A stretch of DNA of 64,000 bases from an uncultured virus (IMG/VR IMGVR_UViG_3300009167_000001). Lineage: Duplodnaviria; Heunggongvirae; Uroviricota; Caudoviricetes. The position numbers and the translations under genes are program-made. The stretch is from the IMG/VR virus record IMGVR_UViG_3300009167_000001; one strand, given 5' to 3'. The notes under the pieces are model-generated. The model was not told the DNA's origin and did no database searches. It was given only the letters and a program-made list of their open reading frames with translations. Below are positions 1 through 64,000 of this stretch, piece by piece; position 1 is the first letter of the stretch; each line of letters opens with the position of its first letter.

Positions 1-2
1 AC

Positions 3-302
3 CTTGAATCTACTTGGACTGAAGTTGAAGTAACATCTGATAATAAAACTTACAAGTTTAAACGCGAGACTAATAAAAGTTTAGTGTTCGATATATCTGG
101 TTTTATTTCTTTGAGTACTTATGCTTTAACTAGAACTGAAGCAGAAGGTTTAAATGATGACTTAAATGATACGCCTTCTGGTACTTATACAGATGGATTT
201 GGAACTACCCGTAGTGTTCTTGTTGATAGTTGGAGCATTAAACCTGTAGCTGCTCTTAATAAATATACCTTTACTATGACTCTAAGAATTCCGGTGACTT
301 AA
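3..302 (+). CDS. Putative tail protein, 5'-truncated by the window edge
   Basis: Frame is open from position 3 through the listed 84..302 ORF; its stop overlaps the ATG of the next tail gene. Confidence 0.45.
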   Translation, partial: LESTWTEVEVTSDNKTYKFKRETNKSLVFDISGFISLSTYALTRTEAEGLNDDLNDTPSGTYTDGFGTTRSVLVDSWSIKPVAALNKYTFTMTLRIPVT

Positions 303-1780
303 TGCCTATTGGAGATGAAGATTACAGCAACAATTTACCCGCTCTAGGAAGATTTAAGCCTGGAAGTGTTGGCTCTGGAGAAGACACAGGAGCATTAGAT
401 GTTACTCTGTCTACTAATTTAGCTGGAGAACCAATTCGTTTTACGCTTAATGAATCCCTTGATAATATTGTTTCAACAGGAACTTTAACTATGCTTAATG
501 CCACTATTGGTGATGAGGGTGAGCAACAAGTTGGAGTTATGGGAGAAGTAAAAACCGAAGAAGATGAAGCTAAATGGGGAACATTATATGATTCTGCTCC
601 TATAGAACCTAATCAATTAGCTACTGTAACCGAAAGTGGTGGTGGATTAGGAACTTGTACTACTTATTGGCGAGTAGTTGGAGTTACTTCATATCTTGAT
701 GAAAACGATGTTCCATACTATGAAGTACAACTTGAAGGATATGGTCAAATCGCTATTGATACTAAGTTTGACCCAAGTAAAATTGTTACAGAGCCTAGTA
801 TGGCATGGTTTTATCTTAAAGATTACTATGATTCTCTAGTAGAAAAATCACAAGCTGATTTAGATAATGATGGTTATATTTCAGAAGAAGAGGTTACAGA
901 TGCGACTGAACAAGAACCTGCCTTAGCCACAATTTTTGCTGGAGCAAGATATATAGTAGATGAACCAACAGATTATTTGACTCCTTTTTTAAATCAATTA
1001 AATGAAGCAGGATTAGAATGTGGTGCTGGAGGAACGCCAGGTATCAGTGTAGTTCCTCTTGAAAGTAAAATTCAAAAAGGTGAAAGTTGTTGGCAAGTAA
1101 TTGAAGATATTCTTGGTCTTAATGGATATATGGCTAGATTCAAAAGAGATAAAAAAATGGTTATGATTGATATAACTGGAACTGAAGGTTGGTCAGCTAT
1201 GCCAACAGCAAAAGCAGATGATGGAACACCTATTTATGACCAGGAGGATATTGATAATCCCCCTCTACAAGATACAGATATAGGAGATTTTGGTAGAGGT
1301 TTACAATTAAGCTATTCAAAAGAAGGTGTCTTTAGCCAAGCTGTTGTATCGGGGATGGTTGGAAAAGTTGGTGAGGATGGATTATGGGTAGTTGATGGTG
1401 AAGACCCTAAAGAAGTAATTGTAACATCATCAGCAGGATTAAACATTCTTAATGGTCAAGTAGTAGAATTAGCTGTTCAAGTTGAAGAGAGATATCATTT
1501 ACAATCTACTGATGAACTAACAAAGTTTGGTCAAAAAGAGCTTTATAAGTCAGTAATAGGAGCTAGAAGTGCTACCTATGATAGTGAGTCTGTACCATTA
1601 GCAGTAGAAGTAGGAATGAGCATGACTGGTTCTTCAAAACTTGGTGGAGCTACTAATATTTTTATTACAGCCTTGAATAGAACTACAGATGCTCAACAAA
1701 ATAAAATAACTACTGGATTATCTGGTACTCGTATTACTGGTGGTGCTGGTGGAGAAGAAAATACTATGGGATGGGAATAA
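302..1780 (+). CDS. Putative baseplate hub / tail protein
   Basis: 492 aa acidic, beta-rich protein in a tail module; hub-like segments 'IQKGESCWQVIEDILGLNGYMARF' and C-terminal 'IFITALNRT...TTGL'. Confidence 0.55.
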   Translation: MPIGDEDYSNNLPALGRFKPGSVGSGEDTGALDVTLSTNLAGEPIRFTLNESLDNIVSTGTLTMLNATIGDEGEQQVGVMGEVKTEEDEAKWGTLYDSAPIEPNQLATVTESGGGLGTCTTYWRVVGVTSYLDENDVPYYEVQLEGYGQIAIDTKFDPSKIVTEPSMAWFYLKDYYDSLVEKSQADLDNDGYISEEEVTDATEQEPALATIFAGARYIVDEPTDYLTPFLNQLNEAGLECGAGGTPGISVVPLESKIQKGESCWQVIEDILGLNGYMARFKRDKKMVMIDITGTEGWSAMPTAKADDGTPIYDQEDIDNPPLQDTDIGDFGRGLQLSYSKEGVFSQAVVSGMVGKVGEDGLWVVDGEDPKEVIVTSSAGLNILNGQVVELAVQVEERYHLQSTDELTKFGQKELYKSVIGARSATYDSESVPLAVEVGMSMTGSSKLGGATNIFITALNRTTDAQQNKITTGLSGTRITGGAGGEENTMGWE

Positions 1781-2286
1781 TGACTAAGAAAATAAATCTA
1801 AAAGCCTATACTTATCCAGCACGGAATTTAAATTATAGTGCTGGTGATATACTAAAAAAAATGCGTCAAAATCAAGAACTTGCTAGAATTAAACAAGCAA
1901 ATGGATTAGTAACTCTTGGTGTAATGGAAGCAACACAAGTTGAAGGTGGTTATGGATGGGCTATAAGTGACTATATTCCATTTGCCTTTGCTTATGTTTC
2001 TAGACCAATATTTACTTCAGGATTAGATGGAACGGCTGGAATAGATTTTAGTGCGCTTGGAGACAATATGTATACTCAAGCACTTCCAACATCATTATCT
2101 GAGCTAACAGCAGAAGATTATCAACCGGCGATTTTTATACCTAGAGTAATTCATTGGCATATTGAAGATAAAATCTTCTTTGGATGCTATCTTTTAGTAT
2201 GTCAAGTAAACTCAGAGTGTACTGAAACCGATAAAGTAGTAAGAATACATTATAGATTCGAAGGAAAAGGATATGTAGCCTCTTAG
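1771..2286 (+). CDS. Hypothetical virion protein
   Basis: 171 aa ORF overlapping the upstream tail gene. Confidence 0.45.
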   Translation: MGIMTKKINLKAYTYPARNLNYSAGDILKKMRQNQELARIKQANGLVTLGVMEATQVEGGYGWAISDYIPFAFAYVSRPIFTSGLDGTAGIDFSALGDNMYTQALPTSLSELTAEDYQPAIFIPRVIHWHIEDKIFFGCYLLVCQVNSECTETDKVVRIHYRFEGKGYVAS

Positions 2287-2302
2287 TAGGAAAGGATAAA
2301 AC

Positions 2303-4072
2303 ATGACAGTAACAACAACAGATTATTTTGGATTTACAGCAGTTCATAATGCAGTTCCCTCTACTAATGATTGGGCAGCTACTTATTGGAATTGGATTGC
2401 CGCCGATGAAATTTTATATGGGCTTGTAGCACATACACATACTGGAGCAGCAGCAGTACAAAATCCTACAGGAACATTGTCATTAAGTACGGCAACAACA
2501 GGAGGATATTTACCGGCCAGTACAACTTATTATATCGCAATAACTTATGTTGATGCTCTTACAAGAGAAACGGCAGCTTCAGATGTTGTAAGCATAGCAA
2601 CAGGAGCAGGAATAACAACTCCTACTACACCTACTATAAATGATGATGCTACTCCTACTGATATTCAAACTTGTCCTGGTGGTCTTACTGGTGGAGATTA
2701 TTGGTATAAAATCTCTTACACAAAAGATGGGGGAGAATCCTTACCAAGCGCACCAGTATATGTATCAATTCCTACTGATGATACTTATGAATGTACTATT
2801 CATTTTCAATCTCTTAATGAAGTTGCTAATGGTGCAGATGCAATATTTGTTTACAGAAAAATTGGAAACTCTGGTAGCTATGTAAAACTAGCTGAAATTA
2901 CTGCTGGAGCTACAAATTCTTATACTGATGATAACACTGGAGTACCTACTTGTGATAAGGCTCCTGTAACTGCTAGTACGATTAGTTCTTTCAATACAAT
3001 TACAATAAATTGGGCTGCACTTGATTATACTAGTGCAGAAAAAGTAAGAATTTATGGAACTACAACTAGTGGAACTTATCCAACTAATTCTCTTATTGCT
3101 GAAGTAGATATGAATGATGCTACTCCTGTAGAAGAATATGAATGGACTGGAGTAGCAAGAACATTAGGAAAACCCCCAGCAGTTAGCCATTGTTATTCTA
3201 GCCCTGGAAAGATTACCCTAACTGCTGGCGCAGAAATAGAAGGTAACTTACCTTGGGCAAATCTTCCTTCTGATTTTAGTTGGCAAGCACCTGTAGCTAA
3301 TTCTGCGGCATTACCTGATGGAATCGCAGGAGAAGCCAGAGTAGTTCTGGATGAAGATGCTATCTATATTTGGGATGATGATTTAGCTACTCCTGCATGG
3401 ACTAAGGTATCAGGCTTAGTTGATTTTGAAGAGCTTGAAATTGAGGCTTTTGGAGTTATTAACTGGGATAGCATGACTACTGTAGGAATTGCCAATACTC
3501 ATTTACTCATTGTTATACCAGAAGAAGCAGAATCTTCTGACAACAACAATAAAATGGTAGGTCTATTTGTTTGGCGCGAAGATTGGGCCACTCCTGCATG
3601 GCAACGTCTTAATTATTGTTTGCCATTTGAATACACAGCAATTGGTAAAACTCCATTTAGTACTGATGAACCAGGAGTTATGTGGGTAAGATATAGTGAA
3701 TCAGAAGATACTTATTATCTTGCCTATAATAATCAGGATGGGTCTGCTACATGGACGTTTCCACTGGTTATAAGTAATCAAGCTGTTGGTTCATTAAATG
3801 ATGAAATAGGATATTTTGGTTGGTGGGAAACTGGAATGGATGATATAACACCTAACTATAGTTATGGTGCTATAAGATTTAACTGGGATGATAAAGCATT
3901 TCAATATTATGATGATACTATTGCTACTCCTGCTTGGGTTGATGGACCAGGAGTAGTAAAAACTGGAGAAACTGTGGCTGATGTTGCTGAAGATGCTACT
4001 CCTACTCCTGAGCAGCTAAAAATAAATGAGATACTAGAAGTGCTTAGAACTTCTGGTCTTATTGAAACCTAA
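2303..4072 (+). CDS. Putative tail/baseplate structural protein with FN3-like beta-sandwich segments
   Basis: Thr-rich; repeated 'YYIAITYV...ET.AS' / 'YWYKISY...GES.PS' and 'FVYRK...Y.D' patterns; SD AGGA upstream. Confidence 0.55.
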   Translation: MTVTTTDYFGFTAVHNAVPSTNDWAATYWNWIAADEILYGLVAHTHTGAAAVQNPTGTLSLSTATTGGYLPASTTYYIAITYVDALTRETAASDVVSIATGAGITTPTTPTINDDATPTDIQTCPGGLTGGDYWYKISYTKDGGESLPSAPVYVSIPTDDTYECTIHFQSLNEVANGADAIFVYRKIGNSGSYVKLAEITAGATNSYTDDNTGVPTCDKAPVTASTISSFNTITINWAALDYTSAEKVRIYGTTTSGTYPTNSLIAEVDMNDATPVEEYEWTGVARTLGKPPAVSHCYSSPGKITLTAGAEIEGNLPWANLPSDFSWQAPVANSAALPDGIAGEARVVLDEDAIYIWDDDLATPAWTKVSGLVDFEELEIEAFGVINWDSMTTVGIANTHLLIVIPEEAESSDNNNKMVGLFVWREDWATPAWQRLNYCLPFEYTAIGKTPFSTDEPGVMWVRYSESEDTYYLAYNNQDGSATWTFPLVISNQAVGSLNDEIGYFGWWETGMDDITPNYSYGAIRFNWDDKAFQYYDDTIATPAWVDGPGVVKTGETVADVAEDATPTPEQLKINEILEVLRTSGLIET

Positions 4073-4089
4073 TATTTAGGAGCCGCTGA

Positions 4090-4956
4090 ATGCCATCAGC
4101 TAGAAAAAGAATAATTTATACTCATGATGATTGGGATTGGGATTTACAAGCTGAAGGATATTATTTTTTTAGTGACCAATTACCCGAACTATATACTGAT
4201 GCTATTAATGGAACACATGACCATCTAACTAAAATTGGAACTGATAGACATTTTACTACTGGTAAAGTAATAGTTACAGACATAGATAATATATGGGATA
4301 TAGTCAATGCTAGACAAACAAACAGTTCCAGTAATAATGGATACCTTCGTTATACTGAGATTAGAATGGATGAAGACCCAGCAGTAGCTTGGGATAATAT
4401 ATTAACTGATTCTGGTGGCGGTTTTATCTTTTTTGACTTCACAGTAGGTAATTTTTCTCCAGGAAAAAGACTATATTATTTAACTGAAGGTGCTAATGCG
4501 GGAAATTATAGTGCGCGTTGGGAAGTGTTGTGGTTAAATTTTTGGGGAATGGCAACTGATAGAACACCAATAACAAAGCGTATCTATTTTCCTATAGGTT
4601 ATAGCACTTCTAGCTATAATTTATGTGTTTCAGAAACAGTTAGCATTTATCTTCAAAATTCTGGAGATTATCCTACTAGTACTGCTGAAGCACAAGCTAA
4701 ACAGTATTCCCCAGGAACTTTGCTATATACTTTTCCTACAATAGCTTCTACTGGAAGACAGTATGCTGCATTAGATATTACAACTAGTGTTGCTGCTCCT
4801 GTTACTTTGATGATAACATCAACTAATCAAACATCACAACCAACAATAGAAGATGAAACTGATGGTACTAGTCACAATAGAGAGGCAGCACTATTGATGC
4901 AGGTTGATTCCTCTCATTATGCTAAACTAGTACAATATTATGGTTGGGTGGGCTAA
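4090..4956 (+). CDS. Hypothetical virion protein
   Basis: 288 aa ORF with AGGAG SD, in the structural module. Confidence 0.45.
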   Translation: MPSARKRIIYTHDDWDWDLQAEGYYFFSDQLPELYTDAINGTHDHLTKIGTDRHFTTGKVIVTDIDNIWDIVNARQTNSSSNNGYLRYTEIRMDEDPAVAWDNILTDSGGGFIFFDFTVGNFSPGKRLYYLTEGANAGNYSARWEVLWLNFWGMATDRTPITKRIYFPIGYSTSSYNLCVSETVSIYLQNSGDYPTSTAEAQAKQYSPGTLLYTFPTIASTGRQYAALDITTSVAAPVTLMITSTNQTSQPTIEDETDGTSHNREAALLMQVDSSHYAKLVQYYGWVG

Positions 4957-6248
4957 TGGCTTTAACTTATTATCATCCAGATATGTCATTTTATAATATT
5001 TCAGAGACAAACCATAAACATATAAAAGTATGGGAGTCTAGAGATAATGGTAACACATGGGAAGTTCTTCATAATGGTGGTTATATAAATTGTAACTCTC
5101 CTTCAGACTATTTTTCAACAGTAGCTAGTCCTGTTGGTGGAGATTACAAAAAAGGACTAATGGCAGAAACTACTCCCTTTGCCTTTGATGAAGATAGAAA
5201 TATCCATGTATGCCAAATTGTTTATAGGCATTCATCTGATTCTGTTGACCAAGGATTTACAGGTATAAAATATTTTATCAATGATGAGGTTGTACTAGAA
5301 AAAACTTTATATTTAATGCTTAATCAAGCTGATGTAACTGATGTTTGGGAAGATGGTACAGATTATCGTGCAATTGAAGGCCAATTAATAGTTAAGGATG
5401 ATGGTACAGCTAAGTTTTTTCTGTTTCCAGATAAAAGAGTTATCTCAGGAGGTTCAGCAACTTGGACTAATGCTTTCCATGTAGTTAACTTTAATGTTAC
5501 TGGTTCAAGTGCTACTTATGTTAATACTGAAACTTATGACCTTGGAATTACTAGTGATGGTTCTCCAACTGGCTATAAACTATTTTTTGTTCATGAAAAA
5601 GCTGACGGAACTTATTATGTTGGTGCATTATTAAATGAAAAGGCTGTTCTAATTGCCTATGATGGAGAAAGTGCTACTCTAGTAGAGAACTACTCATTAG
5701 GAACCAATAATAAATATGATATAACAATAACCGATGATTATATGGCTATTATCTCAAGTACAAGAGATACAATAAAGATATATAAAATTGCTGATGATTC
5801 ATGGGTAACAATGCCACCTTCTGGAGCTTATGCAGAAAGTATTACTACGTCACTTTTTGTCAATATTATAGGCACTAAAGTTTTTCTATATGCTGATATC
5901 TATTATTATGAAACTGTAGAAGATGAGGCTGGAGTAGGGAAAATTTATTACAGAGATATAGAAACTGGAACTGAATGGCTTACCTTTTCAGTTCCTCCAG
6001 GAAACTCAAGAGTTGGTTATGATTTACCTGAACCCGGTACTTTTCCAGAGGTTATGATTACTTCACGTTCTGAAGAAGAGGGAATTGAATTCGTTTTGTG
6101 TAGAGTGGTTGGTTATTGGGGGGGAGTTGATGTGACTACGGCTCCAGCCGATATCATGTATGTAAGGGTTTCTCTTATTGGTTCAGCAGAAGCAGGACCA
6201 AACAGTGAAAGAGCAAATAAAACTAATAATAAATATGGAGCAGGATAA
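4944..6248 (+). CDS. Putative beta-propeller / receptor-binding virion protein
   Basis: Asp-box-like 'SRDNGNTW' motif, beta-rich composition, tail context. Confidence 0.4.
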   Translation: MGGLMALTYYHPDMSFYNISETNHKHIKVWESRDNGNTWEVLHNGGYINCNSPSDYFSTVASPVGGDYKKGLMAETTPFAFDEDRNIHVCQIVYRHSSDSVDQGFTGIKYFINDEVVLEKTLYLMLNQADVTDVWEDGTDYRAIEGQLIVKDDGTAKFFLFPDKRVISGGSATWTNAFHVVNFNVTGSSATYVNTETYDLGITSDGSPTGYKLFFVHEKADGTYYVGALLNEKAVLIAYDGESATLVENYSLGTNNKYDITITDDYMAIISSTRDTIKIYKIADDSWVTMPPSGAYAESITTSLFVNIIGTKVFLYADIYYYETVEDEAGVGKIYYRDIETGTEWLTFSVPPGNSRVGYDLPEPGTFPEVMITSRSEEEGIEFVLCRVVGYWGGVDVTTAPADIMYVRVSLIGSAEAGPNSERANKTNNKYGAG

Positions 6249-6805
6249 TGAGTTTACCAATAGAACAACTTATAGCTGGAGTTTTTATGCTGTTCGGCGC
6301 ACTTGTCACCGGCTTCTTTTCGGTGTATACTGCCAAGGTGAACAAAAAAATCTCTCAGGTAAAGAAGAAAACTGAGCAGAATCAGACATTAACGGCAGAA
6401 AATGGTATACTAGAACAGATAATCCCTGCTTTGGAAAGAAAGGACGAGGCACTTGACAAAATCGCTGAAGTACTCGATAATATCCTTAGAGCGCAGACTC
6501 TTACCAGTCAGCAGCTAAAAAGTTTAACTATTATCACTGAGGCAAGATGCCAAGCTCTTGATTTAATAAAGACTATAAAGGCCATAGAAGATGCTAGGAT
6601 TATGCGAGAAAAGCTTTCCCAATTAAAAGACGATAAACAAGATGCTATTCAAATAAGACAAGATGCTACCCAAATAAGGCAAGATGTTAGTCAAATAAGA
6701 GTAGATGCTGCTCAAGAAAGAGTAGATAAAGCTGCTGAAGGATATGTATCAACTTTGGATGAAATAGTTAAGGCTCTTGAAAATGGTAAAAATAACTGCA
6801 AATAA
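6248..6805 (+). CDS. Membrane-anchored coiled-coil protein, possibly lysis-associated
   Basis: N-terminal hydrophobic helix followed by heptad repeats QDAIQIR/QDATQIR/QDVSQIR. Confidence 0.45.
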   Translation: MSLPIEQLIAGVFMLFGALVTGFFSVYTAKVNKKISQVKKKTEQNQTLTAENGILEQIIPALERKDEALDKIAEVLDNILRAQTLTSQQLKSLTIITEARCQALDLIKTIKAIEDARIMREKLSQLKDDKQDAIQIRQDATQIRQDVSQIRVDAAQERVDKAAEGYVSTLDEIVKALENGKNNCK

Positions 6806-7013
6806 GGAAAGGGGGTGGGTATAGACTAGTTTAGTCTAGTTAAAAAGATGCCAGTTTTGAAGACACTCCAAAAAATAGATGAACTCGCTGTTAAACAGGA
6901 GGAAATAGAAAAGCGAGAGTTAGCGCGTAGAGAAGACCTTATGCTACGTTTAGCCAAAAGTAAGAATAACAACTTAAAGTTGTTTAGTTTAAAATCAAAA
7001 GGAGAGTAAATTT

Positions 7014-8114
7014 TTGCAAGCTGACCAATTTCAATTCATAGGTGAACGATTAAAAGAAGAACAGTCGTGGAAAGAAGTAACAACAGAATTTAATAACGAA
7101 TATAAAATAGGTGTCACTCAAGAGGCACTAAGAAAGAGGTATCAAAGGGAGATTTCAAGGTTAGAAACTCTAGGCGATGACCCAGTAGAAAAGGCTTTTA
7201 GGCTGATAAGAACAAATCCCCAAAAGCCTACTGATTTAGCCAAGAGGTTTAATTTAGATATGGATGGTCTTGAAGACCTTCTAGATGACTTGCTTAATAG
7301 TAGAACAGCCATAAAATTCCATCAAGGATATCTTGTCTTTGATAGGTTAGCTCCTACTCCTGATAACATATCTCATAAGATTAACTTGTTTAAGGACGGA
7401 GAATGGATTAAATGGGGAATTATGGCAGACCCTCATATTTGTTCTACTCATGAGCAGTTAGACCTTCTATATAACTTCTATAAGATTTGTGAAGAAGAGA
7501 AAGTAGAAGGTGTTATTTGTGCAGGAGATTTCACTTCAGGTAACGGTACAGTATATCGTGGTCAAATGCAAGACCTTAAAATAGTTGGAGAAGATAAGCA
7601 AATTAACTATGTTTGCTCTGTGTTTCCTCAAACTAGTCTTAAAACCTATACTATTAGTGGAAACCATGACTTAGACCTTTATAAACAATGTGGCTCTGAT
7701 ATTGTTCAAAAAATAGCTGATAAACGAGATGATATTGTCTATCTAGGTAAAATGAGCGCCACTATGGAACAGGATGGTATTAAATTTCTTGTCCATCATG
7801 GTGAAGGTGGATTAGGATTAGTTCGTAGCTACAAACCACAAAGAATTCTTGATAGTTTAAAAGCAGAATCAATTTGTGATGTGTCTATTATAGGGCATTG
7901 GCATATTTCTCTTTATATGCCTAGCTATCGTGACTCTATTGTATTACTACCTGCTTGTTTTGAAGCTCAGAGTGATTACCTTATTAAAAAACGGCTAGAC
8001 CCTGATGTTGGCGGGGTTATATTGCATATGAAAGTAGCCGATATTGATGGTATCAAGAAAATTGTTAGACATAAAGTTGATTTTCTAGATTTGGGGGTTT
8101 TAAAAGGAGCGTAA
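7014..8114 (+). CDS. Calcineurin-like metallophosphoesterase with N-terminal HTH-like region
   Basis: Motifs DPH, AGDF, GNHD, HHG, GHWH. Confidence 0.8.
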   Translation: MQADQFQFIGERLKEEQSWKEVTTEFNNEYKIGVTQEALRKRYQREISRLETLGDDPVEKAFRLIRTNPQKPTDLAKRFNLDMDGLEDLLDDLLNSRTAIKFHQGYLVFDRLAPTPDNISHKINLFKDGEWIKWGIMADPHICSTHEQLDLLYNFYKICEEEKVEGVICAGDFTSGNGTVYRGQMQDLKIVGEDKQINYVCSVFPQTSLKTYTISGNHDLDLYKQCGSDIVQKIADKRDDIVYLGKMSATMEQDGIKFLVHHGEGGLGLVRSYKPQRILDSLKAESICDVSIIGHWHISLYMPSYRDSIVLLPACFEAQSDYLIKKRLDPDVGGVILHMKVADIDGIKKIVRHKVDFLDLGVLKGA

Positions 8115-8316
8115 TGAAAAAAGAGAAAGACAGAAAATTACCTTCTGCCTGTTATGATTACCTAATTAAAAATGGAATGGATGAAGCCGTAGCCTTAGAA
8201 ATAGATGAATATACACAGCAGAAAGAGAAAAGACGCAAAAGAATGGAGCGAAAGGACAAGGATGAAAAATGGAAATAAGAAATAAGTGTAAAACTAAAAA
8301 GAAAGGAAAGAAATAA

Positions 8317-8682
8317 ATGGAAGAAATTACTTGGCAGGGATTAGCAACTCTTCCTGGTGCCGTTGCTGCTGTAACGCTAGTTTTAACTATTCTTAAAGCT
8401 GTTTTAGGAATTTACTGGACAGAATTCGTAAATAGAATTGCTGCTCTAGCTCTTTCTGTAGCAGTTGTTGTTGGTGTTACTGCATATTTTGGTAATGGTG
8501 AATGGCCTAGCTATATTCTAGCCGTATTTAACGGTTTAATTGTTGCTGGAGCCTTACTAGGTGTAACTCAGGTCTATAATCGTAAGATTGTAGAAGATAG
8601 AGCATTAGGATTTAAACCTAGATTTAGAGATATATTTAAAAGAAAACCTAAAGAAGTAACGTTCGCTAAAAAAGGCAAATAA
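8317..8682 (+). CDS. Putative holin
   Basis: Three hydrophobic helices and a basic C-terminus, upstream of the endolysin. Confidence 0.6.
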   Translation: MEEITWQGLATLPGAVAAVTLVLTILKAVLGIYWTEFVNRIAALALSVAVVVGVTAYFGNGEWPSYILAVFNGLIVAGALLGVTQVYNRKIVEDRALGFKPRFRDIFKRKPKEVTFAKKGK

Positions 8683-8685
8683 ATT

Positions 8686-9294
8686 GTGGAAACAATAGAT
8701 TGGGCATCTGCACTTCAAGATACGGCTCTTATTGCTGGTGTATCTACAGCAATATTCTTTGTCCTTGATTTTATCAAGAGACTTTACTATAAACTACCTT
8801 GGGGGTGGGTACAAAAAACGCCGGGAGAAGTGTGGTTTGCCCTTTCTATTGCTTTAGGATTAGCAGTTGCATTACTTATTTTATGGCCTGTTCTAACCGC
8901 TGGTGAAGGTTCCTTGTTTAATAAATTTACGGCTGGTATTTATGGTCTTGTTTTTGGTGCTGGAAGTAAACTAATTAACTCTATATCATCTTCGGCAGGA
9001 TTAAAGCTTAAAGCTTCTAAAGAAGAATCAACAGCAAGAATTGAAGCTGCTAAAAATGGAAAAAATGGAACTGCTACTACTATGACTAGCTCTACTGAAA
9101 TACCTCCTGTTCAAGCGCCAGTATTTACGGAAGAAGCAACTCCTTCAATTGAAGAACGAGTAGAAGAAACTAAACAGAGAATAAAAGAAAAGGTTCCTGA
9201 TGTAACCTTTATGAAAGAAGTGAAACCAGACGTAGATTATGTTATAATTAATGGTACAGTGTATTACAATACGAAAGGAAAGACTGATGGATGA
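8686..9294 (+). CDS. Putative holin-like membrane protein
   Basis: Three TM segments then a soluble tail; directly precedes the endolysin. Confidence 0.5.
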   Translation: METIDWASALQDTALIAGVSTAIFFVLDFIKRLYYKLPWGWVQKTPGEVWFALSIALGLAVALLILWPVLTAGEGSLFNKFTAGIYGLVFGAGSKLINSISSSAGLKLKASKEESTARIEAAKNGKNGTATTMTSSTEIPPVQAPVFTEEATPSIEERVEETKQRIKEKVPDVTFMKEVKPDVDYVIINGTVYYNTKGKTDG

Positions 9295-10255
9295 AATTTT
9301 CTTAGAAGAGAATCCTAAGTTATTAGACACAGACGTAGTTCCTAATGAGGATGCTCCAGAAGAAGTTGATGCTAATATTCTTGGAACTGTTCCTTATTCC
9401 AAATGGGGAAACCCTTGGTCTTCAGGATATTTTAATGAATATGTAGTAAGAGTTAGTTTTATGGGAAAAAGTATGCTTTGGCATAAATGGGCAGTTGTTC
9501 CCTTTATGAATGTGCAAAAGAAACTTGTTGCTGAAGGTTTTGATACTAGTTATCATTGGGAAGTTATGTATACTTATAGCAAAAGATATATTGCTGGAAC
9601 ACACCAGACTAGTAATCATGCTTTTCCAGTAGCTATAGATATAAATCCTAAGCAAAATCCAATGCGTTATGATAACAAATTAATAACAGACCTTCCTCCT
9701 AGAATTGTACAGATTTTTAAAGAAGAAGGTTTTAAATGGGGTGGAACCTATATTCATGTAAAAGACACTATGCATTTTGAATATCTTGGTGAACCAGTTA
9801 AAAACTATAATTATAGAAGAACCTTATCATTAAAAGAACCAATGATGAAAGGAAAAGACGTAACCGAAGCGCAAGATTTAATGAAATATTATGGATACAA
9901 TATAGCTGTTGACGGTACATTTGGTAAACAGACCGATGCTATGGCTCGTTCTTTTCAAGCTAGTAAAATGCTTACAAGCGATGGGATTATCGGTACTGTT
10001 ACTTGGACTGAGTTATTAGCTAAAAGACCAGATAGAGTTCTTAAAAAAGGTCTAGATGGTAAAGATGTTCTTTGGGTACAAAAAGTGCTATACAAAATTG
10101 GTGTTACAGTTGGTTGGACAGAAGATGACCTTGATGGTAAATTTGGAAGCAAAACCTTAGTGGCGGTTGAAGCTTTTCAAACCCAAAATGGTCTAGAAGT
10201 AGATGGCATAGTTGGAGCTAATACATGGAAAATGCTTCGTTATAAGTCTAACTAA
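9287..10255 (+). CDS. Endolysin: M15-family peptidase plus two peptidoglycan-binding domains
   Basis: SNHAF..AIDIN and 'WGG...DTMHFE' peptidase motifs; two PGBD repeats (G.DV..Q...DG.FG..T...FQ...L..DGI.G..TW); ATG at 9287 follows AAAGGA. Confidence 0.85.
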   Translation: MDEIFLEENPKLLDTDVVPNEDAPEEVDANILGTVPYSKWGNPWSSGYFNEYVVRVSFMGKSMLWHKWAVVPFMNVQKKLVAEGFDTSYHWEVMYTYSKRYIAGTHQTSNHAFPVAIDINPKQNPMRYDNKLITDLPPRIVQIFKEEGFKWGGTYIHVKDTMHFEYLGEPVKNYNYRRTLSLKEPMMKGKDVTEAQDLMKYYGYNIAVDGTFGKQTDAMARSFQASKMLTSDGIIGTVTWTELLAKRPDRVLKKGLDGKDVLWVQKVLYKIGVTVGWTEDDLDGKFGSKTLVAVEAFQTQNGLEVDGIVGANTWKMLRYKSN

Positions 10256-10375
10256 TTTTGTCGATATATACTATAGACAGCACCCGAATCGTTACGCCAT
10301 AAACAACAGGTTGGAACTTGGGCGTTTAACTAAGGTGCAAGAGGAACGAAGCGAGAACCTCTATAAAAACTCTCC

Positions 10376-10407
10376 AAGAGCCACTCAAAAGTAGTGGCTC
10401 TTATTTA
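10376..10407 (+). terminator. Probable intrinsic terminator after the lysis genes
   Basis: AAGAGCCACT-caaaagt-AGTGGCTCTT hairpin followed by ATTTA. Confidence 0.5.
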
Positions 10408-10423
10408 TAGAAAGGAGACTCAA

Positions 10424-11440
10424 TTGAAGAAAGCGATAATTTCAGGATTAACAGGCCAAGACGGTTCTTATTTAGCAGAAAATCTATTAGATAAAGGCTA
10501 TGAGGTTTATGGGATAGTTAGAAGAGTAAGCACTCCAAACTATAAAAACATTCAACAGTTATTAAATGAACCACATCTTCATTTGGAAGAAGGAGACATT
10601 ACTGATTTATCTTCTCTAATACGACTTTTTAATAAAGTCAAACCAGATGAAATTTATAATCTAGCGGCTCAATCTTATGTTGCAATTTCATGGGATGAAC
10701 CAATTCATACTAGTAACACTACTGGAATAGGAGCGTTAAATGTATTTGAATCAGCAAGGCAAACGTGTCCAGAAGCCAAAATCTATCAGGCTAGTTCTAG
10801 TGAAATGATTGATGGTATTACTTTTCCTCAGACTGAGCAGACACATTACAAACCAAGGAGTCCGTATGGTGTTTCAAAGCTATTTGCACATGAAATGGCT
10901 AGGATATACAAAGAGTCTTATGGAATGTTTATTTGTTGCGGCATCCTCTTCAACCACGAATCCCCCCGCAGGGGAATTGAATTCGTCACCCAAAAAATCG
11001 TTGACACCATAGTTAGACAAATTTGTGGCGAAGATGTTGTATTAGAACTAGGTAATATGGAAGCTAGAAGAGATTGGAGTCATGCTGCGGATATGGTAGA
11101 AGGTATGTGGTTGATGCTTCAGAATGATAAGCCAGAAAACTTTATTTTAGCATCTGGTGAAACACATTCTATTTTTGAATTTGTTAACACTGTGTACAGC
11201 TATTTCGGGATAGATATTATCTGGATTACTAAGGATGACTTACCAATTGGATATGATTTAGAAGGAAAGGTTTTAGTTAAATCTGTCGATAAATACTACA
11301 GACCTAATGAGGTACAAACTCTATTAGGAGACTCTACTCGGGCGAGAAAAGAGCTTTGTTGGATTCCAGAATTTAATTTCCAAGCTCTTGTTGTCGATAT
11401 GATAGTAAGTAAATTAAATGAATATACCCATAATTTTTAA
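10424..11440 (+). CDS. gmd: GDP-mannose 4,6-dehydratase
   Basis: GLTGQDGSYL, YNLAAQS, YQASSSE, PRSPYGVSK, GILFNHESPRRG, RDW motifs; TTG start after AAGGAG. Confidence 0.93.
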   Translation: MKKAIISGLTGQDGSYLAENLLDKGYEVYGIVRRVSTPNYKNIQQLLNEPHLHLEEGDITDLSSLIRLFNKVKPDEIYNLAAQSYVAISWDEPIHTSNTTGIGALNVFESARQTCPEAKIYQASSSEMIDGITFPQTEQTHYKPRSPYGVSKLFAHEMARIYKESYGMFICCGILFNHESPRRGIEFVTQKIVDTIVRQICGEDVVLELGNMEARRDWSHAADMVEGMWLMLQNDKPENFILASGETHSIFEFVNTVYSYFGIDIIWITKDDLPIGYDLEGKVLVKSVDKYYRPNEVQTLLGDSTRARKELCWIPEFNFQALVVDMIVSKLNEYTHNF

Positions 11441-11458
11441 GCAAAGGGGGTGAATTAA

Positions 11459-11965
11459 TTGGCCGCTACAATGAGCGTGAAAGAAGTTAATGGTGGTGCT
11501 ACTCCTGTAGCTACTACCGTAACTAATGTGCGTTTTTGCACAGATGATGATTATAACCCTGGCACAGACTATCCTATGGTGAAGCCTGACCCAGCAGGTA
11601 CAAATTATAGCTTTAAGAAATCTATTTATCTTAATGCAGATACTTCTCCTACTGGTACTATTAATAACATCAAATTCTACACAGATGGTACTATTGGATG
11701 GACTGGTGTTGTTGTAGAAGGTGCTGTTGCAGATGCATATACTGAGCCTGAAGGAACACAAGGTACTTCTGGTAATGATGAAGGTTTGAATACGGATATT
11801 GCAACCTATACTTCTGCTTCTCCATTATCTATGACTGGTTCTATAAGTAACCCCGATACTGGTAAAGTTAGTCAGTATCTTGAAATGCAAGCAGTTGTTT
11901 CTGATAGTGCCGTTGCTGGTGCGTTGGCAGCAGAAACTTGTACGTTTAGATACGACGAAACATAA
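11459..11965 (+). CDS. Putative virion structural protein
   Basis: Thr/Gly-rich beta protein ending 'TFRYDET'; GGGGTGA SD. Confidence 0.45.
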   Translation: MAATMSVKEVNGGATPVATTVTNVRFCTDDDYNPGTDYPMVKPDPAGTNYSFKKSIYLNADTSPTGTINNIKFYTDGTIGWTGVVVEGAVADAYTEPEGTQGTSGNDEGLNTDIATYTSASPLSMTGSISNPDTGKVSQYLEMQAVVSDSAVAGALAAETCTFRYDET

Positions 11966-11976
11966 GAGAGGTTTAA

Positions 11977-12162
11977 ATGCCATATAATGCATCATTAGCT
12001 AGAACGCTAATAGAAAAATATGGCCGAGAAAAGGCTATGGAAATTTATCATGCTATGGAGAATGAAGGGAAACCGGCATTCAAAAAAGGCTTAAAAACAG
12101 CCACAAAAGAAGGTCATTTAACTAAGACTTTTCCAAGAGGTAAAAGAAAAAAGAAAAAATAA
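11977..12162 (+). CDS. Small basic hypothetical protein
   Basis: 61 aa with Lys-rich C-terminus; GAGG SD. Confidence 0.45.
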   Translation: MPYNASLARTLIEKYGREKAMEIYHAMENEGKPAFKKGLKTATKEGHLTKTFPRGKRKKKK

Positions 12163-12183
12163 TATAGGAAGAGAGGCTTATCA

Positions 12184-12540
12184 ATGAAATGGGTAGCCGT
12201 TTATAACGATGAAACGTTTTTAGCACAATTTAATAGTGACGGTTCTGAGAATCGTTATGCAGATATACAAAGGGACAAGCTTTCTCACTTTGCTATGCTT
12301 AGTGATGAAAATAAGCTTGTCCTTTCTGTTGAATTTGAACGTCCTTCCCAAAAACTCATTTATCGTAGAAGAACATTCATGGATTTAGTAGGAAAAATTA
12401 AAGGTGTGGTTTACCTTGTTGGTTGGCATGAAAATATAAATGGAAAATCAATCAAGGTAATCAACTATATCTATCCTAATGGAAAGATTGTTCTTGCTGG
12501 TGCCAAAGATGATTTAGAATTGATAGAACAGGAGTTCTAA
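12184..12540 (+). CDS. Hypothetical protein
   Basis: 118 aa ORF, translationally coupled to the next gene. Confidence 0.5.
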   Translation: MKWVAVYNDETFLAQFNSDGSENRYADIQRDKLSHFAMLSDENKLVLSVEFERPSQKLIYRRRTFMDLVGKIKGVVYLVGWHENINGKSIKVINYIYPNGKIVLAGAKDDLELIEQEF

Positions 12541-13427
12541 TGGCCTATTTCTCTGCCACAGGGGGTACTAAAGAAGTACACGGTGAATATACAGTTCATA
12601 TCTTTACTGAAGATGGTACTTTAGTATGTACTGGTACTGCTGAAGCTGAAGTTTTAGTTATTGGTGGTGGCGGTGGTGGAGGAAGTCGTGATAATGCTGC
12701 TACTGCTGGTGGTGGTGGTGCTGGTGCTTTATTAACTGGCGCACAAACATTATCAGGAAGTATGCCAGCTACAGTTGGTGCTGGTGGTGCTGCTGGTGTA
12801 GGATATGGTAGAGGAACTAAAGGCGAAGATAGTGTATTTGGAGATTATACCGCAGAAGGTGGCGGTGGTGGCGGTAGCTATTTAAATACAGAAAATCATG
12901 GTGGTGATGGTGGTTGTGGTGGTGGAGGTTATCAAGCTCATGGTGCTGGTGGTGCTGGAAGTGTAGGATATGATGGTGGTGCTGGATGGTTTGAAGGTGA
13001 TATTGAAGGTGGTGCTAGTACTAATGCTTCTGGTGGTGGTGGTGGAATGGGTGGTGCTGGTGAACAACCCGGTAATGGTGGTACTACAGATAGATGGGCT
13101 GGTGATGGTGGAGCAGGATTAGACTCAGATTTTATTGAAGAAGGAACTTTTGTAGGATATTGTGGTGGTGGCGCTGGAAATGCGTTTGACCATGATGGTG
13201 TAGCTACTCATGGTGGTGGATATGGTGATACTGATGAAGAAACAGCTTATGGACAACCTAATACTGGTGGTGGAGGTTCTGGTGCAGGAAATGGTAGTGC
13301 GCCGCCTTATGATAATCCTGGTAATGGTGGTTCTGGATTAGTTGTTGTTAAATATAAAACTTTACAACCGCCTACACTTTCTATTTCCGCTTCTGATGGT
13401 GATGTAACCTTAGATTGGGAAATATAA
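12540..13427 (+). CDS. Glycine-rich tail-associated protein
   Basis: 'VLVIGGGGGGG...GGGGAG...TVGAGG...GNGGSGLVVVKY' glycine-rich domain typical of phage tail proteins. Confidence 0.7.
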   Translation: MAYFSATGGTKEVHGEYTVHIFTEDGTLVCTGTAEAEVLVIGGGGGGGSRDNAATAGGGGAGALLTGAQTLSGSMPATVGAGGAAGVGYGRGTKGEDSVFGDYTAEGGGGGGSYLNTENHGGDGGCGGGGYQAHGAGGAGSVGYDGGAGWFEGDIEGGASTNASGGGGGMGGAGEQPGNGGTTDRWAGDGGAGLDSDFIEEGTFVGYCGGGAGNAFDHDGVATHGGGYGDTDEETAYGQPNTGGGGSGAGNGSAPPYDNPGNGGSGLVVVKYKTLQPPTLSISASDGDVTLDWEI

Positions 13428-13452
13428 TGTCTAAAAGAGAGAGGGTGAGTTA

Positions 13453-16098
13453 ATGGCAACTACTTATCATGTAGATTATCTACTAGGAAGTGCAAACTAT
13501 GATGGTTCTACATTGGTACAGCCTCATGGTATTATTGATGAATATTTAATTCTTTTTGCCGGTTCTGTTGGAGCATCTTCTTTTACTGTTACTCCCCCAG
13601 CAAACTTTACAGAAAGATTAGATTCTGCTGATGCTGAAACAGCATATACTTCCTTTTTTGCTGATATGTATTCTTATGCAGATATAGCTCAAACAGATGC
13701 AACATTAAGTGGTACTGCTACACAAAAAGGGGCTTTTTTACTCGCCTTAAAACCTGCTGGTGCTACTCCTATAGCTCTTGTAAACACTAGTATAATTGGA
13801 GAAGCAGACCAAAGTGTTGATGCTGCTGCTCCTGCTGATATAGCTGATAATGATATTATGATTGCTTTAGTTATGGCTTCTGGTGGTGCAGTACCAACAA
13901 TAACCCCTCCTGCTGGTTGGGCTGTAATAGGCTCTCTTACACCAACAAACACAAGAATTTCTATTTATTGGAAAAGATGTTCTACTGAAAGTGGTACATA
14001 TACATTTAGTCACAATAATGCTACTACTCCTAAAATGCAAGTAGCTATTATTGCTTATAGAAATTGTATTACTACAGGAAATCCATATGATACCTATTCT
14101 GCTACTGGTTATGTTACATCTAATACTACATTAAGAGCACAGGCTATAACTACAACTAATGTAGCTGGACCTAAAAACACAATTCCTACTTGCACAGCGG
14201 GAGATACAGTTAAATTTGCTAAATCTCCTGACCCAGTATCTATTGATGCAGCCGCAACTTGGACACATAATAGTGCTACAATTACATTATCTAGTGCTTT
14301 AACTTCAACCTTACATCTTTGTAATAACGAAGGATGGACAGCACAAGCTAATATTACTAGAGCATATACTACTAGTTATAGAAAAGAAGGTTCTCATGGA
14401 TTAGAATTAACTCCTGCTTCTGCTTTTGCTACAGGACAAATGGCATGGGCAGCAACCGCTGAAACAGGAGATATGTCTGACTATGATTGTATTTCATTTT
14501 GGTTATATGTTAGTTCTAATGTAGTAGCAAATACAATACGAATTGATTTATTTGAATCGGCTGATGGAACTGGGGTTCCTGTAGATAGCTTTACTCTTCC
14601 TTATTTAGTATATAATGATACTTATAATTGTATAACGCTTAAAAAAGATGGTGGCGGTAATTTAGGAGCTAATATAAATTCTATGGCTGTTTACGCATTA
14701 TTAGACCCAGGTACAATAGTATGGCGCTTTGATAACTTCCTAGCTTGTGATTCAAACGTACTAACTCTTAATACTTTACTAGGTATTGATGGAGCCGCTG
14801 TTCCACAAGATTGTTATTATCCAATAAAAAGCATTAGTGGAACTACAGTTATTATAGATGTTGGTCCTGGTGCTAATGGTGTGCTTACAACTACAACGTG
14901 GTCAGGCGATACTGATACATATGAAACCTTTGCTATTAATAATATGATTTTTGTACAAACAATGACTTCAACGGTAGACGGTTCAATAGCACCGTATACT
15001 CAAGATTTTGATGGTACTGGTATTGCTCCTATAACTTATTTATTTGGCTGTAATACTACTGATAATACTCAAGATGGAATGTCATGGTTTGATGGTGTTT
15101 GTGGTTTTGGTAGAGCGCCAATGGACTTCTCCGCTGATTATGATTTTGATTTATCAAACTGGGGAGTAGCACGATTTGGTAAAGGAGGATACTTTTTTTC
15201 AGGAGGAATTAAAGTTAAAAACTTTATCTCTGCTGGAAATAACTATGGAATAAGTACAACTACTGGGCCTGTTTATTTAGAAAATACTTTTATTAGTCAA
15301 ACAAATACTTATCCAGCATATGTAGCAGGACCAATTATTTTTAAAAATGGAAAAATAGTTGGGTGTTTTGATGCTGATACAACTGTCTTTTATTCATCTG
15401 TAAATCCAACAGTATTACTTCCAGCAAAATTTATGAATGTTGAATTTAGACATAACACTGGAGAAGTATTTACCGCCAACTCTGGTAATCAAACAAATCT
15501 AGAATTTTATAACTGTACTTTTGAAAGTAACGGGGCTGGTTTGTTTAATGGTACAACCTTTTCGTTAACTGGAGTATATAAATTTGACAATTGTATCTTT
15601 GATAGTTTTTCCTTCCCGGCAACTGTTGGTGCCTTAGCCTATACAGGAGTTCTTATTTCTACTAATCATAATCAGGATACAGATGACCATAGATTATACT
15701 ATAGAGAAGGAACAATTTTAAGTGAAACAACTACAAGACATACTGCTAGTGGTATTTCTTGGAAAATGAGTCCTACTGCTTATGGTTCTAGTATATTTCC
15801 ATTAAGACTATTAGTAGGTCAAGTTGCTGTTAATCCTGGTGCTACTCCTGAAACTATTACTGCTACAGTATGGGTTTATAGAAGCGGAACAACAGTCATT
15901 TCTAAATTAACTTGCGAAGCATATCAATGTGGATTAACTACAAAAGTAGAAGATTCTGCCGCTTCTTCAGCAGAATGGGAACAACTTTCTATTGAAGTTG
16001 TGCCAACACAAAAGGGCGTTCTTGAATTCTATGTAGAAGTATATGGTAGTGCTTCTGAGTATGCTTATGTTGATGATTTTGCCGTAAGTCAGGCTTAA
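13453..16098 (+). CDS. Large virion protein, putative tail spike with carbohydrate-binding / beta-helix regions
   Basis: 881 aa; CBM-like 'ISFWLY...IRIDL...WRFDNF', beta-helix-like 'FYNCTFESN...FDNCIF', CBM-like C-terminus. Confidence 0.5.
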   Translation: MATTYHVDYLLGSANYDGSTLVQPHGIIDEYLILFAGSVGASSFTVTPPANFTERLDSADAETAYTSFFADMYSYADIAQTDATLSGTATQKGAFLLALKPAGATPIALVNTSIIGEADQSVDAAAPADIADNDIMIALVMASGGAVPTITPPAGWAVIGSLTPTNTRISIYWKRCSTESGTYTFSHNNATTPKMQVAIIAYRNCITTGNPYDTYSATGYVTSNTTLRAQAITTTNVAGPKNTIPTCTAGDTVKFAKSPDPVSIDAAATWTHNSATITLSSALTSTLHLCNNEGWTAQANITRAYTTSYRKEGSHGLELTPASAFATGQMAWAATAETGDMSDYDCISFWLYVSSNVVANTIRIDLFESADGTGVPVDSFTLPYLVYNDTYNCITLKKDGGGNLGANINSMAVYALLDPGTIVWRFDNFLACDSNVLTLNTLLGIDGAAVPQDCYYPIKSISGTTVIIDVGPGANGVLTTTTWSGDTDTYETFAINNMIFVQTMTSTVDGSIAPYTQDFDGTGIAPITYLFGCNTTDNTQDGMSWFDGVCGFGRAPMDFSADYDFDLSNWGVARFGKGGYFFSGGIKVKNFISAGNNYGISTTTGPVYLENTFISQTNTYPAYVAGPIIFKNGKIVGCFDADTTVFYSSVNPTVLLPAKFMNVEFRHNTGEVFTANSGNQTNLEFYNCTFESNGAGLFNGTTFSLTGVYKFDNCIFDSFSFPATVGALAYTGVLISTNHNQDTDDHRLYYREGTILSETTTRHTASGISWKMSPTAYGSSIFPLRLLVGQVAVNPGATPETITATVWVYRSGTTVISKLTCEAYQCGLTTKVEDSAASSAEWEQLSIEVVPTQKGVLEFYVEVYGSASEYAYVDDFAVSQA

Positions 16099-16104
16099 AA
16101 TACT

Positions 16105-19100
16105 ATGGCTACGCCAGCAGACAGCAAAGGTCTGGATACAGCCTATATACTAACAGGTGCTTATCACAGAAAAGATTTAACAGGTATTGTTGATGAGCTA
16201 GATATTGGCTATATTCAATCTGGCGTGTTTCCTGGTGGAGCGCATTATGCCGATTTCACTACTAGAGATAAAACTTTTACCATTGATGGTATTGTCAAGG
16301 CAGTTCTAACTGAGACATTTACCATTGATGGTATTATCTATGCTGATGAAATTCGTATTGAACGTAAGGATTCTGAAGACGCTACTCCTACCTTTGAAGA
16401 AATTTATCTTGGACCTTGGGAGGGAGTTGGTGCTACTCCGCTTTCTCAATGGATAGATGAAAATGAAGGTGATTTACTTCCTGGTCATACCTATACTTAC
16501 CGCGCTAGAAGAAGTACTACATTTGAAGATACAGTTCATTACTCAGAATATTCTAACGAAGTAGTAGTACATATTGGTACTCCTGAAGCTTTTACTATTG
16601 ACGGTATAATTTTAGAAGTAAAAACTAAGACATTTACCATAGATGGAAATATCTTTGGTATCAATTCTCTTTCTCAATCTCAAAGTCCTCTAGCTGGTGG
16701 TGATACCCTAACTATTTATGGAGCAGGGTTTACAGACGCTACTGATGTTACGTTTGACTTTGGTACTGGGCCGATTGGTGCTGCTGATGTAGTTGTTGTT
16801 GATGATAACACAATAACTTGTACAATTCCTGCCGCACCTTCTGGTGCAGAAGAATTAACTTTGTTTGTAGTATCTTCTTTCTCAGTTGCTAGTAATGAAG
16901 TTCCTTTTGAGTATGTAGCACTATTTGATTTAACTCCTACTATGACTTCTAATACTGCTCCAAGTGGAGAAGCTTGGTCTGATGGTGCGTGGTATGCTGC
17001 TTATTTAGCTTTCAATAATTCTACTGTTTTTGAGGATGCTTGGATTAGTGATGGCGCTGGAATGCCAGCGTATTTTGGGTATAATTTTGAGTACCCTCAA
17101 ACAATCTATAGTTATACTATTACCACACGAAATCGTGATGATGCAAATTATATTGGCGCACTTAAAACTTGGGAATTTAAAGGTTCTGAAGACGGAGAAA
17201 CTTGGGATTCACTTGATACTCAAACTGATATAACTGATTGGGCATCTACTCCAGGTGGCGTTAAAAAAACATTTACTCTAGCCTCTCCTGCAACATATCA
17301 GTATTATTCTCTTTGGATTAGTGCAATAAATGGTAGTGATTTTGCCGCTATTGGTGAAATGGAACTACTTGGTATTAAATTAGTCGTTGAAAAAACATTT
17401 ACTATTGATGGTTACATAGTAGACCGTAATATTGAGACTGTTACCGTTGATGGTTATGTAGCTGAACGTAAAACTGAACAATTTACTATAGATGGTATTA
17501 TTGAACTTGGTGTAGAAACTCTTACTAAAGATTTTACCATTGATGGTTATGTGGCTTCCAGAGAAACAGAAACTTTCACCATTGATGCCATCGTTAAAGA
17601 AATTCTAACAAAGACAGTTACCATAGACGGTATTATAAAGTCTGTTGAAACTGAACAAGTTACGATTGATGGTATAGTTAAAGAAGTTAACACCAAGACT
17701 TTCACAATAGATGGTATAGTAAAAAGCGTAGAGACAGAAACTATTACACTTGACGGTATAGTTAAAGAGGTTCTAACCAAGACAGTAACTATAGATGGTT
17801 ATGTTCGTGATACTTTAACAAAAGACTTTACCTTAGATGGTATTATTGAAGCAGCGTTCTCTCTTAACTTCTCTATTGACGGGATAGTTCTCTGTGTAGA
17901 GACTAAAACATTCACAATAGATGGAATAGTCGTTTCTAGAGAAACAGAGACAGTCACTCTTGATGGATATATTGCAGAACGAAAAACTGAAGAGTTTACC
18001 CTTGATGGTGTTATAAAAGAACTTAGCACTAAAACTTTCACACTAGATGGTTATATTGCGGAAAGAACAGTTGAACAGTTTACTCTAGATGGATATATTA
18101 GAGATACCTTTACTGAAGAAATTACACTAGATGGTATTATCAAAGAAGTTAATACTGAGGAATTTACTCTTGATGGATATGTTGCTGAGAGAACTACTGA
18201 GACTTTCTCTATAGATGGTATAGTAAAGGCAGTTGAAACTGAAACAGTCACTATAGATGGTTCTATTGCTGAACGTAAATCTACACAAGTTACAATAGAT
18301 GGTATTGTCAAAGAGATAAAAACTAAGACTGTAACTCTAGACGGCTATGTGGCTGAAAGAACAATTGAGCAGTTCACCATAGATGGTATTGTCAAGACAA
18401 TTGAAACTGAACAGATTACTCTTGATGGCTTTATAGCTGAAAGAACAACTGAACAAATTACTTTAGACGGTATTATCAAAGAAATTAAGACTAAAGCTGT
18501 AACCATAGATGGTATTATCCTTGTTCAAAGTACTAAGACCTTTACTATTGATGGTTTAATTGAATCTGCTGGGATTAAGTTCTTCACTATTGATGGTATT
18601 GTTCTTGTGCATGATACTCAAATATTTACCATTGATGGAATTATAGTAGATAGACTAACTGAGACAATAACCTTAGATGGTATTATAAAGGAAGTTCTTA
18701 CTAAAACCTTCACAATTGATGGTCTTATCAAAGAGATTCCTACTAAATCATTTACAATTGATGGTATTGTTAAGGCTTCAAATATAGAAGATTTCTCACT
18801 AGACGGATTTATTGCTGAGAGAAAAACTCAAGATATTACTTTAGATGGTATCATCAAGGAAGTCTTAACACAGATTGTTACTATAGACGGTATTGTTGCT
18901 ACTCGTAATCAAGAACAAATTACTATTGATGGTTTTGTTAAGGAAACTTTAACTGAGCAAATAACTATAGATGGTGTTGTAAAAGAGATACTTACTAAGA
19001 CCTTTACCATCGACGGTATAATTGAGGTCTATAACACTCAAACATTCACTATAGATGGTTATGTAAAAGAGACTCTTACAAAGGACATAACTCTTGATGG

Positions 19101-19452
19101 TATAATCAAGCAAATAGTAGAACATACCCTTGACTTAGATGGTATTATAGTCGATAGAAGATATGAGACATTCACTGTTGATGGTTATATTGAAATAATT
19201 ACTTCTAAAACATTCACCATTGATGGATATATCTCAGTAAGAACTCAAACTACAGTTACTATAGATGGTATAATTAGATTTGATGTAGCTGGATTAACTG
19301 GAACCGCAGAATGGAAAAGCTTAGATGGAAAGGCAATATGGAAAGACCTTACTTTAAGCGCAGAATGGGAAGAATTGACGGGGAAAGCTACCTGGAAAGA
19401 TTTAAAAGGAAGCGCCGTTTGGAAAGAACTTATAGGAAAAGCAAACTGGTAA
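16105..19452 (+). CDS. Repeat-rich fibre protein with IPT/TIG-like and discoidin (F5/8C)-like domains
   Basis: 'PLAGGDTLTIYGAGF...ITCTIP' (IPT); 'WEFKGSEDGETW...YQYYSL...IGEMEL' (discoidin); long T(I/L)DG repeat tract. Confidence 0.7.
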   Translation: MATPADSKGLDTAYILTGAYHRKDLTGIVDELDIGYIQSGVFPGGAHYADFTTRDKTFTIDGIVKAVLTETFTIDGIIYADEIRIERKDSEDATPTFEEIYLGPWEGVGATPLSQWIDENEGDLLPGHTYTYRARRSTTFEDTVHYSEYSNEVVVHIGTPEAFTIDGIILEVKTKTFTIDGNIFGINSLSQSQSPLAGGDTLTIYGAGFTDATDVTFDFGTGPIGAADVVVVDDNTITCTIPAAPSGAEELTLFVVSSFSVASNEVPFEYVALFDLTPTMTSNTAPSGEAWSDGAWYAAYLAFNNSTVFEDAWISDGAGMPAYFGYNFEYPQTIYSYTITTRNRDDANYIGALKTWEFKGSEDGETWDSLDTQTDITDWASTPGGVKKTFTLASPATYQYYSLWISAINGSDFAAIGEMELLGIKLVVEKTFTIDGYIVDRNIETVTVDGYVAERKTEQFTIDGIIELGVETLTKDFTIDGYVASRETETFTIDAIVKEILTKTVTIDGIIKSVETEQVTIDGIVKEVNTKTFTIDGIVKSVETETITLDGIVKEVLTKTVTIDGYVRDTLTKDFTLDGIIEAAFSLNFSIDGIVLCVETKTFTIDGIVVSRETETVTLDGYIAERKTEEFTLDGVIKELSTKTFTLDGYIAERTVEQFTLDGYIRDTFTEEITLDGIIKEVNTEEFTLDGYVAERTTETFSIDGIVKAVETETVTIDGSIAERKSTQVTIDGIVKEIKTKTVTLDGYVAERTIEQFTIDGIVKTIETEQITLDGFIAERTTEQITLDGIIKEIKTKAVTIDGIILVQSTKTFTIDGLIESAGIKFFTIDGIVLVHDTQIFTIDGIIVDRLTETITLDGIIKEVLTKTFTIDGLIKEIPTKSFTIDGIVKASNIEDFSLDGFIAERKTQDITLDGIIKEVLTQIVTIDGIVATRNQEQITIDGFVKETLTEQITIDGVVKEILTKTFTIDGIIEVYNTQTFTIDGYVKETLTKDITLDGIIKQIVEHTLDLDGIIVDRRYETFTVDGYIEIITSKTFTIDGYISVRTQTTVTIDGIIRFDVAGLTGTAEWKSLDGKAIWKDLTLSAEWEELTGKATWKDLKGSAVWKELIGKANW
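17392..19280 (+). repeat. Coding tandem repeat, roughly 45 copies of a ~14-aa unit K/E-T-F/I/V-T-I/L-D-G-I/Y-I/V
   Basis: Directly visible in the translation; DNA copies diverge at synonymous sites. Confidence 0.9.
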
Positions 19453-19463
19453 AAGGAGGATAG

Positions 19464-19874
19464 ATGCCTATAGTAACTAAAAAACCTACTGGTGGAAAGC
19501 TAGTATTAGGACGCGACCATAAACTAGATTGTGTTCTGACCTGGAATGATGGAACACACCCAAATACAGACACAGATGTTGATGTTTATTATGCAACAAT
19601 TAAAGCTTTAGATAGTGATGCTGATGAAGATGCTGTTGTAGCTCTTAATTCTGATGATAATGCTGACCAGTTTATTGTTTCAGGAGCAGGAATAACTCCT
19701 GCTGATGGAGAAATGACTTTTTGGCTAAAAGCAGCAGACCAAGCAGACATTATTGCAGATACAGTTAAATATTGTTTTGATATTGTTGTTGTTTTAACCG
19801 ATGGAACTTCGTGGCCGTTTGTACTAGACTATAACCTAGTTTTTGCTCAACCTGCGACTCAGGAGTTAGACTAA
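19464..19874 (+). CDS. Putative BppU-like baseplate/adaptor protein
   Basis: Acidic beta protein with 'G..TFWL...D.....KYCFDIVV'; AGGAGG SD. Confidence 0.4.
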   Translation: MPIVTKKPTGGKLVLGRDHKLDCVLTWNDGTHPNTDTDVDVYYATIKALDSDADEDAVVALNSDDNADQFIVSGAGITPADGEMTFWLKAADQADIIADTVKYCFDIVVVLTDGTSWPFVLDYNLVFAQPATQELD

Positions 19875-20956
19875 TGGAACTTAAAACAGGGTTAATAAAA
19901 TCACCACAAGATAATAGAGATTATATATTAACTGCCTTTTTACCACCTTTGACTGTTACGCTTCCTGAAGAATGGTTAGAATGGCAAAAATGGCAAACTC
20001 CTGTTAAATATCAGGCAGGATTAGGAGCTTGCGTTTCATTTGCTACTGATGGTCAAAAAGAAGGATATGATTATAAAGAACTTAATGCTGTACCTGATTT
20101 ATCTGAACAATTTCTTTATGGAGAATGTAAAAAAATAGATGGAATGCCTAATGTTGAAGGTACTCATTTTCGTGCAGCATTAAAAGTTCTTAAAGATATA
20201 GGAGTATGTGAAGAGAAATATTTTCCATATGAAGGAAAATTTCCTCCAAGTGGTTCACCGGCTCCTGGATATCTTGATAATGCTAAAGATTATAAAATTT
20301 CTACTTATGCTTCAGTAGGAATTACAAAGGAAGCTATTAAAACTGCGATATATCAAAATGGACCTATTTTAATAGGTGTTATAGCTCATACAAGCTTTAT
20401 GAAGACTGGTTCTGATGGAATAGTTCAATTTCCATCTGGAAAAGTAGAAGGTGGTCATGCTCTTCTAGTTGTAGGCTATAATAAGCTCGGTTTAGTTTGT
20501 AAAAACTCTTGGAGTATTTTATGGGGAAATAAAGGCTACTGTGTAATTCCTTGGGCAGTTTGGGAGATGATAAATTTAGGAGAGGCTTGGTCTATAGTAG
20601 ATGTGATTGCTAGAAAAAAGCCGTGGACGGATTGGCCGGAATCGGAGCTAGAATTGGGTTGGCTTACAAAAAACTCAGGAGTTCTTAAAGGTTATGAAGA
20701 TGGAACTTTTAAGCCGTTAAACAATGTAACTCAACATCAAGCGATGACTATAGCAACAAGACTTAATTTTACTCTTCCTATTGTAGAAGATAAACCAACA
20801 TGGTCAACTTTTGCAACAAGAGGATGGATTCATACTAATTGGCCTCAATATACGTTTTTAGAAGAGCGATGGGATGAATATATTACTAGATATCAGTTTG
20901 CTCTAATAATTGGTCGATATATTAAAGAGAAAACGATATCTTATCGTGTGGTGTAG
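19874..20956 (+). CDS. Papain-like (C1) cysteine protease with C-terminal SLH-like domain
   Basis: Q..LGACVSFA (catalytic Cys), LSEQFLY, GGHALLVVGY (His), KNSW..WG.KGY; SLH-like 'GVLKGYEDGTFKPLNNVT'. Confidence 0.85.
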   Translation: MELKTGLIKSPQDNRDYILTAFLPPLTVTLPEEWLEWQKWQTPVKYQAGLGACVSFATDGQKEGYDYKELNAVPDLSEQFLYGECKKIDGMPNVEGTHFRAALKVLKDIGVCEEKYFPYEGKFPPSGSPAPGYLDNAKDYKISTYASVGITKEAIKTAIYQNGPILIGVIAHTSFMKTGSDGIVQFPSGKVEGGHALLVVGYNKLGLVCKNSWSILWGNKGYCVIPWAVWEMINLGEAWSIVDVIARKKPWTDWPESELELGWLTKNSGVLKGYEDGTFKPLNNVTQHQAMTIATRLNFTLPIVEDKPTWSTFATRGWIHTNWPQYTFLEERWDEYITRYQFALIIGRYIKEKTISYRVV

Positions 20957-21105
20957 TCAAATAGGAGATTTTTGCAAGCATGAAAAGCTTGAGTGCGCCA
21001 TGTGTAAAGAATGGGGTCCATATTGGCAGAATTGTGAGGTTTGTGGTAAACTGTTCTATGGTTCAGAAGAGGGAATTTGTGAGGTTTGTTTAGAAGGAGG
21101 TTTTT

Positions 21106-21285
21106 ATGGCGAAATTACAACCAATTAGTTTTGAACAGGCTGCTGAAGATATGAGAGAGATGTACGATGAATTTATTATTCACTTTGAGAATAATGAAGC
21201 TATTGCTCTTGTGATTGGACTAAATCAAAGCAGGTTTGCAAAATATCTTCCCGAGTTACTCCCTGAATTACCGGCAACACCGTAG
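21106..21285 (+). CDS. Small hypothetical protein (59 aa, absent from the ORF track)
   Basis: AAGGAGG SD, ATG at 21106, TAG ending 21285; ends in LPELPATP. Confidence 0.5.
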   Translation: MAKLQPISFEQAAEDMREMYDEFIIHFENNEAIALVIGLNQSRFAKYLPELLPELPATP

Positions 21286-21298
21286 GGGGTGGTATAAT

Positions 21299-21505
21299 AT
21301 GGCAAAGAAGCCAAAACTAGGAACCGGCAAACGCGCAGCGGCAATCAAAGCTAAAGTTGCTGCGGCCTATAAGAAAAAAGGTAAATCTAAAGAAGAAGCG
21401 GAACGTATTGGTGGCGCAGTTGCAGGTCAAGCAGGTAGAGCAGCACATGGAAAGAAAAAAATGGCTAAATGGTCTGCCGCAGGAAGAAAAAGAGCAAAAA
21501 AATAA
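21299..21505 (+). CDS. Small Lys/Ala-rich basic protein, possibly DNA-condensing
   Basis: MAKKPKLGTGKR...; GGGGGTGG SD. Confidence 0.55.
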   Translation: MAKKPKLGTGKRAAAIKAKVAAAYKKKGKSKEEAERIGGAVAGQAGRAAHGKKKMAKWSAAGRKRAKK

Positions 21506-21534
21506 ATACTCCTATTTAAGAAGGGGGGTGACAA

Positions 21535-21825
21535 GTGTTAAAGGATTCAAAAAGAGCAAAGGCCAAAGAAAAAAAGGCACAGCCTGAACGTGGTCCAGCT
21601 AAGAAGAAAAAGGTTCGTTCTGAGCCAGATAAGGCCAAGCCCAAAGCAGGGGGCTTGCTTTCTGTCGGAGATATTGGTAAAATAGCAGGAGTGCCAGGAA
21701 ATACGGTGCAGCATTGGAAATACCGCGACCCTAGCTTTCCTGACCCTGTAGACTCCCCCACTTCTGGAGATTTATATAGAAGAGGCGAAGTTATGGCGTG
21801 GCTTAAAAAAACTGGAAGGGCTTAA
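21535..21825 (+). CDS. AlpA/excisionase-like HTH DNA-binding protein
   Basis: 'LLSVGDIGKIAGVPGNTVQHWKYRDPSFPDPV...LYRRGEVMAWL'. Confidence 0.65.
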   Translation: MLKDSKRAKAKEKKAQPERGPAKKKKVRSEPDKAKPKAGGLLSVGDIGKIAGVPGNTVQHWKYRDPSFPDPVDSPTSGDLYRRGEVMAWLKKTGRA

Positions 21826-21955
21826 ATGAGTTGGGAAGCACAAACACTATTAGCATTAGGATTTATGTGCCTATTTGCGATTGGAGCTATGATACAAACA
21901 GTAAGAGTTTATTTATGGAAATCTAAGTACATAGAACTAGTAAAAGCATTAAAAC

Positions 21956-22216
21956 TTGGAGAAGATGATGGGAAGACCGAAGAAAGCAACAGTTGAAGTA
22001 ACACAAGAACCTAAGCAAAGAGTATCAAGAAAGACAAAAATGGCTCCTGGTCGCCCAACTACTGCTGCGGCAGCTATTAAACTTTTTTGTCAGGAATGTA
22101 TGAATTTTCAACCGAAATTTGTAAGGGGTTGTACAGACCCAAGATGCCCTCTTTTTGATTTTAGACTAGCAGGGATTGAACCAACAGAAATGTCTGTTAG
22201 AACAGGCAAAGGATAG
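21956..22216 (+). CDS. Hypothetical Zn-binding protein
   Basis: AIKLFCQEC...C...CPLFDFR pattern. Confidence 0.5.
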   Translation: MEKMMGRPKKATVEVTQEPKQRVSRKTKMAPGRPTTAAAAIKLFCQECMNFQPKFVRGCTDPRCPLFDFRLAGIEPTEMSVRTGKG

Positions 22217-22333
22217 GTCGCTATCTTATTAAATAAGGCCATAAACTTTTCAAGAACAGGCCAGCTTAGTTAAGAAGGAGTTGGGCTACGATTAAAACGT
22301 TTTGCCTAGCTTATTAGCAAATAAGGAATTTTT

Positions 22334-22735
22334 ATGAAATTAGCTGTAGTAGGTTCCAGAAGCTTCAAGGACAATTTACAAGCCAGAATTGTTGCCCAAG
22401 ATATCATCAGAAATAGACTTTTTAATGGTAAAATAACTACGATTATTTCTGGTGGTGCTAATGGACCTGATAAATGGGCAGAAGAAGTAGCAAAGCAATT
22501 CAATATTGAAACTATAATCTATAAACCTGAATGGAAAACATACGGAAAAAGTGCAGGAATGCGTAGAAATGTTGACATAATTAGTGCTTCAGACCATGTT
22601 TTAATTTTTTGGGATGAAAAATCTAAGGGTACAGCCCATGACATTAAGATAACTCGTAAGCAAAACAAGTCTTACGAGCTTTTTGTTTGGGATAAAAGCG
22701 AAAATTGGAGATTATATGAAAGTTTCATTGATTAG
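22334..22735 (+). CDS. SLOG-family (DUF2493/YspA-like) protein
   Basis: VVGSRSF, IISGGANGPD, YGKSAGMRRN, FWDEKSKGT motifs. Confidence 0.75.
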   Translation: MKLAVVGSRSFKDNLQARIVAQDIIRNRLFNGKITTIISGGANGPDKWAEEVAKQFNIETIIYKPEWKTYGKSAGMRRNVDIISASDHVLIFWDEKSKGTAHDIKITRKQNKSYELFVWDKSENWRLYESFID

Positions 22736-23429
22736 TTGTACAGAAAATCCAGAAAAAACTATCGCGGTAGCTGCTAAAACTTGTTATTCTCCTGGAACTA
22801 CTGAAACATTATGGAATTCTACCCATGATGTAGAAGATTTTTTACAAAAATTGTGTAAAATGAAGCATATGAGTCCATTTGAACATGCAAATTTCACTTT
22901 TGGAATAGATGGAGTCTCAAGAGTACTTTTAGCACAACTTACAAGGCATAGAATTGCTAGTTTTTCAGTTCAAAGTCAAAGATATGTTAAATACGATACA
23001 AAAACTAAGGATTATCATGAACTTTTTGAGATTCCAGAGGTAATAATCTCAGAAAATAACCATGTATTTGAAAATTATGTAGATGCTTTAGATAAAATTT
23101 GTAATGCTTACGAAAATTTAGTAGATATTCTTAAAACAGAGGGGTTTTCTGAAACGCAAGCGGCTGAAAATGCTCGTTATATCTTGCCTGGAAGTATGAA
23201 AACTAACCTTGTTATGACCATGAATGCGCGAGAATTGATGCACTTTTTCGAATTAAGGTGCTGTAATCGCGCTCAAGACGAGATTAGACAACTTGCTTGG
23301 ACTATGTTACACTTGCTTAAAGAAGAATTCCCGGCTATTTTTAGTAATTGTGGGCCTTCTTGCTTGACTGGTGAGTGTAAGGAAGGAGAAATGACTTGCG
23401 GAAAGCCTTATGGAGATACTTTATTTTAA
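22716..23429 (+). CDS. thyX: FAD-dependent thymidylate synthase
   Basis: H.SPFEH, RHRIASFSVQSQRY signature, ARYILP, MNAREL.HF..LR...AQ.EIR. Confidence 0.95.
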   Translation: MKVSLISCTENPEKTIAVAAKTCYSPGTTETLWNSTHDVEDFLQKLCKMKHMSPFEHANFTFGIDGVSRVLLAQLTRHRIASFSVQSQRYVKYDTKTKDYHELFEIPEVIISENNHVFENYVDALDKICNAYENLVDILKTEGFSETQAAENARYILPGSMKTNLVMTMNARELMHFFELRCCNRAQDEIRQLAWTMLHLLKEEFPAIFSNCGPSCLTGECKEGEMTCGKPYGDTLF

Positions 23430-23453
23430 GAAACCTATGTGGAAGGGAGTAAT

Positions 23454-23627
23454 ATGCCTACATATATGTTTATTTGTACTAAATGTGGAAGAATTCAAGA
23501 AATATCCTCTACCTATGAAAGACTAGCTGAAATAGAAGAAAAAATCAAGTGTGATAGATGTGGAAGTGAAGTAAAACGTAAATTAGCACCTTTTGTAACC
23601 CATTTTAACTATACAAGGGGAAAATAA
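23454..23627 (+). CDS. FmdB-like zinc-ribbon protein
   Basis: MPTY.F.CTKCG...CDRCGS. Confidence 0.65.
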   Translation: MPTYMFICTKCGRIQEISSTYERLAEIEEKIKCDRCGSEVKRKLAPFVTHFNYTRGK

Positions 23628-23893
23628 TGCCCTATATTAAACAAGAATTAAGAAAAGATATAGATGAAAGGCTTAATCCGTTAATTCAACTTCTAGATTG
23701 GTGTGAAAATGATGAAATTGATGGAGTTATGAATTATGTAATTACTAAAATCATAAGAAGTCAGTATAATAACGGTCATTATGGAGAATATAATGCTGCT
23801 GTTGGTGTCCTAGAGTGCGCTAAACTGGAACTTTATCGTAGAGCTATAGCTCCTTATGAGGATATAAAAATTCAAGAGAATGGAGATGTATAA
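23627..23893 (+). CDS. Phage hypothetical protein
   Basis: MPYIK...G..NY.ITK...GVLECAKLELYRR..APYED.KI.ENGDV; a pattern I associate with phages. Confidence 0.6.
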   Translation: MPYIKQELRKDIDERLNPLIQLLDWCENDEIDGVMNYVITKIIRSQYNNGHYGEYNAAVGVLECAKLELYRRAIAPYEDIKIQENGDV

Positions 23894-24050
23894 TGGGCAA
23901 GGATTTATTTGATTTGGTGTATGATTTACTTGACTATGTGGCTATAAAATATGGAGTTACATCTTATGATGAATTTACTTGTAAGCAAATTAGAGCATTA
24001 GCCGAAGAAATTAAGTATTTTGAAATAGCGCCGATAGAATAAATTACTAC

Positions 24051-24123
24051 TGCGGGTGGGAGGTATGGTTATCTCAGAGGTTTCATAAGCCTACGAAATG
24101 GGTCCGATTCCCATACTCCGCTA
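24051..24123 (+). tRNA. tRNA with CAU anticodon (Met or Ile2); acceptor stem needs a bulge
   Basis: Loop TTCATAA; T arm ATGGG-TCCGATT-CCCAT. Confidence 0.7.
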
Positions 24124-24245
24124 TCTCTCTTGTGGTAGCTGCCAAGACTACATTCAAGAGCGCATTTGGTAGGTGTGCGAGAACACATAACGTGCAGTTT
24201 TAACCTTGGCAGAGGGGAAAAACTCACGATGTACCTACCATATTT

Positions 24246-24317
24246 GCCGCCATAGCTTACCGGGTAAAGCAGGGGTTTTGTAAACCTCAGTACTGGGTTC
24301 AAGTCCTAGTGGTGGCT
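24246..24317 (+). tRNA. tRNA-Thr(UGU)
   Basis: Cloverleaf, loop TTTGTAA, GGTTCAAGTCC. Confidence 0.9.
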
Positions 24318-24531
24318 TGATAGAAAGGAGGATATTATAGAAAAAAATAGACTTCATATTATTAATGCTCATATATTACCATTAATTACGGCAGCAGGTA
24401 CACTTGCTTTTGGAGTTGACAGATTAGTAAACCATAATTTACTTATTGGAGGAATAACTTTTCTTGCAATTGGATTGATAGCTATAATAGTAGTGGGAGT
24501 AAATATGTATTTTGAATTAAAACAAGATTAA

Positions 24532-24602
24532 CGCGCATTGGTGTAGCGATAACATATCTGGCCGTCTACCAGAAGTCAGGGGTTTAACTCCCCTATGCGT
24601 GG
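24532..24602 (+). tRNA. tRNA-Asp(GUC), atypical
   Basis: CGCGCAT/ATGCGTG acceptor; TCTGG-CCGTCTA-CCAGA anticodon arm; T loop TTTAACT. Confidence 0.7.
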
Positions 24603-24718
24603 CTAACAAAAAAAGAAAGGAGGGCATAAAATGGATTTATGGCTTATAATTTTAATTATTGTGTTGGTTATAATTTTCTTTGGTGGTGGTTTCGGATATT
24701 ACCGTCGATAATAGCATA

Positions 24719-24790
24719 GGCACCGTTGGTTTTGGATAGCCAAATCGTCTGCAAAACGATTGAAGGTGGGTTCGAATCCCCCCGGTGTCT
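24719..24790 (+). tRNA. tRNA-Cys(GCA)
   Basis: ATCGT-CTGCAAA-ACGAT; GGTTCGAATCC; U73. Confidence 0.88.
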
Positions 24791-24814
24791 CTGAACTTTG
24801 AAAATTAAATATAG

Positions 24815-24887
24815 GGGCTTGTAGTATAACCTGGGATTACTCTGCCTTTGCACGGCAGTAATGAGGGTTCAAATCCCTCCAGGTCCA
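24815..24887 (+). tRNA. tRNA-Ala(UGC)
   Basis: G3:U70 pair; loop TTTGCAC. Confidence 0.9.
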
Positions 24888-24944
24888 CTAGAGAAATAGT
24901 GAAGGCATCGTTATCAATAACGGGAGTAGCTATTTCTCTTATAA

Positions 24945-25018
24945 GTCGCATTCGACTAACGGATTAAGTCAACAGGCTTTCAACCTGTTAATAGTGGGTT
25001 CGACTCCCCTATGCGACA
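24945..25018 (+). tRNA. tRNA-Glu(UUC)
   Basis: GTCGCAT/ATGCGAC; ACAGG-CTTTCAA-CCTGT. Confidence 0.88.
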
Positions 25019-25022
25019 TTAA

Positions 25023-25095
25023 GCCCGAGTGATGGAATGGCATACATACTAGTTTCAAAAACTAGGTTTTGGTGGTTCGACTCCACCCTTGGGTA
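25023..25095 (+). tRNA. tRNA-Leu(CAA), short variable loop
   Basis: CTAGT-TTCAAAA-ACTAG; 5-nt variable region. Confidence 0.85.
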
Positions 25096-25098
25096 TAT

Positions 25099-25173
25099 GG
25101 GCGGGTGATGGAACTAGGCATACATACTAGCTTTAGAAGCTAGGTTTTGGGGGTTCGATTCCCCCCCTGCCTA
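25099..25173 (+). tRNA. tRNA-Leu(UAG), short variable loop
   Basis: CTAGC-TTTAGAA-GCTAG; 5-nt variable region. Confidence 0.85.
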
Positions 25174-25342
25174 CTGTGCTTATTCGCGGATAGAAGTAGA
25201 TGGCGCTGGTCTATCATATCTGCTAATATAGTGGTTGGGCTTGAGGGATTAAAACCATGAAAAGTCCGAGTCGTAAGACTAAATGGAGCCTTATTGAAAA
25301 GCGCATTAATTTCAATAATAAGCTCCTATTCCCTCGCCATTT

Positions 25343-25414
25343 GGATTGATAGCTCAATAGGCAGAGCGTTGGTGTGAAGTACCAGAGATATTCGTTCGAT
25401 GCGAATTCAGTCCA
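25343..25414 (+). tRNA. tRNA-Phe(GAA)
   Basis: TTGGT-GTGAAGT-ACCAG; D arm GCTC...GAGC. Confidence 0.85.
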
Positions 25415-25475
25415 CTTAGTAGAGAGTTATCATAAGGCTCTTAGCAAAAAGGGTATTCTTGGCTCTCTACTTTAA

Positions 25476-25553
25476 CAGGGTGTCGCCTAGTCTGGTATAA
25501 TGGCCCCTGGTCTGGAGCCAGGAATAACGTAGGTTCAAATCCTACCACCCTGA
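25476..25553 (+). tRNA. tRNA-Pro(UGG)
   Basis: CAGGGTG/CACCCTG; CCTGG-TCTGGAG-CCAGG. Confidence 0.85.
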
Positions 25554-25605
25554 CCTAGAGTTTGCTTGTAGGCTTGTTCTTGTATAAAAAATCGAACCTA
25601 CATTT

Positions 25606-25676
25606 GGGCGATTAGTTTAAGGGTAAAGCGTAGGTGTTACATACCTGAGTTAAAGGTTCGAATCCTTTATTGCCCA
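25606..25676 (+). tRNA. tRNA-Val(UAC)
   Basis: TAGGT-GTTACAT-ACCTG; GGTTCGAATCC. Confidence 0.87.
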
Positions 25677-25680
25677 CTAT

Positions 25681-25751
25681 TGAAGAATGGTGTAATGGTA
25701 GCATAACAGACTTTGAATCTGTCGGTCCAAGTCCGAATCTTGGTTCTTCAG
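25681..25751 (+). tRNA. tRNA-Gln(UUG)
   Basis: U1-A72 acceptor; ACAGA-CTTTGAA-TCTGT. Confidence 0.9.
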
Positions 25752-25758
25752 TATATAG

Positions 25759-25847
25759 TCCAGTGTGGCCGAGAGGAAAGGCATTCGGCTGTTAACCGAA
25801 AGTAGGAGGATTGAATCGCCTCGCAAGTTCGAATCTTGCCGCTGGAG
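25759..25847 (+). tRNA. tRNA-Asn(GUU) with a long variable region
   Basis: TTCGG-CTGTTAA-CCGAA followed by a 22-nt variable region. Confidence 0.8.
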
Positions 25848-25850
25848 TAA

Positions 25851-25936
25851 GGAGAGTTGCCAGAGTCAGGTAATGGGCCGGTTTGCTAAACCGAGACGAT
25901 GTAAAAGTCACAGTGGTTCAAATCCACTACTCTCCG
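25851..25936 (+). tRNA. tRNA-Ser(GCU)
   Basis: GGAGAGT/ACTCTCC; loop TTGCTAA; long V arm; G73. Confidence 0.9.
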
Positions 25937-25964
25937 TATAAGTAAACTATAATAAGGAAAGCAT

Positions 25965-26345
25965 ATGAAGTCTGCTGAGAGATTGGTGTGTAGAAAGTGT
26001 GGAAGAACTTGGTTTTATTTAGATGAAAATGCAAACAGAGATTATTGCCCATCTTGTATGGACCAGAGAAGAGAAAAAGAAAAAAGGGGAGAATTAAGAA
26101 GAAAGTATAAGGCTAGAGCCGTACAAATGTTGGGAGGAAAATGCATTATTTGTGGCTACGATAAATATCAAGGCGCACTTTCTTTTCATCATGTAGACCC
26201 TAGTACAAAAAGTATAACAATATCTGATGAAAGGTCACTTAGTTGGAAAGATATGGAAAAAGAAGTTAAAAAATGTGTTCTATTATGTATGAATTGTCAT
26301 AGAGAAGTAGAAGAAGGTATAACAGAATTACCCGATATCGCCTAA
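25965..26345 (+). CDS. HNH endonuclease inserted in the tRNA array
   Basis: C..CGY...ALSFHHVDP..K...EVKKCVLLC.NCHREV. Confidence 0.85.
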   Translation: MKSAERLVCRKCGRTWFYLDENANRDYCPSCMDQRREKEKRGELRRKYKARAVQMLGGKCIICGYDKYQGALSFHHVDPSTKSITISDERSLSWKDMEKEVKKCVLLCMNCHREVEEGITELPDIA

Positions 26346-26405
26346 TGGACTATGGTACTCGGCTACGAACCGGGAATAATATGGGTTCGAATCCCATTAT
26401 CGGGT
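26331..26405 (+). tRNA. tRNA-Arg(ACG)
   Basis: CTCGG-CTACGAA-CCGGG; overlaps the 3' end of the HNH gene. Confidence 0.88.
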
Positions 26406-26524
26406 CTAAGGAGGTTACTATGGAAGATTGGTTAATAACTACAATAATTGTAATGATAGTTCTTGGAATATTCTTTTGGAAAGCCGAATGGTTATATAAT
26501 TTAAGAAGAAAATAAGTAAGTTAT

Positions 26525-26608
26525 GGAAGTAGTCCGGTTGGTCGAGGGCGCTGTCTTGAAAACAGTTGGTGCTAATCACACTCAGGGGTTCAATTCCTCT
26601 TGCTTCCG
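26525..26608 (+). tRNA. tRNA-Ser(UGA)
   Basis: GCTGT-CTTGAAA-ACAGT; long V arm; G73. Confidence 0.88.
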
Positions 26609-26611
26609 TAA

Positions 26612-26682
26612 GCGGGTATGGTATAATGGCATTATGACAGCCTTCCAAGCTGACGATGCGAGTCCGATTCTCGCTACCCGCT
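26612..26682 (+). tRNA. tRNA-Gly(UCC)
   Basis: GCGGGTA/TACCCGC; loop CTTCCAA; U73. Confidence 0.92.
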
Positions 26683-26733
26683 CTGATAATTGAGCATAGT
26701 AAGTCGAGTAATAGTAGACAAACTAGGAGAAAA

Positions 26734-27342
26734 ATGAACATTTGGAAAGCATGGGCATTATCAAAAGGAAAAGGATTATTGTCGTATGAATATAAGAAGG
26801 AAGATATGGAGTATAAAGTAGGGAAAGTTAAGTATAGTCCAGATTATAAAAGTGACCATCTTAGTCAGTCTGAGGCTTTTAAAAAAGCAGTAGCTCCATA
26901 TGTTAGGTTAGTAGAAAAGCCTTGGGGAAGCTATGAAGACCTGTTTAGAACCCCTCAATATGTAGTAAAAATTGTTAAAGTAAATCCCGGCCACAGGCTT
27001 AGTCTACAGAAGCACAATTATAGAGAAGAACATTGGTATGTAGTTGCAGGAGAAGCTGATTTGACAGCCAATTCTCAGACTGTTATACTTTATCCAGGCT
27101 ATTCAGCAGATATTGAAAGAGGCGTATGGCATCGAGTGACTAACAATCAGCCTGAACTTCTGGTATTTGTCGAAATACAAACTGGCCTTTGTTATGAAGA
27201 TGATATAGAAAGAATGGAAGATGACTATGGCAGACAATCTCCCATTACAGAGCAAGAAATAAAGCAAGGATTCATTAACTCTACTGAAACTGAAGAAGAA
27301 AAACGAGCCAGAAATAAAGACTTTTATGAAATGTATGGATAG
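26734..27342 (+). CDS. Cupin protein, mannose-6-phosphate isomerase type II (ManC C-terminal)-like
   Basis: KPWGSY...VKIVKVNPGHRLSLQKH.YREEHWYVV.G...HRV.N....L.FVEIQTG...EDDIER.EDDYGR. Confidence 0.85.
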   Translation: MNIWKAWALSKGKGLLSYEYKKEDMEYKVGKVKYSPDYKSDHLSQSEAFKKAVAPYVRLVEKPWGSYEDLFRTPQYVVKIVKVNPGHRLSLQKHNYREEHWYVVAGEADLTANSQTVILYPGYSADIERGVWHRVTNNQPELLVFVEIQTGLCYEDDIERMEDDYGRQSPITEQEIKQGFINSTETEEEKRARNKDFYEMYG

Positions 27343-27345
27343 ATT

Positions 27346-30300
27346 ATGAATGGAAAAGAAACTGATACTAGGAAGATTTTAGCAGATGAAGAAGAAGTTC
27401 TCTCAATTCTTAGAGAATTAGCAAAAACTACTATTTTAATAGATGATGATGAATCCCTCTATGGAGAAGTCTCAGAAGACTTAGTTATACGAGCTAAAAA
27501 AGCTTTAAGAAGAGGGGGAGGGGGAGGTTTTAGCGCAGGATAACGCAGAATTTTAAATGAACTTTACTAGAAAGGATTAACATGAAACTTCCAGCCGTTC
27601 TTTATCCCAATATTTTAATTAAAAATCTCTATCTCGATGGGCTAAATTGTAATGATGTTGCCCAAAAATTACGAGCAATTAAAGAAGGTCTATATCCCTG
27701 GTTGCAACAAGATGATATGAAACCATATGTTGAGCCTATCAAGAATGATATAGAATGGATTATTCCAGAATTAGAAGATTTAAGTGCTAGATTAGGAGCA
27801 GCAGCTATAGCTCTAGAACAGGGTAAAACTGCTGAAGAATCATATGAACTTTACAACCGTTTACGTCCTAGATATGCAGAGATAGATTATGACTTGTCTG
27901 AAATTGATAATAGATGAAACTCTTCCAGAAGGAGAAATTATCTTAGATAAAGAAAAAGAAATCCTTTTAGTAAGAAGCATGGAAGATTGGTTTAAATTTA
28001 TGAAGGAATATAATGATGACTGACTTAGCAGTACAACTAATTATAGACGAACTTCGTACCCGTCTATTTGAAGCGGAACAGCGAATAGATGACCTCAAAG
28101 AAGAGAATCTTGGGCTGAAATATGGCCTGGAAGAATGGAAAAAGCAAACCATAGGATTGCAAAATCTTTTAGCAGAACGTGATGAACGACTAATGTTGTT
28201 AGAAGAAGCAGCGAAAGCAACGGTAACTATGGCAACTGCCGGTGGATATCCTAATATTGATGAATTACAAGCTGTTCTGGAGATTAAAAATGAATCCTAC
28301 AGTTAAACAAATAATAGAAAAATGGCTTAAAGCCAATGGATATACTGGCTTATTCAATCAAGATTGTGGGTGTGAACTGGATGATTTAATGCCTTGTGCT
28401 GGCTGGGATAATGGTATAGACCTTTGTAGAGCCGGTTATAAACATACTTGTGATGGTGGTTGTGAAGAATGTTATAGAAATGAATATTGTGATATGGACT
28501 TTGAATTTAGTAATATGTATATTTCAGGAGAAAAATGAAAAGCTTCATTCATTTTGATGATATGACTTGGCCTAATCCTCTTGACCCATTAGAAATTGAA
28601 TGGAAACTATGCTATGCTCCAGATAGAGAAACTCAAATAGTAGCTGCTTCTTATATAGCAGCTTATAAGCAACTTATTTCTGACACGCAAAAAAGTAGAA
28701 ACTATAAGTGCCAAAAAATAAAGGAGCTTATGAATGGATGAAAAAGCAGAAATAAAGTTATTAAGAAGAATAGAAGTAGTTGCGGAAGAACTATATAAAG
28801 CCTTAGATGACTCTGAGTATACTATTGGAAGAATGTCTACTTTAGCGCGCGCTCATGAAATGTATTCTGAAGTATCTTATCGGCCAGCTATGAAAAAACT
28901 CCGTAAATTGCTCGGAGAGTATGAAGAAAAGTTCTTCAAATGATTTTTTGTAAGCATGATTATCAATTTGTCTGTAATATCTACGGAGACTGGATAATTT
29001 TTGTAGCCAACTGGAACCGTTCTTTATGGAAATGTAGTAAATGTAGCAAATATAAGTTCAGACCAGAACTAGTAAGGAGAAATAATGGATGAGGAATTAA
29101 AAAACTTTATCATAAAAGAACGCGAAAATGCTTATGATGAATATGAAAAGCATAGTGTTCGTATGGGATATGCCACTGGGTATTGGTTTGGTTATCTAGA
29201 TGCTCTTAATGCTATTTTGAAAGAGGTTAATAAGCCTTTAGTTACTCTTTGTGATAACACCATTCATGTAGAATCTCGCATAGACCCTGATGAAATGGCT
29301 AAATTAATTGTAGATGGTTTAAAACTAAGAGAAGATTTTTTAAAAGAGCAGGAATCTACTAGAATAACCCCTGAAGAGCTACATCGGGAATATAGAGGGA
29401 TGGGATTTGATTAATGGAATGGGTAGTGCTGATAATAATCCTTTTGGTGATACTGCATAGAATTCCCAAAAAACCCAAGAAAGTAAGTGACCGTAAAGAT
29501 AGATTCTACAGATTCATGGGATATAAGTAATGGTCTTCTACTTATTTTTTGTTATTTTTGCAGTTTGGTTTTTAATTAAATATACCTTACCTAAATGGAC
29601 ACTTATAATCGTAGGAGTCCTGATAAATTCCGTGTTTTTAGCTATAAATGGAGTATAATGTTTAAAGGAGTCTGTAAAGAAAAGGGTCTTTATTGCAGAT
29701 GTATCGGCTGCGAGAATAAAGAATGCAACTTTAAATACTGTAATCTAGACAAATGCCCAGTAGGAGCTTGTATTAATCATAGTGAGTATAAGAGGAAAGA
29801 TGGCAGCGACAAAAGCAGTTAAGAAAAAGCATTGGTATCTCATTACTATAACTAGTTGTGAGCTATGTTCGGCAGGAGAAACTATTCGTACTCGTATGTA
29901 TGGAGAAAAACCAAAAGACCCAAAAGAAAGACGAGAATACTTCTATTTTGCCTGTGATAGTCACTTTCTATAAAGGAGAAAAATGAAAGCAATAGAACAA
30001 TATAAATGTGAGATTTGTGGGGGAGTCTATAGTACTCCCGCGCAAGCAGAAAACTGTGAAGCCAAGCATAGCAAAATCATAAGTACAGAAGTAATGTTCC
30101 AGCCTAACCATGTAGAACCTAGCCAAGTAAAGATAGTGACTGAAGGTAAGGATGGAAAGAGAAAACAGAAAACCTATGGTCTTTATAAGAACTGGTATTA
30201 AGGAGTAAAGAATGTATGTAGGATATTTCTTAGAAATTGAGCAACATCTGGCGGCGGCTAAATTCGGTGTCTATCTAATACAAGACGGCTGTAGTGAAGA

Positions 30301-30576
30301 ACTAGAAGAAGTATTAGAAAGTCTAGAAAAAGCTAAGATAGCACTAAGAGACTTAACACTAGAGCTAGAAGCAAGCAAGTGAAATACCATGCTTATTTTA
30401 ACTTTCGTACTGGTTATGTAGATGTTTTCACTAGTGACGGCATGAAATATCAGGTTACTCTGGAGATAATAAAAATGCATAGGCTGGCTAGAATGGACTC
30501 AGAAGGATATCGTGGTGCAATCTTATTAACTCCAGAAGAAGTAGCTATAGAATTAGTAAAAAGAATCAGATACTAG
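27346..30576 (+). other. Run of small, tightly packed hypothetical genes (about 60-110 aa), several Cys-rich
   Basis: Consecutive + ORFs with SD sites and overlapping stop/start codons. Confidence 0.6.
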
Positions 30577-30632
30577 AAAAAAGTGGTTATCCTATAAGAA
30601 TCAGATACAGTAAAATTAAGGTTATCCTATAA
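30561..30632. repeat. Imperfect tandem repeat (~35 bp x2) at the left edge of the GC-rich island
   Basis: AAGAATCAGATAC...GGTTATCCTATAA twice. Confidence 0.8.
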
Positions 30633-30821
30633 ACAGGTAGCCGCTGCGGTACTCACCGCTTGGTTTAATGGTACGCTCCTTGTACCATTGTGCGGCTCGC
30701 GCTTCGCTCGCGAGCAAGCGGTACAAGAGCCGGGAGCGCTCGCGCGCTCGCGCTTGCTCCCGGCTCCAATCATGTAGCGCACCGCTCTTGCGTATGCGGT
30801 GCGGAGATCGCCGCTCCCGCT

Positions 30822-31076
30822 CTAAGCGAGCGGTGCGAGAATGACGGTATACAAGCCGGTAGACTTGCTCCGCTTGATACTGGCGGTAGCTTTCGCTCCC
30901 GCGCTTTCGATTGCCGCTTGCGCGGCCTTGAGAGCCGCAACCGGCTCCGTGCTCACGCCGTTAGGCTGTACCGCAACCGGCTTGCCCGTTTCGGCAAGCT
31001 TGGCAAGTAGAGCGCTCCAGTCGCGCGCTGGCTTACCTCTTCCCGGCTTGCTGTACTCTTCCCAATCACTAAGCAT
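30822..31076 (-). CDS. Hypothetical protein (MLSDWEEY...)
   Basis: AAAAGAGGTA SD precedes the ATG at 31076. Confidence 0.65.
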   Translation of the reverse strand: MLSDWEEYSKPGRGKPARDWSALLAKLAETGKPVAVQPNGVSTEPVAALKAAQAAIESAGAKATASIKRSKSTGLYTVILAPLA

Positions 31077-31203
31077 AGATACCTCTTTTCCGTGCCGCTC
31101 CAATCGGCACTATAAGCCGAGAGCCGGTTTCCCGGCTCTCGCTCTTGCGTGTTACTTGTATATAGCACGGCTCCGCTCGCGCTAGTACATTTTGCAACCG
31201 GCT

Positions 31204-31914
31204 CTAGATATCAAGGCCCCATTTACTTACGAGCCGCGCGTGCCGCTCTTGTGCCTCTTGCCGCTCTTGCTCGTGCGCTCGCTCGTACCTCTTCCGCCAT
31301 GCGGCTCTAGCTCGCTCGCTTTTGAGCGCGGGAGCGCGAGCCGGTATGCTGGCGGGAGATCGCCGCATACGCTCCCGCTCAAGCCGTGCCGCTTGCTCTT
31401 GCTCTAGATACCATTTTGCGAGCGCTCTAGCCGTCTTGCCGCGCTTGATTGGCTCGCGCTCGGCTAGTACTAGCTCGGCTTGCTCGCTCCAGTCGTGCGG
31501 CTCTAGCAAGCTTGAGTCTAGACTTGTGGAGCGCGGCACCCATTGAATACCGGAGCGGAGCAAGCGACGACGACGACGACGGCTCGTATGCTCTAGAAAA
31601 GAGCCGTGCGGCTTGCGGTATATGTCTTTTCCGCTCCCGGTTGATTGGAAGTCTTCCGCGCTCCACTTGCGTATTTTGAGCGCTCCGCTCCCGCTTGTCT
31701 CGCTCGGCACGAGCCAAACCCCAATCGAGCACGGCTCTATATAGAGCGGTATCGGCTCCCGCGCTTGATACCATGCGCGCTTGAGCGCTCTTACGGTCGC
31801 TTTCGGTACCTCTTGCACTAGTACCGCGCTCCGCTCGTGATTGGCTTGCTCCGCATACTCGCGGAGCAATCCAGCGAGCAAGAGCCGCTCTTGCTTTTGC
31901 TCTTCCCGGTTCAT
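31204..31914 (-). CDS. Hypothetical Arg/Glu-rich protein
   Basis: 236 aa; same AAAAGAGGTA SD. Confidence 0.65.
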   Translation of the reverse strand: MNREEQKQERLLLAGLLREYAEQANHERSAVLVQEVPKATVRALKRAWYQAREPIPLYIEPCSIGVWLVPSETSGSGALKIRKWSAEDFQSTGSGKDIYRKPHGSFLEHTSRRRRRRLLRSGIQWVPRSTSLDSSLLEPHDWSEQAELVLAEREPIKRGKTARALAKWYLEQEQAARLERERMRRSPASIPARAPALKSERARAAWRKRYERAHEQERQEAQERHARLVSKWGLDI

Positions 31915-31919
31915 TCTTG

Positions 31920-32204
31920 CTACCTCTTTTCTTGGCTTGTATCTAGAGCAAGCGCGAGCGCGGCAAGCGCTCGCTCGTGTTCACCGCTCGCGCGGTATAG
32001 CTCTTCCGCCGCTCTTGCGTTCATTCCCGGTATCTTGGCTCCCACCGCATAGAGCCGCGCGAGTGTAGCTAAATCGCTCGGCTCCGTCGCTCGATACCGC
32101 CAAGCGACGTTATGCGCTCGCACCCCTAGCTCAAGCGGAGCAAGAAATTGCTCGCACCGCTCCGCGCGCTCCCGCTCCGCGCGCTCCCATCTTGTCTCTT
32201 GCAT
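31920..32204 (-). CDS. Hypothetical protein
   Basis: 94 aa; same AAAAGAGGTA SD. Confidence 0.65.
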   Translation of the reverse strand: MQETRWERAERERAERCEQFLAPLELGVRAHNVAWRYRATEPSDLATLARLYAVGAKIPGMNARAAEELYRASGEHERALAALALALDTSQEKR

Positions 32205-33075
32205 CTTGTACCTCTTTTCGGCTCGTGCCGCGCGGTGCGCGGCTCTAGATAGATACTAGCACGATATCGGCACAAGAGCGCAAGCGCTCAAGTATGCCGA
32301 ACGGAGATCGCCGCTCGGCACGAGCGAGTTATCGAGATTATCGGGAGTTATCGCGGCTCGATAACTCCGCGAGCAAGAGCGCGGCTCGTATGCTCGCGCG
32401 AGAGCATACCGGCTCGGCTCGGCTCCGGCTCGGCTTGCCGCTCGTATGCTCTCCGGCCACGCATACGCTCAAGCGCTCGCGCTTGGCTCGTATGCTCTCC
32501 CGCCAGCATACCGGCACGAGCGAGCGCGGCTTGCTCTATATAGAGCGGGAGCGAGCGCGGCTCGCGCTCGGCTCGTATGCCGAACGGAGATCGCCGCGCT
32601 TGAGCGCTCGCAAGCGCTCGGCTCCCGGCTTGCTTTCGGTACTATCAAGCGCTCGGCTCGTGCTATGGTACGCATATACCGAAAAAAGGCTCTATAAATC
32701 CCCTGCTAATCGGCACAATTTAGAGCCGCGGGGAAGAGCCGGCAAAAAGAAAAGAGGTAGTAAATGGTACTATTAGCTCGAATAATTGAACATATGCTTA
32801 CTCGCAAGCGATATCGAGATATCATAGAATGATATCGCGCTGAATCCTGGTCCAGTGGTATAGCCAATAGACCATTCAATGGTATATCAAATATACCAAA
32901 GTGAACATTTGTTTGGTCTAAAGGCTATACCATTAGGCCATTCGTGTAGGTGTACGCGCTCGTGTAGGTGCGTATAATAAGAAGTCCGTACCAATTTTTT
33001 ATCATAAGGCTTTCGTACCAATTTTTCTAAAGTGTTTTTTAACACGCGCGTATGTAGAAAAGGGGTGATAAATCA

Positions 33076-33585
33076 ATGTTAGATGATTGGGAAGATTTCG
33101 AAAGCGAAAAGACAACGCACGAGCAAAAACGACAGTTGAAAATAACAGCAACCCGAAGGATTGAGAAACTCAAATCTGAGGGTGTGAAGATTAAATACTA
33201 CGATTACGGACGGCAGATGGTGTACAGAAACGAATGGGATGCTCATAAGAAATTGGGTAAGCCTATTCAGATGACAATTGCGGAGATGAGGGCAGAAGCG
33301 GAGAGAATCTTTAAGGATGAACGGGTTATGGAAATTGACCCGTATCCTGGTGAAAAGATTTATGTTGAACCGAGTGTGAGAGATGGTGCTGTAGCCAAGC
33401 CTTTTCAGAGGCGAATGAGGTTTGGTACTCTGAGAGATAATTTTACTCTCTTGCATGAAATCGCTCATATTCTTGCGGTAAACGACCTTCATGGAGACGA
33501 TTTTTGTAAGGTATTGTGTTCCTTGCACGAATGGTTTATCTCTGAAGAGAATGGAAAGATACTCCGAGAAGCCTTTGGGGGGTGA
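33076..33585 (+). CDS. Putative HExxH zinc metalloprotease (SprT-like)
   Basis: TLLHEIAHIL....HGDDF; AAGGGGTGA SD. Confidence 0.65.
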   Translation: MLDDWEDFESEKTTHEQKRQLKITATRRIEKLKSEGVKIKYYDYGRQMVYRNEWDAHKKLGKPIQMTIAEMRAEAERIFKDERVMEIDPYPGEKIYVEPSVRDGAVAKPFQRRMRFGTLRDNFTLLHEIAHILAVNDLHGDDFCKVLCSLHEWFISEENGKILREAFGG

Positions 33586-33790
33586 AACAAAATGGCTTTT
33601 CAAGTAGGTGATGCAGTATTGGTAAGTGAATCATACTGCAAACATTGTGATGACCTAATTGGTAAGGTTGGAGTTATTAAAAGAATCCAATCTGCTGATA
33701 TTCAAGTACAAATTTCTCCTGATTTTCTGAATGGTTGGGGGAAAGAGTATTTGATATGGTGTCCTGAGAACGGAATCGAGAAGGTGTAGA

Positions 33791-33824
33791 TAATCCAATC
33801 CTGACTTCGGTTGGGATTACTTTT
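33791..33824 (+). terminator. Probable intrinsic terminator
   Basis: TAATCC...TTCG...GGATTA hairpin then CTTTT. Confidence 0.45.
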
Positions 33825-34047
33825 CTTACGGCAGTAGATGAGGGCATTAAGTAATTCATATATTGCTCTTCTGCAATTCACTAATCTAACCTGATTGCAG
33901 AAAAGAGCAGATATTGATTACTGAAACCCCCATTTACTGCCTTTTTTTGGGTTCTGCAAAAAAAGCTAATTCGACTCAGATAGCCATTTTTAGTGGTGAC
34001 GAAGTCGAATAACCTGTATATGTACAGAAAGCAAACCTAGAAATAGG

Positions 34048-34101
34048 TGTCCATAAATATGGACATGCTTATGTACAGAATATTGTCCATAAATGTGGAC
34101 A
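34048..34101. promoter_or_regulatory. Two palindromic operator-like sites
   Basis: TGTCCATAAATATGGACA (34048) and TGTCCATAAATGTGGACA (34084). Confidence 0.55.
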
Positions 34102-34365
34102 ATAAGAAAGGAAGAAAAGAAATGCAGGACTTTGAAGGAATAGCAATTCGTTCTAAGGATTATCCAGAATGGGTAAGTCTGGAAGATGTATGTAAATCAA
34201 TCACTACTGGGAAGAATGTGGCTAACATCGAAGCCTTTTCTTTTTGGTTTTGCAGAAACTATAACCTCGATGATTTTGCAGAGGGAGAAGAAATTCTTCT
34301 AGAAGAAGAACCAAGTCCTGAACGTACTTGGATGCTCTACAAAATGGTTATAGAGAGGTTTTGAG

Positions 34366-34731
34366 ATGGTTGAAGATTTTGAGAATATGGAAGAAAAACC
34401 AGAATTGGATGATTGGGAAGATATCATTGAACCATCTCCTTTTGCTGGTTTCATTTCGGAAACGCCGGTTTGGTTGTATGCTACTGTTAATAGCGATATC
34501 ATAAAGTTATGGCATAAGAATTTGCCATTCTTTTTGACCGAGTTTGTACGCGACTTCAACCAGAAAGTTTTGGACAGTATTCAAATCTCAAAGTATTCTG
34601 TAATTCTAAGGACTGTGCTTAGAACAGAATATGAAGCATCAAAGTTTATTGATGATGCTAAGAGATGTGGAATCTATATAAAGCAACGGTATTCAGAGCC
34701 AATTCCTGAACGTGGAGTAATCTTCAAGTGA
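34366..34731 (+). CDS. Hypothetical protein
   Basis: 121 aa; GAGG SD. Confidence 0.5.
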   Translation: MVEDFENMEEKPELDDWEDIIEPSPFAGFISETPVWLYATVNSDIIKLWHKNLPFFLTEFVRDFNQKVLDSIQISKYSVILRTVLRTEYEASKFIDDAKRCGIYIKQRYSEPIPERGVIFK

Positions 34732-35085
34732 AGTGAGGAAGAGATGGAAATTTGGTGTGTAGAAAATGAAGATGGTGACACTGTTAGACTTTTTACTAAC
34801 TTCGAAGCTGCACAACGTTTTCTACTAGAATATAAAGAACTAGGGTGCGAAATTTGTAAACGATGGGCGTTCACTGGTCATGAAGAAGAAGACAGAGTAA
34901 TAGAACAAGTGATGCTTTTGGAAAAGGTTGGTTACATTCCTGCTCAGTTGAATATGGGGGGATGAATCGCTTTTCTATTACTCCTGACTCCACGGAGTAT
35001 AAATAAAAGGAGTCGATTCGGGATTTAATCCCGAACGAGTTGGTTAAAGACCAACGAAAAATCACTCATGCACGAAAAGTGAAAG

Positions 35086-35916
35086 GTGGTGTTCAAAATG
35101 CAATTGTCGAGTATTGTTGATAGTATTGTGAAGAACATCACTATTGATGAGTATGAAAAGCAAGAAAAACGTGCTTCTATTGAGAACAAGTTTCGGTTTG
35201 CAAAAGATTCTTGGAACGAAACTTGTGACGTTTGTGGAAAAGAATCAAATCGTACTGGCTATAGTGGGCATAAACTCGTCTGCTCTTCTTGTGCAAGAAA
35301 AATAGCAAGAGCAGTACTTATATCCGTAACTATGAAGAATATCCGTAATAAGGAATATTCTCGCGGTGTTGGATACGGATATAAACTCGCTACTGGAAAC
35401 GCTTTTGGCTTTGAAACCGTAGAGTTTATTAAAATGGTTGTCGAAGACGCTGAAAGCGCTAACAAGACGGTACATTTTCTCGGAAGAGATATGGACGTAT
35501 TGTTCATGGCATTTAGCCTGAAAGATAATGTAAATTATCTCGCTGGTTGGAATCGTGATTTCCAGTACAAGTCTGTAGAATCAAAGAAGAAACTTCTTGC
35601 TGTAAATAACGTGCAAGAAGGAGACTTTGTTATTGATACTGGTTTTGTTGGAAGTATAATCAATGATATTCGCGCTCATGTGAATGTTAAAGGTTATTTG
35701 CTTTCTGCAACTCCTGGTAATCAATATACTTATCTGTATGACGAACACAAGTGGGATTATCGTGATTGGGTTGTACAGATAGAACACTTTGATAGAGCAA
35801 GAAAAGTCATCATCAATGATGAAACTAATCTTCCTACTGAAGTGTATACGAAACCTTCGTGGTTTGAAGATGGTTTATTCCACGGTTTTGTAAAAGGTGT
35901 TTCTAATCTGGTGTAG
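35086..35916 (+). CDS. Hypothetical protein with CxxC pair
   Basis: 276 aa; CDVC...CSSC. Confidence 0.55.
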   Translation: MVFKMQLSSIVDSIVKNITIDEYEKQEKRASIENKFRFAKDSWNETCDVCGKESNRTGYSGHKLVCSSCARKIARAVLISVTMKNIRNKEYSRGVGYGYKLATGNAFGFETVEFIKMVVEDAESANKTVHFLGRDMDVLFMAFSLKDNVNYLAGWNRDFQYKSVESKKKLLAVNNVQEGDFVIDTGFVGSIINDIRAHVNVKGYLLSATPGNQYTYLYDEHKWDYRDWVVQIEHFDRARKVIINDETNLPTEVYTKPSWFEDGLFHGFVKGVSNLV

Positions 35917-35969
35917 TAGAAAGGAAAAGGTGATTGTTGTGCATCCCCCTTAAAAACTATATTGGTTCT

Positions 35970-36590
35970 TCTACAGCAGAAAAGCCGTTAGAAAATAACG
36001 TACTAGCTATGGTTAAACTCCATAGGTTTTCTAATGGTTGCTGAATTATCCTATTGCGAGTCTTACTCCTGGATAATTCAACTCTAATTAAATTATATTT
36101 AATGAAAAGATTACGAGTTAGGTACTGTTTCCGAAATCCTTTTTTATAAAAGGTAACGGTGGAGTCGAAATCCTAACACGCGCAATTAACGAACGTGATA
36201 TTGCGAACTTTAAAGAATAGGATACGGATACCATTTCAATGACGATTGATGGGTCGCAAGGAATTCCGTAACCGATAGCTAAGTCGTGATGCTATCAAAA
36301 AAGGAAAACGTTGACTTTTGCTTATTTCAATACGTTTCCTACGGTAGAGTAAATAAGCTATTCCTGTACGCCTAGTCAGCGTGGAAGACGAAGATATTGG
36401 GTTGACTATCCAATATTCTTAACGTGGTTTTGGACCTCACGTTTTAATCGTCTGAACTCCCATTATAGAGTGGGGAGCAGGAATAATTATCTTAATTAGA
36501 TACGGATACTGTACGCTTGAAAGACAGCGTAGAGTCGTTTAATGCCGTAACTGATAGTTATTCGTGATACTATCATCAAATACTCGTCTT
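35970..36590 (+). ncRNA. Candidate large structured RNA with three copies of a covarying motif
   Basis: No long ORF; many stems; motif copies at 36115-36205, 36221-36296, 36499-36575. Confidence 0.6.
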
Positions 36591-37547
36591 CTTGAAAGGA
36601 GAAGAAATGAGTGAAAGAATCTATTTGGGAGAATGGTTATCTCAAATGGAAAAGGTTGCGACATACCGAAAAATGTCGCAAATAGAGAATGGTAAACTCA
36701 TTCTCACTCCCATTAACCGTATTCAACGGAAATGGGCAGAAGCAATCAAAACCCGTCTTAATAAAGATGGTTTTGAAAATGTTTCTATCTCTGGCTAAGG
36801 AATAGTTCTTATCGCCTCCTAAGAATTTATTCCTAAGCGTGGGTATGATGGTGAAGCTAATCGAAATTGCCTCCTTTTGATTAGAGGGAATAATTCCCTA
36901 ACTCACCATCATGCCCTTTTTTTGTGTAGAGTAAAACAATAATTATTGACTCTTAGCGAAAGGTGGTAAAAATGAATTGGGGAATCTGTACTGCAACTGG
37001 AATATCTATGAAGGACTATGAAGGTTGTGGTGCAACAGTTTGTGCCGCTTGTAGATATTGGATTCATGACGTAAAACAAAAACCTTTCCCTTATAATTGG
37101 GAAGAGGCTGGAGATTTCAATGGATGAAGTCATGCTTCATTTTCCAACTGCTTTTCATATTGAAAGCAGTAATACTCCTGAGAATCCAAAATGGTTAGTG
37201 ATGTGGCTTATGCGAATTCTTCGGATATGCGATACTGAAGAAGAAGCTCAAAAAACTCTGGGTGAATGGTTAACACCAGACGTTCGGAAAAGAAGCTAAC
37301 TCTAATCCTATCTGTAGTATGAGGGGTGTAAGTCCCTATCTTCCTTGGGCGAAAGCTAAGGGAATAGCTAATGAAAGCGATACTACAGATAGACAGTTTG
37401 AATCCCGAGAGATAGTTAACAGATAGAAATATCTGAATGGGAGAATCAATAGTATTAGCCTCTGATTGATAATATCAGAGAAGTTCCATTCTATTGAAAC
37501 TGTTTGACGCTATCTCAATATAAATAAGAAAGGAAAGGGGGTGAATC

Positions 37548-38204
37548 GTGCGTTTTATTGGTGATGTGCATGGAAAATTTGATGCTTATTTGGCACTTAT
37601 TGAAGGAGTGGATAAATCTATTCAATTAGGAGATATGGGAATTGGATTTGGAAAAGAATTTCCGCTCACTAAAATATCTGCCAATTGTCACGGATTTATT
37701 CGTGGTAATCATGATAATCCAAAAGAATGTGAAAAATTGTTTCCTCTTTGGATTAGAGATGGAACTTTCTATGAAGGTGTGTTCTGTTTAGGTGGTGCAT
37801 GGTCAATTGATTTTGAATATAGGCAGAGATATGAAGAAGCCACTGGTAGAAAAATATGGTGGCCGAATGAAGAAGTCTCTGTTCCAAAACTTCAAAAGAT
37901 AATTGACTACTATGAAGAAGAAAAGCCTGAAGTTGTAGCTACGCATGATTGCCCTACTATAATGGCTCATGAAATTAAAAGCCAACATGAGTGGGATAAA
38001 TCGAAAACTCGTCAGGCATTGGATAGAATGTTTGAAATCCATAAGCCAAAACTTTGGGTTTTTGGTCATCATCATTTGAATCTATTAAGAGACATTGAAG
38101 GAACAAGGTTTATCTGTCTGGATGAACTTAGTTTTGTTGATGTTGAAACCGATGGTTCATTGATAATGACCGATATCCAACGAAAGCTTTGGGAGAAGAA
38201 ATGA
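37548..38204 (+). CDS. Metallophosphoesterase
   Basis: GDVHG, QLGDMG, RGNHD, THDCP, FGHHH. Confidence 0.85.
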   Translation: MRFIGDVHGKFDAYLALIEGVDKSIQLGDMGIGFGKEFPLTKISANCHGFIRGNHDNPKECEKLFPLWIRDGTFYEGVFCLGGAWSIDFEYRQRYEEATGRKIWWPNEEVSVPKLQKIIDYYEEEKPEVVATHDCPTIMAHEIKSQHEWDKSKTRQALDRMFEIHKPKLWVFGHHHLNLLRDIEGTRFICLDELSFVDVETDGSLIMTDIQRKLWEKK

Positions 38205-38605
38205 TATCTGAATTCCAAGGGGAGTTTAGATTTCTTTCTAACTTCTGGCCGTGCAAAATTTACTTTGAGGGAATGTGGTATGATTCAGTTGAACATGCAT
38301 ATCAAGCAGCTAAAACTCTTGATATGGATGAGAGACTAAGAATTTCATTTCTTGAAACTCCAGGAAAAGCTAAACGCGCTGGAAAAGAACTGAAGATAAG
38401 GCCAGATTGGGAAGAGATTAAAATTCCCATAATGCGCGAATTACTCATAAAGAAATTTTCTCATAGAGAACTCATGTTTCGCCTAAAGAAAACTGAAGGC
38501 GAATTGATTGAGGGAAACAATTGGGGAGATACTTTTTGGGGAGTTTGCAAAGGCCAAGGACAAAACATTCTTGGCAAATTACTTATGGAAATAAGAGATT
38601 CTTAA
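38201..38605 (+). CDS. NADAR (YbiA-like) hydrolase
   Basis: FLSNFW, SVEHAYQAAK, RPDWE, KF, LIEGN.WGDTFWG...GQN.LGKLLMEIR. Confidence 0.9.
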   Translation: MISEFQGEFRFLSNFWPCKIYFEGMWYDSVEHAYQAAKTLDMDERLRISFLETPGKAKRAGKELKIRPDWEEIKIPIMRELLIKKFSHRELMFRLKKTEGELIEGNNWGDTFWGVCKGQGQNILGKLLMEIRDS

Positions 38606-38808
38606 TCTCTTATGCAAAGGCTGGGTTTGGCTTGCAAACCAATGGGATTCGGCTATAGTTTCGGGTGTTGAGGTAGAAATACCAAAATGAAGTTTATCCC
38701 CATGAATACTAGTGATGGGAACTGTGACTTCTGCACGAAACCTAAATAAGAAAAGTAGGTTTGCCGAATAGTTAGAAAAGGTGGGAATTCTAACAAAATA
38801 GTAAATAG

Positions 38809-38882
38809 TGGAATGAAGCATAATCAGTATATGCATCCGTCTTATAAGCGGAAGACAGTTGGTGCAATTCCAACCATTCCTA
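38809..38882 (+). tRNA. tRNA-Ile(UAU), atypical
   Basis: TCCGT-CTTATAA-GCGGA; T loop TGCAATT; 1:72 mismatch. Confidence 0.75.
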
Positions 38883-39370
38883 TTCCAGTAAATAAAGAAC
38901 TAGGAAAGGAAAGTAATGTCAAAATATGTAATGGTTTTGAACGATGGTGAAACTTTTACTGAATTGAACGATTGTTTTGTTGCAGAATTTCCTAAAGATT
39001 ATTCAACTGAACAAGTGGAAGAAGCTCTAAGGAATGGAGAGGATATTTTCAAAATCTATTTTGAAGAACATCATGGTGTTATTCACATGGATATACAGAA
39101 AACTGTTCCTCTTAATATCAACATTGAATAGCTGAAAGGAAGTAAAGTGGAAACAATAAAGCAGGAATTGATGGATATGCGGGATACCATGAAAGCTATG
39201 GCTGAAAATGAGTATCAAAGGACTACAAAAGAAGAACGTGAAATCTTTGAAGTTACTCATCCCGCATTTCGGTTGGGATATTCAATGGCCTATGATATGG
39301 CTGTGCATCGTATTAACAATCTGCTAGAAAAAATAGATAATCTAGCTGTTGGGTGAAGTTAGTTTTATTT

Positions 39371-39443
39371 TGGAGTAGAGCTTATGAGGACAAGCAATCG
39401 GCTGATATCCGATAGATAGGTGGTTCGAATCCACTTACTCCAA
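39371..39443 (+). tRNA. tRNA-Ile(GAU)
   Basis: ATCGG-CTGATAT-CCGAT; GGTTCGAATCC. Confidence 0.88.
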
Positions 39444-39481
39444 TTTTAGTTCCAATCGAAGAAAGAAGGTGATATAATATA

Positions 39482-41521
39482 ATGGAACTAGAGCTTAACA
39501 CTTGGTTTGTTAAGAAGACTCGATTGGGTTCTGTTTTTATAGATGGCGAGATTGAAAGACAAACTGAAAAAGCTATTCTATTTAATGGAACTGCTGTCAT
39601 AAAACCATCGAACATTTGTTGCTGTTGTGGTAGACTATTAACTGACCCTGTATCAATTGAATTAGGGATTGGTCCTATTTGTGCTGGTATAGACCAAAGA
39701 GATTCAATGACTCAGGAAGAAAAAGATGAGTATGTTAAAAAGTATAGTGCTGCTCATCATATTCAGTCTTGGATACCTAAATCAGCAATAATGAATAAAG
39801 AGGATATACCGCTGGAAGAGAAAAAGACAGAAATTGAAACTGAGCCTGATGTTCAGGTGATAGTTCATAAAGATAGCATACTCATAAAGAGCAAATATGA
39901 GTATGCTGATTTTTGTCGTTCTATTCCAGGTGGAAAATGGAACAAGGAAAGAAAGTTCTGGTATTATCCTTTTTCCAAAAGCACGGCTAAGGCAGTAATT
40001 GAAACTTTTGAGAGTGTAGAGAATAGAAGTATTTCTCAAGAAGTTATTGATGCTGCTGATGATTTGATAAAAGCTCAAGAGATTAAATCAGCAGATGAAT
40101 TGCCCGATATTCCCATAACTAAAAATGAACCGTGGCATCACCAGAAACAATGCTATTGGTTTTCAAAAGAATTGTCTGGTGCTGGTCTGTTAATGGATAT
40201 GGGAACTGGTAAGACTAAAGTTGCTATTGATTTGATAATTAACAGTGACGATAAAAAAGTTCTTATCATCTGCCCTGATAAAGTCGTTAGAGTATGGCCG
40301 AAAGAATTTGAAAAGCATTCTGATTCTGCTTTTGTAATTGTGCCATGTGAAGTTCGTGGTAAACGAATTTCTGTAGAAGAAAAAGCTGCTATAGCTAGGG
40401 CTGCTTATGAAGAAAATGAGCAAGTTGTTATAGTAGTTAACTATGAATCTGCATGGCGCAATTCTATGGGTAAATTTATCAAAGACAGTGTGTGGGATAG
40501 AATAATTCTTGATGAATCTCATAGAGCAAAGCAGTTTGATGGAAAAATTGGGAAGTTTGTTGGAGAGTTAAGTGCATGGAGAAGAAATATCTTAACTGGT
40601 ACTGTAATGCCTCATTCTCCAATGGACGTATTTTCTCAGTATAAATTTCTAGACCCTGGTGTATTTGGAACAAGTTATTATAAATTTCGTAATCGCTATG
40701 CTGTAATGGGTGGTTATATGGGAAAACAAATCATAGGATATCAGAATCAGGATGAAATGCATGACAAAATCTATTCGATTGCATTTCGTGTAACCAAAGA
40801 TATCCTTGATTTGCCAGAAGAAAACCATATAGTTCGTGACTTTGACCTCAATGATGAGGCTATATACTATTATAACCAAGCAAGAAGTGAAATGGGCATC
40901 CTCTTAGGTGATGCTAAAGTCAGAACTGATATAGTAATTGTTCAAATGCTAAGGATGCAGCAAATTACTTCTGGTTATCTGCCGATAATGGAAGAATATG
41001 AAGATGATGAAGGTAAAATTAGGCAGAGACTAGCGAGAACTGAAAGAATAGACTCTGGTAAAGCTGAACTACTTGAGGAAATTCTTGAAGACATTGATGA
41101 ACATGAGCCTGTTGTAGTCTTTTGTAGATTTCAGCATGACTTAGATGAAGTTAAAGCTGCTGCTGAAAGACTTAGCAGAACATATGGTGAGATTAGTGGC
41201 CGTAGTAAAACAGCTTTATCTGATAGAGCAGAATTGCAAGACGGAATTCAAATTGCTGGTGTTCAAATTCAAGCCGGTGGTGTAGGAATTGATTTGAGCA
41301 AAAGCCATTATGGTATCTATTATAGTGTTGGTTATAGCCTTGGTGATTACGAGCAATCATTAGCTCGTATTCATAGGCCAGGACAAACACAACCTGTAAT
41401 TTATTATCATCTGGTAGCTGCCGGTACAATTGACGAAGTAATCTATGGAAATCTCAAGAACAAAAAAGATGTGGTCAATTCCATCATGGAAACAAGGAAA
41501 CTAGAAGGGAATGAATACTGA
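39482..41521 (+). CDS. SNF2-family helicase with N-terminal Zn-finger (DUF6011-like) region
   Basis: MDMGTGKT, ILDESH, LTGT, QS.ARIHRPGQ; N-terminal C..CGR.LTDP.S...GIGPIC. Confidence 0.9.
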   Translation: MELELNTWFVKKTRLGSVFIDGEIERQTEKAILFNGTAVIKPSNICCCCGRLLTDPVSIELGIGPICAGIDQRDSMTQEEKDEYVKKYSAAHHIQSWIPKSAIMNKEDIPLEEKKTEIETEPDVQVIVHKDSILIKSKYEYADFCRSIPGGKWNKERKFWYYPFSKSTAKAVIETFESVENRSISQEVIDAADDLIKAQEIKSADELPDIPITKNEPWHHQKQCYWFSKELSGAGLLMDMGTGKTKVAIDLIINSDDKKVLIICPDKVVRVWPKEFEKHSDSAFVIVPCEVRGKRISVEEKAAIARAAYEENEQVVIVVNYESAWRNSMGKFIKDSVWDRIILDESHRAKQFDGKIGKFVGELSAWRRNILTGTVMPHSPMDVFSQYKFLDPGVFGTSYYKFRNRYAVMGGYMGKQIIGYQNQDEMHDKIYSIAFRVTKDILDLPEENHIVRDFDLNDEAIYYYNQARSEMGILLGDAKVRTDIVIVQMLRMQQITSGYLPIMEEYEDDEGKIRQRLARTERIDSGKAELLEEILEDIDEHEPVVVFCRFQHDLDEVKAAAERLSRTYGEISGRSKTALSDRAELQDGIQIAGVQIQAGGVGIDLSKSHYGIYYSVGYSLGDYEQSLARIHRPGQTQPVIYYHLVAAGTIDEVIYGNLKNKKDVVNSIMETRKLEGNEY

Positions 41522-41963
41522 TGAAACAAAAAATCGGAGATAATACACTTACCCTTCTAGAAAAAGAAGATAAGTGTAAATGTGGAAGTAGAACGTTTGA
41601 TATAGTACACGGATTAACTGTTGTTGATACTCAAGATATAGAACATGAAGTTGTTGTATGTCTTGAGTGTGGCACTATGTATGTGACGCAATAATAAGGA
41701 GTATGTAGTAATGGAAGATATAGAAGATACTTTCTGGCAGGAATATAGGTATGGAAAATCATTGAGTATTAGACATACTGGATATGGTGATACTCATGTA
41801 ATTGCAAGAACTGATTATGATACAGAATGTGATGCAGAAAGACGAGTAATAAATATGGAAACCTATTCAGTTAGTGGACCTTTTGCCTTAGCAAAGGCAA
41901 ATGAAGTCTTCAAGGAATGGCTTGCATTAGAATTGGACTTGAGTGTAAATAAATAGTAACGCC

Positions 41964-42040
41964 GTGGCCGTAGTTCAAATGGTTCAAGAACGATAGGTCG
42001 TGACCCTATCTAAATGTGGGTTCAAATCCCATCGGCCACT
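41964..42040 (+). tRNA. tRNA-His(GUG) lacking encoded G-1
   Basis: GTGGCCG/CGGCCAC; ATAGG-TCGTGAC-CCTAT; preceded by C, discriminator U. Confidence 0.82.
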
Positions 42041-42328
42041 TTAGTCTAGTAAAGGAAAGAAAATGAATTGTGCAGAATGTGGGATAGAATTGAAACCCGT
42101 TTGTGGTGAACCAACAGATTATCAATTTGAACACGCTCTTTGGATTGAATTATGGGGCGGCTATGATATGTTTATTGATAATACTGGGCCATTTCATGAG
42201 GAAGTTAAAGCAGTTTTGTGTAGAGACTGTGCTTCTAAATTCATGGAAGAAAACAAATGGGCATGGAATTTGCTGAAAGGTATAACCATTATTGATGCTG
42301 AAATAGCCTGGAAGAAACAAGGAGAGAA

Positions 42329-42826
42329 ATGAAAAGATGGGTAGTAGCTGATACTCATTTCGGCCATGCCAATATAATTGAATATTGTAGTAGACCATTT
42401 TCTTCTGTAGAAGAGATGGATGAAGTTCTGATTTATAATTGGAACTCTGTAGTAGAGAAAAAAGATTTGGTCTATCATCTAGGCGATTTTGCTTTTGGAA
42501 AAGGTTCCAAACAAAAGATTGCTGATTATAGAGCAAAACTCAATGGTCAGATTTTCCTTTTTAGAGGAAATCATGATAGAGAAACCAAAACTTGGTACAA
42601 CAGAATGGGATTTGATTTTGTAGCTGGTGGAGATTATTGGATTTATGAACCTAATGTTCTTCTATCACACAAACCATATCCTATAAGAGTACCTATGATA
42701 AACATTCATGGGCATACTCACAATCTAATGCACCTTGTTGAATCCAATCTCTATTATTGTGTTTCAGTAGAGCAAATAAACTACACTCCAATAGACCTTG
42801 ATGAACTAATAAGGAGTCTTAGATGA
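42329..42826 (+). CDS. Metallophosphoesterase, phage type
   Basis: ADTHFGH.NII, YHLGDF, RGNHD, LSH.P, IHGHTH. Confidence 0.85.
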   Translation: MKRWVVADTHFGHANIIEYCSRPFSSVEEMDEVLIYNWNSVVEKKDLVYHLGDFAFGKGSKQKIADYRAKLNGQIFLFRGNHDRETKTWYNRMGFDFVAGGDYWIYEPNVLLSHKPYPIRVPMINIHGHTHNLMHLVESNLYYCVSVEQINYTPIDLDELIRSLR

Positions 42827-43434
42827 AATGCTTTAGGAAAAAAACCCCTAAACAAATAACCAAAGACCCAAAAGAATGTGAACATGATTGGTCTGAGTGG
42901 ATTCATTATAGAGATGGGTTTGAAAGAAGTCTTTTTGGTGGATGGGCTATAGTATGGCAAATCCGTAGATGTAAGAAATGTGGTTTTGAACAGCTATATA
43001 GAACCACACTTTAAGGAGTCTCAGATGGAATTTGATTTCGGAGATATGGTGGAAGTTGTTAAAACTTCGGCTTATACAAGTGAGTATCATAGAGCAGTTG
43101 GTCATTATGGAGTAATAGTAGGAATTAGTATCTCACACCAATTTTGGCAGGTAATGTTTTGGAATGGTAACTATCCTTTACATTTCAAAATAGAAGAATT
43201 AAGGAAGGTAGAGAGGAAGTCTTAGATGATGGAATACTATGAAGCTGGTTTAGGATTCCTATTGTATATTGGACTACTTTGTATTTGGTGGCGCAGAGCA
43301 ATAGATAGGGGTGAGTTTGATTGATAGCGATAATTTTCATAGGAACTTTGATTGTTGTCTCAAGCATTTGGTGTTATTACTCGATAAAACATCAAAGTAA
43401 CCATAAAGCCTCTAAGGATTTGTGGTAATATCAC

Positions 43435-43505
43435 AGTAGATTAGTGTAATGGCAGCACAAGAGATTCCAAACCTCTTAGTAAGGGTTCAAATCCTTTATC
43501 TACTG
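43435..43505 (+). tRNA. tRNA-Trp(CCA)
   Basis: AGTAGAT/ATCTACT; loop TTCCAAA; G73. Confidence 0.85.
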
Positions 43506-43629
43506 CTTAGGGATTTACTGAGGGAAATGAGCTTAGTAGATTGGTGGAGTGGATGCGTAGGCTTGAAACTAATTGGTAAGCAAATTAGTTAATAGTATGA
43601 CAGACGCAGGTAAGTAAATCTCTTATTTT

Positions 43630-43716
43630 GCTAGGGTGGCAGAATTGGTTATTGCACTCGGCTGTAACCCGACAGTATGCATTAAGGCATTGGTGGTTCG
43701 AATCCATCCCCTAGCA
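43630..43716 (+). tRNA. tRNA-Tyr(GUA)
   Basis: Loop CTGTAAC; long V arm; A73. Confidence 0.88.
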
Positions 43717-43932
43717 CCTAAGTAAAAGAAAGGAGTTGCTTGTGACCGAGGAACAGGAACATTTGCTTGAAGAATTTGAAAAAGCAAGAAAAGAACTTTA
43801 TGCTAATACCAAGGATGGCAAACAGTTTCATAGATTTGAAACTTTATATGGATTGGCATATAGAAAATTAGTCAACGCTGGATTGAAACCTAAACTGAGG
43901 CTTAAACATAGGCCGATGTATTAAGGTTAATT

Positions 43933-44008
43933 GGGGGTGGATGGGCTTCGACTATTACTAAGCCGAAAGGAATGTAATAGGACTCGGGTTCAAATCCCGA
44001 CACCTCCA
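43933..44008 (+). ncRNA. Minimal tmRNA-like RNA: tRNA-like domain only, no tag reading frame
   Basis: GGGGGTG/CACCTCC-A acceptor with G3:U70; 5' ...TTCGAC; helix CTATTAC/GTAATAG; GAC then T arm TCGGG-TTCAAAT-CCCGA. Confidence 0.75.
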
Positions 44009-44886
44009 CTCTTCCAAAAACAAAAAAGGAGAAGAAATGGAAGACGAGCATTTCAAATCATTTGACAACACCGAAGATATGTTTGCTTATCTGGAAGAAC
44101 AGCAGAAGATAGCTAAGGAATTAGCTGACCAATATAATGCTAAGGAAATAATTCCTAAGTATAAGTATTGGGCTACTGATGAACCAACTATTGATTTGGT
44201 TATTGTTGGAAAAAGATGGGAATTACCTGCTAATCCATCTGATGATGACTTTGAAGATGAAGCAGCAACAAATGAAGCGATGGAAAGTGGTTGGATATTT
44301 GCTAAATGGTATTCATTTGCTTGCCCTGAAGGTGAGCTTGGGGATAATCATATTAGTAGATGCTATCCAATTCCAGAGTTTATTTTCTACTTCTGTCTTG
44401 ACCATATTCAAGGAGAATGTGGATGATTAAGGTATATGAATATGGTCCTGATGATTGCGAGCCACCTGAACCTGGAAAACATTGGCTTTCAATTGAAGAC
44501 GAGCATCCTGCTGGAAAAGAATATTGTGTTATTGTAGTAAGAGAGCCTTATAAAATAACACAAGAGCATTGGGATAGAGCTAATTATATTGCTAAATGCC
44601 TTGAAGAGAGGATTTAATGGATATTCGTTGCCCAATATGTGGAGAACCGTGGGATATGGATGAATTACATGAACTAATCCCTGATGAATGTGAAGACTAT
44701 CATAAAGCTGTAAGCCTTTTCCGAAATAAAGGTTGTGAAGTATTTGGTAGCAAACATGCTGAATTTGAACATGGAGACGCAGCACTATTATCTAGTGTAT
44801 TGTTTGATATACTGGGTGATGATGTTGATGGTATTGCATCTGAACTTGATGATGCTGAATATCTAGGACTTATTTAAGTCCTACTT

Positions 44887-44971
44887 GCGCCTGTAACTCA
44901 ATGGTTGCCGAAAGGCTATAGAGTAACGGACTTTTAATCCGTAAATTCGGGTTCGAATCCCGGCAGGCGTA
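44887..44971 (+). tRNA. tRNA-Lys(UUU) with a hairpin inserted in the D loop
   Basis: ACGGA-CTTTTAA-TCCGT; GCC-GAAA-GGC inside the D loop. Confidence 0.85.
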
Positions 44972-45151
44972 TTAGAGTATAGGCTGTATCCTGAAATACT
45001 GAAACACATTCTATGAGGCTAATAGATAGGTATTGAGGATAGATAAAAGGGCTAACCTGGGTTAATGAACAGCAGCTTATAAGAGTTATTTGTGTGTACA
45101 GCATTAACTCTTGAGTCTCAAATGAAAACTTTGGCTATGCTCTACGTTTTT

Positions 45152-45228
45152 CCGTATGTATCCCCTCAGTCTTCTAAACTGATGAAAGGGTAATTGGACA
45201 CATGGGAGTTCGAATCTCCCCATACGGA
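45152..45228 (+). tRNA. tRNA-Arg(UCU)-like RNA lacking a canonical D arm
   Basis: CCGTATG/CATACGG acceptor; TCAGT-CTTCTAA-ACTGA; GGGAG-TTCGAAT-CTCCC. Confidence 0.65.
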
Positions 45229-45978
45229 CTTAAACAAAATGAAAGGGGGTGATTAAATGAAAAAGCTCTGGAAAGTAGAAATTGATGGTCAAGAAAGAAC
45301 TATCGCTTTGGTATCTAAGTATGGTTATCTTTCTCTACCAATAGGTACAGTAATGTATTCTCTTAATGGAGAAAAATTTGTAGTTGGAGAAGATGAACCA
45401 GACCAAAATTACCATCTTGAGGGTTATTTACCCTATGGTATCTTGGAAGAAGAGGTTTAATGAAATGCCCGTTTAAAGTCAATGAATTTGTTATTGTAAA
45501 GGGCTATTCTAAAGATGACCCTAATTACAAGGCGAGAGTGGCTACAATTTATCCAGAGGAAGATAAAATCTGGATAGCAAATCTTAATATGCCGTTCTAT
45601 GGTACTATTTCTGAGATTGTGCCTTATGATGCAGTAGAGAAGGTGAAATAATATGAAAGATTGCTCCAATTGTCAAATTGGACCTTATGGTGGCTGTATA
45701 GATATCAATAGACCAGATATTAAATGCTCCATACATGCTTTAGTTGATAGAATAGGTGTTTGGGATTTAGCGCATGGTAAAAGGTTCTATTGTTCAGCTT
45801 ATCATAAGCATGATACTCCTTATGAAAGTGATAAAACAGTTACATTAGAGTTTATGTGTTGGTGGGGAACGCACGAAGTTACTTATAAAGAAGAAGACTT
45901 CTTCTTTATTCCATCCTCTAAAGATGGAGAAGATGATGCCATAGTCACAATAAAGGAAATAAAAGAAGGTGATTAAAC

Positions 45979-47031
45979 TTGATTGAAGAAGTGATTGAAG
46001 AAGTCACTAAGATAATCTCTCCAATTTATCTTGTTGGTGGCGCTGTAAGAGACTATATCATGGATAAGGAAGTAGATGATTTTGATTTCACTACTCCCCA
46101 TGAGCCTGATGTAGTTGAAACAATACTAAAAGAGAAAAACCCCGGAAGATGGGTTGGCACTACTGGTAAAAGCAAGGGTACGATAGGTACTAAAATCTAT
46201 CTACCTAAAAACGATTGCTTTGTCAAAATAGAAATCACCACGTTTCGTGATGAAGAATATGAAGAAAACAGTAGAAAGCCTAAAGTGACGTTTGTTAAAT
46301 CTCTAGAACAGGATTTGATTCGTAGAGATTTTACCATGAACGCCATTGTAATCCGTCTGAAAAAGGGTCATTTTCATTTCATAGACCCTGTTAATGGTAT
46401 GGATGATATTGAGAATAAAATCATTCGTGGTGTTGGCAGTTCTAAACAAAGATTTAAAGATGACCCTGTAAGAATGCTTAGAGCCGCTAGATTTGCTTCT
46501 ACTCTTGGTTTTGAAGTTGAAGAAATGACTAGGAAAAGAGTAGCAGATTGCGCTCCTAGACTTCTTATAACATCAAAAGAAAGATGGATGATAGAACTTG
46601 ACAAACTTCTAATGGGTGATTATGTAGCTGAAGGTCTTAATATTCTTGCAGAAACAAGGCTTCTAAACTATATGATTCCTGAACTAGCTCTACAGGTTGA
46701 TTATGACCAAATGACTCCATATCATGACTTTACTCTTTGGGAACATACTGTAAAAGTTGTTGAAGCAGTACCTAAAGATATTGATTTGAAATGGGCTGCT
46801 CTGCTTCACGATGTTGGTAAGCCTTTTGTTGGTAAAATAAAGCACAACAACCCTGAACAGAAAACTTATGTTGGTCATGAGCTTGTTGGTGTGGAGATTA
46901 CCACCAAAATTGGTAGATATCTGAGATGGAAAAATGATAGGATACAAACCGTTTCAGAAATGGTTGGTGGTCATCTAACTGATAGTAGTGTGTTGAAAGG
47001 CTATGATTCAGGCGCACAGAAAAGAGAATGA
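45979..47031 (+). CDS. cca: Class II tRNA nucleotidyltransferase (CCA-adding enzyme family) with HD region
   Basis: YLVGGAVRD, D.DFTT, EITTFR, DL.RRDFT.NA, RF.DDP.RMLRA.RF, AALLHDVGKP. Confidence 0.92.
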   Translation: MIEEVIEEVTKIISPIYLVGGAVRDYIMDKEVDDFDFTTPHEPDVVETILKEKNPGRWVGTTGKSKGTIGTKIYLPKNDCFVKIEITTFRDEEYEENSRKPKVTFVKSLEQDLIRRDFTMNAIVIRLKKGHFHFIDPVNGMDDIENKIIRGVGSSKQRFKDDPVRMLRAARFASTLGFEVEEMTRKRVADCAPRLLITSKERWMIELDKLLMGDYVAEGLNILAETRLLNYMIPELALQVDYDQMTPYHDFTLWEHTVKVVEAVPKDIDLKWAALLHDVGKPFVGKIKHNNPEQKTYVGHELVGVEITTKIGRYLRWKNDRIQTVSEMVGGHLTDSSVLKGYDSGAQKRE

Positions 47032-47811
47032 GTTTTGGGTATTCTCATTAAAAATACCCACCTTTAAATCTAGAAGGAGTTATAATGAAACATTCCGTTG
47101 AATGTATTAAGCTTTTTAAGGAATGGGAAGAAAAATACCCTAACTATTGCAGAAATTGTAATGGTGCTGGTGGCTTTTATTTTTCTGGAACTCGCTGGAT
47201 TCCTCCAGATTTTGCAGAATGTGATGAATGTATAGGCCAAGGCAAATGCCCATTATGTGGAGAAAAAATAGGAGAAGGAATTCCTCTTGATTGTTTCCTA
47301 GATGAAACTATTCTTCCTTGTGGGCATACATATGAAAATCCAGAAGCTCCATATTGTATCTGCGAAGGCGAACCTATCTGTCCTAATGATAGTCACTTGA
47401 TGAAATACAAAGAAACTGTTTGGATTGATGGTATGTATGAAGTCCAAATTTTTATTTGTCCTGAGTGTGGAGAAGAAGTAAGATGGTAAAAGATTGGGGA
47501 AACCCATATTGGGGAGATAATGTTCCTTGTGATGTTCCAGCACCAGAAGATGTAATAGTAGAACATTATTGCCCTGAATGTTTTGCAACATGGAGAGTCA
47601 TAATGGATTATGAGCTTGGTTCATATTTCTACTATGATGAAGATAATGACCCTTATTGTCCATTATGTGGGTGTCTTGGAACGACCTCTTAATCTAAGGA
47701 GAATAGGATGGAATGGGATTGGACAAATGCTCTCGCCATAGCTATGATGTTTGTAGCTATCTTGATATCAAACTATGTTCGCAAAAAACTGGATAAAAAT
47801 GAAGGAGAGAA

Positions 47812-48474
47812 ATGAAAGCGTACTTTGAAGAAGGTGGCTACGAGATGGAATTGGATGAACATTATTGTGATGAAGGTGGTCATTATCATCCTGAATGTGC
47901 GCCTGATGGTAGAGATTTATATGATGCCTATGTAGAACGCACAGTGATTCCATCATTTAATGATAAATTTAGACTTGAAGACCTTCAAAATATTATAGAA
48001 GAAACAGAAGTATATCTATCACGAAGAATTGATTATCTCGATGAAAGAATAGAAGCTCTAGAAGCTAAAATTGATGACCATGACCATGCTTTTAGTGACC
48101 AATGTGAGAGAATAGACTTGATTGAACAGACTCTTGTTGACCATGTATTTCCTTTTAAGTTTATTACTCCTGATGACTATGATACTCAATGCCAAGTAGA
48201 AGAAGATTGGAGAGCATATAGTGAAGATTGGGATAGACCTGATACTGATGATTGCATGAATTGTAATCTTACTACTTGTGACGATTGCTATTACTTAAAA
48301 GAAAAGGAGCCAATATTCTTAGAAGATGAGCCTCAAGAAGAATTGCCGCCTGATTTTTGGGAAAATGGTTATCCACAACGTACTACATTAACATATTTAG
48401 TTCATGGAGTGCAAGTTACAACGGTTTTTCCTACTCTTGAAGAAGCTCTTAAATATGTGGAGACTATGAGATGA
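47812..48474 (+). CDS. Acidic hypothetical protein with coiled coil and Cys cluster
   Basis: 220 aa, very D/E-rich; CMNCNLTTCDDC. Confidence 0.5.
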   Translation: MKAYFEEGGYEMELDEHYCDEGGHYHPECAPDGRDLYDAYVERTVIPSFNDKFRLEDLQNIIEETEVYLSRRIDYLDERIEALEAKIDDHDHAFSDQCERIDLIEQTLVDHVFPFKFITPDDYDTQCQVEEDWRAYSEDWDRPDTDDCMNCNLTTCDDCYYLKEKEPIFLEDEPQEELPPDFWENGYPQRTTLTYLVHGVQVTTVFPTLEEALKYVETMR

Positions 48475-48963
48475 TAAAACATTATGTAGAGTTCCTTTAT
48501 CCAGGAATTTTCTTTCCAGAATCTTCAACCAAAGAAATAACTGAAGAAAAACCCTTCAATGGAAAATTTCCAAAGGGTTGCTATTGCTATTCCTTTTTCG
48601 ACGTAGAAGAAGTTGAAGGTGAGCATGGAAAACTTTGTGGAAATGCCTTCAATAAATCTGGAAGATATTATAGGGGTGGTCAAGTCTACACAACAGAAGA
48701 ACTTGAAGAGCTATTTCCCGAAGAAAGAATTCTAATTTCAAACTGTCGTAATAATGGTGGCAGAGTTGTAAAGACTAAGATAGGAAATTGGCAACCATTT
48801 ACTGACAAGGATACTCTTGTCATTGAATAAGGTCCATTAGCTAATGGAAAGGAGAAATCTGGATGACTGGAAGAAGTCCTCCGATTAAAAAAGCCCTGTA
48901 AAACTCTACTTTTGTGTATATATATGCATTGTAATGTATAATCTTTTCAAAGGAGAAAAGATA

Positions 48964-49197
48964 ATGGCTGAATTTGTTACTTTCAATCTTGCTGTACAGG
49001 GTGAGCCTGTTCGTCCGTGCGAAGTTCCTGCTGGAACAACTGTAGGTGATATGAAGATTATCAAAGGTCTTGACCTTGATTTGGAATTTCGTCTTCATAG
49101 TGAACCTATTGATGACGATTTTGAACTTGATGACTACAGCATTGGCTGTGGTGATTATCTGATTGGCACTAAAGATGCCAAAGGTGCTGCTGTTTAG
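48964..49197 (+). CDS. Ubiquitin-like (beta-grasp) protein
   Basis: 77 aa; 'EVPAGTTVGD', 'FRL...', 'GDYL', C-terminal KGAAV; AAGGAG SD; first gene of the E2/JAB/E1 cluster. Confidence 0.75.
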   Translation: MAEFVTFNLAVQGEPVRPCEVPAGTTVGDMKIIKGLDLDLEFRLHSEPIDDDFELDDYSIGCGDYLIGTKDAKGAAV

Positions 49198-49207
49198 CAT
49201 CTAAACT

Positions 49208-49249
49208 GAGGGAGAGATGAGGATTTATTTCCTTGTCTCTCCCTCTTTT
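49208..49249 (+). terminator. Intrinsic terminator between the Ubl and E2 genes
   Basis: GAGGGAGAGA/TCTCTCCCTC stem followed by TTTT. Confidence 0.7.
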
Positions 49250-49271
49250 CTTGTTTCTAAGGAGAAAAAAG

Positions 49272-51140
49272 ATGCAAATATTCTTACCAACCTCTGAAAG
49301 AGAAGATTTTCAGTACTTTCTTCAAGAGAAAACAGAAGTTACTCATTATGTAGCTTTTTACAGAACAAATAATGGAGTTTATTCTCAACTTGCCTGGGAT
49401 GATGTAACTTTAACTTATGATAAAGTAAAAGAGTTTTGGGCTGAATATGACACAAGGAATAGAGCTATCTATTCGCTGGAAGATGGATTTGTAATATCTG
49501 CTGCTGAAGATGAAAAATTTACACATTTTTTCTATGGTAATCTCACTGGCTCTGGTTTGTCAAGAAAAGAATCAGATTTTACTGTGGATGCTGCTGTTTG
49601 TGCGTCTAAACTTGAAATAGATTTTCCACTGGCAGTAGAGTTTAATCCATCTAATTATTACATGATTAGAAATGTTCCTACCATAATTCTTCTTGGTAGA
49701 GAAGTATGGAGAAATCAAGGACAATATGCTCTTGTAAATAGTCCACAAGGCGTGGCGTTTAGAAATTTGGCGAACCTTATATTTATGCCAAACTCTATGG
49801 TTACTATGGAGAGTCTCTATTTCATTCAGGAAAATCGAGCTAACTGCATAGTATTACCGTTTTGTGTTATTAGAAAAAATGAATTAGGCTTTGGTAACAC
49901 TATCTTACTAAACTCAGTAATGTTTAGTGAAGATACAATGAGTGGAATAAAATCTATCTTTGAATTGCTGAAAGAGGATTTCTTCTGGAAGAAACTTCTT
50001 ATTCCTCTTGCCTTTACTGACTTTGAAACTTTAAAAACTGAGCTTGAAAACCAGGAAATTCCACTGGCCTTGCAAGCCAAGGCATTTATTCTTCAATCAA
50101 AAAATGGTCTACTGCTTGACATAAAGACTTTGAATGAAGCAAATGCAATTATTTCTGAAGAAATAAGCGAGCTTATTACAGAAATAACAGATAAAAAACT
50201 AACAATAGACCGGGGAGAGCAGCAGATAGCTGAGAAACAAAAGGAGTTTGAGAGTGCATTAAGTTCTACTAAGCTTGAAGACGAATTTAAGAAAGTAGAA
50301 ACTCTTCCCTATGTTACAAAGTTGACTTTTACTTCTGAGGGAATGGCAGTTTATACAGAACCTATTCAAATTGATAATGGACCTTTTCTTGGTGGATATA
50401 AGATTGTTTACAATCCAGCCACAAGGAAATTGGCAATTTTCAATGAAGTTAATCCAGTAACTAAGGATGGCCTATTAGCGCATCCTCATGTACCGCAGGG
50501 TGGTCTACCTTGTTTTGGTAATTATAGTGATATCTTTTTCAGGTTTGGTACAGGAGAATTTTATGTAGCCATAGAAGAATTGTATAGATTCTTAGGTGCA
50601 TATAATCCAGAAGATACCTGGGGAAGACGTATGTTATATTGGGATGATGAATTTTACTACAAGGATATGAAAGAGCGAGAGCTTCTCCATCTATTAGGAG
50701 ATGCTCATGATAGAAGATATCATGAAATAACAGGTGAACATTTGCCTTGCATAACAATTTGTTCTGAATGTGGTGAACCTGCGCGTACTTGTGCTTGTAA
50801 TATTTGTGAAGTATGCCAAAGACCGGAAGATGAATGTGAATGTTGGATTTGCACAAGATGTGGTGGAAATATAGATAATGGGGATTGTTATTGTGATAGA
50901 TGTGACCAATGCCATGAACTAGATGAAAACTGTGAATGTGATAGGTGCGAAGATTGTGAGGGTCTTCTAGACTATAACCATTACGGTTTGAATGGAGCTT
51001 GTGAATGTCCTAGATGCCCTGATAATTATGACCATAGAATTGATGAAGATGAAGATGAAACTTGTATGGAATGTCATGAATGGGAATGTCAGTATAATCA
51101 GAATAATGAGCCTCATCAAGAAGAAAGGTTGTTTGAATAA
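49272..51140 (+). CDS. Multidomain E2 (UBC-fold)-like protein with coiled coil and Cys-rich C-terminal repeats
   Basis: HPHV...G.PCFG followed by helices and 'YNPED'; repeated CxxC...CxC tail; AAGGAG SD. Confidence 0.75.
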   Translation: MQIFLPTSEREDFQYFLQEKTEVTHYVAFYRTNNGVYSQLAWDDVTLTYDKVKEFWAEYDTRNRAIYSLEDGFVISAAEDEKFTHFFYGNLTGSGLSRKESDFTVDAAVCASKLEIDFPLAVEFNPSNYYMIRNVPTIILLGREVWRNQGQYALVNSPQGVAFRNLANLIFMPNSMVTMESLYFIQENRANCIVLPFCVIRKNELGFGNTILLNSVMFSEDTMSGIKSIFELLKEDFFWKKLLIPLAFTDFETLKTELENQEIPLALQAKAFILQSKNGLLLDIKTLNEANAIISEEISELITEITDKKLTIDRGEQQIAEKQKEFESALSSTKLEDEFKKVETLPYVTKLTFTSEGMAVYTEPIQIDNGPFLGGYKIVYNPATRKLAIFNEVNPVTKDGLLAHPHVPQGGLPCFGNYSDIFFRFGTGEFYVAIEELYRFLGAYNPEDTWGRRMLYWDDEFYYKDMKERELLHLLGDAHDRRYHEITGEHLPCITICSECGEPARTCACNICEVCQRPEDECECWICTRCGGNIDNGDCYCDRCDQCHELDENCECDRCEDCEGLLDYNHYGLNGACECPRCPDNYDHRIDEDEDETCMECHEWECQYNQNNEPHQEERLFE

Positions 51141-51943
51141 TGGAAACTCCTAAAACAACTTTGTGGATTCCTCCAGAACTTTATGCAGAATTAATGTATT
51201 ATGCTCATAATGTAAACACAGAAATCGGTGGTTATGGTTTAATTGAGATTGATAAGGAACACAATGACCTGTTAGTTGGAGAAGTGTTTCTCACTGAACA
51301 AGAAGTTCATGGTTCAAAATGTGACCTTTCTGCTGCTGGTCTAGCAATTTATATGGAAGATTTAATTGCTAGGGGAGAACAAGATAAAATTGAACAGATT
51401 ACTTTGTGGTGGCACTCTCATGTAAATATGTCACCATCACATTCTGGTCAAGATGAAGATACAATGCTTGAATGGCCTAGCAATTATGTGGTATCCCTGG
51501 TAATAAATCGCAAGGGAGATATGAAAGCTCGTCTAATGTCTAAAACTCCAGTAATAGTTGCAGGAGATATAGATGTAGCAGTTGACTGGCTTGATAATGA
51601 AAGTGCTGAAGTATTAAATCAAACTATAGAAGATAAGGTAAAGGAATATACTCCCCCAAAGCCCGAGATAGTTGTTCAGGGTCAATTGCAACCAACTCCA
51701 AGAGGAAATGGTGGATACAGCCCGTATGGATGGCCTCAAAATTATTGGGGCGGTTATCAAAGCTGTATGGATAAAAAGCCAGAGAAAAAGGCTCATGAAC
51801 TAACTGATTCTGAATGGAAAAATGAGCAAGAACGGCTTGATGCCGAAATAAATGCCTGGGAAAACAATGATATTGAAGGAATCATCAAGTATGGTGGTCT
51901 AGATGAAGCTGAAGCTAAGGCAATAAGAGAAATGTGGGATTAG
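51140..51943 (+). CDS. JAB/MPN+ metalloprotease (deubiquitinase-like)
   Basis: N-terminal EIGG and WWHSHVNMSPSHSGQD (HxH-x7-S-xx-D). Confidence 0.85.
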   Translation: METPKTTLWIPPELYAELMYYAHNVNTEIGGYGLIEIDKEHNDLLVGEVFLTEQEVHGSKCDLSAAGLAIYMEDLIARGEQDKIEQITLWWHSHVNMSPSHSGQDEDTMLEWPSNYVVSLVINRKGDMKARLMSKTPVIVAGDIDVAVDWLDNESAEVLNQTIEDKVKEYTPPKPEIVVQGQLQPTPRGNGGYSPYGWPQNYWGGYQSCMDKKPEKKAHELTDSEWKNEQERLDAEINAWENNDIEGIIKYGGLDEAEAKAIREMWD

Positions 51944-52602
51944 TTATGACTGAAGCTTACACTAGAAGTATAGGAATTTTCAACCCCGATAATTCCCGAC
52001 CAGTAGCTATTCTTGGTTGTGGTTCTGTTGGTTCTTTCGTAGCCTTGACATTAGCCAAAATGGGAGTACAATCTCTACATCTTTGGGATGGTGACACGGT
52101 TGGAGAAGAAAACATTGGTTGCCAGAATTTTGGTTGGGAACACTTGGGTATGCCAAAGGTTGAAGCAGTAAAAGAAGTCATAATGGCTAATTCTCCAGTT
52201 AAGAGTGAGAATATCCATTGTCACAATGAGTTTATCGGACCAGACACTAGGTTGCCAAAGATTATCACTGTTGTAGCAGTTGATAGCATGACAATACGAC
52301 ATTTGATTTGGGATAAGCTCAAGAACAAAGTACCATTGATAGTCGATGGGCGCGTAGGTGGGCAGATAGTAAGAGTATTTAATGTACTTCCGACAGAAGA
52401 ATTCTCAATATACTATGAGAAATATCTTGTGCCAGAAGAAAAGGCATTAGAGCTTCCATGTACCGAAAGAAATGTCGCCTATGTTGCCAATATAGTACAA
52501 GCTATAATAGGGAGAGCCATACGAAATTTTATTGTAAATGGAAGAGTGGAGAAAGAAATCGGTATTGATGTTGCTACATTTATTAACTATGTAAAGGAAT
52601 AA
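51934..52602 (+). CDS. ThiF/E1-like Ubl-activating enzyme
   Basis: GCGSVGS, LAKMGV, DGDTV...NI..Q, G.PKV, AVDS, DGRVG; candidate catalytic Cys in ELPCTER. Confidence 0.9.
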   Translation: MGLVMTEAYTRSIGIFNPDNSRPVAILGCGSVGSFVALTLAKMGVQSLHLWDGDTVGEENIGCQNFGWEHLGMPKVEAVKEVIMANSPVKSENIHCHNEFIGPDTRLPKIITVVAVDSMTIRHLIWDKLKNKVPLIVDGRVGGQIVRVFNVLPTEEFSIYYEKYLVPEEKALELPCTERNVAYVANIVQAIIGRAIRNFIVNGRVEKEIGIDVATFINYVKE

Positions 52603-52850
52603 TGATGAAAGAAAATAAAGCATTCTCTATAACCCCTGCTGAAATTCCTCCGAGAAAAGGAAAATCCAGCAAATATGTTGCTAGTGTAGAACAATTTTTA
52701 GCCTCAAATGAAAAGGCTGGAAAAATAACGCCAGAAGGCATAAAACTCAATGCGGTGTATTCTGGCTTTCATAGAGCAATAAAAAACGGATACTCTGACA
52801 AAGTAACCCTTTGTAGGGTAGATGGAGAGCTTTATATTGAAAAGCTCTAA
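52602..52850 (+). CDS. Small basic hypothetical protein coupled to the E1 gene
   Basis: 82 aa; start overlaps the E1 stop; IPPRKGKSSKY. Confidence 0.5.
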   Translation: MMKENKAFSITPAEIPPRKGKSSKYVASVEQFLASNEKAGKITPEGIKLNAVYSGFHRAIKNGYSDKVTLCRVDGELYIEKL

Positions 52851-53760
52851 TCTTCCTAGAAAGGAAAACTAACATGGCTTGGTTAGCTAAATTTGTGGAG
52901 TATCTTCTTACTAGGAAGAAATGAGTTGCCCGTGAATCTTAATATGAATTCCTTGTTCGAAGACTATAAGAAACAAACAAGTGAAATAACTTCTGTTGGA
53001 GAAGCTCTGATTCTTCTGGAAGATATATATGAAATTGACCCTGATGAAGTAGCTGATTTATATGTAATATTTCATGAGCTTATAGTTGATAAGTTAAAAA
53101 GTTCCTCCCATAGATGCAAAAGCAAGGACAAACACATTAATGAAAAGGTTGAGTTAATGCTTGATGCATTTTTCTTTGGTATGTTTGTAGCTGATGAAAC
53201 TTGTTGGAACTGGCCTGATAAAAAGTAATCTAATATGGGGGTGAGCCTACCTCCTGGTGCCGTTTTTACTAGTTTTCCGGTCAAAAAATAGGCAAATAAA
53301 ACTAGTAAGACAGTTTGAATCCCGTGTCTTAGTATGTGGAGAAACAGTTTTTGAACCTGATTTTGCTTGTTACCCACAAGCTAAACCTTCTGCATCTAAA
53401 TCAGGAAAGAAACTGCAACTGTTTGACGCTAGGACATATTATCTAAGAATGGAGAAGAGATATGTATCATATCAAGTATGAAACTAATGGGATAGAACGT
53501 GACTATGCTGATAGCTATCCAGATAAACGAAATGCTGTAGATGAAGCAGTTAGAATCTCCTTAGTTCTAAGTGAGTTACTGCCTTTCACTATAACTGTAT
53601 ATAAGGAAATCCCTTATTGTACTCCTGTGCAAGTATTCAGGATAGTCAACTATGATGAGTTTAACTAATAAGTGCAACACTTTCACGAACACTCTATATT
53701 ATAATACTAATAAGGGTTATAGAGAGTTAATAATACTATATTGTATACAGGAGACTTCAC

Positions 53761-54165
53761 ATGGGGAAAGTAAGGGAAGAGGAATTTATCCCTTTCAATA
53801 TTGGTCCAATTGATAAAGTGCCGAAATCTAAGCAGGGTTTCAATGACAAAAAGGTGGAAGATTGGAACTGGCTGGACTTCTGGAATTATTTCGAATCTAA
53901 ACACAAAGAAGTTCTTGGCAAAGAACACTGGTATAATTTCCAGCAGAGAAACGCTAAAAAAGGAATTATCGAACAGTCTTATGGCTATTGGGGAAAAGAC
54001 GTTTTCAAGGCCATGATAGACTGGCTGTATGAGAACTATCGACAGTATCCTCAGTGGAACGACATTCATATTGGCCTTGTTTGTGGAGCGCACGGATGGG
54101 CTAAGTTAATTGGTCAGCAAGCCAAGAAACAAATCGAGCTTGACAATCATTGGAAAGGCGAGTAA
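53761..54165 (+). CDS. Hypothetical protein, possibly replication initiator-related
   Basis: Precedes loader-like, helicase and primase genes; AT-rich spacer upstream. Confidence 0.35.
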   Translation: MGKVREEEFIPFNIGPIDKVPKSKQGFNDKKVEDWNWLDFWNYFESKHKEVLGKEHWYNFQQRNAKKGIIEQSYGYWGKDVFKAMIDWLYENYRQYPQWNDIHIGLVCGAHGWAKLIGQQAKKQIELDNHWKGE

Positions 54166-54379
54166 GCTATGAAAATCGGGGAGTATGAATTTCCTGATAA
54201 TTGCCCTGAGAATTGTCCAGACAGGCAGTATATGGAACGGTTCGATATGAGCAGTATGTGTTTTAGATGCCCAGTATTAAATTGTGGTGGTCCAGAAGAA
54301 ACTAGAATGATGAGGCCAGAATCTTACGATTTGGAAATGGCGAAGAATTGGCATGAATGGTTTAAGGAGAATGGAGTAA

Positions 54380-54931
54380 TTGACTAAAAAAGAACTTTAT
54401 CATTTATGTTTAGCCAATGGTGTTCCTCCGCTTATTTATAAGTGGTCCTTTACTGAGTGGGATAATGAATGTATCAAGAAAAAGATTGGGCCAGCTATCT
54501 ATGATATTGATGATTGGATTCAAGCTAGAAACATTCTTTACATTCAGCTTAAAGATACCGCTATTGGTAGTAGGATAGGAGCAACCTTTCTTAAAGCGGC
54601 CTTTCTTGCTGGGTTTATGGGTAGTAGATATACCAATCCTGAAAATATCTCTGGTTATCAAAGAGAAGATTGGTATGAGGAAGGCGATGTTTACACTAAT
54701 TTAACTAAAGCCGATTTTCTAGTTGTAGACAAGGTAACAAACAAACTTGAGCCTTGGCAAGTTAAGATTTGGGATAAGTTTGTAGGAGAAAGACTTCTCA
54801 ATGATAGAAGTACAGTATTTGTAGGTCTTGTTAATCATAAAGAAGCCTTTGATAAACGAGCTATAGACCTTCTTAAAGATACTAAGGCTAAAGTTTTAAC
54901 TGATAATGGAATTTTAAATGTTGGGGAATGA
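54380..54931 (+). CDS. Degenerate DnaC/IstB-like helicase loader
   Basis: 'GVP......SF..W', 'ADFLVVDKV', 'ERL...RSTVF'; Walker A not intact. Confidence 0.45.
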   Translation: MTKKELYHLCLANGVPPLIYKWSFTEWDNECIKKKIGPAIYDIDDWIQARNILYIQLKDTAIGSRIGATFLKAAFLAGFMGSRYTNPENISGYQREDWYEEGDVYTNLTKADFLVVDKVTNKLEPWQVKIWDKFVGERLLNDRSTVFVGLVNHKEAFDKRAIDLLKDTKAKVLTDNGILNVGE

Positions 54932-55721
54932 TTTGTCAAATAAAATGGCTCCAGTATTAGCTTTCAATTTTGAGCGTGTTGTTTGCCAAAGATTTGAAAA
55001 GAGATTGTTCAAATATAACTATGAAATAGACAAACAACACGTTCATTCTATAAATCAGCTTTTCTATAAAGATTTTAGTATCTTCTATGTGACCTTTAAA
55101 TATCCTGGTGGAAAGTTAGATAGGCTTGAAGATGAATTAGATGATTTGGGCTGTATGTTTAATGGAACAATGAGAGTTAACGATATAGATTCCTTGCTCT
55201 TTTGGTTTAGACAGCAAAGTGCAGGATGGTACTATGATACTGATAAAAATGTAGTACAAGCATTGTATCCTTTCGGCCAATTATGGCAAGAACACATGGT
55301 ACAAATCTGGAATAAGGAAATAAAATGAAAGACTCCCTTAGAGGGAAATTGTTAGTAGCATCAAGTATTAGTCTAGGACTTGGTGTTGCGAATGTGCTTA
55401 CAGCAATACTACTTTTTAATATGGAGAGTATTTATTTTGGATGGTTAGGAATAGCTAATCTATTTATAGGTACTCTAATTTGGTGGGTAATATATCAAGA
55501 TGATAAGGAGTAGAAGTGAGAGAGATTTTTGATACAGGAGATAAAGTAAAAGTTCATCCCAATACTCCAGAGGATTGCAAGGAGTGTAAATACCCATGTG
55601 AAGGAAAAATTGGGGAAGTTACATATGTGTATAGTGATGGATATAGCTATGGGGTGAGATTTGGTGATAGGATTGAAGAGGATTGTGATTTTTCTATAGA
55701 AGAACTGGAGTTGATTAGTGA

Positions 55722-57002
55722 ATGAACATTGAAGTCGGGTTAATTTCTAAAATTGAAAACAAGGAAAACTATCTTCATGTTCTTAATGAGCGAATAAAAA
55801 AGGACTTTTTTGAAGAACATGATGAGGTATTTGAGGCAATTTCGAGTCATTATAGCAAGTATGGTGCTGTGCCTGAGCGAGAAACTTTGCAAAAAGCCTT
55901 TCCTAACTTTCAATTTTATGAGGGAGAAGAGCCACTTCAATTCTTCATTGACAAGATAAAAGAGCAGTATAAGAAGAAGTTATTCAATACGACTCTTCCA
56001 AAAGTAGCTGAGTTATTACCAACAGATATTAATGAAGCTGAAAAGTTGTTGCAGAATCTTCTCTCTACTTCTAAGGGTGCGATAAGAACAGGAACTACAA
56101 TTGATTCACGCGCCAGTACTGACACAAGAATTGCTCTTTATGAGAATAGAGAAGCTAATCTTGGAATTGATGGTTATTCTACATCGTGGGATTACCTAGA
56201 CAATTTAACTTGTGGCTATCATCCTGGAGAATTGATTGTTTGGATGGGTAGAGCTAAGATGTGTAAAACTTGGTTATTAACTTGGCAGTTCCATCATATT
56301 TGGAAAGAACACAATGCTCCTTCCTTGCTCGTAACTAAGGAAATAAGTCCAGATGCTATTCAGTGGCGTTTTGATGCCATAGAGTGTAGATTACCTTATG
56401 AAGCATTAAGACACGGAGAACTTTCTCCTGCTCAGAAAGATGCCTGGACTAACAGAATCAAAGATATTGAAAAAAGAACTGTACTTGGAGAATTAAATCC
56501 TTATGCAATAAAAGGGTTTGATTTAACAGATGGTTCTTCTGGAGTTTCTAGTATTATCCCTTATGTTGAGCAATATTTAGGTGATGGTGGTGTTTTATTT
56601 GTTGATGGTCTTTATCTCATTCCAGATGATAGGGGTGAGAGTGAGTGGCGTGGAATAGTTAATGTTGCTACAGACCTAAAAATTCTAGCTCAAACATATA
56701 ATATCCCAGTGATTGCTACAACTCAGCAATCAATGGAAGATAAATCTGATGTTCCAAGATTGGAGAATGCAGCATATGGAAAGTACATTGTTCAATATGC
56801 CGACGCTATTATCGGCATTGGGCGTAGTGATATTGATAGGAAAGCTAATAGAGGAATTATATATATCCTTGGTCAAAGAGAAGGAGATATAGGAAGCTTC
56901 CCAATAAATATGAGATTTGACCCCATAGACTTTTCTCAAGCACAAGATAAAAGTGTCGATGATAAAGATTATAATGAAGATGATGAGGTTATAAATGTAT
57001 GA
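55722..57002 (+). CDS. dnaB: DnaB-like replicative helicase
   Basis: LD.LT.G.HPGELIV..GRAKMCKT, LFVDGLYL, LK.LA....IPVI...Q, QYAD. Confidence 0.85.
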   Translation: MNIEVGLISKIENKENYLHVLNERIKKDFFEEHDEVFEAISSHYSKYGAVPERETLQKAFPNFQFYEGEEPLQFFIDKIKEQYKKKLFNTTLPKVAELLPTDINEAEKLLQNLLSTSKGAIRTGTTIDSRASTDTRIALYENREANLGIDGYSTSWDYLDNLTCGYHPGELIVWMGRAKMCKTWLLTWQFHHIWKEHNAPSLLVTKEISPDAIQWRFDAIECRLPYEALRHGELSPAQKDAWTNRIKDIEKRTVLGELNPYAIKGFDLTDGSSGVSSIIPYVEQYLGDGGVLFVDGLYLIPDDRGESEWRGIVNVATDLKILAQTYNIPVIATTQQSMEDKSDVPRLENAAYGKYIVQYADAIIGIGRSDIDRKANRGIIYILGQREGDIGSFPINMRFDPIDFSQAQDKSVDDKDYNEDDEVINV

Positions 57003-57598
57003 TAGATATATCACTTATGATTGTGAGGATGAAAATTGGGTTGGGGAGTGGATAAATGTACCAGCATTTAACTTGGAGAGTGATGGATGGACGATTACGA
57101 GGAACTTGAACCCTGTTCAGAGTGTATTTGTAACGAATGCTCGAAAAATGAGTACGATGAATGCCAGATTGGTTGTTTTTATTGTACCAATGCTCTTGAT
57201 TTTTGCGCTCCTAAGTTCTTTTGCTCTAAAAAGGAGGATTAAATGAACTGCGAATGGGAAAATGAGTGCATTTGCATGAAATGTGAATTTAATTCCACTA
57301 TGGGTTGTGGCTGTAAAGAATGTAGTAAACTAGGTAAAGAACCATATTTTGCTGGAGATTGTCAATCGTTCATGGAAGTAGACTATGAGAAATCCATTTA
57401 AAAAGTTTAAAGTTATATGGGCAGGATATTTTTTCCTTATAGCATTGGTTATAAATGCTGTAATGTCTAATGTTTTAAGAATCTTTGGTGTAAATATTGT
57501 GTTTACCAACACAACTAGGGTATTTGTTATTTTACAAATAATTGCTATTGCTACACTTGCTTGGATATTAGGATGGGTAGCTGGTAGCCGTCCAGATA

Positions 57599-58507
57599 AT
57601 GATGATAAATCTTGATGAATTAGCCAAAGAATTAGGGCTTAAAAAGGTAAAGATAAGAGGGGATGAAATACATGCATCCTGTCCATTTTCCGAGAGACAT
57701 TTATCGGGAAGTGATAGTCATCCTAGTTTTTCAATCAATATCGACAAAGGAGTATTCAACTGCTTTAGTTGCGGAAGCAAAGGTACAATTGAGGAATTGG
57801 TTAGCAGAATTAGAGGATTATCAACTACTGAGGCTATATCTCAACTTGAAGAATGGGGATTTAGCAAGCTTGAAAGAGAATTAAGGGAAAAACCAAAAGA
57901 TGAAAGACCTGAATTTCTTCCCGAAGGATTATTACTCTACTATGACAAAGTGGAAGATGCTTTTGCAGAAATTTATCGGGGTGAAGTGGATGAACAAGAT
58001 TGTTTGATTTATCCAGTAAGAACTAATGAAGGAAAACTTGTAGGAGCATTAGCTAGAAGCACAATTGGGCGATGGCATAAAGTTATGTGGAATATGCAAA
58101 AAAGTTACTATCTTTATGGAGAAGAAGCTATTAAATTGGAAGAACCAGTAATAATTGTGGAAGGTCCAGGTGATGTTCTAGCTCTTAGAAAAAGCGGATT
58201 AACTAATGCTGTTGCCTTGATGGGAATTAATTGCTCTAATAAGCAAGCAGAAAGATTACTCAATCTATCCAGCGAATTTGTTGTTTGGTTTGACAAGGAT
58301 AGTGCTGGAATAGAAGGAATAAAGACAATTCACCAGAAACTACGATATCGTGCCAATGTTAGATATGTAGACCCTTGGGAATATCCAGAAATAGAGCCGC
58401 ATGGCGATGCTAAACAAGTATATGAGTCTTGCGGCCAGGAAGCAGTTCAAACTATTGTTGAAGTAGCACAAACTTGGTTACAACACATTTTAAATGGAGA
58501 AGATTAA
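57599..58507 (+). CDS. dnaG: DNA primase (CHC2-type zinc finger plus TOPRIM)
   Basis: CPF...H...D.HPSFSIN...FNCFSCG; IVEG..DVL; AVALMG; FDKD.AG. Confidence 0.88.
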   Translation: MMINLDELAKELGLKKVKIRGDEIHASCPFSERHLSGSDSHPSFSINIDKGVFNCFSCGSKGTIEELVSRIRGLSTTEAISQLEEWGFSKLERELREKPKDERPEFLPEGLLLYYDKVEDAFAEIYRGEVDEQDCLIYPVRTNEGKLVGALARSTIGRWHKVMWNMQKSYYLYGEEAIKLEEPVIIVEGPGDVLALRKSGLTNAVALMGINCSNKQAERLLNLSSEFVVWFDKDSAGIEGIKTIHQKLRYRANVRYVDPWEYPEIEPHGDAKQVYESCGQEAVQTIVEVAQTWLQHILNGED

Positions 58508-59305
58508 ATGCCTGTTAAGAAATTAACCCTTGAAGAAGAGTTTAACAAAATTTGTCGAGACACTCTGGAAAAATGGCTTTCTGATGCATTAGAAAATTTA
58601 CAAGCAGAAATAGAATATGAAGGAGATGTTGAAGCAGGATTAGAAAGTTTTTGTACCACTAATTTGCAAAATCTTTATGATAATATCTTTGATGAGATTT
58701 ATATATGGAGTCAAGACCATATTAAAATGAAATTTGTTCTGGAGTAAAACTATGGTAACTAAGCAAGTAAAAGAGCTTTCTATTGATGAAGAACTAGAAA
58801 GTGTAATTACCGAAAGTTTAAAACAATATTTACCTAGTATTATTGATGAGTTTCATCGAACTATGGAAGAATCAACTAACTTAGAAGAAGGGTTGTCATA
58901 TTTTGTAGATGTTTTCTATGATGATTTTGCTGGTTCATTAGCTGAAGATGTTTGTGTTTGGGTAAGGCAAAACCTAGTTTTTGTGCATTCAGTAGCCAGA
59001 AAATCAGATAGAGAAAATTGAGTCGGCCAAAAAAAAAAGAAGGGATGCTTTTAAAAATGACTCCATTTGAAAAATATATGAGAGAGGTTGTTGAACAGTG
59101 GGTACAAAATCTTCTCAATTGTGAAGACGATTATCTCTCTATGGTGGAATCTAATATGGAAGACGGAGATGGATTAGATACTTTAGCAGGAGATTTTATA
59201 GCAGATTTTGTTGATGTGGAAGAGTTGCAAGGTGCTATTGAAGACGTTGCTAATGATTTGTTAGAAGAACTTGATATTAAAGTAACTGTTAGCTGGAAAT
59301 ACTAG
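58508..59305 (+). other. Three tandem small acidic proteins, possibly paralogous
   Basis: Similar length and helical pattern (LTLEEEF..I.RDTLEKWL / LSIDEEL..VITESLKQYL / MTPFEKYMREVVEQWV). Confidence 0.45.
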
Positions 59306-59313
59306 TTGTAATT

Positions 59314-59400
59314 GGGCGAGTGGCGGAACTGGCAGACGCGCTAGACTTAAAATCTAGTCTTTGGGAAACCGGGGTGCGGGTTCAATTCCCGCCTTGCCCA
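59314..59400 (+). tRNA. tRNA-Leu(UAA)
   Basis: Canonical Leu D arm GGCGGAACTGGCAGACGCG; loop CTTAAAA; long V arm. Confidence 0.92.
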
Positions 59401-62400
59401 TTAAACAAACGGAGGATATAGTGAATATAACACAAGGGTATGCTAATTTTTATGGTTGGACTGATGTAGAACCTTATGAAATAGTTCGTGTAGTATCTGA
59501 TAAATGTATTGAAATTAGAGCTATGAAAGCAGAACGCAGTTCTTCATGGAAACCAAACTGGATTCCCGGTGGTTTTTCTCTTGTATGTCTTAACAATATG
59601 GAACAACAATGGATTGTATCAATAGATACAGAGGCACCAATCATAAGAGCGCGATTGCATAAGGATGGAAAATGGTATAGCAAACGTGGTAAACATCTTT
59701 TAGAGTATATACCAAAAAAATATTACGACTTTAATTTTTAAATGGAGATTTAGAACTATGAAAAGAAAAGAACTTTTAGCTCTTCCTAAGAGGGCTTGGG
59801 ATGATGAATCCTTTTATGACTCAGTTTTGATAATTCCATCAGGAAGAAAGCATGATTCTGGTTATATGCTGATTGCTATAGTAGGAGTTATAAAAGGAGA
59901 GCCTAAAGAAATAGCCGCTTATTGTGATGATATTCACTGGATTGCTCCTGCTCCTGTAACGTTTGGTTCAGGATTTCAAGTGGGAGATTTGAGAACCGAT
60001 ATGTTTTATCCCAGTGGAATTATGCAAATGTGGGGAAGAGGACAATTTAAAGTCGGTCTTAGTCTTAGCAGTACTGATATAACTTTTATAAGGAGCTAGA
60101 ATGTATTGGAACTATCGCATAGTTCATTTTGTTACTGACCTTGGGGATTACTATGACCTTCATGAAGTATATTATGATGACGATGGTGTTCCTTTTGCTC
60201 GTACTATGGATGGAAAAGCCTATGGTGAAACCGAAGAGGAAGTAATAGAAGCACTAGAAATGATGTTAAGAGACGCTAAAAAGGCTCCTGTCTTAGAGGA
60301 CAAGGAAATAAATAATGAACGCTTTGATGAATTGGAAAGAGAGGCTGGAGTATCCGACTAAATTATTACTAGGTTTAGTAGTTTTTGATACGATAGCGTC
60401 TTATGTATTCTGGACAAATAACTGGATGACAGAAGAAAATCCCATAATGTTATGGGCGTTGCAGAAAGGATGGGCATATTGGGTTATTAAAATAGTTCAA
60501 TTGGGTCTTGTTTTAATACTAGGCTATTTCTATGCTAAAAATAGAAAAGCAAGGTTCGCAACTTGGTTACTTGTAAGTGTGTTTACTTTTGTATGGGTAC
60601 AATTTTTTATAGGGAGTATATTATGACTAATGTTGAAGCAATTAAAGACGCTCTTAAAGCTGGTACTGAACCTAGAATGATTTGTATGACTTGTCCGTGG
60701 GATAGGTTTTGTTTAACTCCCCCGTCTATGACTTCTTTTGACATTGAAAACCAGATAAACAAAATGAAAGAAGAAGATGAAAAGGCTTCGGAGAAAGATG
60801 GAACAAATCACTTCATGGGTGCTATGATGGGAACCATATTGTTTACTGGTAAAGATACACAAGCTACTCTTTGCCCTATAGTAGTTAATAGACTTCAAAC
60901 TTCTGATGGGCGCAAAATTGTAGACTCTATTCGTGATATGATGCAGGACTGGGAAGACTAAATGGAAGATGCTGAAAGATATAAGGAAGCTCTTGAATTC
61001 CTTCAAGGAAGATTTGAGTGGGGAGTAGCCGAAGCAGTAGCTCATTATTATGCTAGAGCTATTGACTATTTGTTTGAAGGAATGACTTGGGATGAAGCAC
61101 TAGATTTTGAAGATGATGGAGATGATGAGGATTAGTATGTTTCATGAATCAAGAGGAAAATACACAGTTTATCGTGTACATACAAAGTATGGAGAATTTA
61201 CCTTTAGAAAGGAGTTGGAAGCAGTTAACTTCATGCTAGATATAGGAACCGGGAGACTTCCAATGATGATACTGGACTTTGACCATCTACCAGAAATCTA
61301 TACTACACAAGAAGCTATAACTGAATACAGTAGAAGGAAATCATGAGTGAGAAAATTATACCTTTAGATAGTGAACATCGTATTGTTGTAACTCAGCGGT
61401 GGGATGAAGGTGGGTATAATGTAGAAAATATAAAGGTCGAGCGTTGTTGGGAAAGTAGATGGGAAGAGCCTAAATGGTTTGAAGACCACGCTACTTCTAC
61501 TCCATTAATTCAAGCCGCTTGGTGGGCGAGTAAGTGGTATCATGAAAAGAATGAATCATGAAACGCTGGACAGTAGGACCAAATAATAAGTATAGTAATT
61601 ATTTCTTCTCCATTGAGATAGATATTCCAGAAAATGAGAAATATAAAAAAGAAATACTAGCTTTTCTTCGTGACCATATAAAGTTAGGTGCTAAAACAGC
61701 AGAGAAGATGGCAGAAGGTCCAGTACGAGTAAAGGCGGGAGTATAATGTATATCTGGAAGTATCCTATTCCCATTGAGGACGAGTTTGAAATTGAAATGC
61801 CTTATGATGCCTTGGTGTTGTGTGTTCAAATGCAAGGAGATACTCCGTGTATTTGGGTAAAGACTACGGGAACTGATAGGCTGGAGAAGAAGAAATTTTC
61901 TATAATTGGAACAGGGAATCCTTTTAATCCAAGAGGACTTTCTTACATAGGAACGTTTCAGCAGTATGGTGGTAAATTAGTATGGCATCTCTTTGAAAGG
62001 TGGACTTAATAAATGTTAATGTTATATGGAATGCTGGGAGTCTTCTTTCTATGGTTGGTCATTATTATCTATTTGTGGAGAAATGATGACCTTTATGGAT
62101 TTGAAGATGTTATAGCAACATTTGTACTCATTGTATTTATTGCCAGTGGAATTTTTTGGGGTGGGTTAACTTTTGGTCTTAGTTGGCTTGGTAATTATCA
62201 TGAGAAGGTTGGAGAATATCAATTAGTAGCTTTGAAAGATACTGGAAGGGTTGAAGGCTCCTTCTTCTTAGGAACTGGATATTTTCAAGGTTCCGCTGCT
62301 TATAGGTATTACTATCAACTTGATGAAAACTTTATTGCTATGAATCAAAGAAATTTTAGTGATGGTTTTATAACCTATATTACTGATGGTAGTTATCCTA

Positions 62401-62530
62401 GAGTTGTTACGACCAAAGAACATTTTAAGAGCGGATTCTTGAATCACTTATTTTGGGACGTAAAAGGTTATGAAGATACTTATTATGTTCCTGAAGGTTC
62501 TGTTCTTAATGAAATTAGATTGGACTTAGA

Positions 62531-63184
62531 GTGAACCAATATCATAAGATAAACTCAATCTTTAAGAGAACTACAGATGGAAAGAAAATGCTTTTTGGGG
62601 AATACTCCCAGCCTGAGTTTGAATATCTTAAAGATAATTTGTGGGAGTTTACTGAGAAAGTAGATGGAACTAACATAAGAGTCATGTATGTTGGTTGTGA
62701 AGCCTTTGGCGATGATATGTGGTTTGGTGGTAAAACTGACAACGCTCAAATTCCTGCCCATTTAGTAAACAAATTAAATGAACTTTTTTGGATTGATAAG
62801 CTAAGGGATGCTTTCCCTAGTGATAATCAAGAGGATGCTATCAGAACTATTTGTCTTTATGGTGAAGGCTTTGGAGCCAAGATTCAGAATGGTGGAAAAT
62901 ATATCCCCGATGGGGTTGACTTTGTGCTGTTTGATGTTAAAATAGGGGAGTGGTGGCTCAAGAGAGAAGCTGTTGAAGATATAGCTGCCAAGCTTGGTAT
63001 TATGGTCGTACCATTAATAGACCAAGGAACCTTAGAGGGAATGATTAACCTTTGTAGGCACGGATTTAAGTCTCAATGGGGAGACTTTGTAGCTGAAGGT
63101 ATAGTAGCAAGACCAGTAGTAGAGCTTAGAGATAGGAGCGGCCATAGGATTATTACTAAGCTGAAGCATAAAGATTTTCAGTAG
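62531..63184 (+). CDS. ATP-dependent RNA ligase (Rnl2-like nucleotidyltransferase)
   Basis: Motif I TEKVDGTN, YGEG.G, F.LFDV, EGIV, KLK. Confidence 0.8.
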   Translation: MNQYHKINSIFKRTTDGKKMLFGEYSQPEFEYLKDNLWEFTEKVDGTNIRVMYVGCEAFGDDMWFGGKTDNAQIPAHLVNKLNELFWIDKLRDAFPSDNQEDAIRTICLYGEGFGAKIQNGGKYIPDGVDFVLFDVKIGEWWLKREAVEDIAAKLGIMVVPLIDQGTLEGMINLCRHGFKSQWGDFVAEGIVARPVVELRDRSGHRIITKLKHKDFQ

Positions 63185-63196
63185 GAGTAAATTACT

Positions 63197-63442
63197 ATGA
63201 GTGTATTCTTAATTCGCGGCCCATTTGTGGGCAAGGGGAACAGAAGATATTGTATAGCAGAAGTTGATGGCAAGAGACGTAAAATAAATTACGCTAAATA
63301 TCTTGTATTAAAGGCAGGAATTCCTGTAGGAAAACATGAAGAAGTACATCATGTAGATGAAAATAAACTTAATGATGTGCTAGAAAATTTGAAGCCTCTA
63401 AAGGAATATAAGCATAATAAAGAACATAAAGGAAAAAAATGA
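63197..63442 (+). CDS. Small HNH endonuclease-like protein
   Basis: VHHVDENKLND..ENL.....H...H. Confidence 0.7.
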   Translation: MSVFLIRGPFVGKGNRRYCIAEVDGKRRKINYAKYLVLKAGIPVGKHEEVHHVDENKLNDVLENLKPLKEYKHNKEHKGKK

Positions 63443-63569
63443 TTACCTGTCCTTTAACAAAAAGTGCATGTAATATGCAGTATTGTGAATGGTGGTACAC
63501 TAAATATAATACTTGTATGATTATGTTTATAGGAGTATCGTTAGGTCTATATTGTGAAAGGAATTCAAA

Positions 63570-64000
63570 ATGAGTAAGAAGTTTGTTGGTGTACAGTTTG
63601 TTGAAACAGTCAGAACGGGTAAGAATACTCTAGCTTTTGGTATCTATAATGATTTTGATATAGGTAGAGTTCCTTTTGCTGGAGTGTCAGAAAAAAATGC
63701 GGAAGACACTGAAAAAATTAGTAGAGGTAGAAACTTTGCTGTTGGTCGTGCCTTTCAAAATCTCGGTAAAGAAATTGAAAAGCGTGAATGGGCAAAGCTT
63801 AAACAGCCTGTTAAGAAAGAAGTGTCTGCTAAAAAGTTATCTGCTAAAGAAGTGGCAGAGCTTATGAACACACCAGAAGCCATTAAAAAGCGTGAGGAAA
63901 GAGCAAAGAAACATGCTAAAGAGAATCCAAAAGCCGCTAAATCCGCAGTTGAAGCAGATAGTAAAGTCGGCAAAACAAAAGCGACAGCTACAAACAAGTA
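63570..64000 (+). CDS. Hypothetical protein, 3'-truncated by the window edge
   Basis: AAGGA SD, ATG at 63570, open to the end of the window. Confidence 0.55.
   Translation, partial: MSKKFVGVQFVETVRTGKNTLAFGIYNDFDIGRVPFAGVSEKNAEDTEKISRGRNFAVGRAFQNLGKEIEKREWAKLKQPVKKEVSAKKLSAKEVAELMNTPEAIKKREERAKKHAKENPKAAKSAVEADSKVGKTKATATNK

What the first reader, a model, noticed from the sequence alone, without database searches (positions are those of the whole stretch)
36115..36575. Unknown RNA motif present three times with compensatory changes
Seen: copies at 36115-36205, 36221-36296 and 36499-36575 share the layout GA-[P1]-(A)TAC-[hairpin]-GTCG-linker-[P1']-AC-[P3]-TA..CGTGAT-[P3']. Stems covary: P1 is GTTAGG/CCTAAC versus TACGG/CCGTA, and P3 is CGCAAT/ATTGCG, GATAGC/GCTATC or GATAGT/ACTATC. 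The junction words TAC, GTCG, AC and CGTGAT are invariant. A multi-way junction closed by TATTCCTG/CAGGAATA (about 36359-36485) lies between copies 2 and 3. Inference: a conserved tertiary fold, such as a ribozyme, aptamer or protein sponge. I cannot match it to a family I know.
Basis: partly seen in the sequence, partly recalled or inferred. Interest (0 to 1): 0.8.

Follow-up and report, generated by a model that had tools for sequence, protein, structure and literature searches.

The report
New phage RNA beside twister ribozymes
The three look-alike stretches are real copies of a small folded RNA, absent from the RNA family catalogue, that a group of uncultured phages shuffles among other RNA modules and self-cutting ribozymes; it most likely marks where the message is cut, perhaps by cutting itself, but this is untested.

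Summary
Confirmed. Three copies (36114-36205, 36220-36296, 36498-36574) lie between genes of a tRNA-rich uncultured phage; the layout occurred 0 times in 150 simulated windows and has no Rfam match. Seven more full copies lie behind the orthologous gene in 4 of 5 related contigs. Over 10 copies 97.5% of pair cells pair and 14 of 16 pairs change on both sides. The fold is N-G/C-N, an A.A mismatch, a 6-bp P1, a variable P2 and a 6-bp P3; 13 positions are invariant. Copies bracket other RNA modules, stand 21-27 nt before ribosome-binding sites, and twice lie 6-9 nt before a twister-like cut site. Best reading: a new self-cleaving RNA class (about 35%); rivals are a 5'-end guard (27%) or a released decoy RNA (20%). 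Scans of IMG/VR and GTDB gave chance hits only. Function and expression are untested.

The parts
36114..36205 (+). Motif copy 1 (P1 GTTAGG type; orthologous to L204:2831-2922)
   Evidence: descriptor; model R2 75.7 bits; alignment A6
36220..36296 (+). Motif copy 2 (P1 TACGGA type)
   Evidence: 67 bits; MFE recovers P1 and P3
36498..36574 (+). Motif copy 3; ribosome-binding site begins 21 nt and ATG 33 nt after it
   Evidence: (61 bits)
36302..36358 (+). Cargo, part 1: hairpin 36302-36340 whose loop is complementary over 8 nt to 36351-36358 (possible H-type pseudoknot)
   Evidence: seen in the sequence, coordinates, complement checked; no homologue to test covariation
36359..36485 (+).
   Evidence: fold z -2.89; blastn against L202-L206 best E 0.59
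36081..36113 (+). A/U-rich leader in front of the first copy, with a TATATT -10-like word; promoter or nuclease entry site (not decided)
   Evidence: 5' flanks 60-93% A+T in 10 of 10 copies
35984..36038 (+). Conserved stem with an 11-nt bulge and a T-loop-like hairpin, upstream module of the cluster; uncatalogued
   Evidence: motif in the window and 5 of 5 related contigs; covariation; no Rfam match
36042..36080 (+). Second conserved hairpin (GCGAG...CTC cap)
   Evidence: 5 sequences aligned
35930..35953 (+). 7-codon ORF behind a strong ribosome-binding site, ending Pro-Pro-stop; a 4-7 codon ORF stands here in 6 of 6 loci, ending Pro-Pro in 3
35086..35916 (+). Conserved 272-276 aa gene in front of the cluster (zinc-ribbon-like N-terminus; resembles the C-terminal part of predicted HAD-family hydrolases); used as the marker to find relatives
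   Evidence: 13 homologues incl. itself; Atlas structure rows, all under its naming bar; no PDB match at E<=0.001
36607..36798 (+). 63-aa ORF of unknown function behind copy 3
   Evidence: no Pfam or PHROG family

Best explanation
The motif is a portable, compact RNA fold that sets RNA ends inside a phage transcript packed with small RNA modules, most likely as a self-cleaving ribozyme of an undescribed class. Shown: the secondary structure (outer 2 bp, A.A mismatch, 6-bp P1, variable P2, 6-bp P3), two clusters of near-invariant unpaired bases (the P1/P3 hinge; the UCG..AU junction strand and the loop ending YGUGAU), fixed helix lengths, free peripheral insertions, same-strand placement, shuffled order, and closeness to twister-like ribozymes. 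Inferred: P3 folds back so that its loop docks on the junction strand (candidate RUC/GAU or CG/YG pairs) to build a catalytic core; cleavage by the copies, helped by twister where present, cuts out the RNA between them (about 200 nt between copies 2 and 3 here) and gives the next gene a fresh 5' end 17-27 nt before its ribosome-binding site. No cleavage, cut site or transcript has been observed.
For: Size 73-96 nt with 13 invariant and 21 at-least-9-of-10 positions among 53 core columns while P2 inserts run from 18 to 44 nt. Twister-P1-like ribozymes (E 3.8e-8 and 0.002, both under Rfam's gathering score) follow a copy directly in 2 of 4 related contigs that hold the motif. Copies stack with each other or with twister at the left edge of the cluster (window 1+2; L204 a+b+twister; L205 a+twister), as equivalent parts would; in 3 of 3 loci read to the next gene a cargo is bracketed by copies or by twister and a copy. 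Four copies, two of them partial, stand 17-27 nt before a ribosome-binding site of unrelated genes. No U-run follows any of the 10 full copies. Clustered hammerheads flank changing genes in prophages and cleave in vitro (PMC3088659, passages); twister-sister, pistol and hatchet were found by this kind of neighbourhood (PMC6765202, section 5).
Against: No experiment. The base rate is low: ten motifs picked beside ribozymes and tested did not cleave (PMC10085705, section 17), and further RAGATH-type motifs did not either. A twister cut only 6 and 9 nt behind a copy makes a second cutter redundant and fits equally well with the motif being the released product. No tertiary pair is backed by covariation: RUC/GAU pairs fully in 7 of 10, CG/YG in 9 of 10, without a double change. 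With 10 copies at 49-91% core identity, some invariance is common descent. The relatives were found through the neighbouring gene, so the context is a selected sample of 5 short contigs.
Confidence: 0.35

Rival explanations
1. A 5'-end guard or processing signal: a host or phage endonuclease cuts in the A/U-rich flank (or transcription starts there) and the fold, whose first bases are buried in a helix, stops 5'-to-3' decay and so stabilises the RNA or mRNA behind it, as viral xrRNAs do against RNase J1.
For: 5' flanks are 60-93% A+T in 10 of 10 copies; the 5'-terminal pair covaries A-U, C-G, G-C; most copies lie directly before a cargo or a ribosome-binding site; xrRNAs block RNase J1 and occur in tandem (PMC8374639, passages). 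Long purine-rich ribosome-binding sites hint at a Bacillota-like host with RNase J (inference, not tested).
Against: In L204 and L205 a twister cut 6-9 nt downstream would part the guard from everything it could protect. The pseudoknot that an xrRNA ring needs is not shown. The host is unknown.
Confidence: 0.27
2. The motif is itself the product: a small trans-acting RNA (protein decoy or ligand-binding RNA), released from the transcript and made in several copies to raise its dose.
For: A/U-rich, -10-like leader in front and twister cut behind would free about 100 nt (L205) or a two-copy RNA (L204) holding only the motif. Another module of the cluster also occurs among tRNA genes of Vibrio phage CHOED and Aeromonas phage 1233, so the cluster looks like a small-RNA array.
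Against: Four copies lie in 5' leaders just before a ribosome-binding site with no terminator or ribozyme behind them; no partner protein was identified.
Confidence: 0.2
3. Repeated domains of one large ornate RNA of the GOLLD/ROOL kind (about 500-600 nt), possibly self-assembling.
For: Phage with many tRNA genes; the whole region folds with z -5.7; GOLLD and ROOL lie near tRNAs in prophages (PMC5737381, passages).
Against: Number and order of copies and the intervening modules differ in every locus; the middle domain has no match in relatives; twister would cut such an RNA; no Rfam hit.
Confidence: 0.05
4. A riboswitch aptamer, single or tandem, controlling the gene behind it.
For: Aptamer-like size and conservation; four copies lie before ribosome-binding sites; in the window 36385-36392 could pair with 36585-36592 next to that site (seen in the sequence).
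Against: Downstream genes are unrelated short ORFs; 8 of 12 copies are not next to a gene; that alternative pairing is not seen in relatives; none found in GTDB by two patterns or in 151 plus 5 genomes by the model.
Confidence: 0.05

Closest known systems
Clustered hammerhead and twister ribozymes of phages and prophages (PMC3088659, passages; PMC6765202, section 5 and passages; Rfam RF03160)
   Same: Several copies in one phage region, on the coding strand, flanking changing genes; small size; conserved core with variable outer stems; twister-like neighbours in the same cluster.
   Different: No hammerhead or twister core, different helix order, no Rfam match; cleavage not shown; copies also bracket non-coding modules.
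RAGATH and HRIMA motifs (structured RNAs found beside self-cleaving ribozymes; PMC6765202 section 5, PMC10085705 sections 12, 15, 17)
   Same: Same kind of discovery context; unknown function; most tested ones did not cleave.
   Different: No Rfam family matches; HRIMA motifs are almost all from metatranscriptomes; two family words searched in that paper's supplement gave 0 hits for the 5' word and, in the 2 passages shown of 72 occurrences, only hammerhead rows for CGUGAU.
Varkud satellite ribozyme I/V kissing loop (PMC4138328, passages)
   Same: There a U-turn U696-G697-A698 loop pairs through G697-A698-C699 with G630-C632; here a loop ending UGAU could pair with an RUC(G) strand in the same way.
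   Different: Only a local likeness; none of the VS junctions or its active-site loop is present; the contact here has no covariation support and competes with the P2 base pairs.
Viral xrRNAs (PMC8374639, passages)
   Same: Compact fold with a paired 5' end, tandem copies, placed in front of the RNA that would be protected.
   Different: Known from eukaryotic RNA viruses; need a pseudoknot ring that is not shown here; twister cuts directly behind two copies.
GOLLD and ROOL large ncRNAs (PMC5737381, passages)
   Same: Phage context with tRNA genes; long structured intergenic region.
   Different: Those are single conserved architectures; here modules are shuffled; no Rfam match.

Membership tests
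Any Rfam 15 family | cmscan score at the gathering threshold, or a significant E-value, over the motif | tested here: not met
   Window gathering scan: only tRNA and tmRNA; 35900-36960 at E<=10: two chance hits, neither on a copy; L202-L206 at E<=1: nothing on the copies.
Hammerhead ribozyme | Conserved CUGANGA, GAAA and UH around three stems (core words recalled) | tested here: not met
   CUGANGA-like word in 2 of 10 copies, GAAA in 7 of 10 and not at a conserved column.
Twister ribozyme | L4 word GGUNNYAAGCC with two pseudoknots (core word from the RF03160 consensus) | tested here: not met
   0 of 10 copies; true twister-like hits are separate neighbours.
HDV-like / theta ribozymes | Nested double pseudoknot with a long-range P2 (recalled) | tested here: not met
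   Covarying helices are P1(P2) followed by a separate P3 hairpin; no long-range helix; copies are not next to tRNA genes.
Pistol, hatchet, twister-sister, hairpin, VS | Match to the family model and helix order | tested here: not met
   No Rfam hit at E<=10 or E<=1; helix orders compared from recall only.
Small self-cleaving ribozymes (function) | Site-specific self-cleavage leaving 2',3'-cyclic phosphate and 5'-OH | not testable with these tools
   Needs an in vitro assay.
Small self-cleaving ribozymes (function) | Compact conserved core, variable peripheral stems, neighbourhood of known ribozymes | tested here: met
Small self-cleaving ribozymes (function) | Pseudoknot or multi-stem junction supported by covariation | tested here: inconclusive
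   Candidate contacts pair in 7 to 9 of 10 copies with no double change.
xrRNA | Pseudoknot ring round the 5' end | tested here: inconclusive
   5' end is paired; ring-closing pairs unproven.
xrRNA | Blocks a 5'-to-3' exoribonuclease | not testable with these tools
   Needs an RNase J1 or Xrn1 assay.
Riboswitch | Consistent downstream gene class and expression platform | tested here: not met
   Four unrelated ORFs follow; no U-run after 10 of 10 copies.
GOLLD / ROOL-type large RNA | One conserved domain order over several hundred nucleotides | tested here: not met
   Module order differs in the window and L202-L205.

The most novel reading that the evidence does not exclude
The motif is the founding member of a new class of natural self-cleaving ribozyme, and this phage group uses it interchangeably with twister to cut a cassette-like array of several other uncatalogued RNAs (T-loop stem, pseudoknotted module Z, double-hairpin module W, module Y) out of one transcript.
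Probability: 0.3. Interest if true: 0.88.

Novelty: new variant of a known kind. Interest (0 to 1): 0.62.

Why it matters
New natural self-cleaving ribozyme classes are rare, and the purpose of ribozyme clusters in phages is an open question (PMC6765202, passages). Here ten diverse natural sequences under 100 nt with a covariation-backed structure are ready for a one-day cleavage assay. The locus also shows a phage cluster in which a twister sits among shuffled non-coding modules rather than between genes, which suggests that such clusters release small RNAs. If the motif does not cleave, it is still a candidate phage 5'-end guard or decoy RNA with a new fold.

Tried and rejected
The first four IMG/VR patterns and the first GTDB pattern were too strict for most homologues found later; the last pattern fits about half of the known copies, so absence from these collections is not shown. 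blastn against cultured phages and plasmids: no match to the motif. Protein-led scans of IMG/VR with the neighbouring gene found nothing; a structural-gene alignment found 8 loci, but neither these loci nor 5 related virus fragments of 17-66% completeness hold the motif; the nearest record does not cover this region. Model R2 found nothing in 5 and in 151 bacterial genomes (only part of the candidates were scored) or in L298-L300. Model R1 rested on a misaligned junction and was replaced. Sequencing runs: no RNA holder listed. The neighbouring protein gave no functional link to RNA. A switch through 36385-36392 pairing near the ribosome-binding site was considered and dropped as not seen in relatives. 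A DNA-level role (attC-like site) was considered from copy 1 only and dropped: other copies lack the core, all copies lie on the coding strand, and the alignment holds 2 G.U pairs and no A.C. Literature searches listed no paper on this motif; I did not read most of the listed papers, subscription papers are not in the library, and the supplements and database of bioRxiv 10.64898/2026.10.21.760802 (outline and passages seen) could not be searched and may hold the motif as an unnamed cluster.

Full report
Setting. The window is part of an uncultured tailed phage: endolysin, helicase, primase, CCA-adding enzyme and RNA ligase by PHROG, 21 tRNA genes by ARAGORN, longest contig on record about 117 kb. 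Seven listed runs hold at least half of the words of 34000-39000, all freshwater or wetland metagenomes from four coded studies, one of which may be the source. No whole genome was available to search.

The three copies lie at 36114-36205, 36220-36296 and 36498-36574 in the 690-nt gap between a 276-aa ORF and a 63-aa ORF. The descriptor finds these 3 and no other in the window, and 0 in 150 simulated windows. Rfam has no match at gathering score or at E<=10. Contigs of another run repeat the sequence of the copies without a difference.

Homologues. DNA patterns found only chance hits (see Tried and rejected). The upstream protein has 12 relatives at 45-75% identity; its alignment found 5 metagenome contigs. 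Four of them (L202-L205) carry 7 full copies behind the gene; L206 ends about 230 nt after it without a copy. A truncated copy lies at the start of L203 (E 1.1) and a 12-nt piece that may be the end of one at the start of L205; these two were left out of all alignments and pair counts. The first five homologues were found by a model built from two window copies only (E 3.8e-8 to 1e-3), so their detection is independent of the final model. Because the loci were picked through the gene, the link between gene and cluster holds by construction.

Structure. On the 10-copy MAFFT alignment, 97.5% of 160 pair cells are standard pairs, 14 of 16 pairs have a change on both sides, 0 of 500 shuffles reach these values and slid controls give 21-47%. 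RNAalifold predicts the same P1 and P3 on its own. Parsimony on a distance tree gives at least 23 simultaneous changes, though whole helices were probably replaced in few events. The fold: N-G pairs with C-N' (A-U, C-G, G-C seen), an invariant A.A mismatch, a 6-bp P1 with an invariant G-C, U, then AY/RU as the base of a P2 whose insert runs from 18 to 44 nt, the strand C-G-(0-4 nt)-W-A-U, and directly after P1 a 6-bp P3 with the loop N-A-(n)-YGUGAU and an invariant A behind it. Thirteen of 53 core columns are invariant and 21 are kept in at least 9 of 10; core identity is 49-91%. The AY/RU pairs are weak: predicted probability above 0.9 in only 2 of 10 copies and two double changes, one in the most divergent copy. 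Fixed helix lengths and two clusters of conserved unpaired bases suggest that the P3 loop docks on the junction strand. Candidates are RUC/GAU (7 of 10 fully paired), which recalls the U-turn kissing loop of the VS ribozyme (PMC4138328, passages), and CG/YG (9 of 10); neither shows a double change. A different element upstream of the same gene in L204 and L205 carries the same two words, GUGAU and AUCGAA, inside a covarying outer stem, and RNAalifold pairs them there; this is a hint from 2 sequences only.

Context. Each locus reads: gene, a 4-7 codon ORF with its own ribosome-binding site, a T-loop-like stem, a second hairpin, an A/U-rich stretch, then a first copy. What follows differs. Window: copy, copy, pseudoknot hairpin, multi-way junction, copy, gene. 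L203: copy, hairpin, module Y, module Z, copy, gene. L204: copy, copy, twister. L205: copy, twister, module W, pseudoknot hairpin, copy, branched RNA, module Z, gene. L202: copy, Y, start of Z. The twister-like hits score E 3.8e-8 and 0.002, under Rfam's gathering score; their expected cut lies 6 and 9 nt behind a copy. Four copies (two partial) end 17-27 nt before the ribosome-binding sites of unrelated genes. All copies are on the coding strand and none of the 10 full ones is followed by a U-run.

How it most likely works. The motif behaves as a movable boundary piece. Stacking with twister, bracketing of cargo and the place before ribosome-binding sites match what is reported for clustered hammerheads in prophages (PMC3088659, passages), and such neighbourhoods yielded three ribozyme classes (PMC6765202, section 5). 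I therefore put a new self-cleaving class first, at about 0.35. It stays below even odds because ten tested neighbours of ribozymes did not cleave (PMC10085705, section 17), because a twister cut right behind a copy fits as well with the copy being the product (0.2), and because A/U-rich 5' flanks with a paired 5' end fit a guard against 5'-to-3' decay (0.27; PMC8374639, passages). Riboswitch and single large RNA are unlikely (0.05 each). Structure, copy number and context are shown; tertiary contact, transcription, cleavage and host are inferred or unknown.

Novelty. It fails every membership test that could be run and matches no Rfam family. Seven literature searches listed no description, within the limits given above. 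Look-ups in this scan's notes by sequence and place found nothing; word look-ups showed other uncatalogued phage motifs in ribozyme-like positions, which I did not compare by sequence. The family is so far confined to one phage group and 10 full copies. I class it as a new variant of a known kind (ribozyme-associated phage RNA clusters) with interest 0.62.

Noticed in passing
window 37393-37516; L203:1268-1370 and 2401-2501; L205:2131-2253; start in L202:1644: Module Z: uncatalogued pseudoknotted RNA; a 7-nt loop word and its partner at the 3' end change together in three versions, with invariant AGTTTGAA, GAAACT and TTGACGCT; no Rfam match. As good a ribozyme candidate as the finding itself.
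   Followed up: partly
window 37313-37387; L205:1585-1710: Module W: junction with two T-loop-like hairpins (GGTGTAAGTCC and GCWAATGAAAGC) in 2 loci; no Rfam match; could be a double T-loop platform (inference).
   Followed up: no
L202:1607, L203:1230; L298:2505-2532 (Vibrio phage CHOED); L299:2501-2530 (Aeromonas phage 1233): Module Y: small stem with loop TATCGCTTGAATA preceded by GCGTTT, shared with tRNA arrays of two cultured phages and unannotated there.
   Followed up: partly
L204:1603-1652; L205:290-340: Sister element upstream of the conserved gene with the same two words as the motif (GUGAU and AUCGAA) in a covarying stem; not in the window or in 5 related fragments.
   Followed up: partly
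window 34981-35059; L204:1057-1130: Element with hammerhead-like core pieces (YCGA, inserted hairpin, CGA, stem, GAAA) but no stem III or cut site that I could find; no Rfam match.
   Followed up: partly
window 35930-35953 and the same place in L202-L206: Tiny ORF with a strong ribosome-binding site right behind the conserved gene in 6 of 6 loci, ending Pro-Pro-stop in 3; possible ribosome stall site.
   Followed up: no
window 43933-44011: Minimal tmRNA: 5' and 3' ends of the tRNA-like domain joined by about 13 nt, with no mRNA-like domain (59 bits).
   Followed up: no
window 30600-32800: G+C-rich island (about 53% against 36%) with odd low-complexity sequence and ORFs on the minus strand; may be the genome end, an origin or an insertion.
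   Followed up: no
window 36841-36916: Long hairpin with a 14-bp outer stem followed by a U-run behind the 63-aa ORF; terminator-like.
   Followed up: no
window 49233-52602: Three adjacent genes with a Prok-JAB-like (E 0.0009, under cut-off) and a ThiF/E1 domain: a possible ubiquitin-like conjugation module.
   Followed up: no
L300:2064-2115 and 2476-2534 (MT835475.1): Two twister-P1-like ribozymes in an unannotated phage record; no copy of the motif near them.
   Followed up: partly

What the first reader, a model, noticed from the sequence alone, without database searches (positions are those of the whole stretch)
43933..44008. Mini-tmRNA: alanyl tRNA-like domain with no mRNA-like domain
Seen: the 5' end GGGGGTG...TTCGAC and 3' end GAC-TCGGGTTCAAATCCCGA-CACCTCC-A resemble the two conserved ends of tmRNA (G3:U70 and A73 alanine identity, no D stem, no anticodon arm). 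The usual several-hundred-nt tag/pseudoknot region is replaced by a 7-bp helix and a 15-nt loop containing CC-GAAA-GG. Established: SmpB binds this domain, and tag-less tmRNAs are known from some protist mitochondria. Inference: this could be an SmpB sponge that blocks host trans-translation, or a rescue RNA that adds Ala without a degradation tag. It needs CCA addition, and a cca gene lies 2 kb downstream.
Basis: partly seen in the sequence, partly recalled or inferred. Interest (0 to 1): 0.85.

Follow-up and report, generated by a model that had tools for sequence, protein, structure and literature searches.

The report
Phage tag-less mini-tmRNA gene
This freshwater phage carries a real 76-base gene for only the alanine-accepting, tRNA-like end of the bacterial ribosome-rescue RNA (tmRNA); the kind is already published for phage DS6A, is common but mostly unannotated, and probably diverts the host's rescue-and-tag system.

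Summary
Window 43933-44008(+) scores 59 bits against Rfam tmRNA (cut-off 47), with 308 model positions replaced by 13 nt; ARAGORN misses it. It belongs to a conserved family: 224 distinct sequences were collected, 195 of them 77-81 nt. The P2a stem covaries (445 of 490 positions paired against 218±10 in shuffles). Scans for variants lacking U70 or A73 found none. A model built without it recovers the published 'TLD-only' tmRNA of mycobacteriophage DS6A (63.7 bits, same inner hairpin), so this is a new member of a known kind. None of 31 viral carriers encodes SmpB. Best reading: an alanylated RNA that takes host SmpB, competes with host tmRNA and lowers SsrA tagging. Rival: tag-free rescue or alanine tailing, favoured by strict alanine identity and by a copy inside the translation-stress-induced trn operon of Nostoc PCC 7120. 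Expression, charging and binding were not tested. This scan found the family before on other DNA.

The parts
43933..44008 (+). TLD-only (CDS-less) tmRNA gene, 76 nt before CCA addition
   Evidence: Rfam RF00023 59 bits; family model R1 74.9 bits, but this sequence was in the training set
43933..43939 (+). Acceptor stem 5' strand; G3 at 43935
   Evidence: Sequence, fold
43940..43951 (+). D-loop-like single strand without a D stem, with the GG and UUCGA(C) motif of the tmRNA TLD
   Evidence: Alignment to the Rfam consensus
43952..43980 (+). P2a helix (43952-43958 with 43974-43980), purine-rich internal loop and CC-GAAA-GG cap, in place of the mRNA-like domain
   Evidence: Fold; covariation across the family; inner motif in 153 of 202 long members against 21±4 in shuffles
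43981..44000 (+). GAC connector and T arm (5-bp stem, 7-nt loop)
   Evidence: T-stem pairs 100% paired with compensatory changes
44001..44008 (+). Acceptor stem 3' strand; U70 at 44005, discriminator A73 at 44008; CCA not encoded
   Evidence: 0 IMG/VR matches to patterns with non-U70 or non-A73
45979..47031 (+). Phage CCA-adding-type tRNA nucleotidyltransferase gene (general helper, not specific to this RNA)
   Evidence: Pfam PolyA_pol, RNAbd and HD; best NCBIfam hit TIGR02692 CCA enzyme at 267.6 bits, below its 438.8 cut-off; 0 of 23 tRNA-type genes in the window encode CCA
43435..45228 (+). Loose same-strand cluster of tRNA genes (Trp, Tyr, Lys, D-armless Arg-UCU-like) and small ORFs around the mini-tmRNA; probably co-transcribed (inferred)
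   Evidence: no + strand terminator-like site in 41500-46200

Best explanation
A phage-encoded, stand-alone tmRNA tRNA-like domain of the DS6A family that acts as a charged competitor of host tmRNA. Step 1 (inferred): it is cut from the tRNA-cluster transcript like a pre-tRNA and gets CCA from the phage or host enzyme. Step 2 (inferred from invariant identity elements): host AlaRS charges it through G3:U70 and A73. Step 3 (inferred from conserved TLD motifs and published TLD structures): it binds host SmpB, since carriers encode none, and EF-Tu. Step 4 (inferred; published only for DS6A or a similar molecule in E. coli): it draws SmpB away from host tmRNA and can enter ribosomes stalled with an empty A site, adding alanine but offering no resume codon, tag or stop. 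The net effect is less SsrA tagging and degradation of stalled products during infection. Shown here: sequence, structure by covariation, family, absence of a tag region, absence of SmpB in carriers. Not shown: expression, charging, binding, effect.
For: Family membership with DS6A (63.7 bits held-out). Published inhibition of endogenous tmRNA by that form (passages only: PMC11915505, PMC4131195; the primary paper, Mao et al. 2009, is not held). SmpB absent from 31 of 31 viral records, 14 of them at least 90% complete. All 5 of 5 cellular genomes tested that carry a mini also keep a full-length tmRNA, so the mini co-exists with it rather than replacing it. Only 1 of 31 viral carriers has a further, full-length tmRNA-like gene. 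Purifying selection on structure. In cyanobacterial genomes 6 of 9 inspected copies have lost the UUCGAC motif, as expected if a cell tolerates the RNA better with weaker SmpB binding (inference).
Against: PMC4131195 says inhibition occurred whether or not the molecule was chargeable, so a pure sponge does not need alanine identity, yet no non-U70 or non-A73 variant was found. Copies sit in cyanobacterial tRNA arrays, including the Nostoc PCC 7120 trn operon that is induced by translation stress and aids survival, an odd place for an inhibitor of rescue. One viral record (G008) carries both a mini and a full-length tmRNA-like gene. The inhibition result comes from expression in E. coli, not from infection.
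Confidence: 0.55

Rival explanations
1. Tag-free rescue or alanine tailing. The Ala-charged RNA with SmpB enters non-stop ribosomes, takes the chain and displaces the broken mRNA. Repeated rounds add an untemplated alanine tail, or the peptidyl-RNA drops off or is hydrolysed by a back-up factor. The RNA helps translation under stress rather than blocking it.
For: Strict G3:U70 and A73. Length held at 77-81 nt in 195 of 224, with D-loop and arm lengths compensating (Spearman -0.52 over 98 cluster representatives, kinship not modelled). SmpB plus a TLD fragment makes polyalanine in vitro without template (review passage on Shimizu and Ueda 2006, PMC3929946). A copy lies 4 nt behind tRNA-Glu in the stress-induced Nostoc trn operon. 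CDS-less mitochondrial tmRNAs persist with nuclear SmpB (PMC11915505).
Against: There is no stop codon or release signal, so release needs a second pathway. The only reported in vivo effect of this form is inhibition. The Nostoc survival benefit was measured for the whole operon; this RNA was not named in the text or held supplement and could be one of the three genes the paper found undetectable (figure not visible). Many cyanobacterial copies have degenerate SmpB-side motifs.
Confidence: 0.25
2. Decoy for host defence: the RNA absorbs nucleases or SmpB-like sensor domains that target tmRNA or tRNA, protecting translation during infection.
For: CoCoNuT type IV restriction systems carry SmpB-like domains with RNases and are predicted to touch tmRNA (PMC11090510 passages). 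The window also holds many tRNAs, a CCA enzyme and an RNA ligase. PMC8421152 discusses operon tRNAs as toxin sponges.
Against: The tmRNA targeting is itself only predicted. A decoy explains strict alanine identity poorly. I did not test co-occurrence with such systems in hosts.
Confidence: 0.1
3. A cis-acting processing signal: a tRNA-like element that lets RNase P and 3' nucleases cut a polycistronic phage mRNA and so tune gene dosage.
For: Among 89 distinct loci of at least 2.5 kb, the RNA lies just upstream of a portal gene in 7 (6 of these with terminase-cluster genes upstream) and between head protease and major capsid genes in 5 (representatives annotated, the rest by BLAST cluster). The same arrangement occurs in phage phiPsal1.
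Against: Processing needs neither G3:U70 nor the TLD-specific motifs. Most members lie in other contexts, such as tRNA arrays and replication genes. A late operon may simply give high expression.
Confidence: 0.05
4. A remnant: an attachment-site fragment, a decayed tmRNA pseudogene, an assembly deletion, or half of a two-piece tmRNA.
For: tmRNA genes are common integration sites (PMC11915505). One cellular match (L160) does look to me like a collapsed host tmRNA, and 1 of 103 neighbouring proteins scanned was an integrase.
Against: Both ends are present in cis and closed by a hairpin. Covariation 0.675 against 0.147 in shuffles, 0 of 500 reaching it. 116 clusters at 80% identity keep the same architecture. 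The permuted-tmRNA model scores 21.8, below 47. No second piece in the window. Contigs from other runs show the same sequence.
Confidence: 0.03

Closest known systems
'TLD only' tmRNA of Mycobacterium phage DS6A (tmRNA Website tmID 11587; Mao et al. 2009, seen only through PMC4131195 and PMC11915505); located here at JN698994.1 28478-28557
   Same: Standard order, both TLD ends in cis, G3:U70 and A73, about 80 nt, P2a stem plus A-rich internal loop plus CC-loop-GG cap, no tag; phage-encoded; 63.7 bits with a model built without it.
   Different: Different sequence (BLAST with the window RNA did not list DS6A); GAAA cap against CACG; in a tRNA cluster of a large, 37% GC phage rather than beside a DNA polymerase gene in a 60-kb phage.
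Standard bacterial tmRNA (SsrA, Rfam RF00023)
   Same: TLD: acceptor stem with alanine identity, D-loop without stem, UUCGAC and GGAC motifs, T arm, P2a.
   Different: No pseudoknots, resume codon, tag frame or stop codon: 308 model positions are replaced by 13 nt.
CDS-less organellar tmRNAs (jakobid and oomycete mitochondrial RF02544; ~65-bp Mallomonadaceae plastid genes)
   Same: No tag reading frame; alanine TLD relying on an SmpB encoded elsewhere (PMC11915505 passage).
   Different: The mitochondrial genes are usually permuted, and RF02544 gave no listed hit here. They replace full tmRNA, whereas these minis co-exist with it.
Engineered TLD fragments (Gutmann 2003, Bessho 2007, Shimizu and Ueda 2006; seen through review passages in PMC3929946)
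   Same: Same architecture, TLD ends joined by a capped stem; they bind SmpB and support template-free polyalanine synthesis in vitro.
   Different: Laboratory constructs; the natural family conserves an extra internal loop and 2-3-bp cap.

Membership tests
TLD-only (CDS-less, standard-order) tmRNA, DS6A type | tmRNA-type TLD with 5' and 3' ends in cis and no anticodon arm | tested here: met
   RF00023 59 bits over model positions 1-374; fold
TLD-only (CDS-less, standard-order) tmRNA, DS6A type | Alanine identity G3:U70 and A73 | tested here: met
   43935/44005 and 44008; no variants found in the family
TLD-only (CDS-less, standard-order) tmRNA, DS6A type | No mRNA-like domain or tag frame between the P2 strands | tested here: met
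   29 nt between C43952 and the GAC connector, all in stem or loop
TLD-only (CDS-less, standard-order) tmRNA, DS6A type | Shared sequence and structure with the DS6A RNA | tested here: met
   Model R1, built from 88 sequences including the window and excluding DS6A, scores DS6A 63.7 bits, E about 3e-15 (rough calibration), and a full tmRNA end 28.7 bits
TLD-only (CDS-less, standard-order) tmRNA, DS6A type | Binds SmpB, is alanylated, inhibits host tagging | not testable with these tools
   Needs biochemistry; no RNA run was listed
Standard tmRNA (RF00023, trans-translation with tag) | Tag reading frame with resume and stop codons, pseudoknots | tested here: not met
   308 model positions absent; ARAGORN calls no tmRNA
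Permuted two-piece tmRNA (RF04321) | Acceptor piece upstream of an intervening sequence and a coding piece that starts with the TLD 5' strand | tested here: not met
   RF04321 21.8 bits against cut-off 47; the 5' strand precedes the 3' strand; no other piece within the 64-kb window; the rest of the genome is not held
Mitochondrial tmRNA (RF02544) | Match to the mt-tmRNA model, organellar location | tested here: not met
   No RF02544 hit listed (lower-scoring overlapping clan hits are hidden); the window is phage DNA
tRNA-Ala | D stem and anticodon arm with a 7-nt loop | tested here: not met
   Not called by ARAGORN; the phage has a separate tRNA-Ala at 24815-24887

The most novel reading that the evidence does not exclude
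TLD-only tmRNAs are not just SmpB sponges but a widespread natural third route of ribosome rescue. A 76-81-nt alanylated RNA plus host SmpB adds untemplated alanine (one residue or a tail) to stalled chains without any tag template. Phages use it to reroute stalled ribosomes, and cyanobacteria have adopted it into their translation-stress tRNA operons.
Probability: 0.25. Interest if true: 0.8.

Novelty: new member of a known kind. Interest (0 to 1): 0.45.

Why it matters
The 2025 tmRNA database lists only 9 standard-order CDS-less genes among 97,179 and names one phage example (PMC11915505). Here 224 distinct sequences were collected, about 240 IMG/VR contigs match a strict pattern, and unannotated copies occur in six cultured phages and in a well-studied Nostoc stress operon. 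The open question of what a tmRNA without a tag does can therefore be tested in tractable, harmless systems. If it inhibits tagging, it is an RNA-based phage handle on an often essential host pathway; if it rescues, it is a new rescue route. The single window copy adds little beyond one more member.

Tried and rejected
No whole genome is held for the window; the nearest viral record G001 (66% complete) has no tmRNA match over cut-off and no SmpB, but it is a fragment, so this is uninformative. Expression: no RNA holder listed, no evidence either way. BLASTN of the window RNA against cultured phages found only 29-30-nt T-arm matches in 9 records; BLASTN of a cyanobacterial copy against plasmids found nothing, although the model found one in NC_003273. 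Rfam at gathering score misses the DS6A, Nostoc and L175 copies, and my strict pattern misses them too, so all counts are lower bounds. A search for sister phages through the downstream 129-aa ORF found no relative, so whether this copy arose by recent deletion from a full-length gene is open. The promoter scan gave 7 sites against 17.9 expected by chance, so no promoter is claimed. No conserved partner protein: the largest neighbour cluster covers 13 of 89 loci and is a portal protein. Pairing in trans with a separate coding RNA through the cap loop was considered; caps vary (30 gCNNGc, 16 GNRA, 52 other among 98 representatives), which fits a structural cap. G3:U70 in 110 of 110 was forced by the search pattern and is not counted as evidence; searches are the test. 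Mao et al. 2009 could not be read.

Full report
Verdict. The feature is real, and it is a new member of a published but little-studied kind: the 'TLD-only' tmRNA first described in mycobacteriophage DS6A. It most likely competes with host tmRNA for SmpB and for stalled ribosomes; tag-free rescue is the main rival. Nothing functional was tested here.

1. The observation. The sequence at 43933-44008(+) is as described: 7-bp acceptor stem with G3:U70 and A73, a D-loop without stem, a 7-bp helix closing a 15-nt loop with CC-GAAA-GG, a GAC connector and a T arm. Rfam RF00023 gives 59 bits (cut-off 47; E 1.6e-20) across model positions 1-374, with 308 positions replaced by 13 nt. The centroid fold matches, z -2.64. 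ARAGORN does not call it. A contig from run X1 (possibly the source sample) spans it with no differences, one from run X6 (another study) covers 43300-43982 with no differences, and no joint was listed.

2. Surroundings. The window is part of a large phage. It holds 21 ARAGORN tRNAs and genes for lysin, thymidylate synthase, helicase, primase, RNA ligase and a ThiF/JAB pair; none of the 58 ORFs scanned (the plus-strand ORFs of about 100 aa or more, plus a few shorter neighbours) is SmpB. The RNA lies 8 nt after a 62-aa ORF and 28 nt before a 129-aa ORF, among tRNA-Trp, -Tyr and -Lys on the same strand. A CCA-type nucleotidyltransferase gene starts 1971 nt downstream (below the NCBIfam cut-off). 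None of 23 tRNA-type genes examined, this RNA included, encodes CCA. Matching DNA runs are mostly freshwater and wetland. No second tmRNA piece is in the window; the rest of the genome is not held.

3. A family. A first pattern found 22 IMG/VR loci, 19 of them minis and 3 permuted tmRNAs. Two complete sub-scans gave 33 and 48 contigs, against 15 and 24 of 117 in the sample, so about 240 contigs match the strict pattern. A metagenome scan also hit its limit at 116. After dropping 12 loci by name (11 with full-length or permuted tmRNAs, and L160, which I judged a collapsed host gene) and 9 rows without a 7-bp acceptor, 224 distinct sequences remained: 195 are 77-81 nt, 9 are 63-66 nt, 121 encode CCA, and they form 116 clusters at 80% identity. 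The window's nearest relative is only about 76% identical.

4. Structure is under selection. Counting from the fixed anchors, with no fitted alignment, P2a positions 1-5 are paired in 445 of 490 cells over 98 cluster representatives, against 218±10 in 2000 shuffles, maximum 256. On the 88-sequence MAFFT alignment the covariation score is 0.675 against 0.147, with 0 of 500 shuffles reaching it and slid controls at or below 0.141. The inner A-rich/CC/GG motif is in 153 of 202 long members against 21±4 in shuffles; the inner pairs are less regular (83% paired). G3:U70 was built into the collecting pattern, so I tested it separately: patterns demanding a non-U at 70 or a non-A at 73 found 0 contigs. 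These patterns still fix the neighbouring bases, so more distant variants could be missed.

5. Known precedent. PMC4131195 (passages) lists DS6A as 'TLD only' and says a similar molecule, chargeable or not, strongly inhibits tmRNA, perhaps by titrating SmpB. PMC11915505 (part 1 of 5 and passages) says the DS6A form inhibits endogenous tmRNA in E. coli and counts 9 standard-order CDS-less genes among 97,179. The primary paper was not available. Model R1, built without DS6A, finds an 80-nt RNA at DS6A 28478-28557 with 63.7 bits and the same inner hairpin. It also finds unannotated copies in all 6 cultured phages tested: Streptomyces phages pSt2308, GiJojo, Shaeky and BRock, Stenotrophomonas phage Jojan60 and Pontimonas phage phiPsal1, 67-78 bits. 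Searches for 'mini-tmRNA', 'TLD-only', 'CDS-less', 'tagless', 'tag-less' and 'minimal tmRNA', and for papers citing Mao et al. together with phage, inhibit and SmpB, listed no paper describing the wider family (listings only, and subscription journals are mostly missing). Earlier notes of this scan report the same family on other DNA, including the cyanobacterial operons; I had reached both points before reading them.

6. Dependence on the host. SmpB is absent from 31 of 31 viral records carrying a mini, 14 of them at least 90% complete. One of the 31 also has a 392-nt tmRNA-like gene. Five of 5 cellular genomes tested carry a full-length tmRNA besides the mini. There is no conserved protein partner. 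Contexts are tRNA arrays (31 of 116 loci of at least 3 kb have a tRNA, 23 within 500 nt), head-morphogenesis operons and replication genes. One of 103 neighbours scanned (of 143 listed) is an integrase.

7. Cellular copies. The strict pattern gives 26 matches in 185,579 genomes, 6 of them parts of ordinary tmRNAs. The model finds matches in 15 of 90 genomes of one cyanobacterial family; 9 of 10 inspected loci are tRNA arrays. Nostoc PCC 7120 plasmid delta has a copy at NC_003273.1 51739-51819(-), 63.6 bits, 4 nt behind tRNA-Glu in the trn operon. That operon is one transcript, induced 100-1000-fold by ribosome-targeting antibiotics, and favours survival (PMC8421152 sections 19, 21, 29; PMC10272220 passages). 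PMC8421152 does not mention tmRNA, ssrA or SmpB in its text or in its held supplement, which was cut when stored. It reports three undetected 'pseudogenes' in a figure I cannot see, and this RNA could be one of them. All 9 inspected cyanobacterial copies keep G3:U70 and A73, but 6 have lost UUCGAC and 8 have GGAU for GGAC.

8. Mechanism. Inferred chain: processing as a pre-tRNA, CCA addition, alanylation, binding of host SmpB and EF-Tu, entry into ribosomes with an empty A site, alanine transfer, and then no template. Because carriers lack SmpB, any abundant copy must compete with host tmRNA, and inhibition is the only reported in vivo effect: 0.55. But a sponge need not be charged, SmpB with a TLD fragment makes polyalanine without template in vitro (PMC3929946 passage), and the stress-operon copies suggest a helper: 0.25. 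The two overlap, since a charged competitor both titrates SmpB and adds alanine; they differ in whether the ribosome ends up freed. A decoy for tmRNA-targeting defence (PMC11090510 passages) gets 0.10, a processing signal 0.05 and a remnant 0.03.

9. Score. New member of a known kind, interest 0.45. The kind and the sponge idea are in print, and the scan has met the family before. The breadth of the family, its strict alanine identity and the tractable carriers make the function testable.

Noticed in passing
window 44887-44971 (+): tRNA-Lys(UUU) with an enlarged D-loop holding a GCC-GAAA-GGC hairpin; the 9-mer GCCGAAAGG occurs only here and in the mini-tmRNA loop on the + strand. Rfam 62.9 bits; ARAGORN misses it.
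   Followed up: partly
window 45152-45228 (+): tRNA-like gene with an Arg(UCU) anticodon arm, no D arm and a long variable region that can pair with the 5' linker; Rfam tRNA 36.1 bits in the E-value scan only.
   Followed up: partly
window 48934-52602 (+): Four-gene block: 87-aa ORF (possibly ubiquitin-like, my guess), 635-aa Cys-rich protein, weak JAB-domain hit, ThiF/E1-like enzyme; resembles a prokaryotic ubiquitin-like conjugation module.
   Followed up: no
window 25759-25847 (+): tRNA-Asn(GUU) of 89 nt with a long variable arm, unusual for Asn.
   Followed up: no
L263 41740-41820 (-), NC_003273.1 51739-51819: Mini-tmRNA inside the TrcR-repressed, stress-induced trn operon of Nostoc PCC 7120, not named in the paper on that operon.
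   Followed up: partly
L003, L011, L023, L063, L084, L097; L027, L039, L056, L067, L095; L259: Mini-tmRNA inserted between terminase and portal genes, or between head protease and major capsid genes, in small tailed phages.
   Followed up: partly
L026, L054, L065, L092, L129, L132, L149: A shorter 63-64-nt class with a plain hairpin in place of the two-part arm; L061 (same RNA as L054) and L065 lie next to a DnaB helicase gene.
   Followed up: no
L173 5589-5980 (G008:C1:77588-77979): A 123-kb viral record has both a mini and a 392-nt tmRNA-like gene whose ARAGORN tag call does not look like a usual degradation tag.
   Followed up: partly
L174 (G002:C25) and L175 (G002:C32): One Leptolyngbya genome carries two minis: one beside tRNA-Trp and a Tpt1/KptA RNA 2'-phosphotransferase gene, one in a tRNA array.
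   Followed up: partly
L257 1504-1746; L260 1389-1529: GenBank hypothetical CDS calls in phages GiJojo and Jojan60 overlap the mini-tmRNA and may be false or mis-started gene calls.
   Followed up: no

Follow-up and report, generated by a model that had tools for sequence, protein, structure and literature searches.

The window examined here (the whole 64,000-nucleotide stretch of phage DNA, approximately 36% GC) encodes an E2-like protein with a tandem Cys-rich tail, and the question raised by this locus is what such a tail could do on a phage-encoded E2. The protein (P0001, 622 aa; 49272..51140; this and the other genes and features of the operon lie on the plus strand) begins with an N-terminal region (49272..50021), in which aa 1–80 resemble an eL22-like alpha/beta fold and aa 81–250 a class-I glutamine-amidotransferase-like (ThuA/GATase1-like) fold, both at middling match quality. 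A long helix or coiled coil (aa 262–330; 50055..50261) leads into an E2/UBC-RWD fold core (50268..50645), which carries H404-P-H406 and the candidate catalytic C414 (nt 50481-50513). These residues are invariant in 122/122 sequences, with HPH in place of HPN; the two marks of the E2/UBC class, a UBC/RWD fold and an HPN-like motif followed by Cys, are hence both present. The structure model of aa 330–622 gave a mean pLDDT of 91.4, with 78–94 in the 10-residue blocks of the knuckles and cap, and in fold searches with this model the E2 core (model residues 1–136) took up the matches. The layout proposed in a preliminary description, namely an N-terminal domain, a coiled coil, an E2-like core and CxxC-x6-14-CxC repeats, was confirmed.

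The E2-like gene belongs to an operon of four separate genes encoding a Ubl, the E2-like protein, a JAB and a ThiF-type E1. The putative Ubl (77 aa, net charge −10; 48964..49197) ends in KGA-AV, while its relatives end in KGG plus two residues, and K73-G74 is invariant in 9/9 sequences; it presumably adopts a beta-grasp fold, and a Pfam scan of the 77 residues gave no match. A strong terminator-like hairpin of 16 pairs with a T run (49208..49245) separates the Ubl and E2 genes, which would yield Ubl in excess. The start of the JAB/JAMM peptidase gene (51140..51943) overlaps the E2 stop (TAATG), and its product exhibits the full JAMM motif (E28; H92-x-H94-x7-S102-x2-D105), together with a Pfam Prok-JAB match of E 8.9e-4 that lies under that family's cut-off. 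The E1 is a minimal ThiF adenylase of 218 aa (51946..52602; Pfam ThiF, E 1.7e-16) with an invariant P171-C172, composed of a single ThiF domain with no extra domains, and not one CxxC was found in 8/8 E1s, which accordingly lack a zinc pair. A gene for a small, Lys-rich basic protein (82 aa, net +5; 52602..52850) overlaps the E1 stop and follows E1 in 7 aligned loci. It is present in close phages and was not seen in a more distant one (L014); the protein matched no family and is a putative member of the Ubl system at most.

The order Ubl-E2-JAB-E1 was never contradicted, within contig reach, in 12 related loci (L002–L013), five of which show all four genes. The distant phage L014 (4335-7033) keeps the same four-gene order, followed by a helicase-like gene; its Ubl has an acidic N-terminal extension and a natural KGA end. 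The window encodes a DnaB-like helicase, a primase and a tRNA nucleotidyltransferase-type gene, and helicase and primase genes lie directly downstream of the operon both here and in L002. A viral record (L001) matches P0001 at 100% and contains a Pol A gene. Several observations on the surroundings can be added. In L008 (3168-4054), two extra genes lie between JAB and E1, the first of which, apparently split over two ORFs, has a radical-SAM-like CxxxCxxC motif. A CCA-adding/poly(A)-polymerase-family gene with an HD domain occurs at 45979-47031 of the window and also upstream of the operon in L002, L005, L010 and L011, and the window contains 21 tRNA genes (24246-26683, 39370-43718 and 59313-59401). 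A 4-kb block at 30000-34000 has 48–53% GC and no GC skew, whereas the rest is 36% GC and skewed. A promoter scan stayed at the chance level (20 vs 16.6 ± 3.7).

Phage-encoded ubiquitin-like ligases named 'Pub' have reportedly been found. Like the present operon, Bil (BilABCD, type I/II) encodes its Ubl, E2, JAB and E1 in four separate genes, makes its Ubl with residues after the Gly, uses Cys chemistry and has no separate E3 gene (PMC10557695, PMC11601596), for which reason its E2 was proposed to select the targets (PMC11601596). However, Bil is a host defence and the present system is phage-encoded; the Bil E1 has an IAD-AAD-CYS layout and a four-Cys zinc site, whereas the phage E1 is a minimal ThiF without either (PMC11601596, PMC10557695); and the phage E2 is a multidomain protein that adds a GATase-like domain, a coiled coil and the knuckle tail. 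In its gene set the operon is similar to Bil; its E1 falls outside the Bil domain and zinc definition. Bub (6E/DUF6527) also combines Ubl, E1, E2-fold and JAB components with no E3 (PMC11601596), but it uses Tyr/Ser oxyesters, fused genes and BubE, in contrast to the invariant Cys of both E1 and E2 and the unfused genes of the phage. Identity with Bub was excluded on these grounds; a BubE-like gene or DUF6527 match was absent from the 16 neighbouring proteins scanned. In the PRTRC system, or class 6d of Iyer 2006, the Ubl, JAB, E1 and Cys-bearing E2-like proteins are likewise encoded by stand-alone genes on mobile DNA (PMC1779556). The canonical His is missing from its E2, which has one downstream instead, whereas HPH precedes the Cys in the phage E2; the class also has an alpha-helical partner protein, of which none was identified in the phage operon. 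The PRTRC ThiF model scored 24.5 bits here against a cut-off of 144.75.

The tail itself is composed of five tandem CxxC-x6..14-CxC knuckles (aa 497–579; 50760..51008), each with one predicted metal, a capping four-Cys cluster C582-x15-C598xxC601-x4-C606 (51015..51089) that makes a sixth predicted site, and a terminal motif Q-[ED]-[EDN]-x-L-F (aa 616–621; 51117..51134). All 24 Cys, gathered within 110 residues, are invariant in 17/17 aligned close sequences, and W525, R543, L550 and R581 are conserved. The 24 Cys fit six Cys4 metal sites, as predicted from the residue pattern and the model, in which the metal is most likely Zn. CxxC opens 48/48 arrays, the cap motif recurs in 25/48, the knuckle spacer is 6 residues in 133/213 units, and the linker is 2 residues in 156/168. 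Of the multi-Zn module advanced in the preliminary description, the multi-metal part is supported, as a predicted metal-binding array, by the pattern, the invariance and the confident model.

Relatives were collected by phmmer with aa 287–622 as the query (209 matches, 150 of them listed). Of the 164 proteins then assembled, 145 with a usable HPH..CxG core were kept, leaving out the near-duplicate P0002, fragments and motif-less rows. Among these 145 E2 cores, 98 are without a unit, a single unit occurs in 3 and two to eight units in 44; tailed proteins are over-represented in this set, since the query contained the tail. The comparison of repeat number across homologues that had been suggested for this protein therefore yields 0–8 copies. 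One clade of 44 proteins (FastTree support 0.999) holds 40/44 of the multi-unit proteins, all three single-unit ones and one unit-less protein, P0041. The same repeat is carried by four distant E2s (P0101, P0110, P0112 and P0147); independent gains are not claimed, for the tree needs 5 changes, yet a single origin was not rejected (AU p 0.143; 40/145 rows). Whole units are gained or lost among relatives, for example seven in P0008 and three in P0024. This, together with the existence of single-unit proteins, indicates a self-contained four-Cys knuckle rather than half of a cross-braced RING, and the 98/145 related E2 cores without units indicate that the tail is an accessory, optional for conjugation chemistry. 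The array may thus be viewed as beads on a string, in which self-contained Cys4 metal knuckles would stiffen and lengthen a short acidic C-terminal extension common in the family. The 227-aa E2 of L014 has a different Cys/His-rich tail and its JAB also ends Cys-rich, so that metal-binding appendages appear to recur in the family; a second tail-like array was not found in records G001–G004. In L015 (1151-2431; a contig titled Pacearchaeota MAG), a tailed-clade E2 apparently continues the reading frame of a Ubl-like N-terminus, with a masked stretch between the two; this may be a fusion or a masking artefact.

The density of Cys is also what a metal or redox buffer or sensor would show, binding Zn, or Fe in an anaerobic host, and gating the catalytic Cys of E2. 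The CxC pairs are metallothionein-like, the E1 lacks a structural CxxC zinc pair as noted above, and allosteric inhibition of human UBE2O by zinc is described in PMC12835413. The fixed spacing, the conserved hydrophobic positions and the confidently folded model, however, fit structural sites, and buffering gives no reason for the Lys-specific loss described below, which makes such a role improbable. Repeat arrays may also offer multivalency, and Bil-operon Ubls include dimerizing or phase-separating forms (PMC10557695). Oligomerization or filament formation of the E2 through inter-chain metal sites was nevertheless judged the most improbable of the roles considered, because the 24 Cys exactly fill six intra-chain sites, self-association would be hindered by the strong negative charge, and a more obvious element for dimerization is present in the coiled coil.

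A RING follows the consensus C3HC4 or C3H2C3, with eight ligands, His at ligand 4, and a single eight-ligand cross-brace. The corresponding eight-ligand regular expression was absent from P0001 and fitted loosely only one of the 164 proteins (P0033). The array has no conserved ligand His, and RING-family Pfam matches were found for neither P0001, 18 aligned members, 52 further homologues nor the tail alone. The likeness to RING and Prok-RING E3s lies in a Cys-rich metal module linked to an E2, and San1 and Slx5 share a lysine desert, whereas the phage tail is a sequential four-Cys repeat of variable copy number. The tail could still be a true E3 acting in cis by RING-like allosteric activation of E2~Ubl, as it is Cys-rich, E2-fused and E3-like in its lysine desert, and rare bacterial RING-type E3s are cited in PMC10557695. 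Against this stand the missing consensus and Pfam match, a range of 0–8 whole-unit copies unlike a fixed cross-brace domain, and the acidity of both the tail (net −28) and the Ubl (net −10), so that cis-E3 activity is very unlikely. The possible built-in E3 of the preliminary description is, in the RING sense, not supported, for these reasons and for the 98/145 HPH..C cores that lack a unit.

A second property of the tail is its lack of Lys. The last Lys is at position 467, leaving a Lys-free C-terminus of 155 residues (aa 468–622; 50673..51137), of which aa 497–622 have the net charge of −28. In 45 tails, Lys amounts to 0.5% (17/3535 in arrays and 10/1765 after them), compared with 6.2% in the bodies of the same proteins; 30/45 tails have no Lys at all, and 45/45 are lower in Lys than their own N-terminal part, although these counts come from kindred tails and are not independent, so that their significance is overstated. 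Equally acidic 40-residue controls from other ORFs contained 5.4% Lys (58 windows, this stretch) and 6.9% (70 windows, related loci), and the surroundings of other CxxC motifs 6.6% and 4.7%. After discounting Cys and Cys-preceding Arg, the tails have 112 Arg vs 27 Lys, while Lys exceeds Arg in the acidic controls. Among variable polar columns, Lys appears in 5/47 of the tail and 102/164 upstream. A single substitution would turn 47/126 tail codons into Lys codons, and the DNA is 32% A, so that GC bias does not explain the loss. In eukaryotes, such deserts keep the autoubiquitylation of San1, Slx5 and Hrd1 in check and are also found in the substrate receptor VHL (PMC13696103). The desert hints, at the level of sequence, at a phage pathway that tags lysines and at a tail that the active site can reach.

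These features led us to a reading to which we assign a probability of roughly 0.45, that the tail is a structured acidic arm without catalysis of its own, which captures targets or partners close to the E2~Ubl thioester and is kept Lys-free against self-tagging. JAB would trim the Ubl after KG(G/A), and the minimal E1 would adenylate it and then carry it as a thioester on Cys172; Cys414 of the E2 would accept the Ubl as a thioester and pass it to target lysines without a separate E3. The modular, non-catalytic acidic tail may hold basic targets or partners near the charged E2 active site, and by staying Lys-free would escape its own tagging. What was observed is the order of the genes, their motifs and invariant residues, the E2 fold, the modular copy number and the acidic, Lys-depleted composition; that the tail binds metal, that the Ubl is conjugated, that targets are captured and why Lys was lost are inferred from these. 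Comparable E2s, in which an added acidic element attracts basic substrates or partners by charge, are the E2/E3 hybrid UBE2O, which draws in basic substrates through an acidic site (PMC12818219), and Cdc34/UBE2R with its acidic tail (PMC10873206), though there the acidic element takes the form of SH3-like domains or of a flexible tail instead of metal knuckles in an array, and homology to the phage E2 is limited to the UBC fold.

Several results weigh against the capture arm. Any role must be optional, as the 98 unit-less cores, and P0041 within the tailed clade, show. P0084, P0115 and the cluster-mate P0180 have Lys-free CxxC-x6-CxC arrays at their ends without an E2 motif, so that the depletion may belong to the repeat itself or to charge selection. 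The tail-less acidic extensions of at least 25 aa (42/100 proteins; 29% D/E) are Lys-poor too, with 1.2% Lys vs 3.7% in bodies. Longer Lys-free runs occur in two other window ORFs (178 and 176 vs 155 residues), and target recognition could just as well lie in the N-terminal GATase-like domain. The substrate adaptor envisaged in the preliminary description, or one for partners, is plausible and gains indirectly from the acidic lysine desert.

The abundance of such acidic extensions in tail-less relatives is also what would be expected if the tail made no target choice, and either docked the E2 on its own pathway partners, E1 or JAB, or served as a generic polyanionic spacer like that of Cdc34. 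The E1 is a minimal ThiF without extra domains, and the Cdc34 tail accelerates E2–cullin association (PMC10873206). However, the E1 (net −2 to −6 in 7 close loci) and the Ubl (net −7 to −10) are acidic and would be poor charge partners, and the 24 invariant Cys with the conserved W525, R543, L550 and R581 suggest specific surfaces; docking or spacing is accordingly regarded as unlikely, if worth keeping in view.

The end of the tail suggests another role, in which the Lys-free arm would hold out its Q-E-E-x-L-F peptide for a protein of DNA replication, the host beta clamp for instance, and tether the E2 to replication. The terminal motif occurs at or near the C-terminus in 18/45 tailed-clade proteins and in 0/103 outside the clade, and the helicase and primase genes described above, like the helicase-like gene of L014, come next after the operon. 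The beta-clamp-binding consensus is published as QL[SD]LF (PMC3716654 and PMC12867686); the tail motif Q-x3-L-F fails it, being one residue longer with an acidic second position. As 27/45 clade proteins lack the motif and the gene position may be plain synteny, a replication tether has little probability. A beta-clamp or Pol III alpha gene was found in none of the three virus records searched, and Pol A in two. Two phage Pol A proteins (L019:12964-14862 and L017:835-2703) have in common a QDSLF peptide at about residue 90, in which the spacing is that of the canonical clamp motif.

At E < 0.01, neither the E2 protein nor its tail could be placed in a family of Pfam, PHROGs, NCBIfam or PADLOC, and PADLOC matched neither the E2 nor the Ubl. 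The tail had no significant match among PDB sequences (best E 0.54), alignment searches gave weak or coiled-coil matches only, and neither the E2 core nor the tail matched any of 50,697 GenBank phage records. The ESM Atlas returned nothing for the tail and only unnamed, mostly viral clusters for aa 1–460, and Foldseek against viral models found two uncharacterized phage proteins at E ≤ 0.001. Word-seeded tail searches yielded 6 and 16 candidates only and missed known relatives, and are hence uninformative. Viral scans with P0049 and with alignment A4 gave no locus, and L016 was a false match that lies in a purine operon. A complex prediction that combined the E2 core and tail, 4 Zn and the 82-aa protein encoded after the E1 scored 0.00, which counts neither way. 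Titles and abstract openings in the literature searched, in which subscription journals are thinly covered, included no paper on this phage operon family or the knuckle repeat, and the supplementary operon tables of the Bil and Bub papers could list relatives. Within these searches the modular Cys4 repeat of this phage E2, with its lysine desert, is unannotated.

The tail bears on how E3-less prokaryotic Ubl systems select their targets; for Bil, choice by the E2 is a proposal only (PMC11601596). A bolder extension of the capture arm, which we hold as tentative and somewhat doubtful, is that phages have an E3-free Ubl system of their own with target choice built into the E2, the expandable Lys-free acidic zinc-knuckle array acting as a substrate receptor of non-RING type in which duplication of units alters the copy number, convergent with eukaryotic E3 lysine deserts, and directing the tagging of basic host or phage nucleic-acid-binding proteins during infection. 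E2s that share one catalytic core but differ in knuckle number, from 0 to 8, form a natural series in which target choice is testable by deletion and swap. If confirmed, this tail would be, with no sign of a proteasome link, a parallel in a prokaryotic virus to the lysine deserts of E3s.
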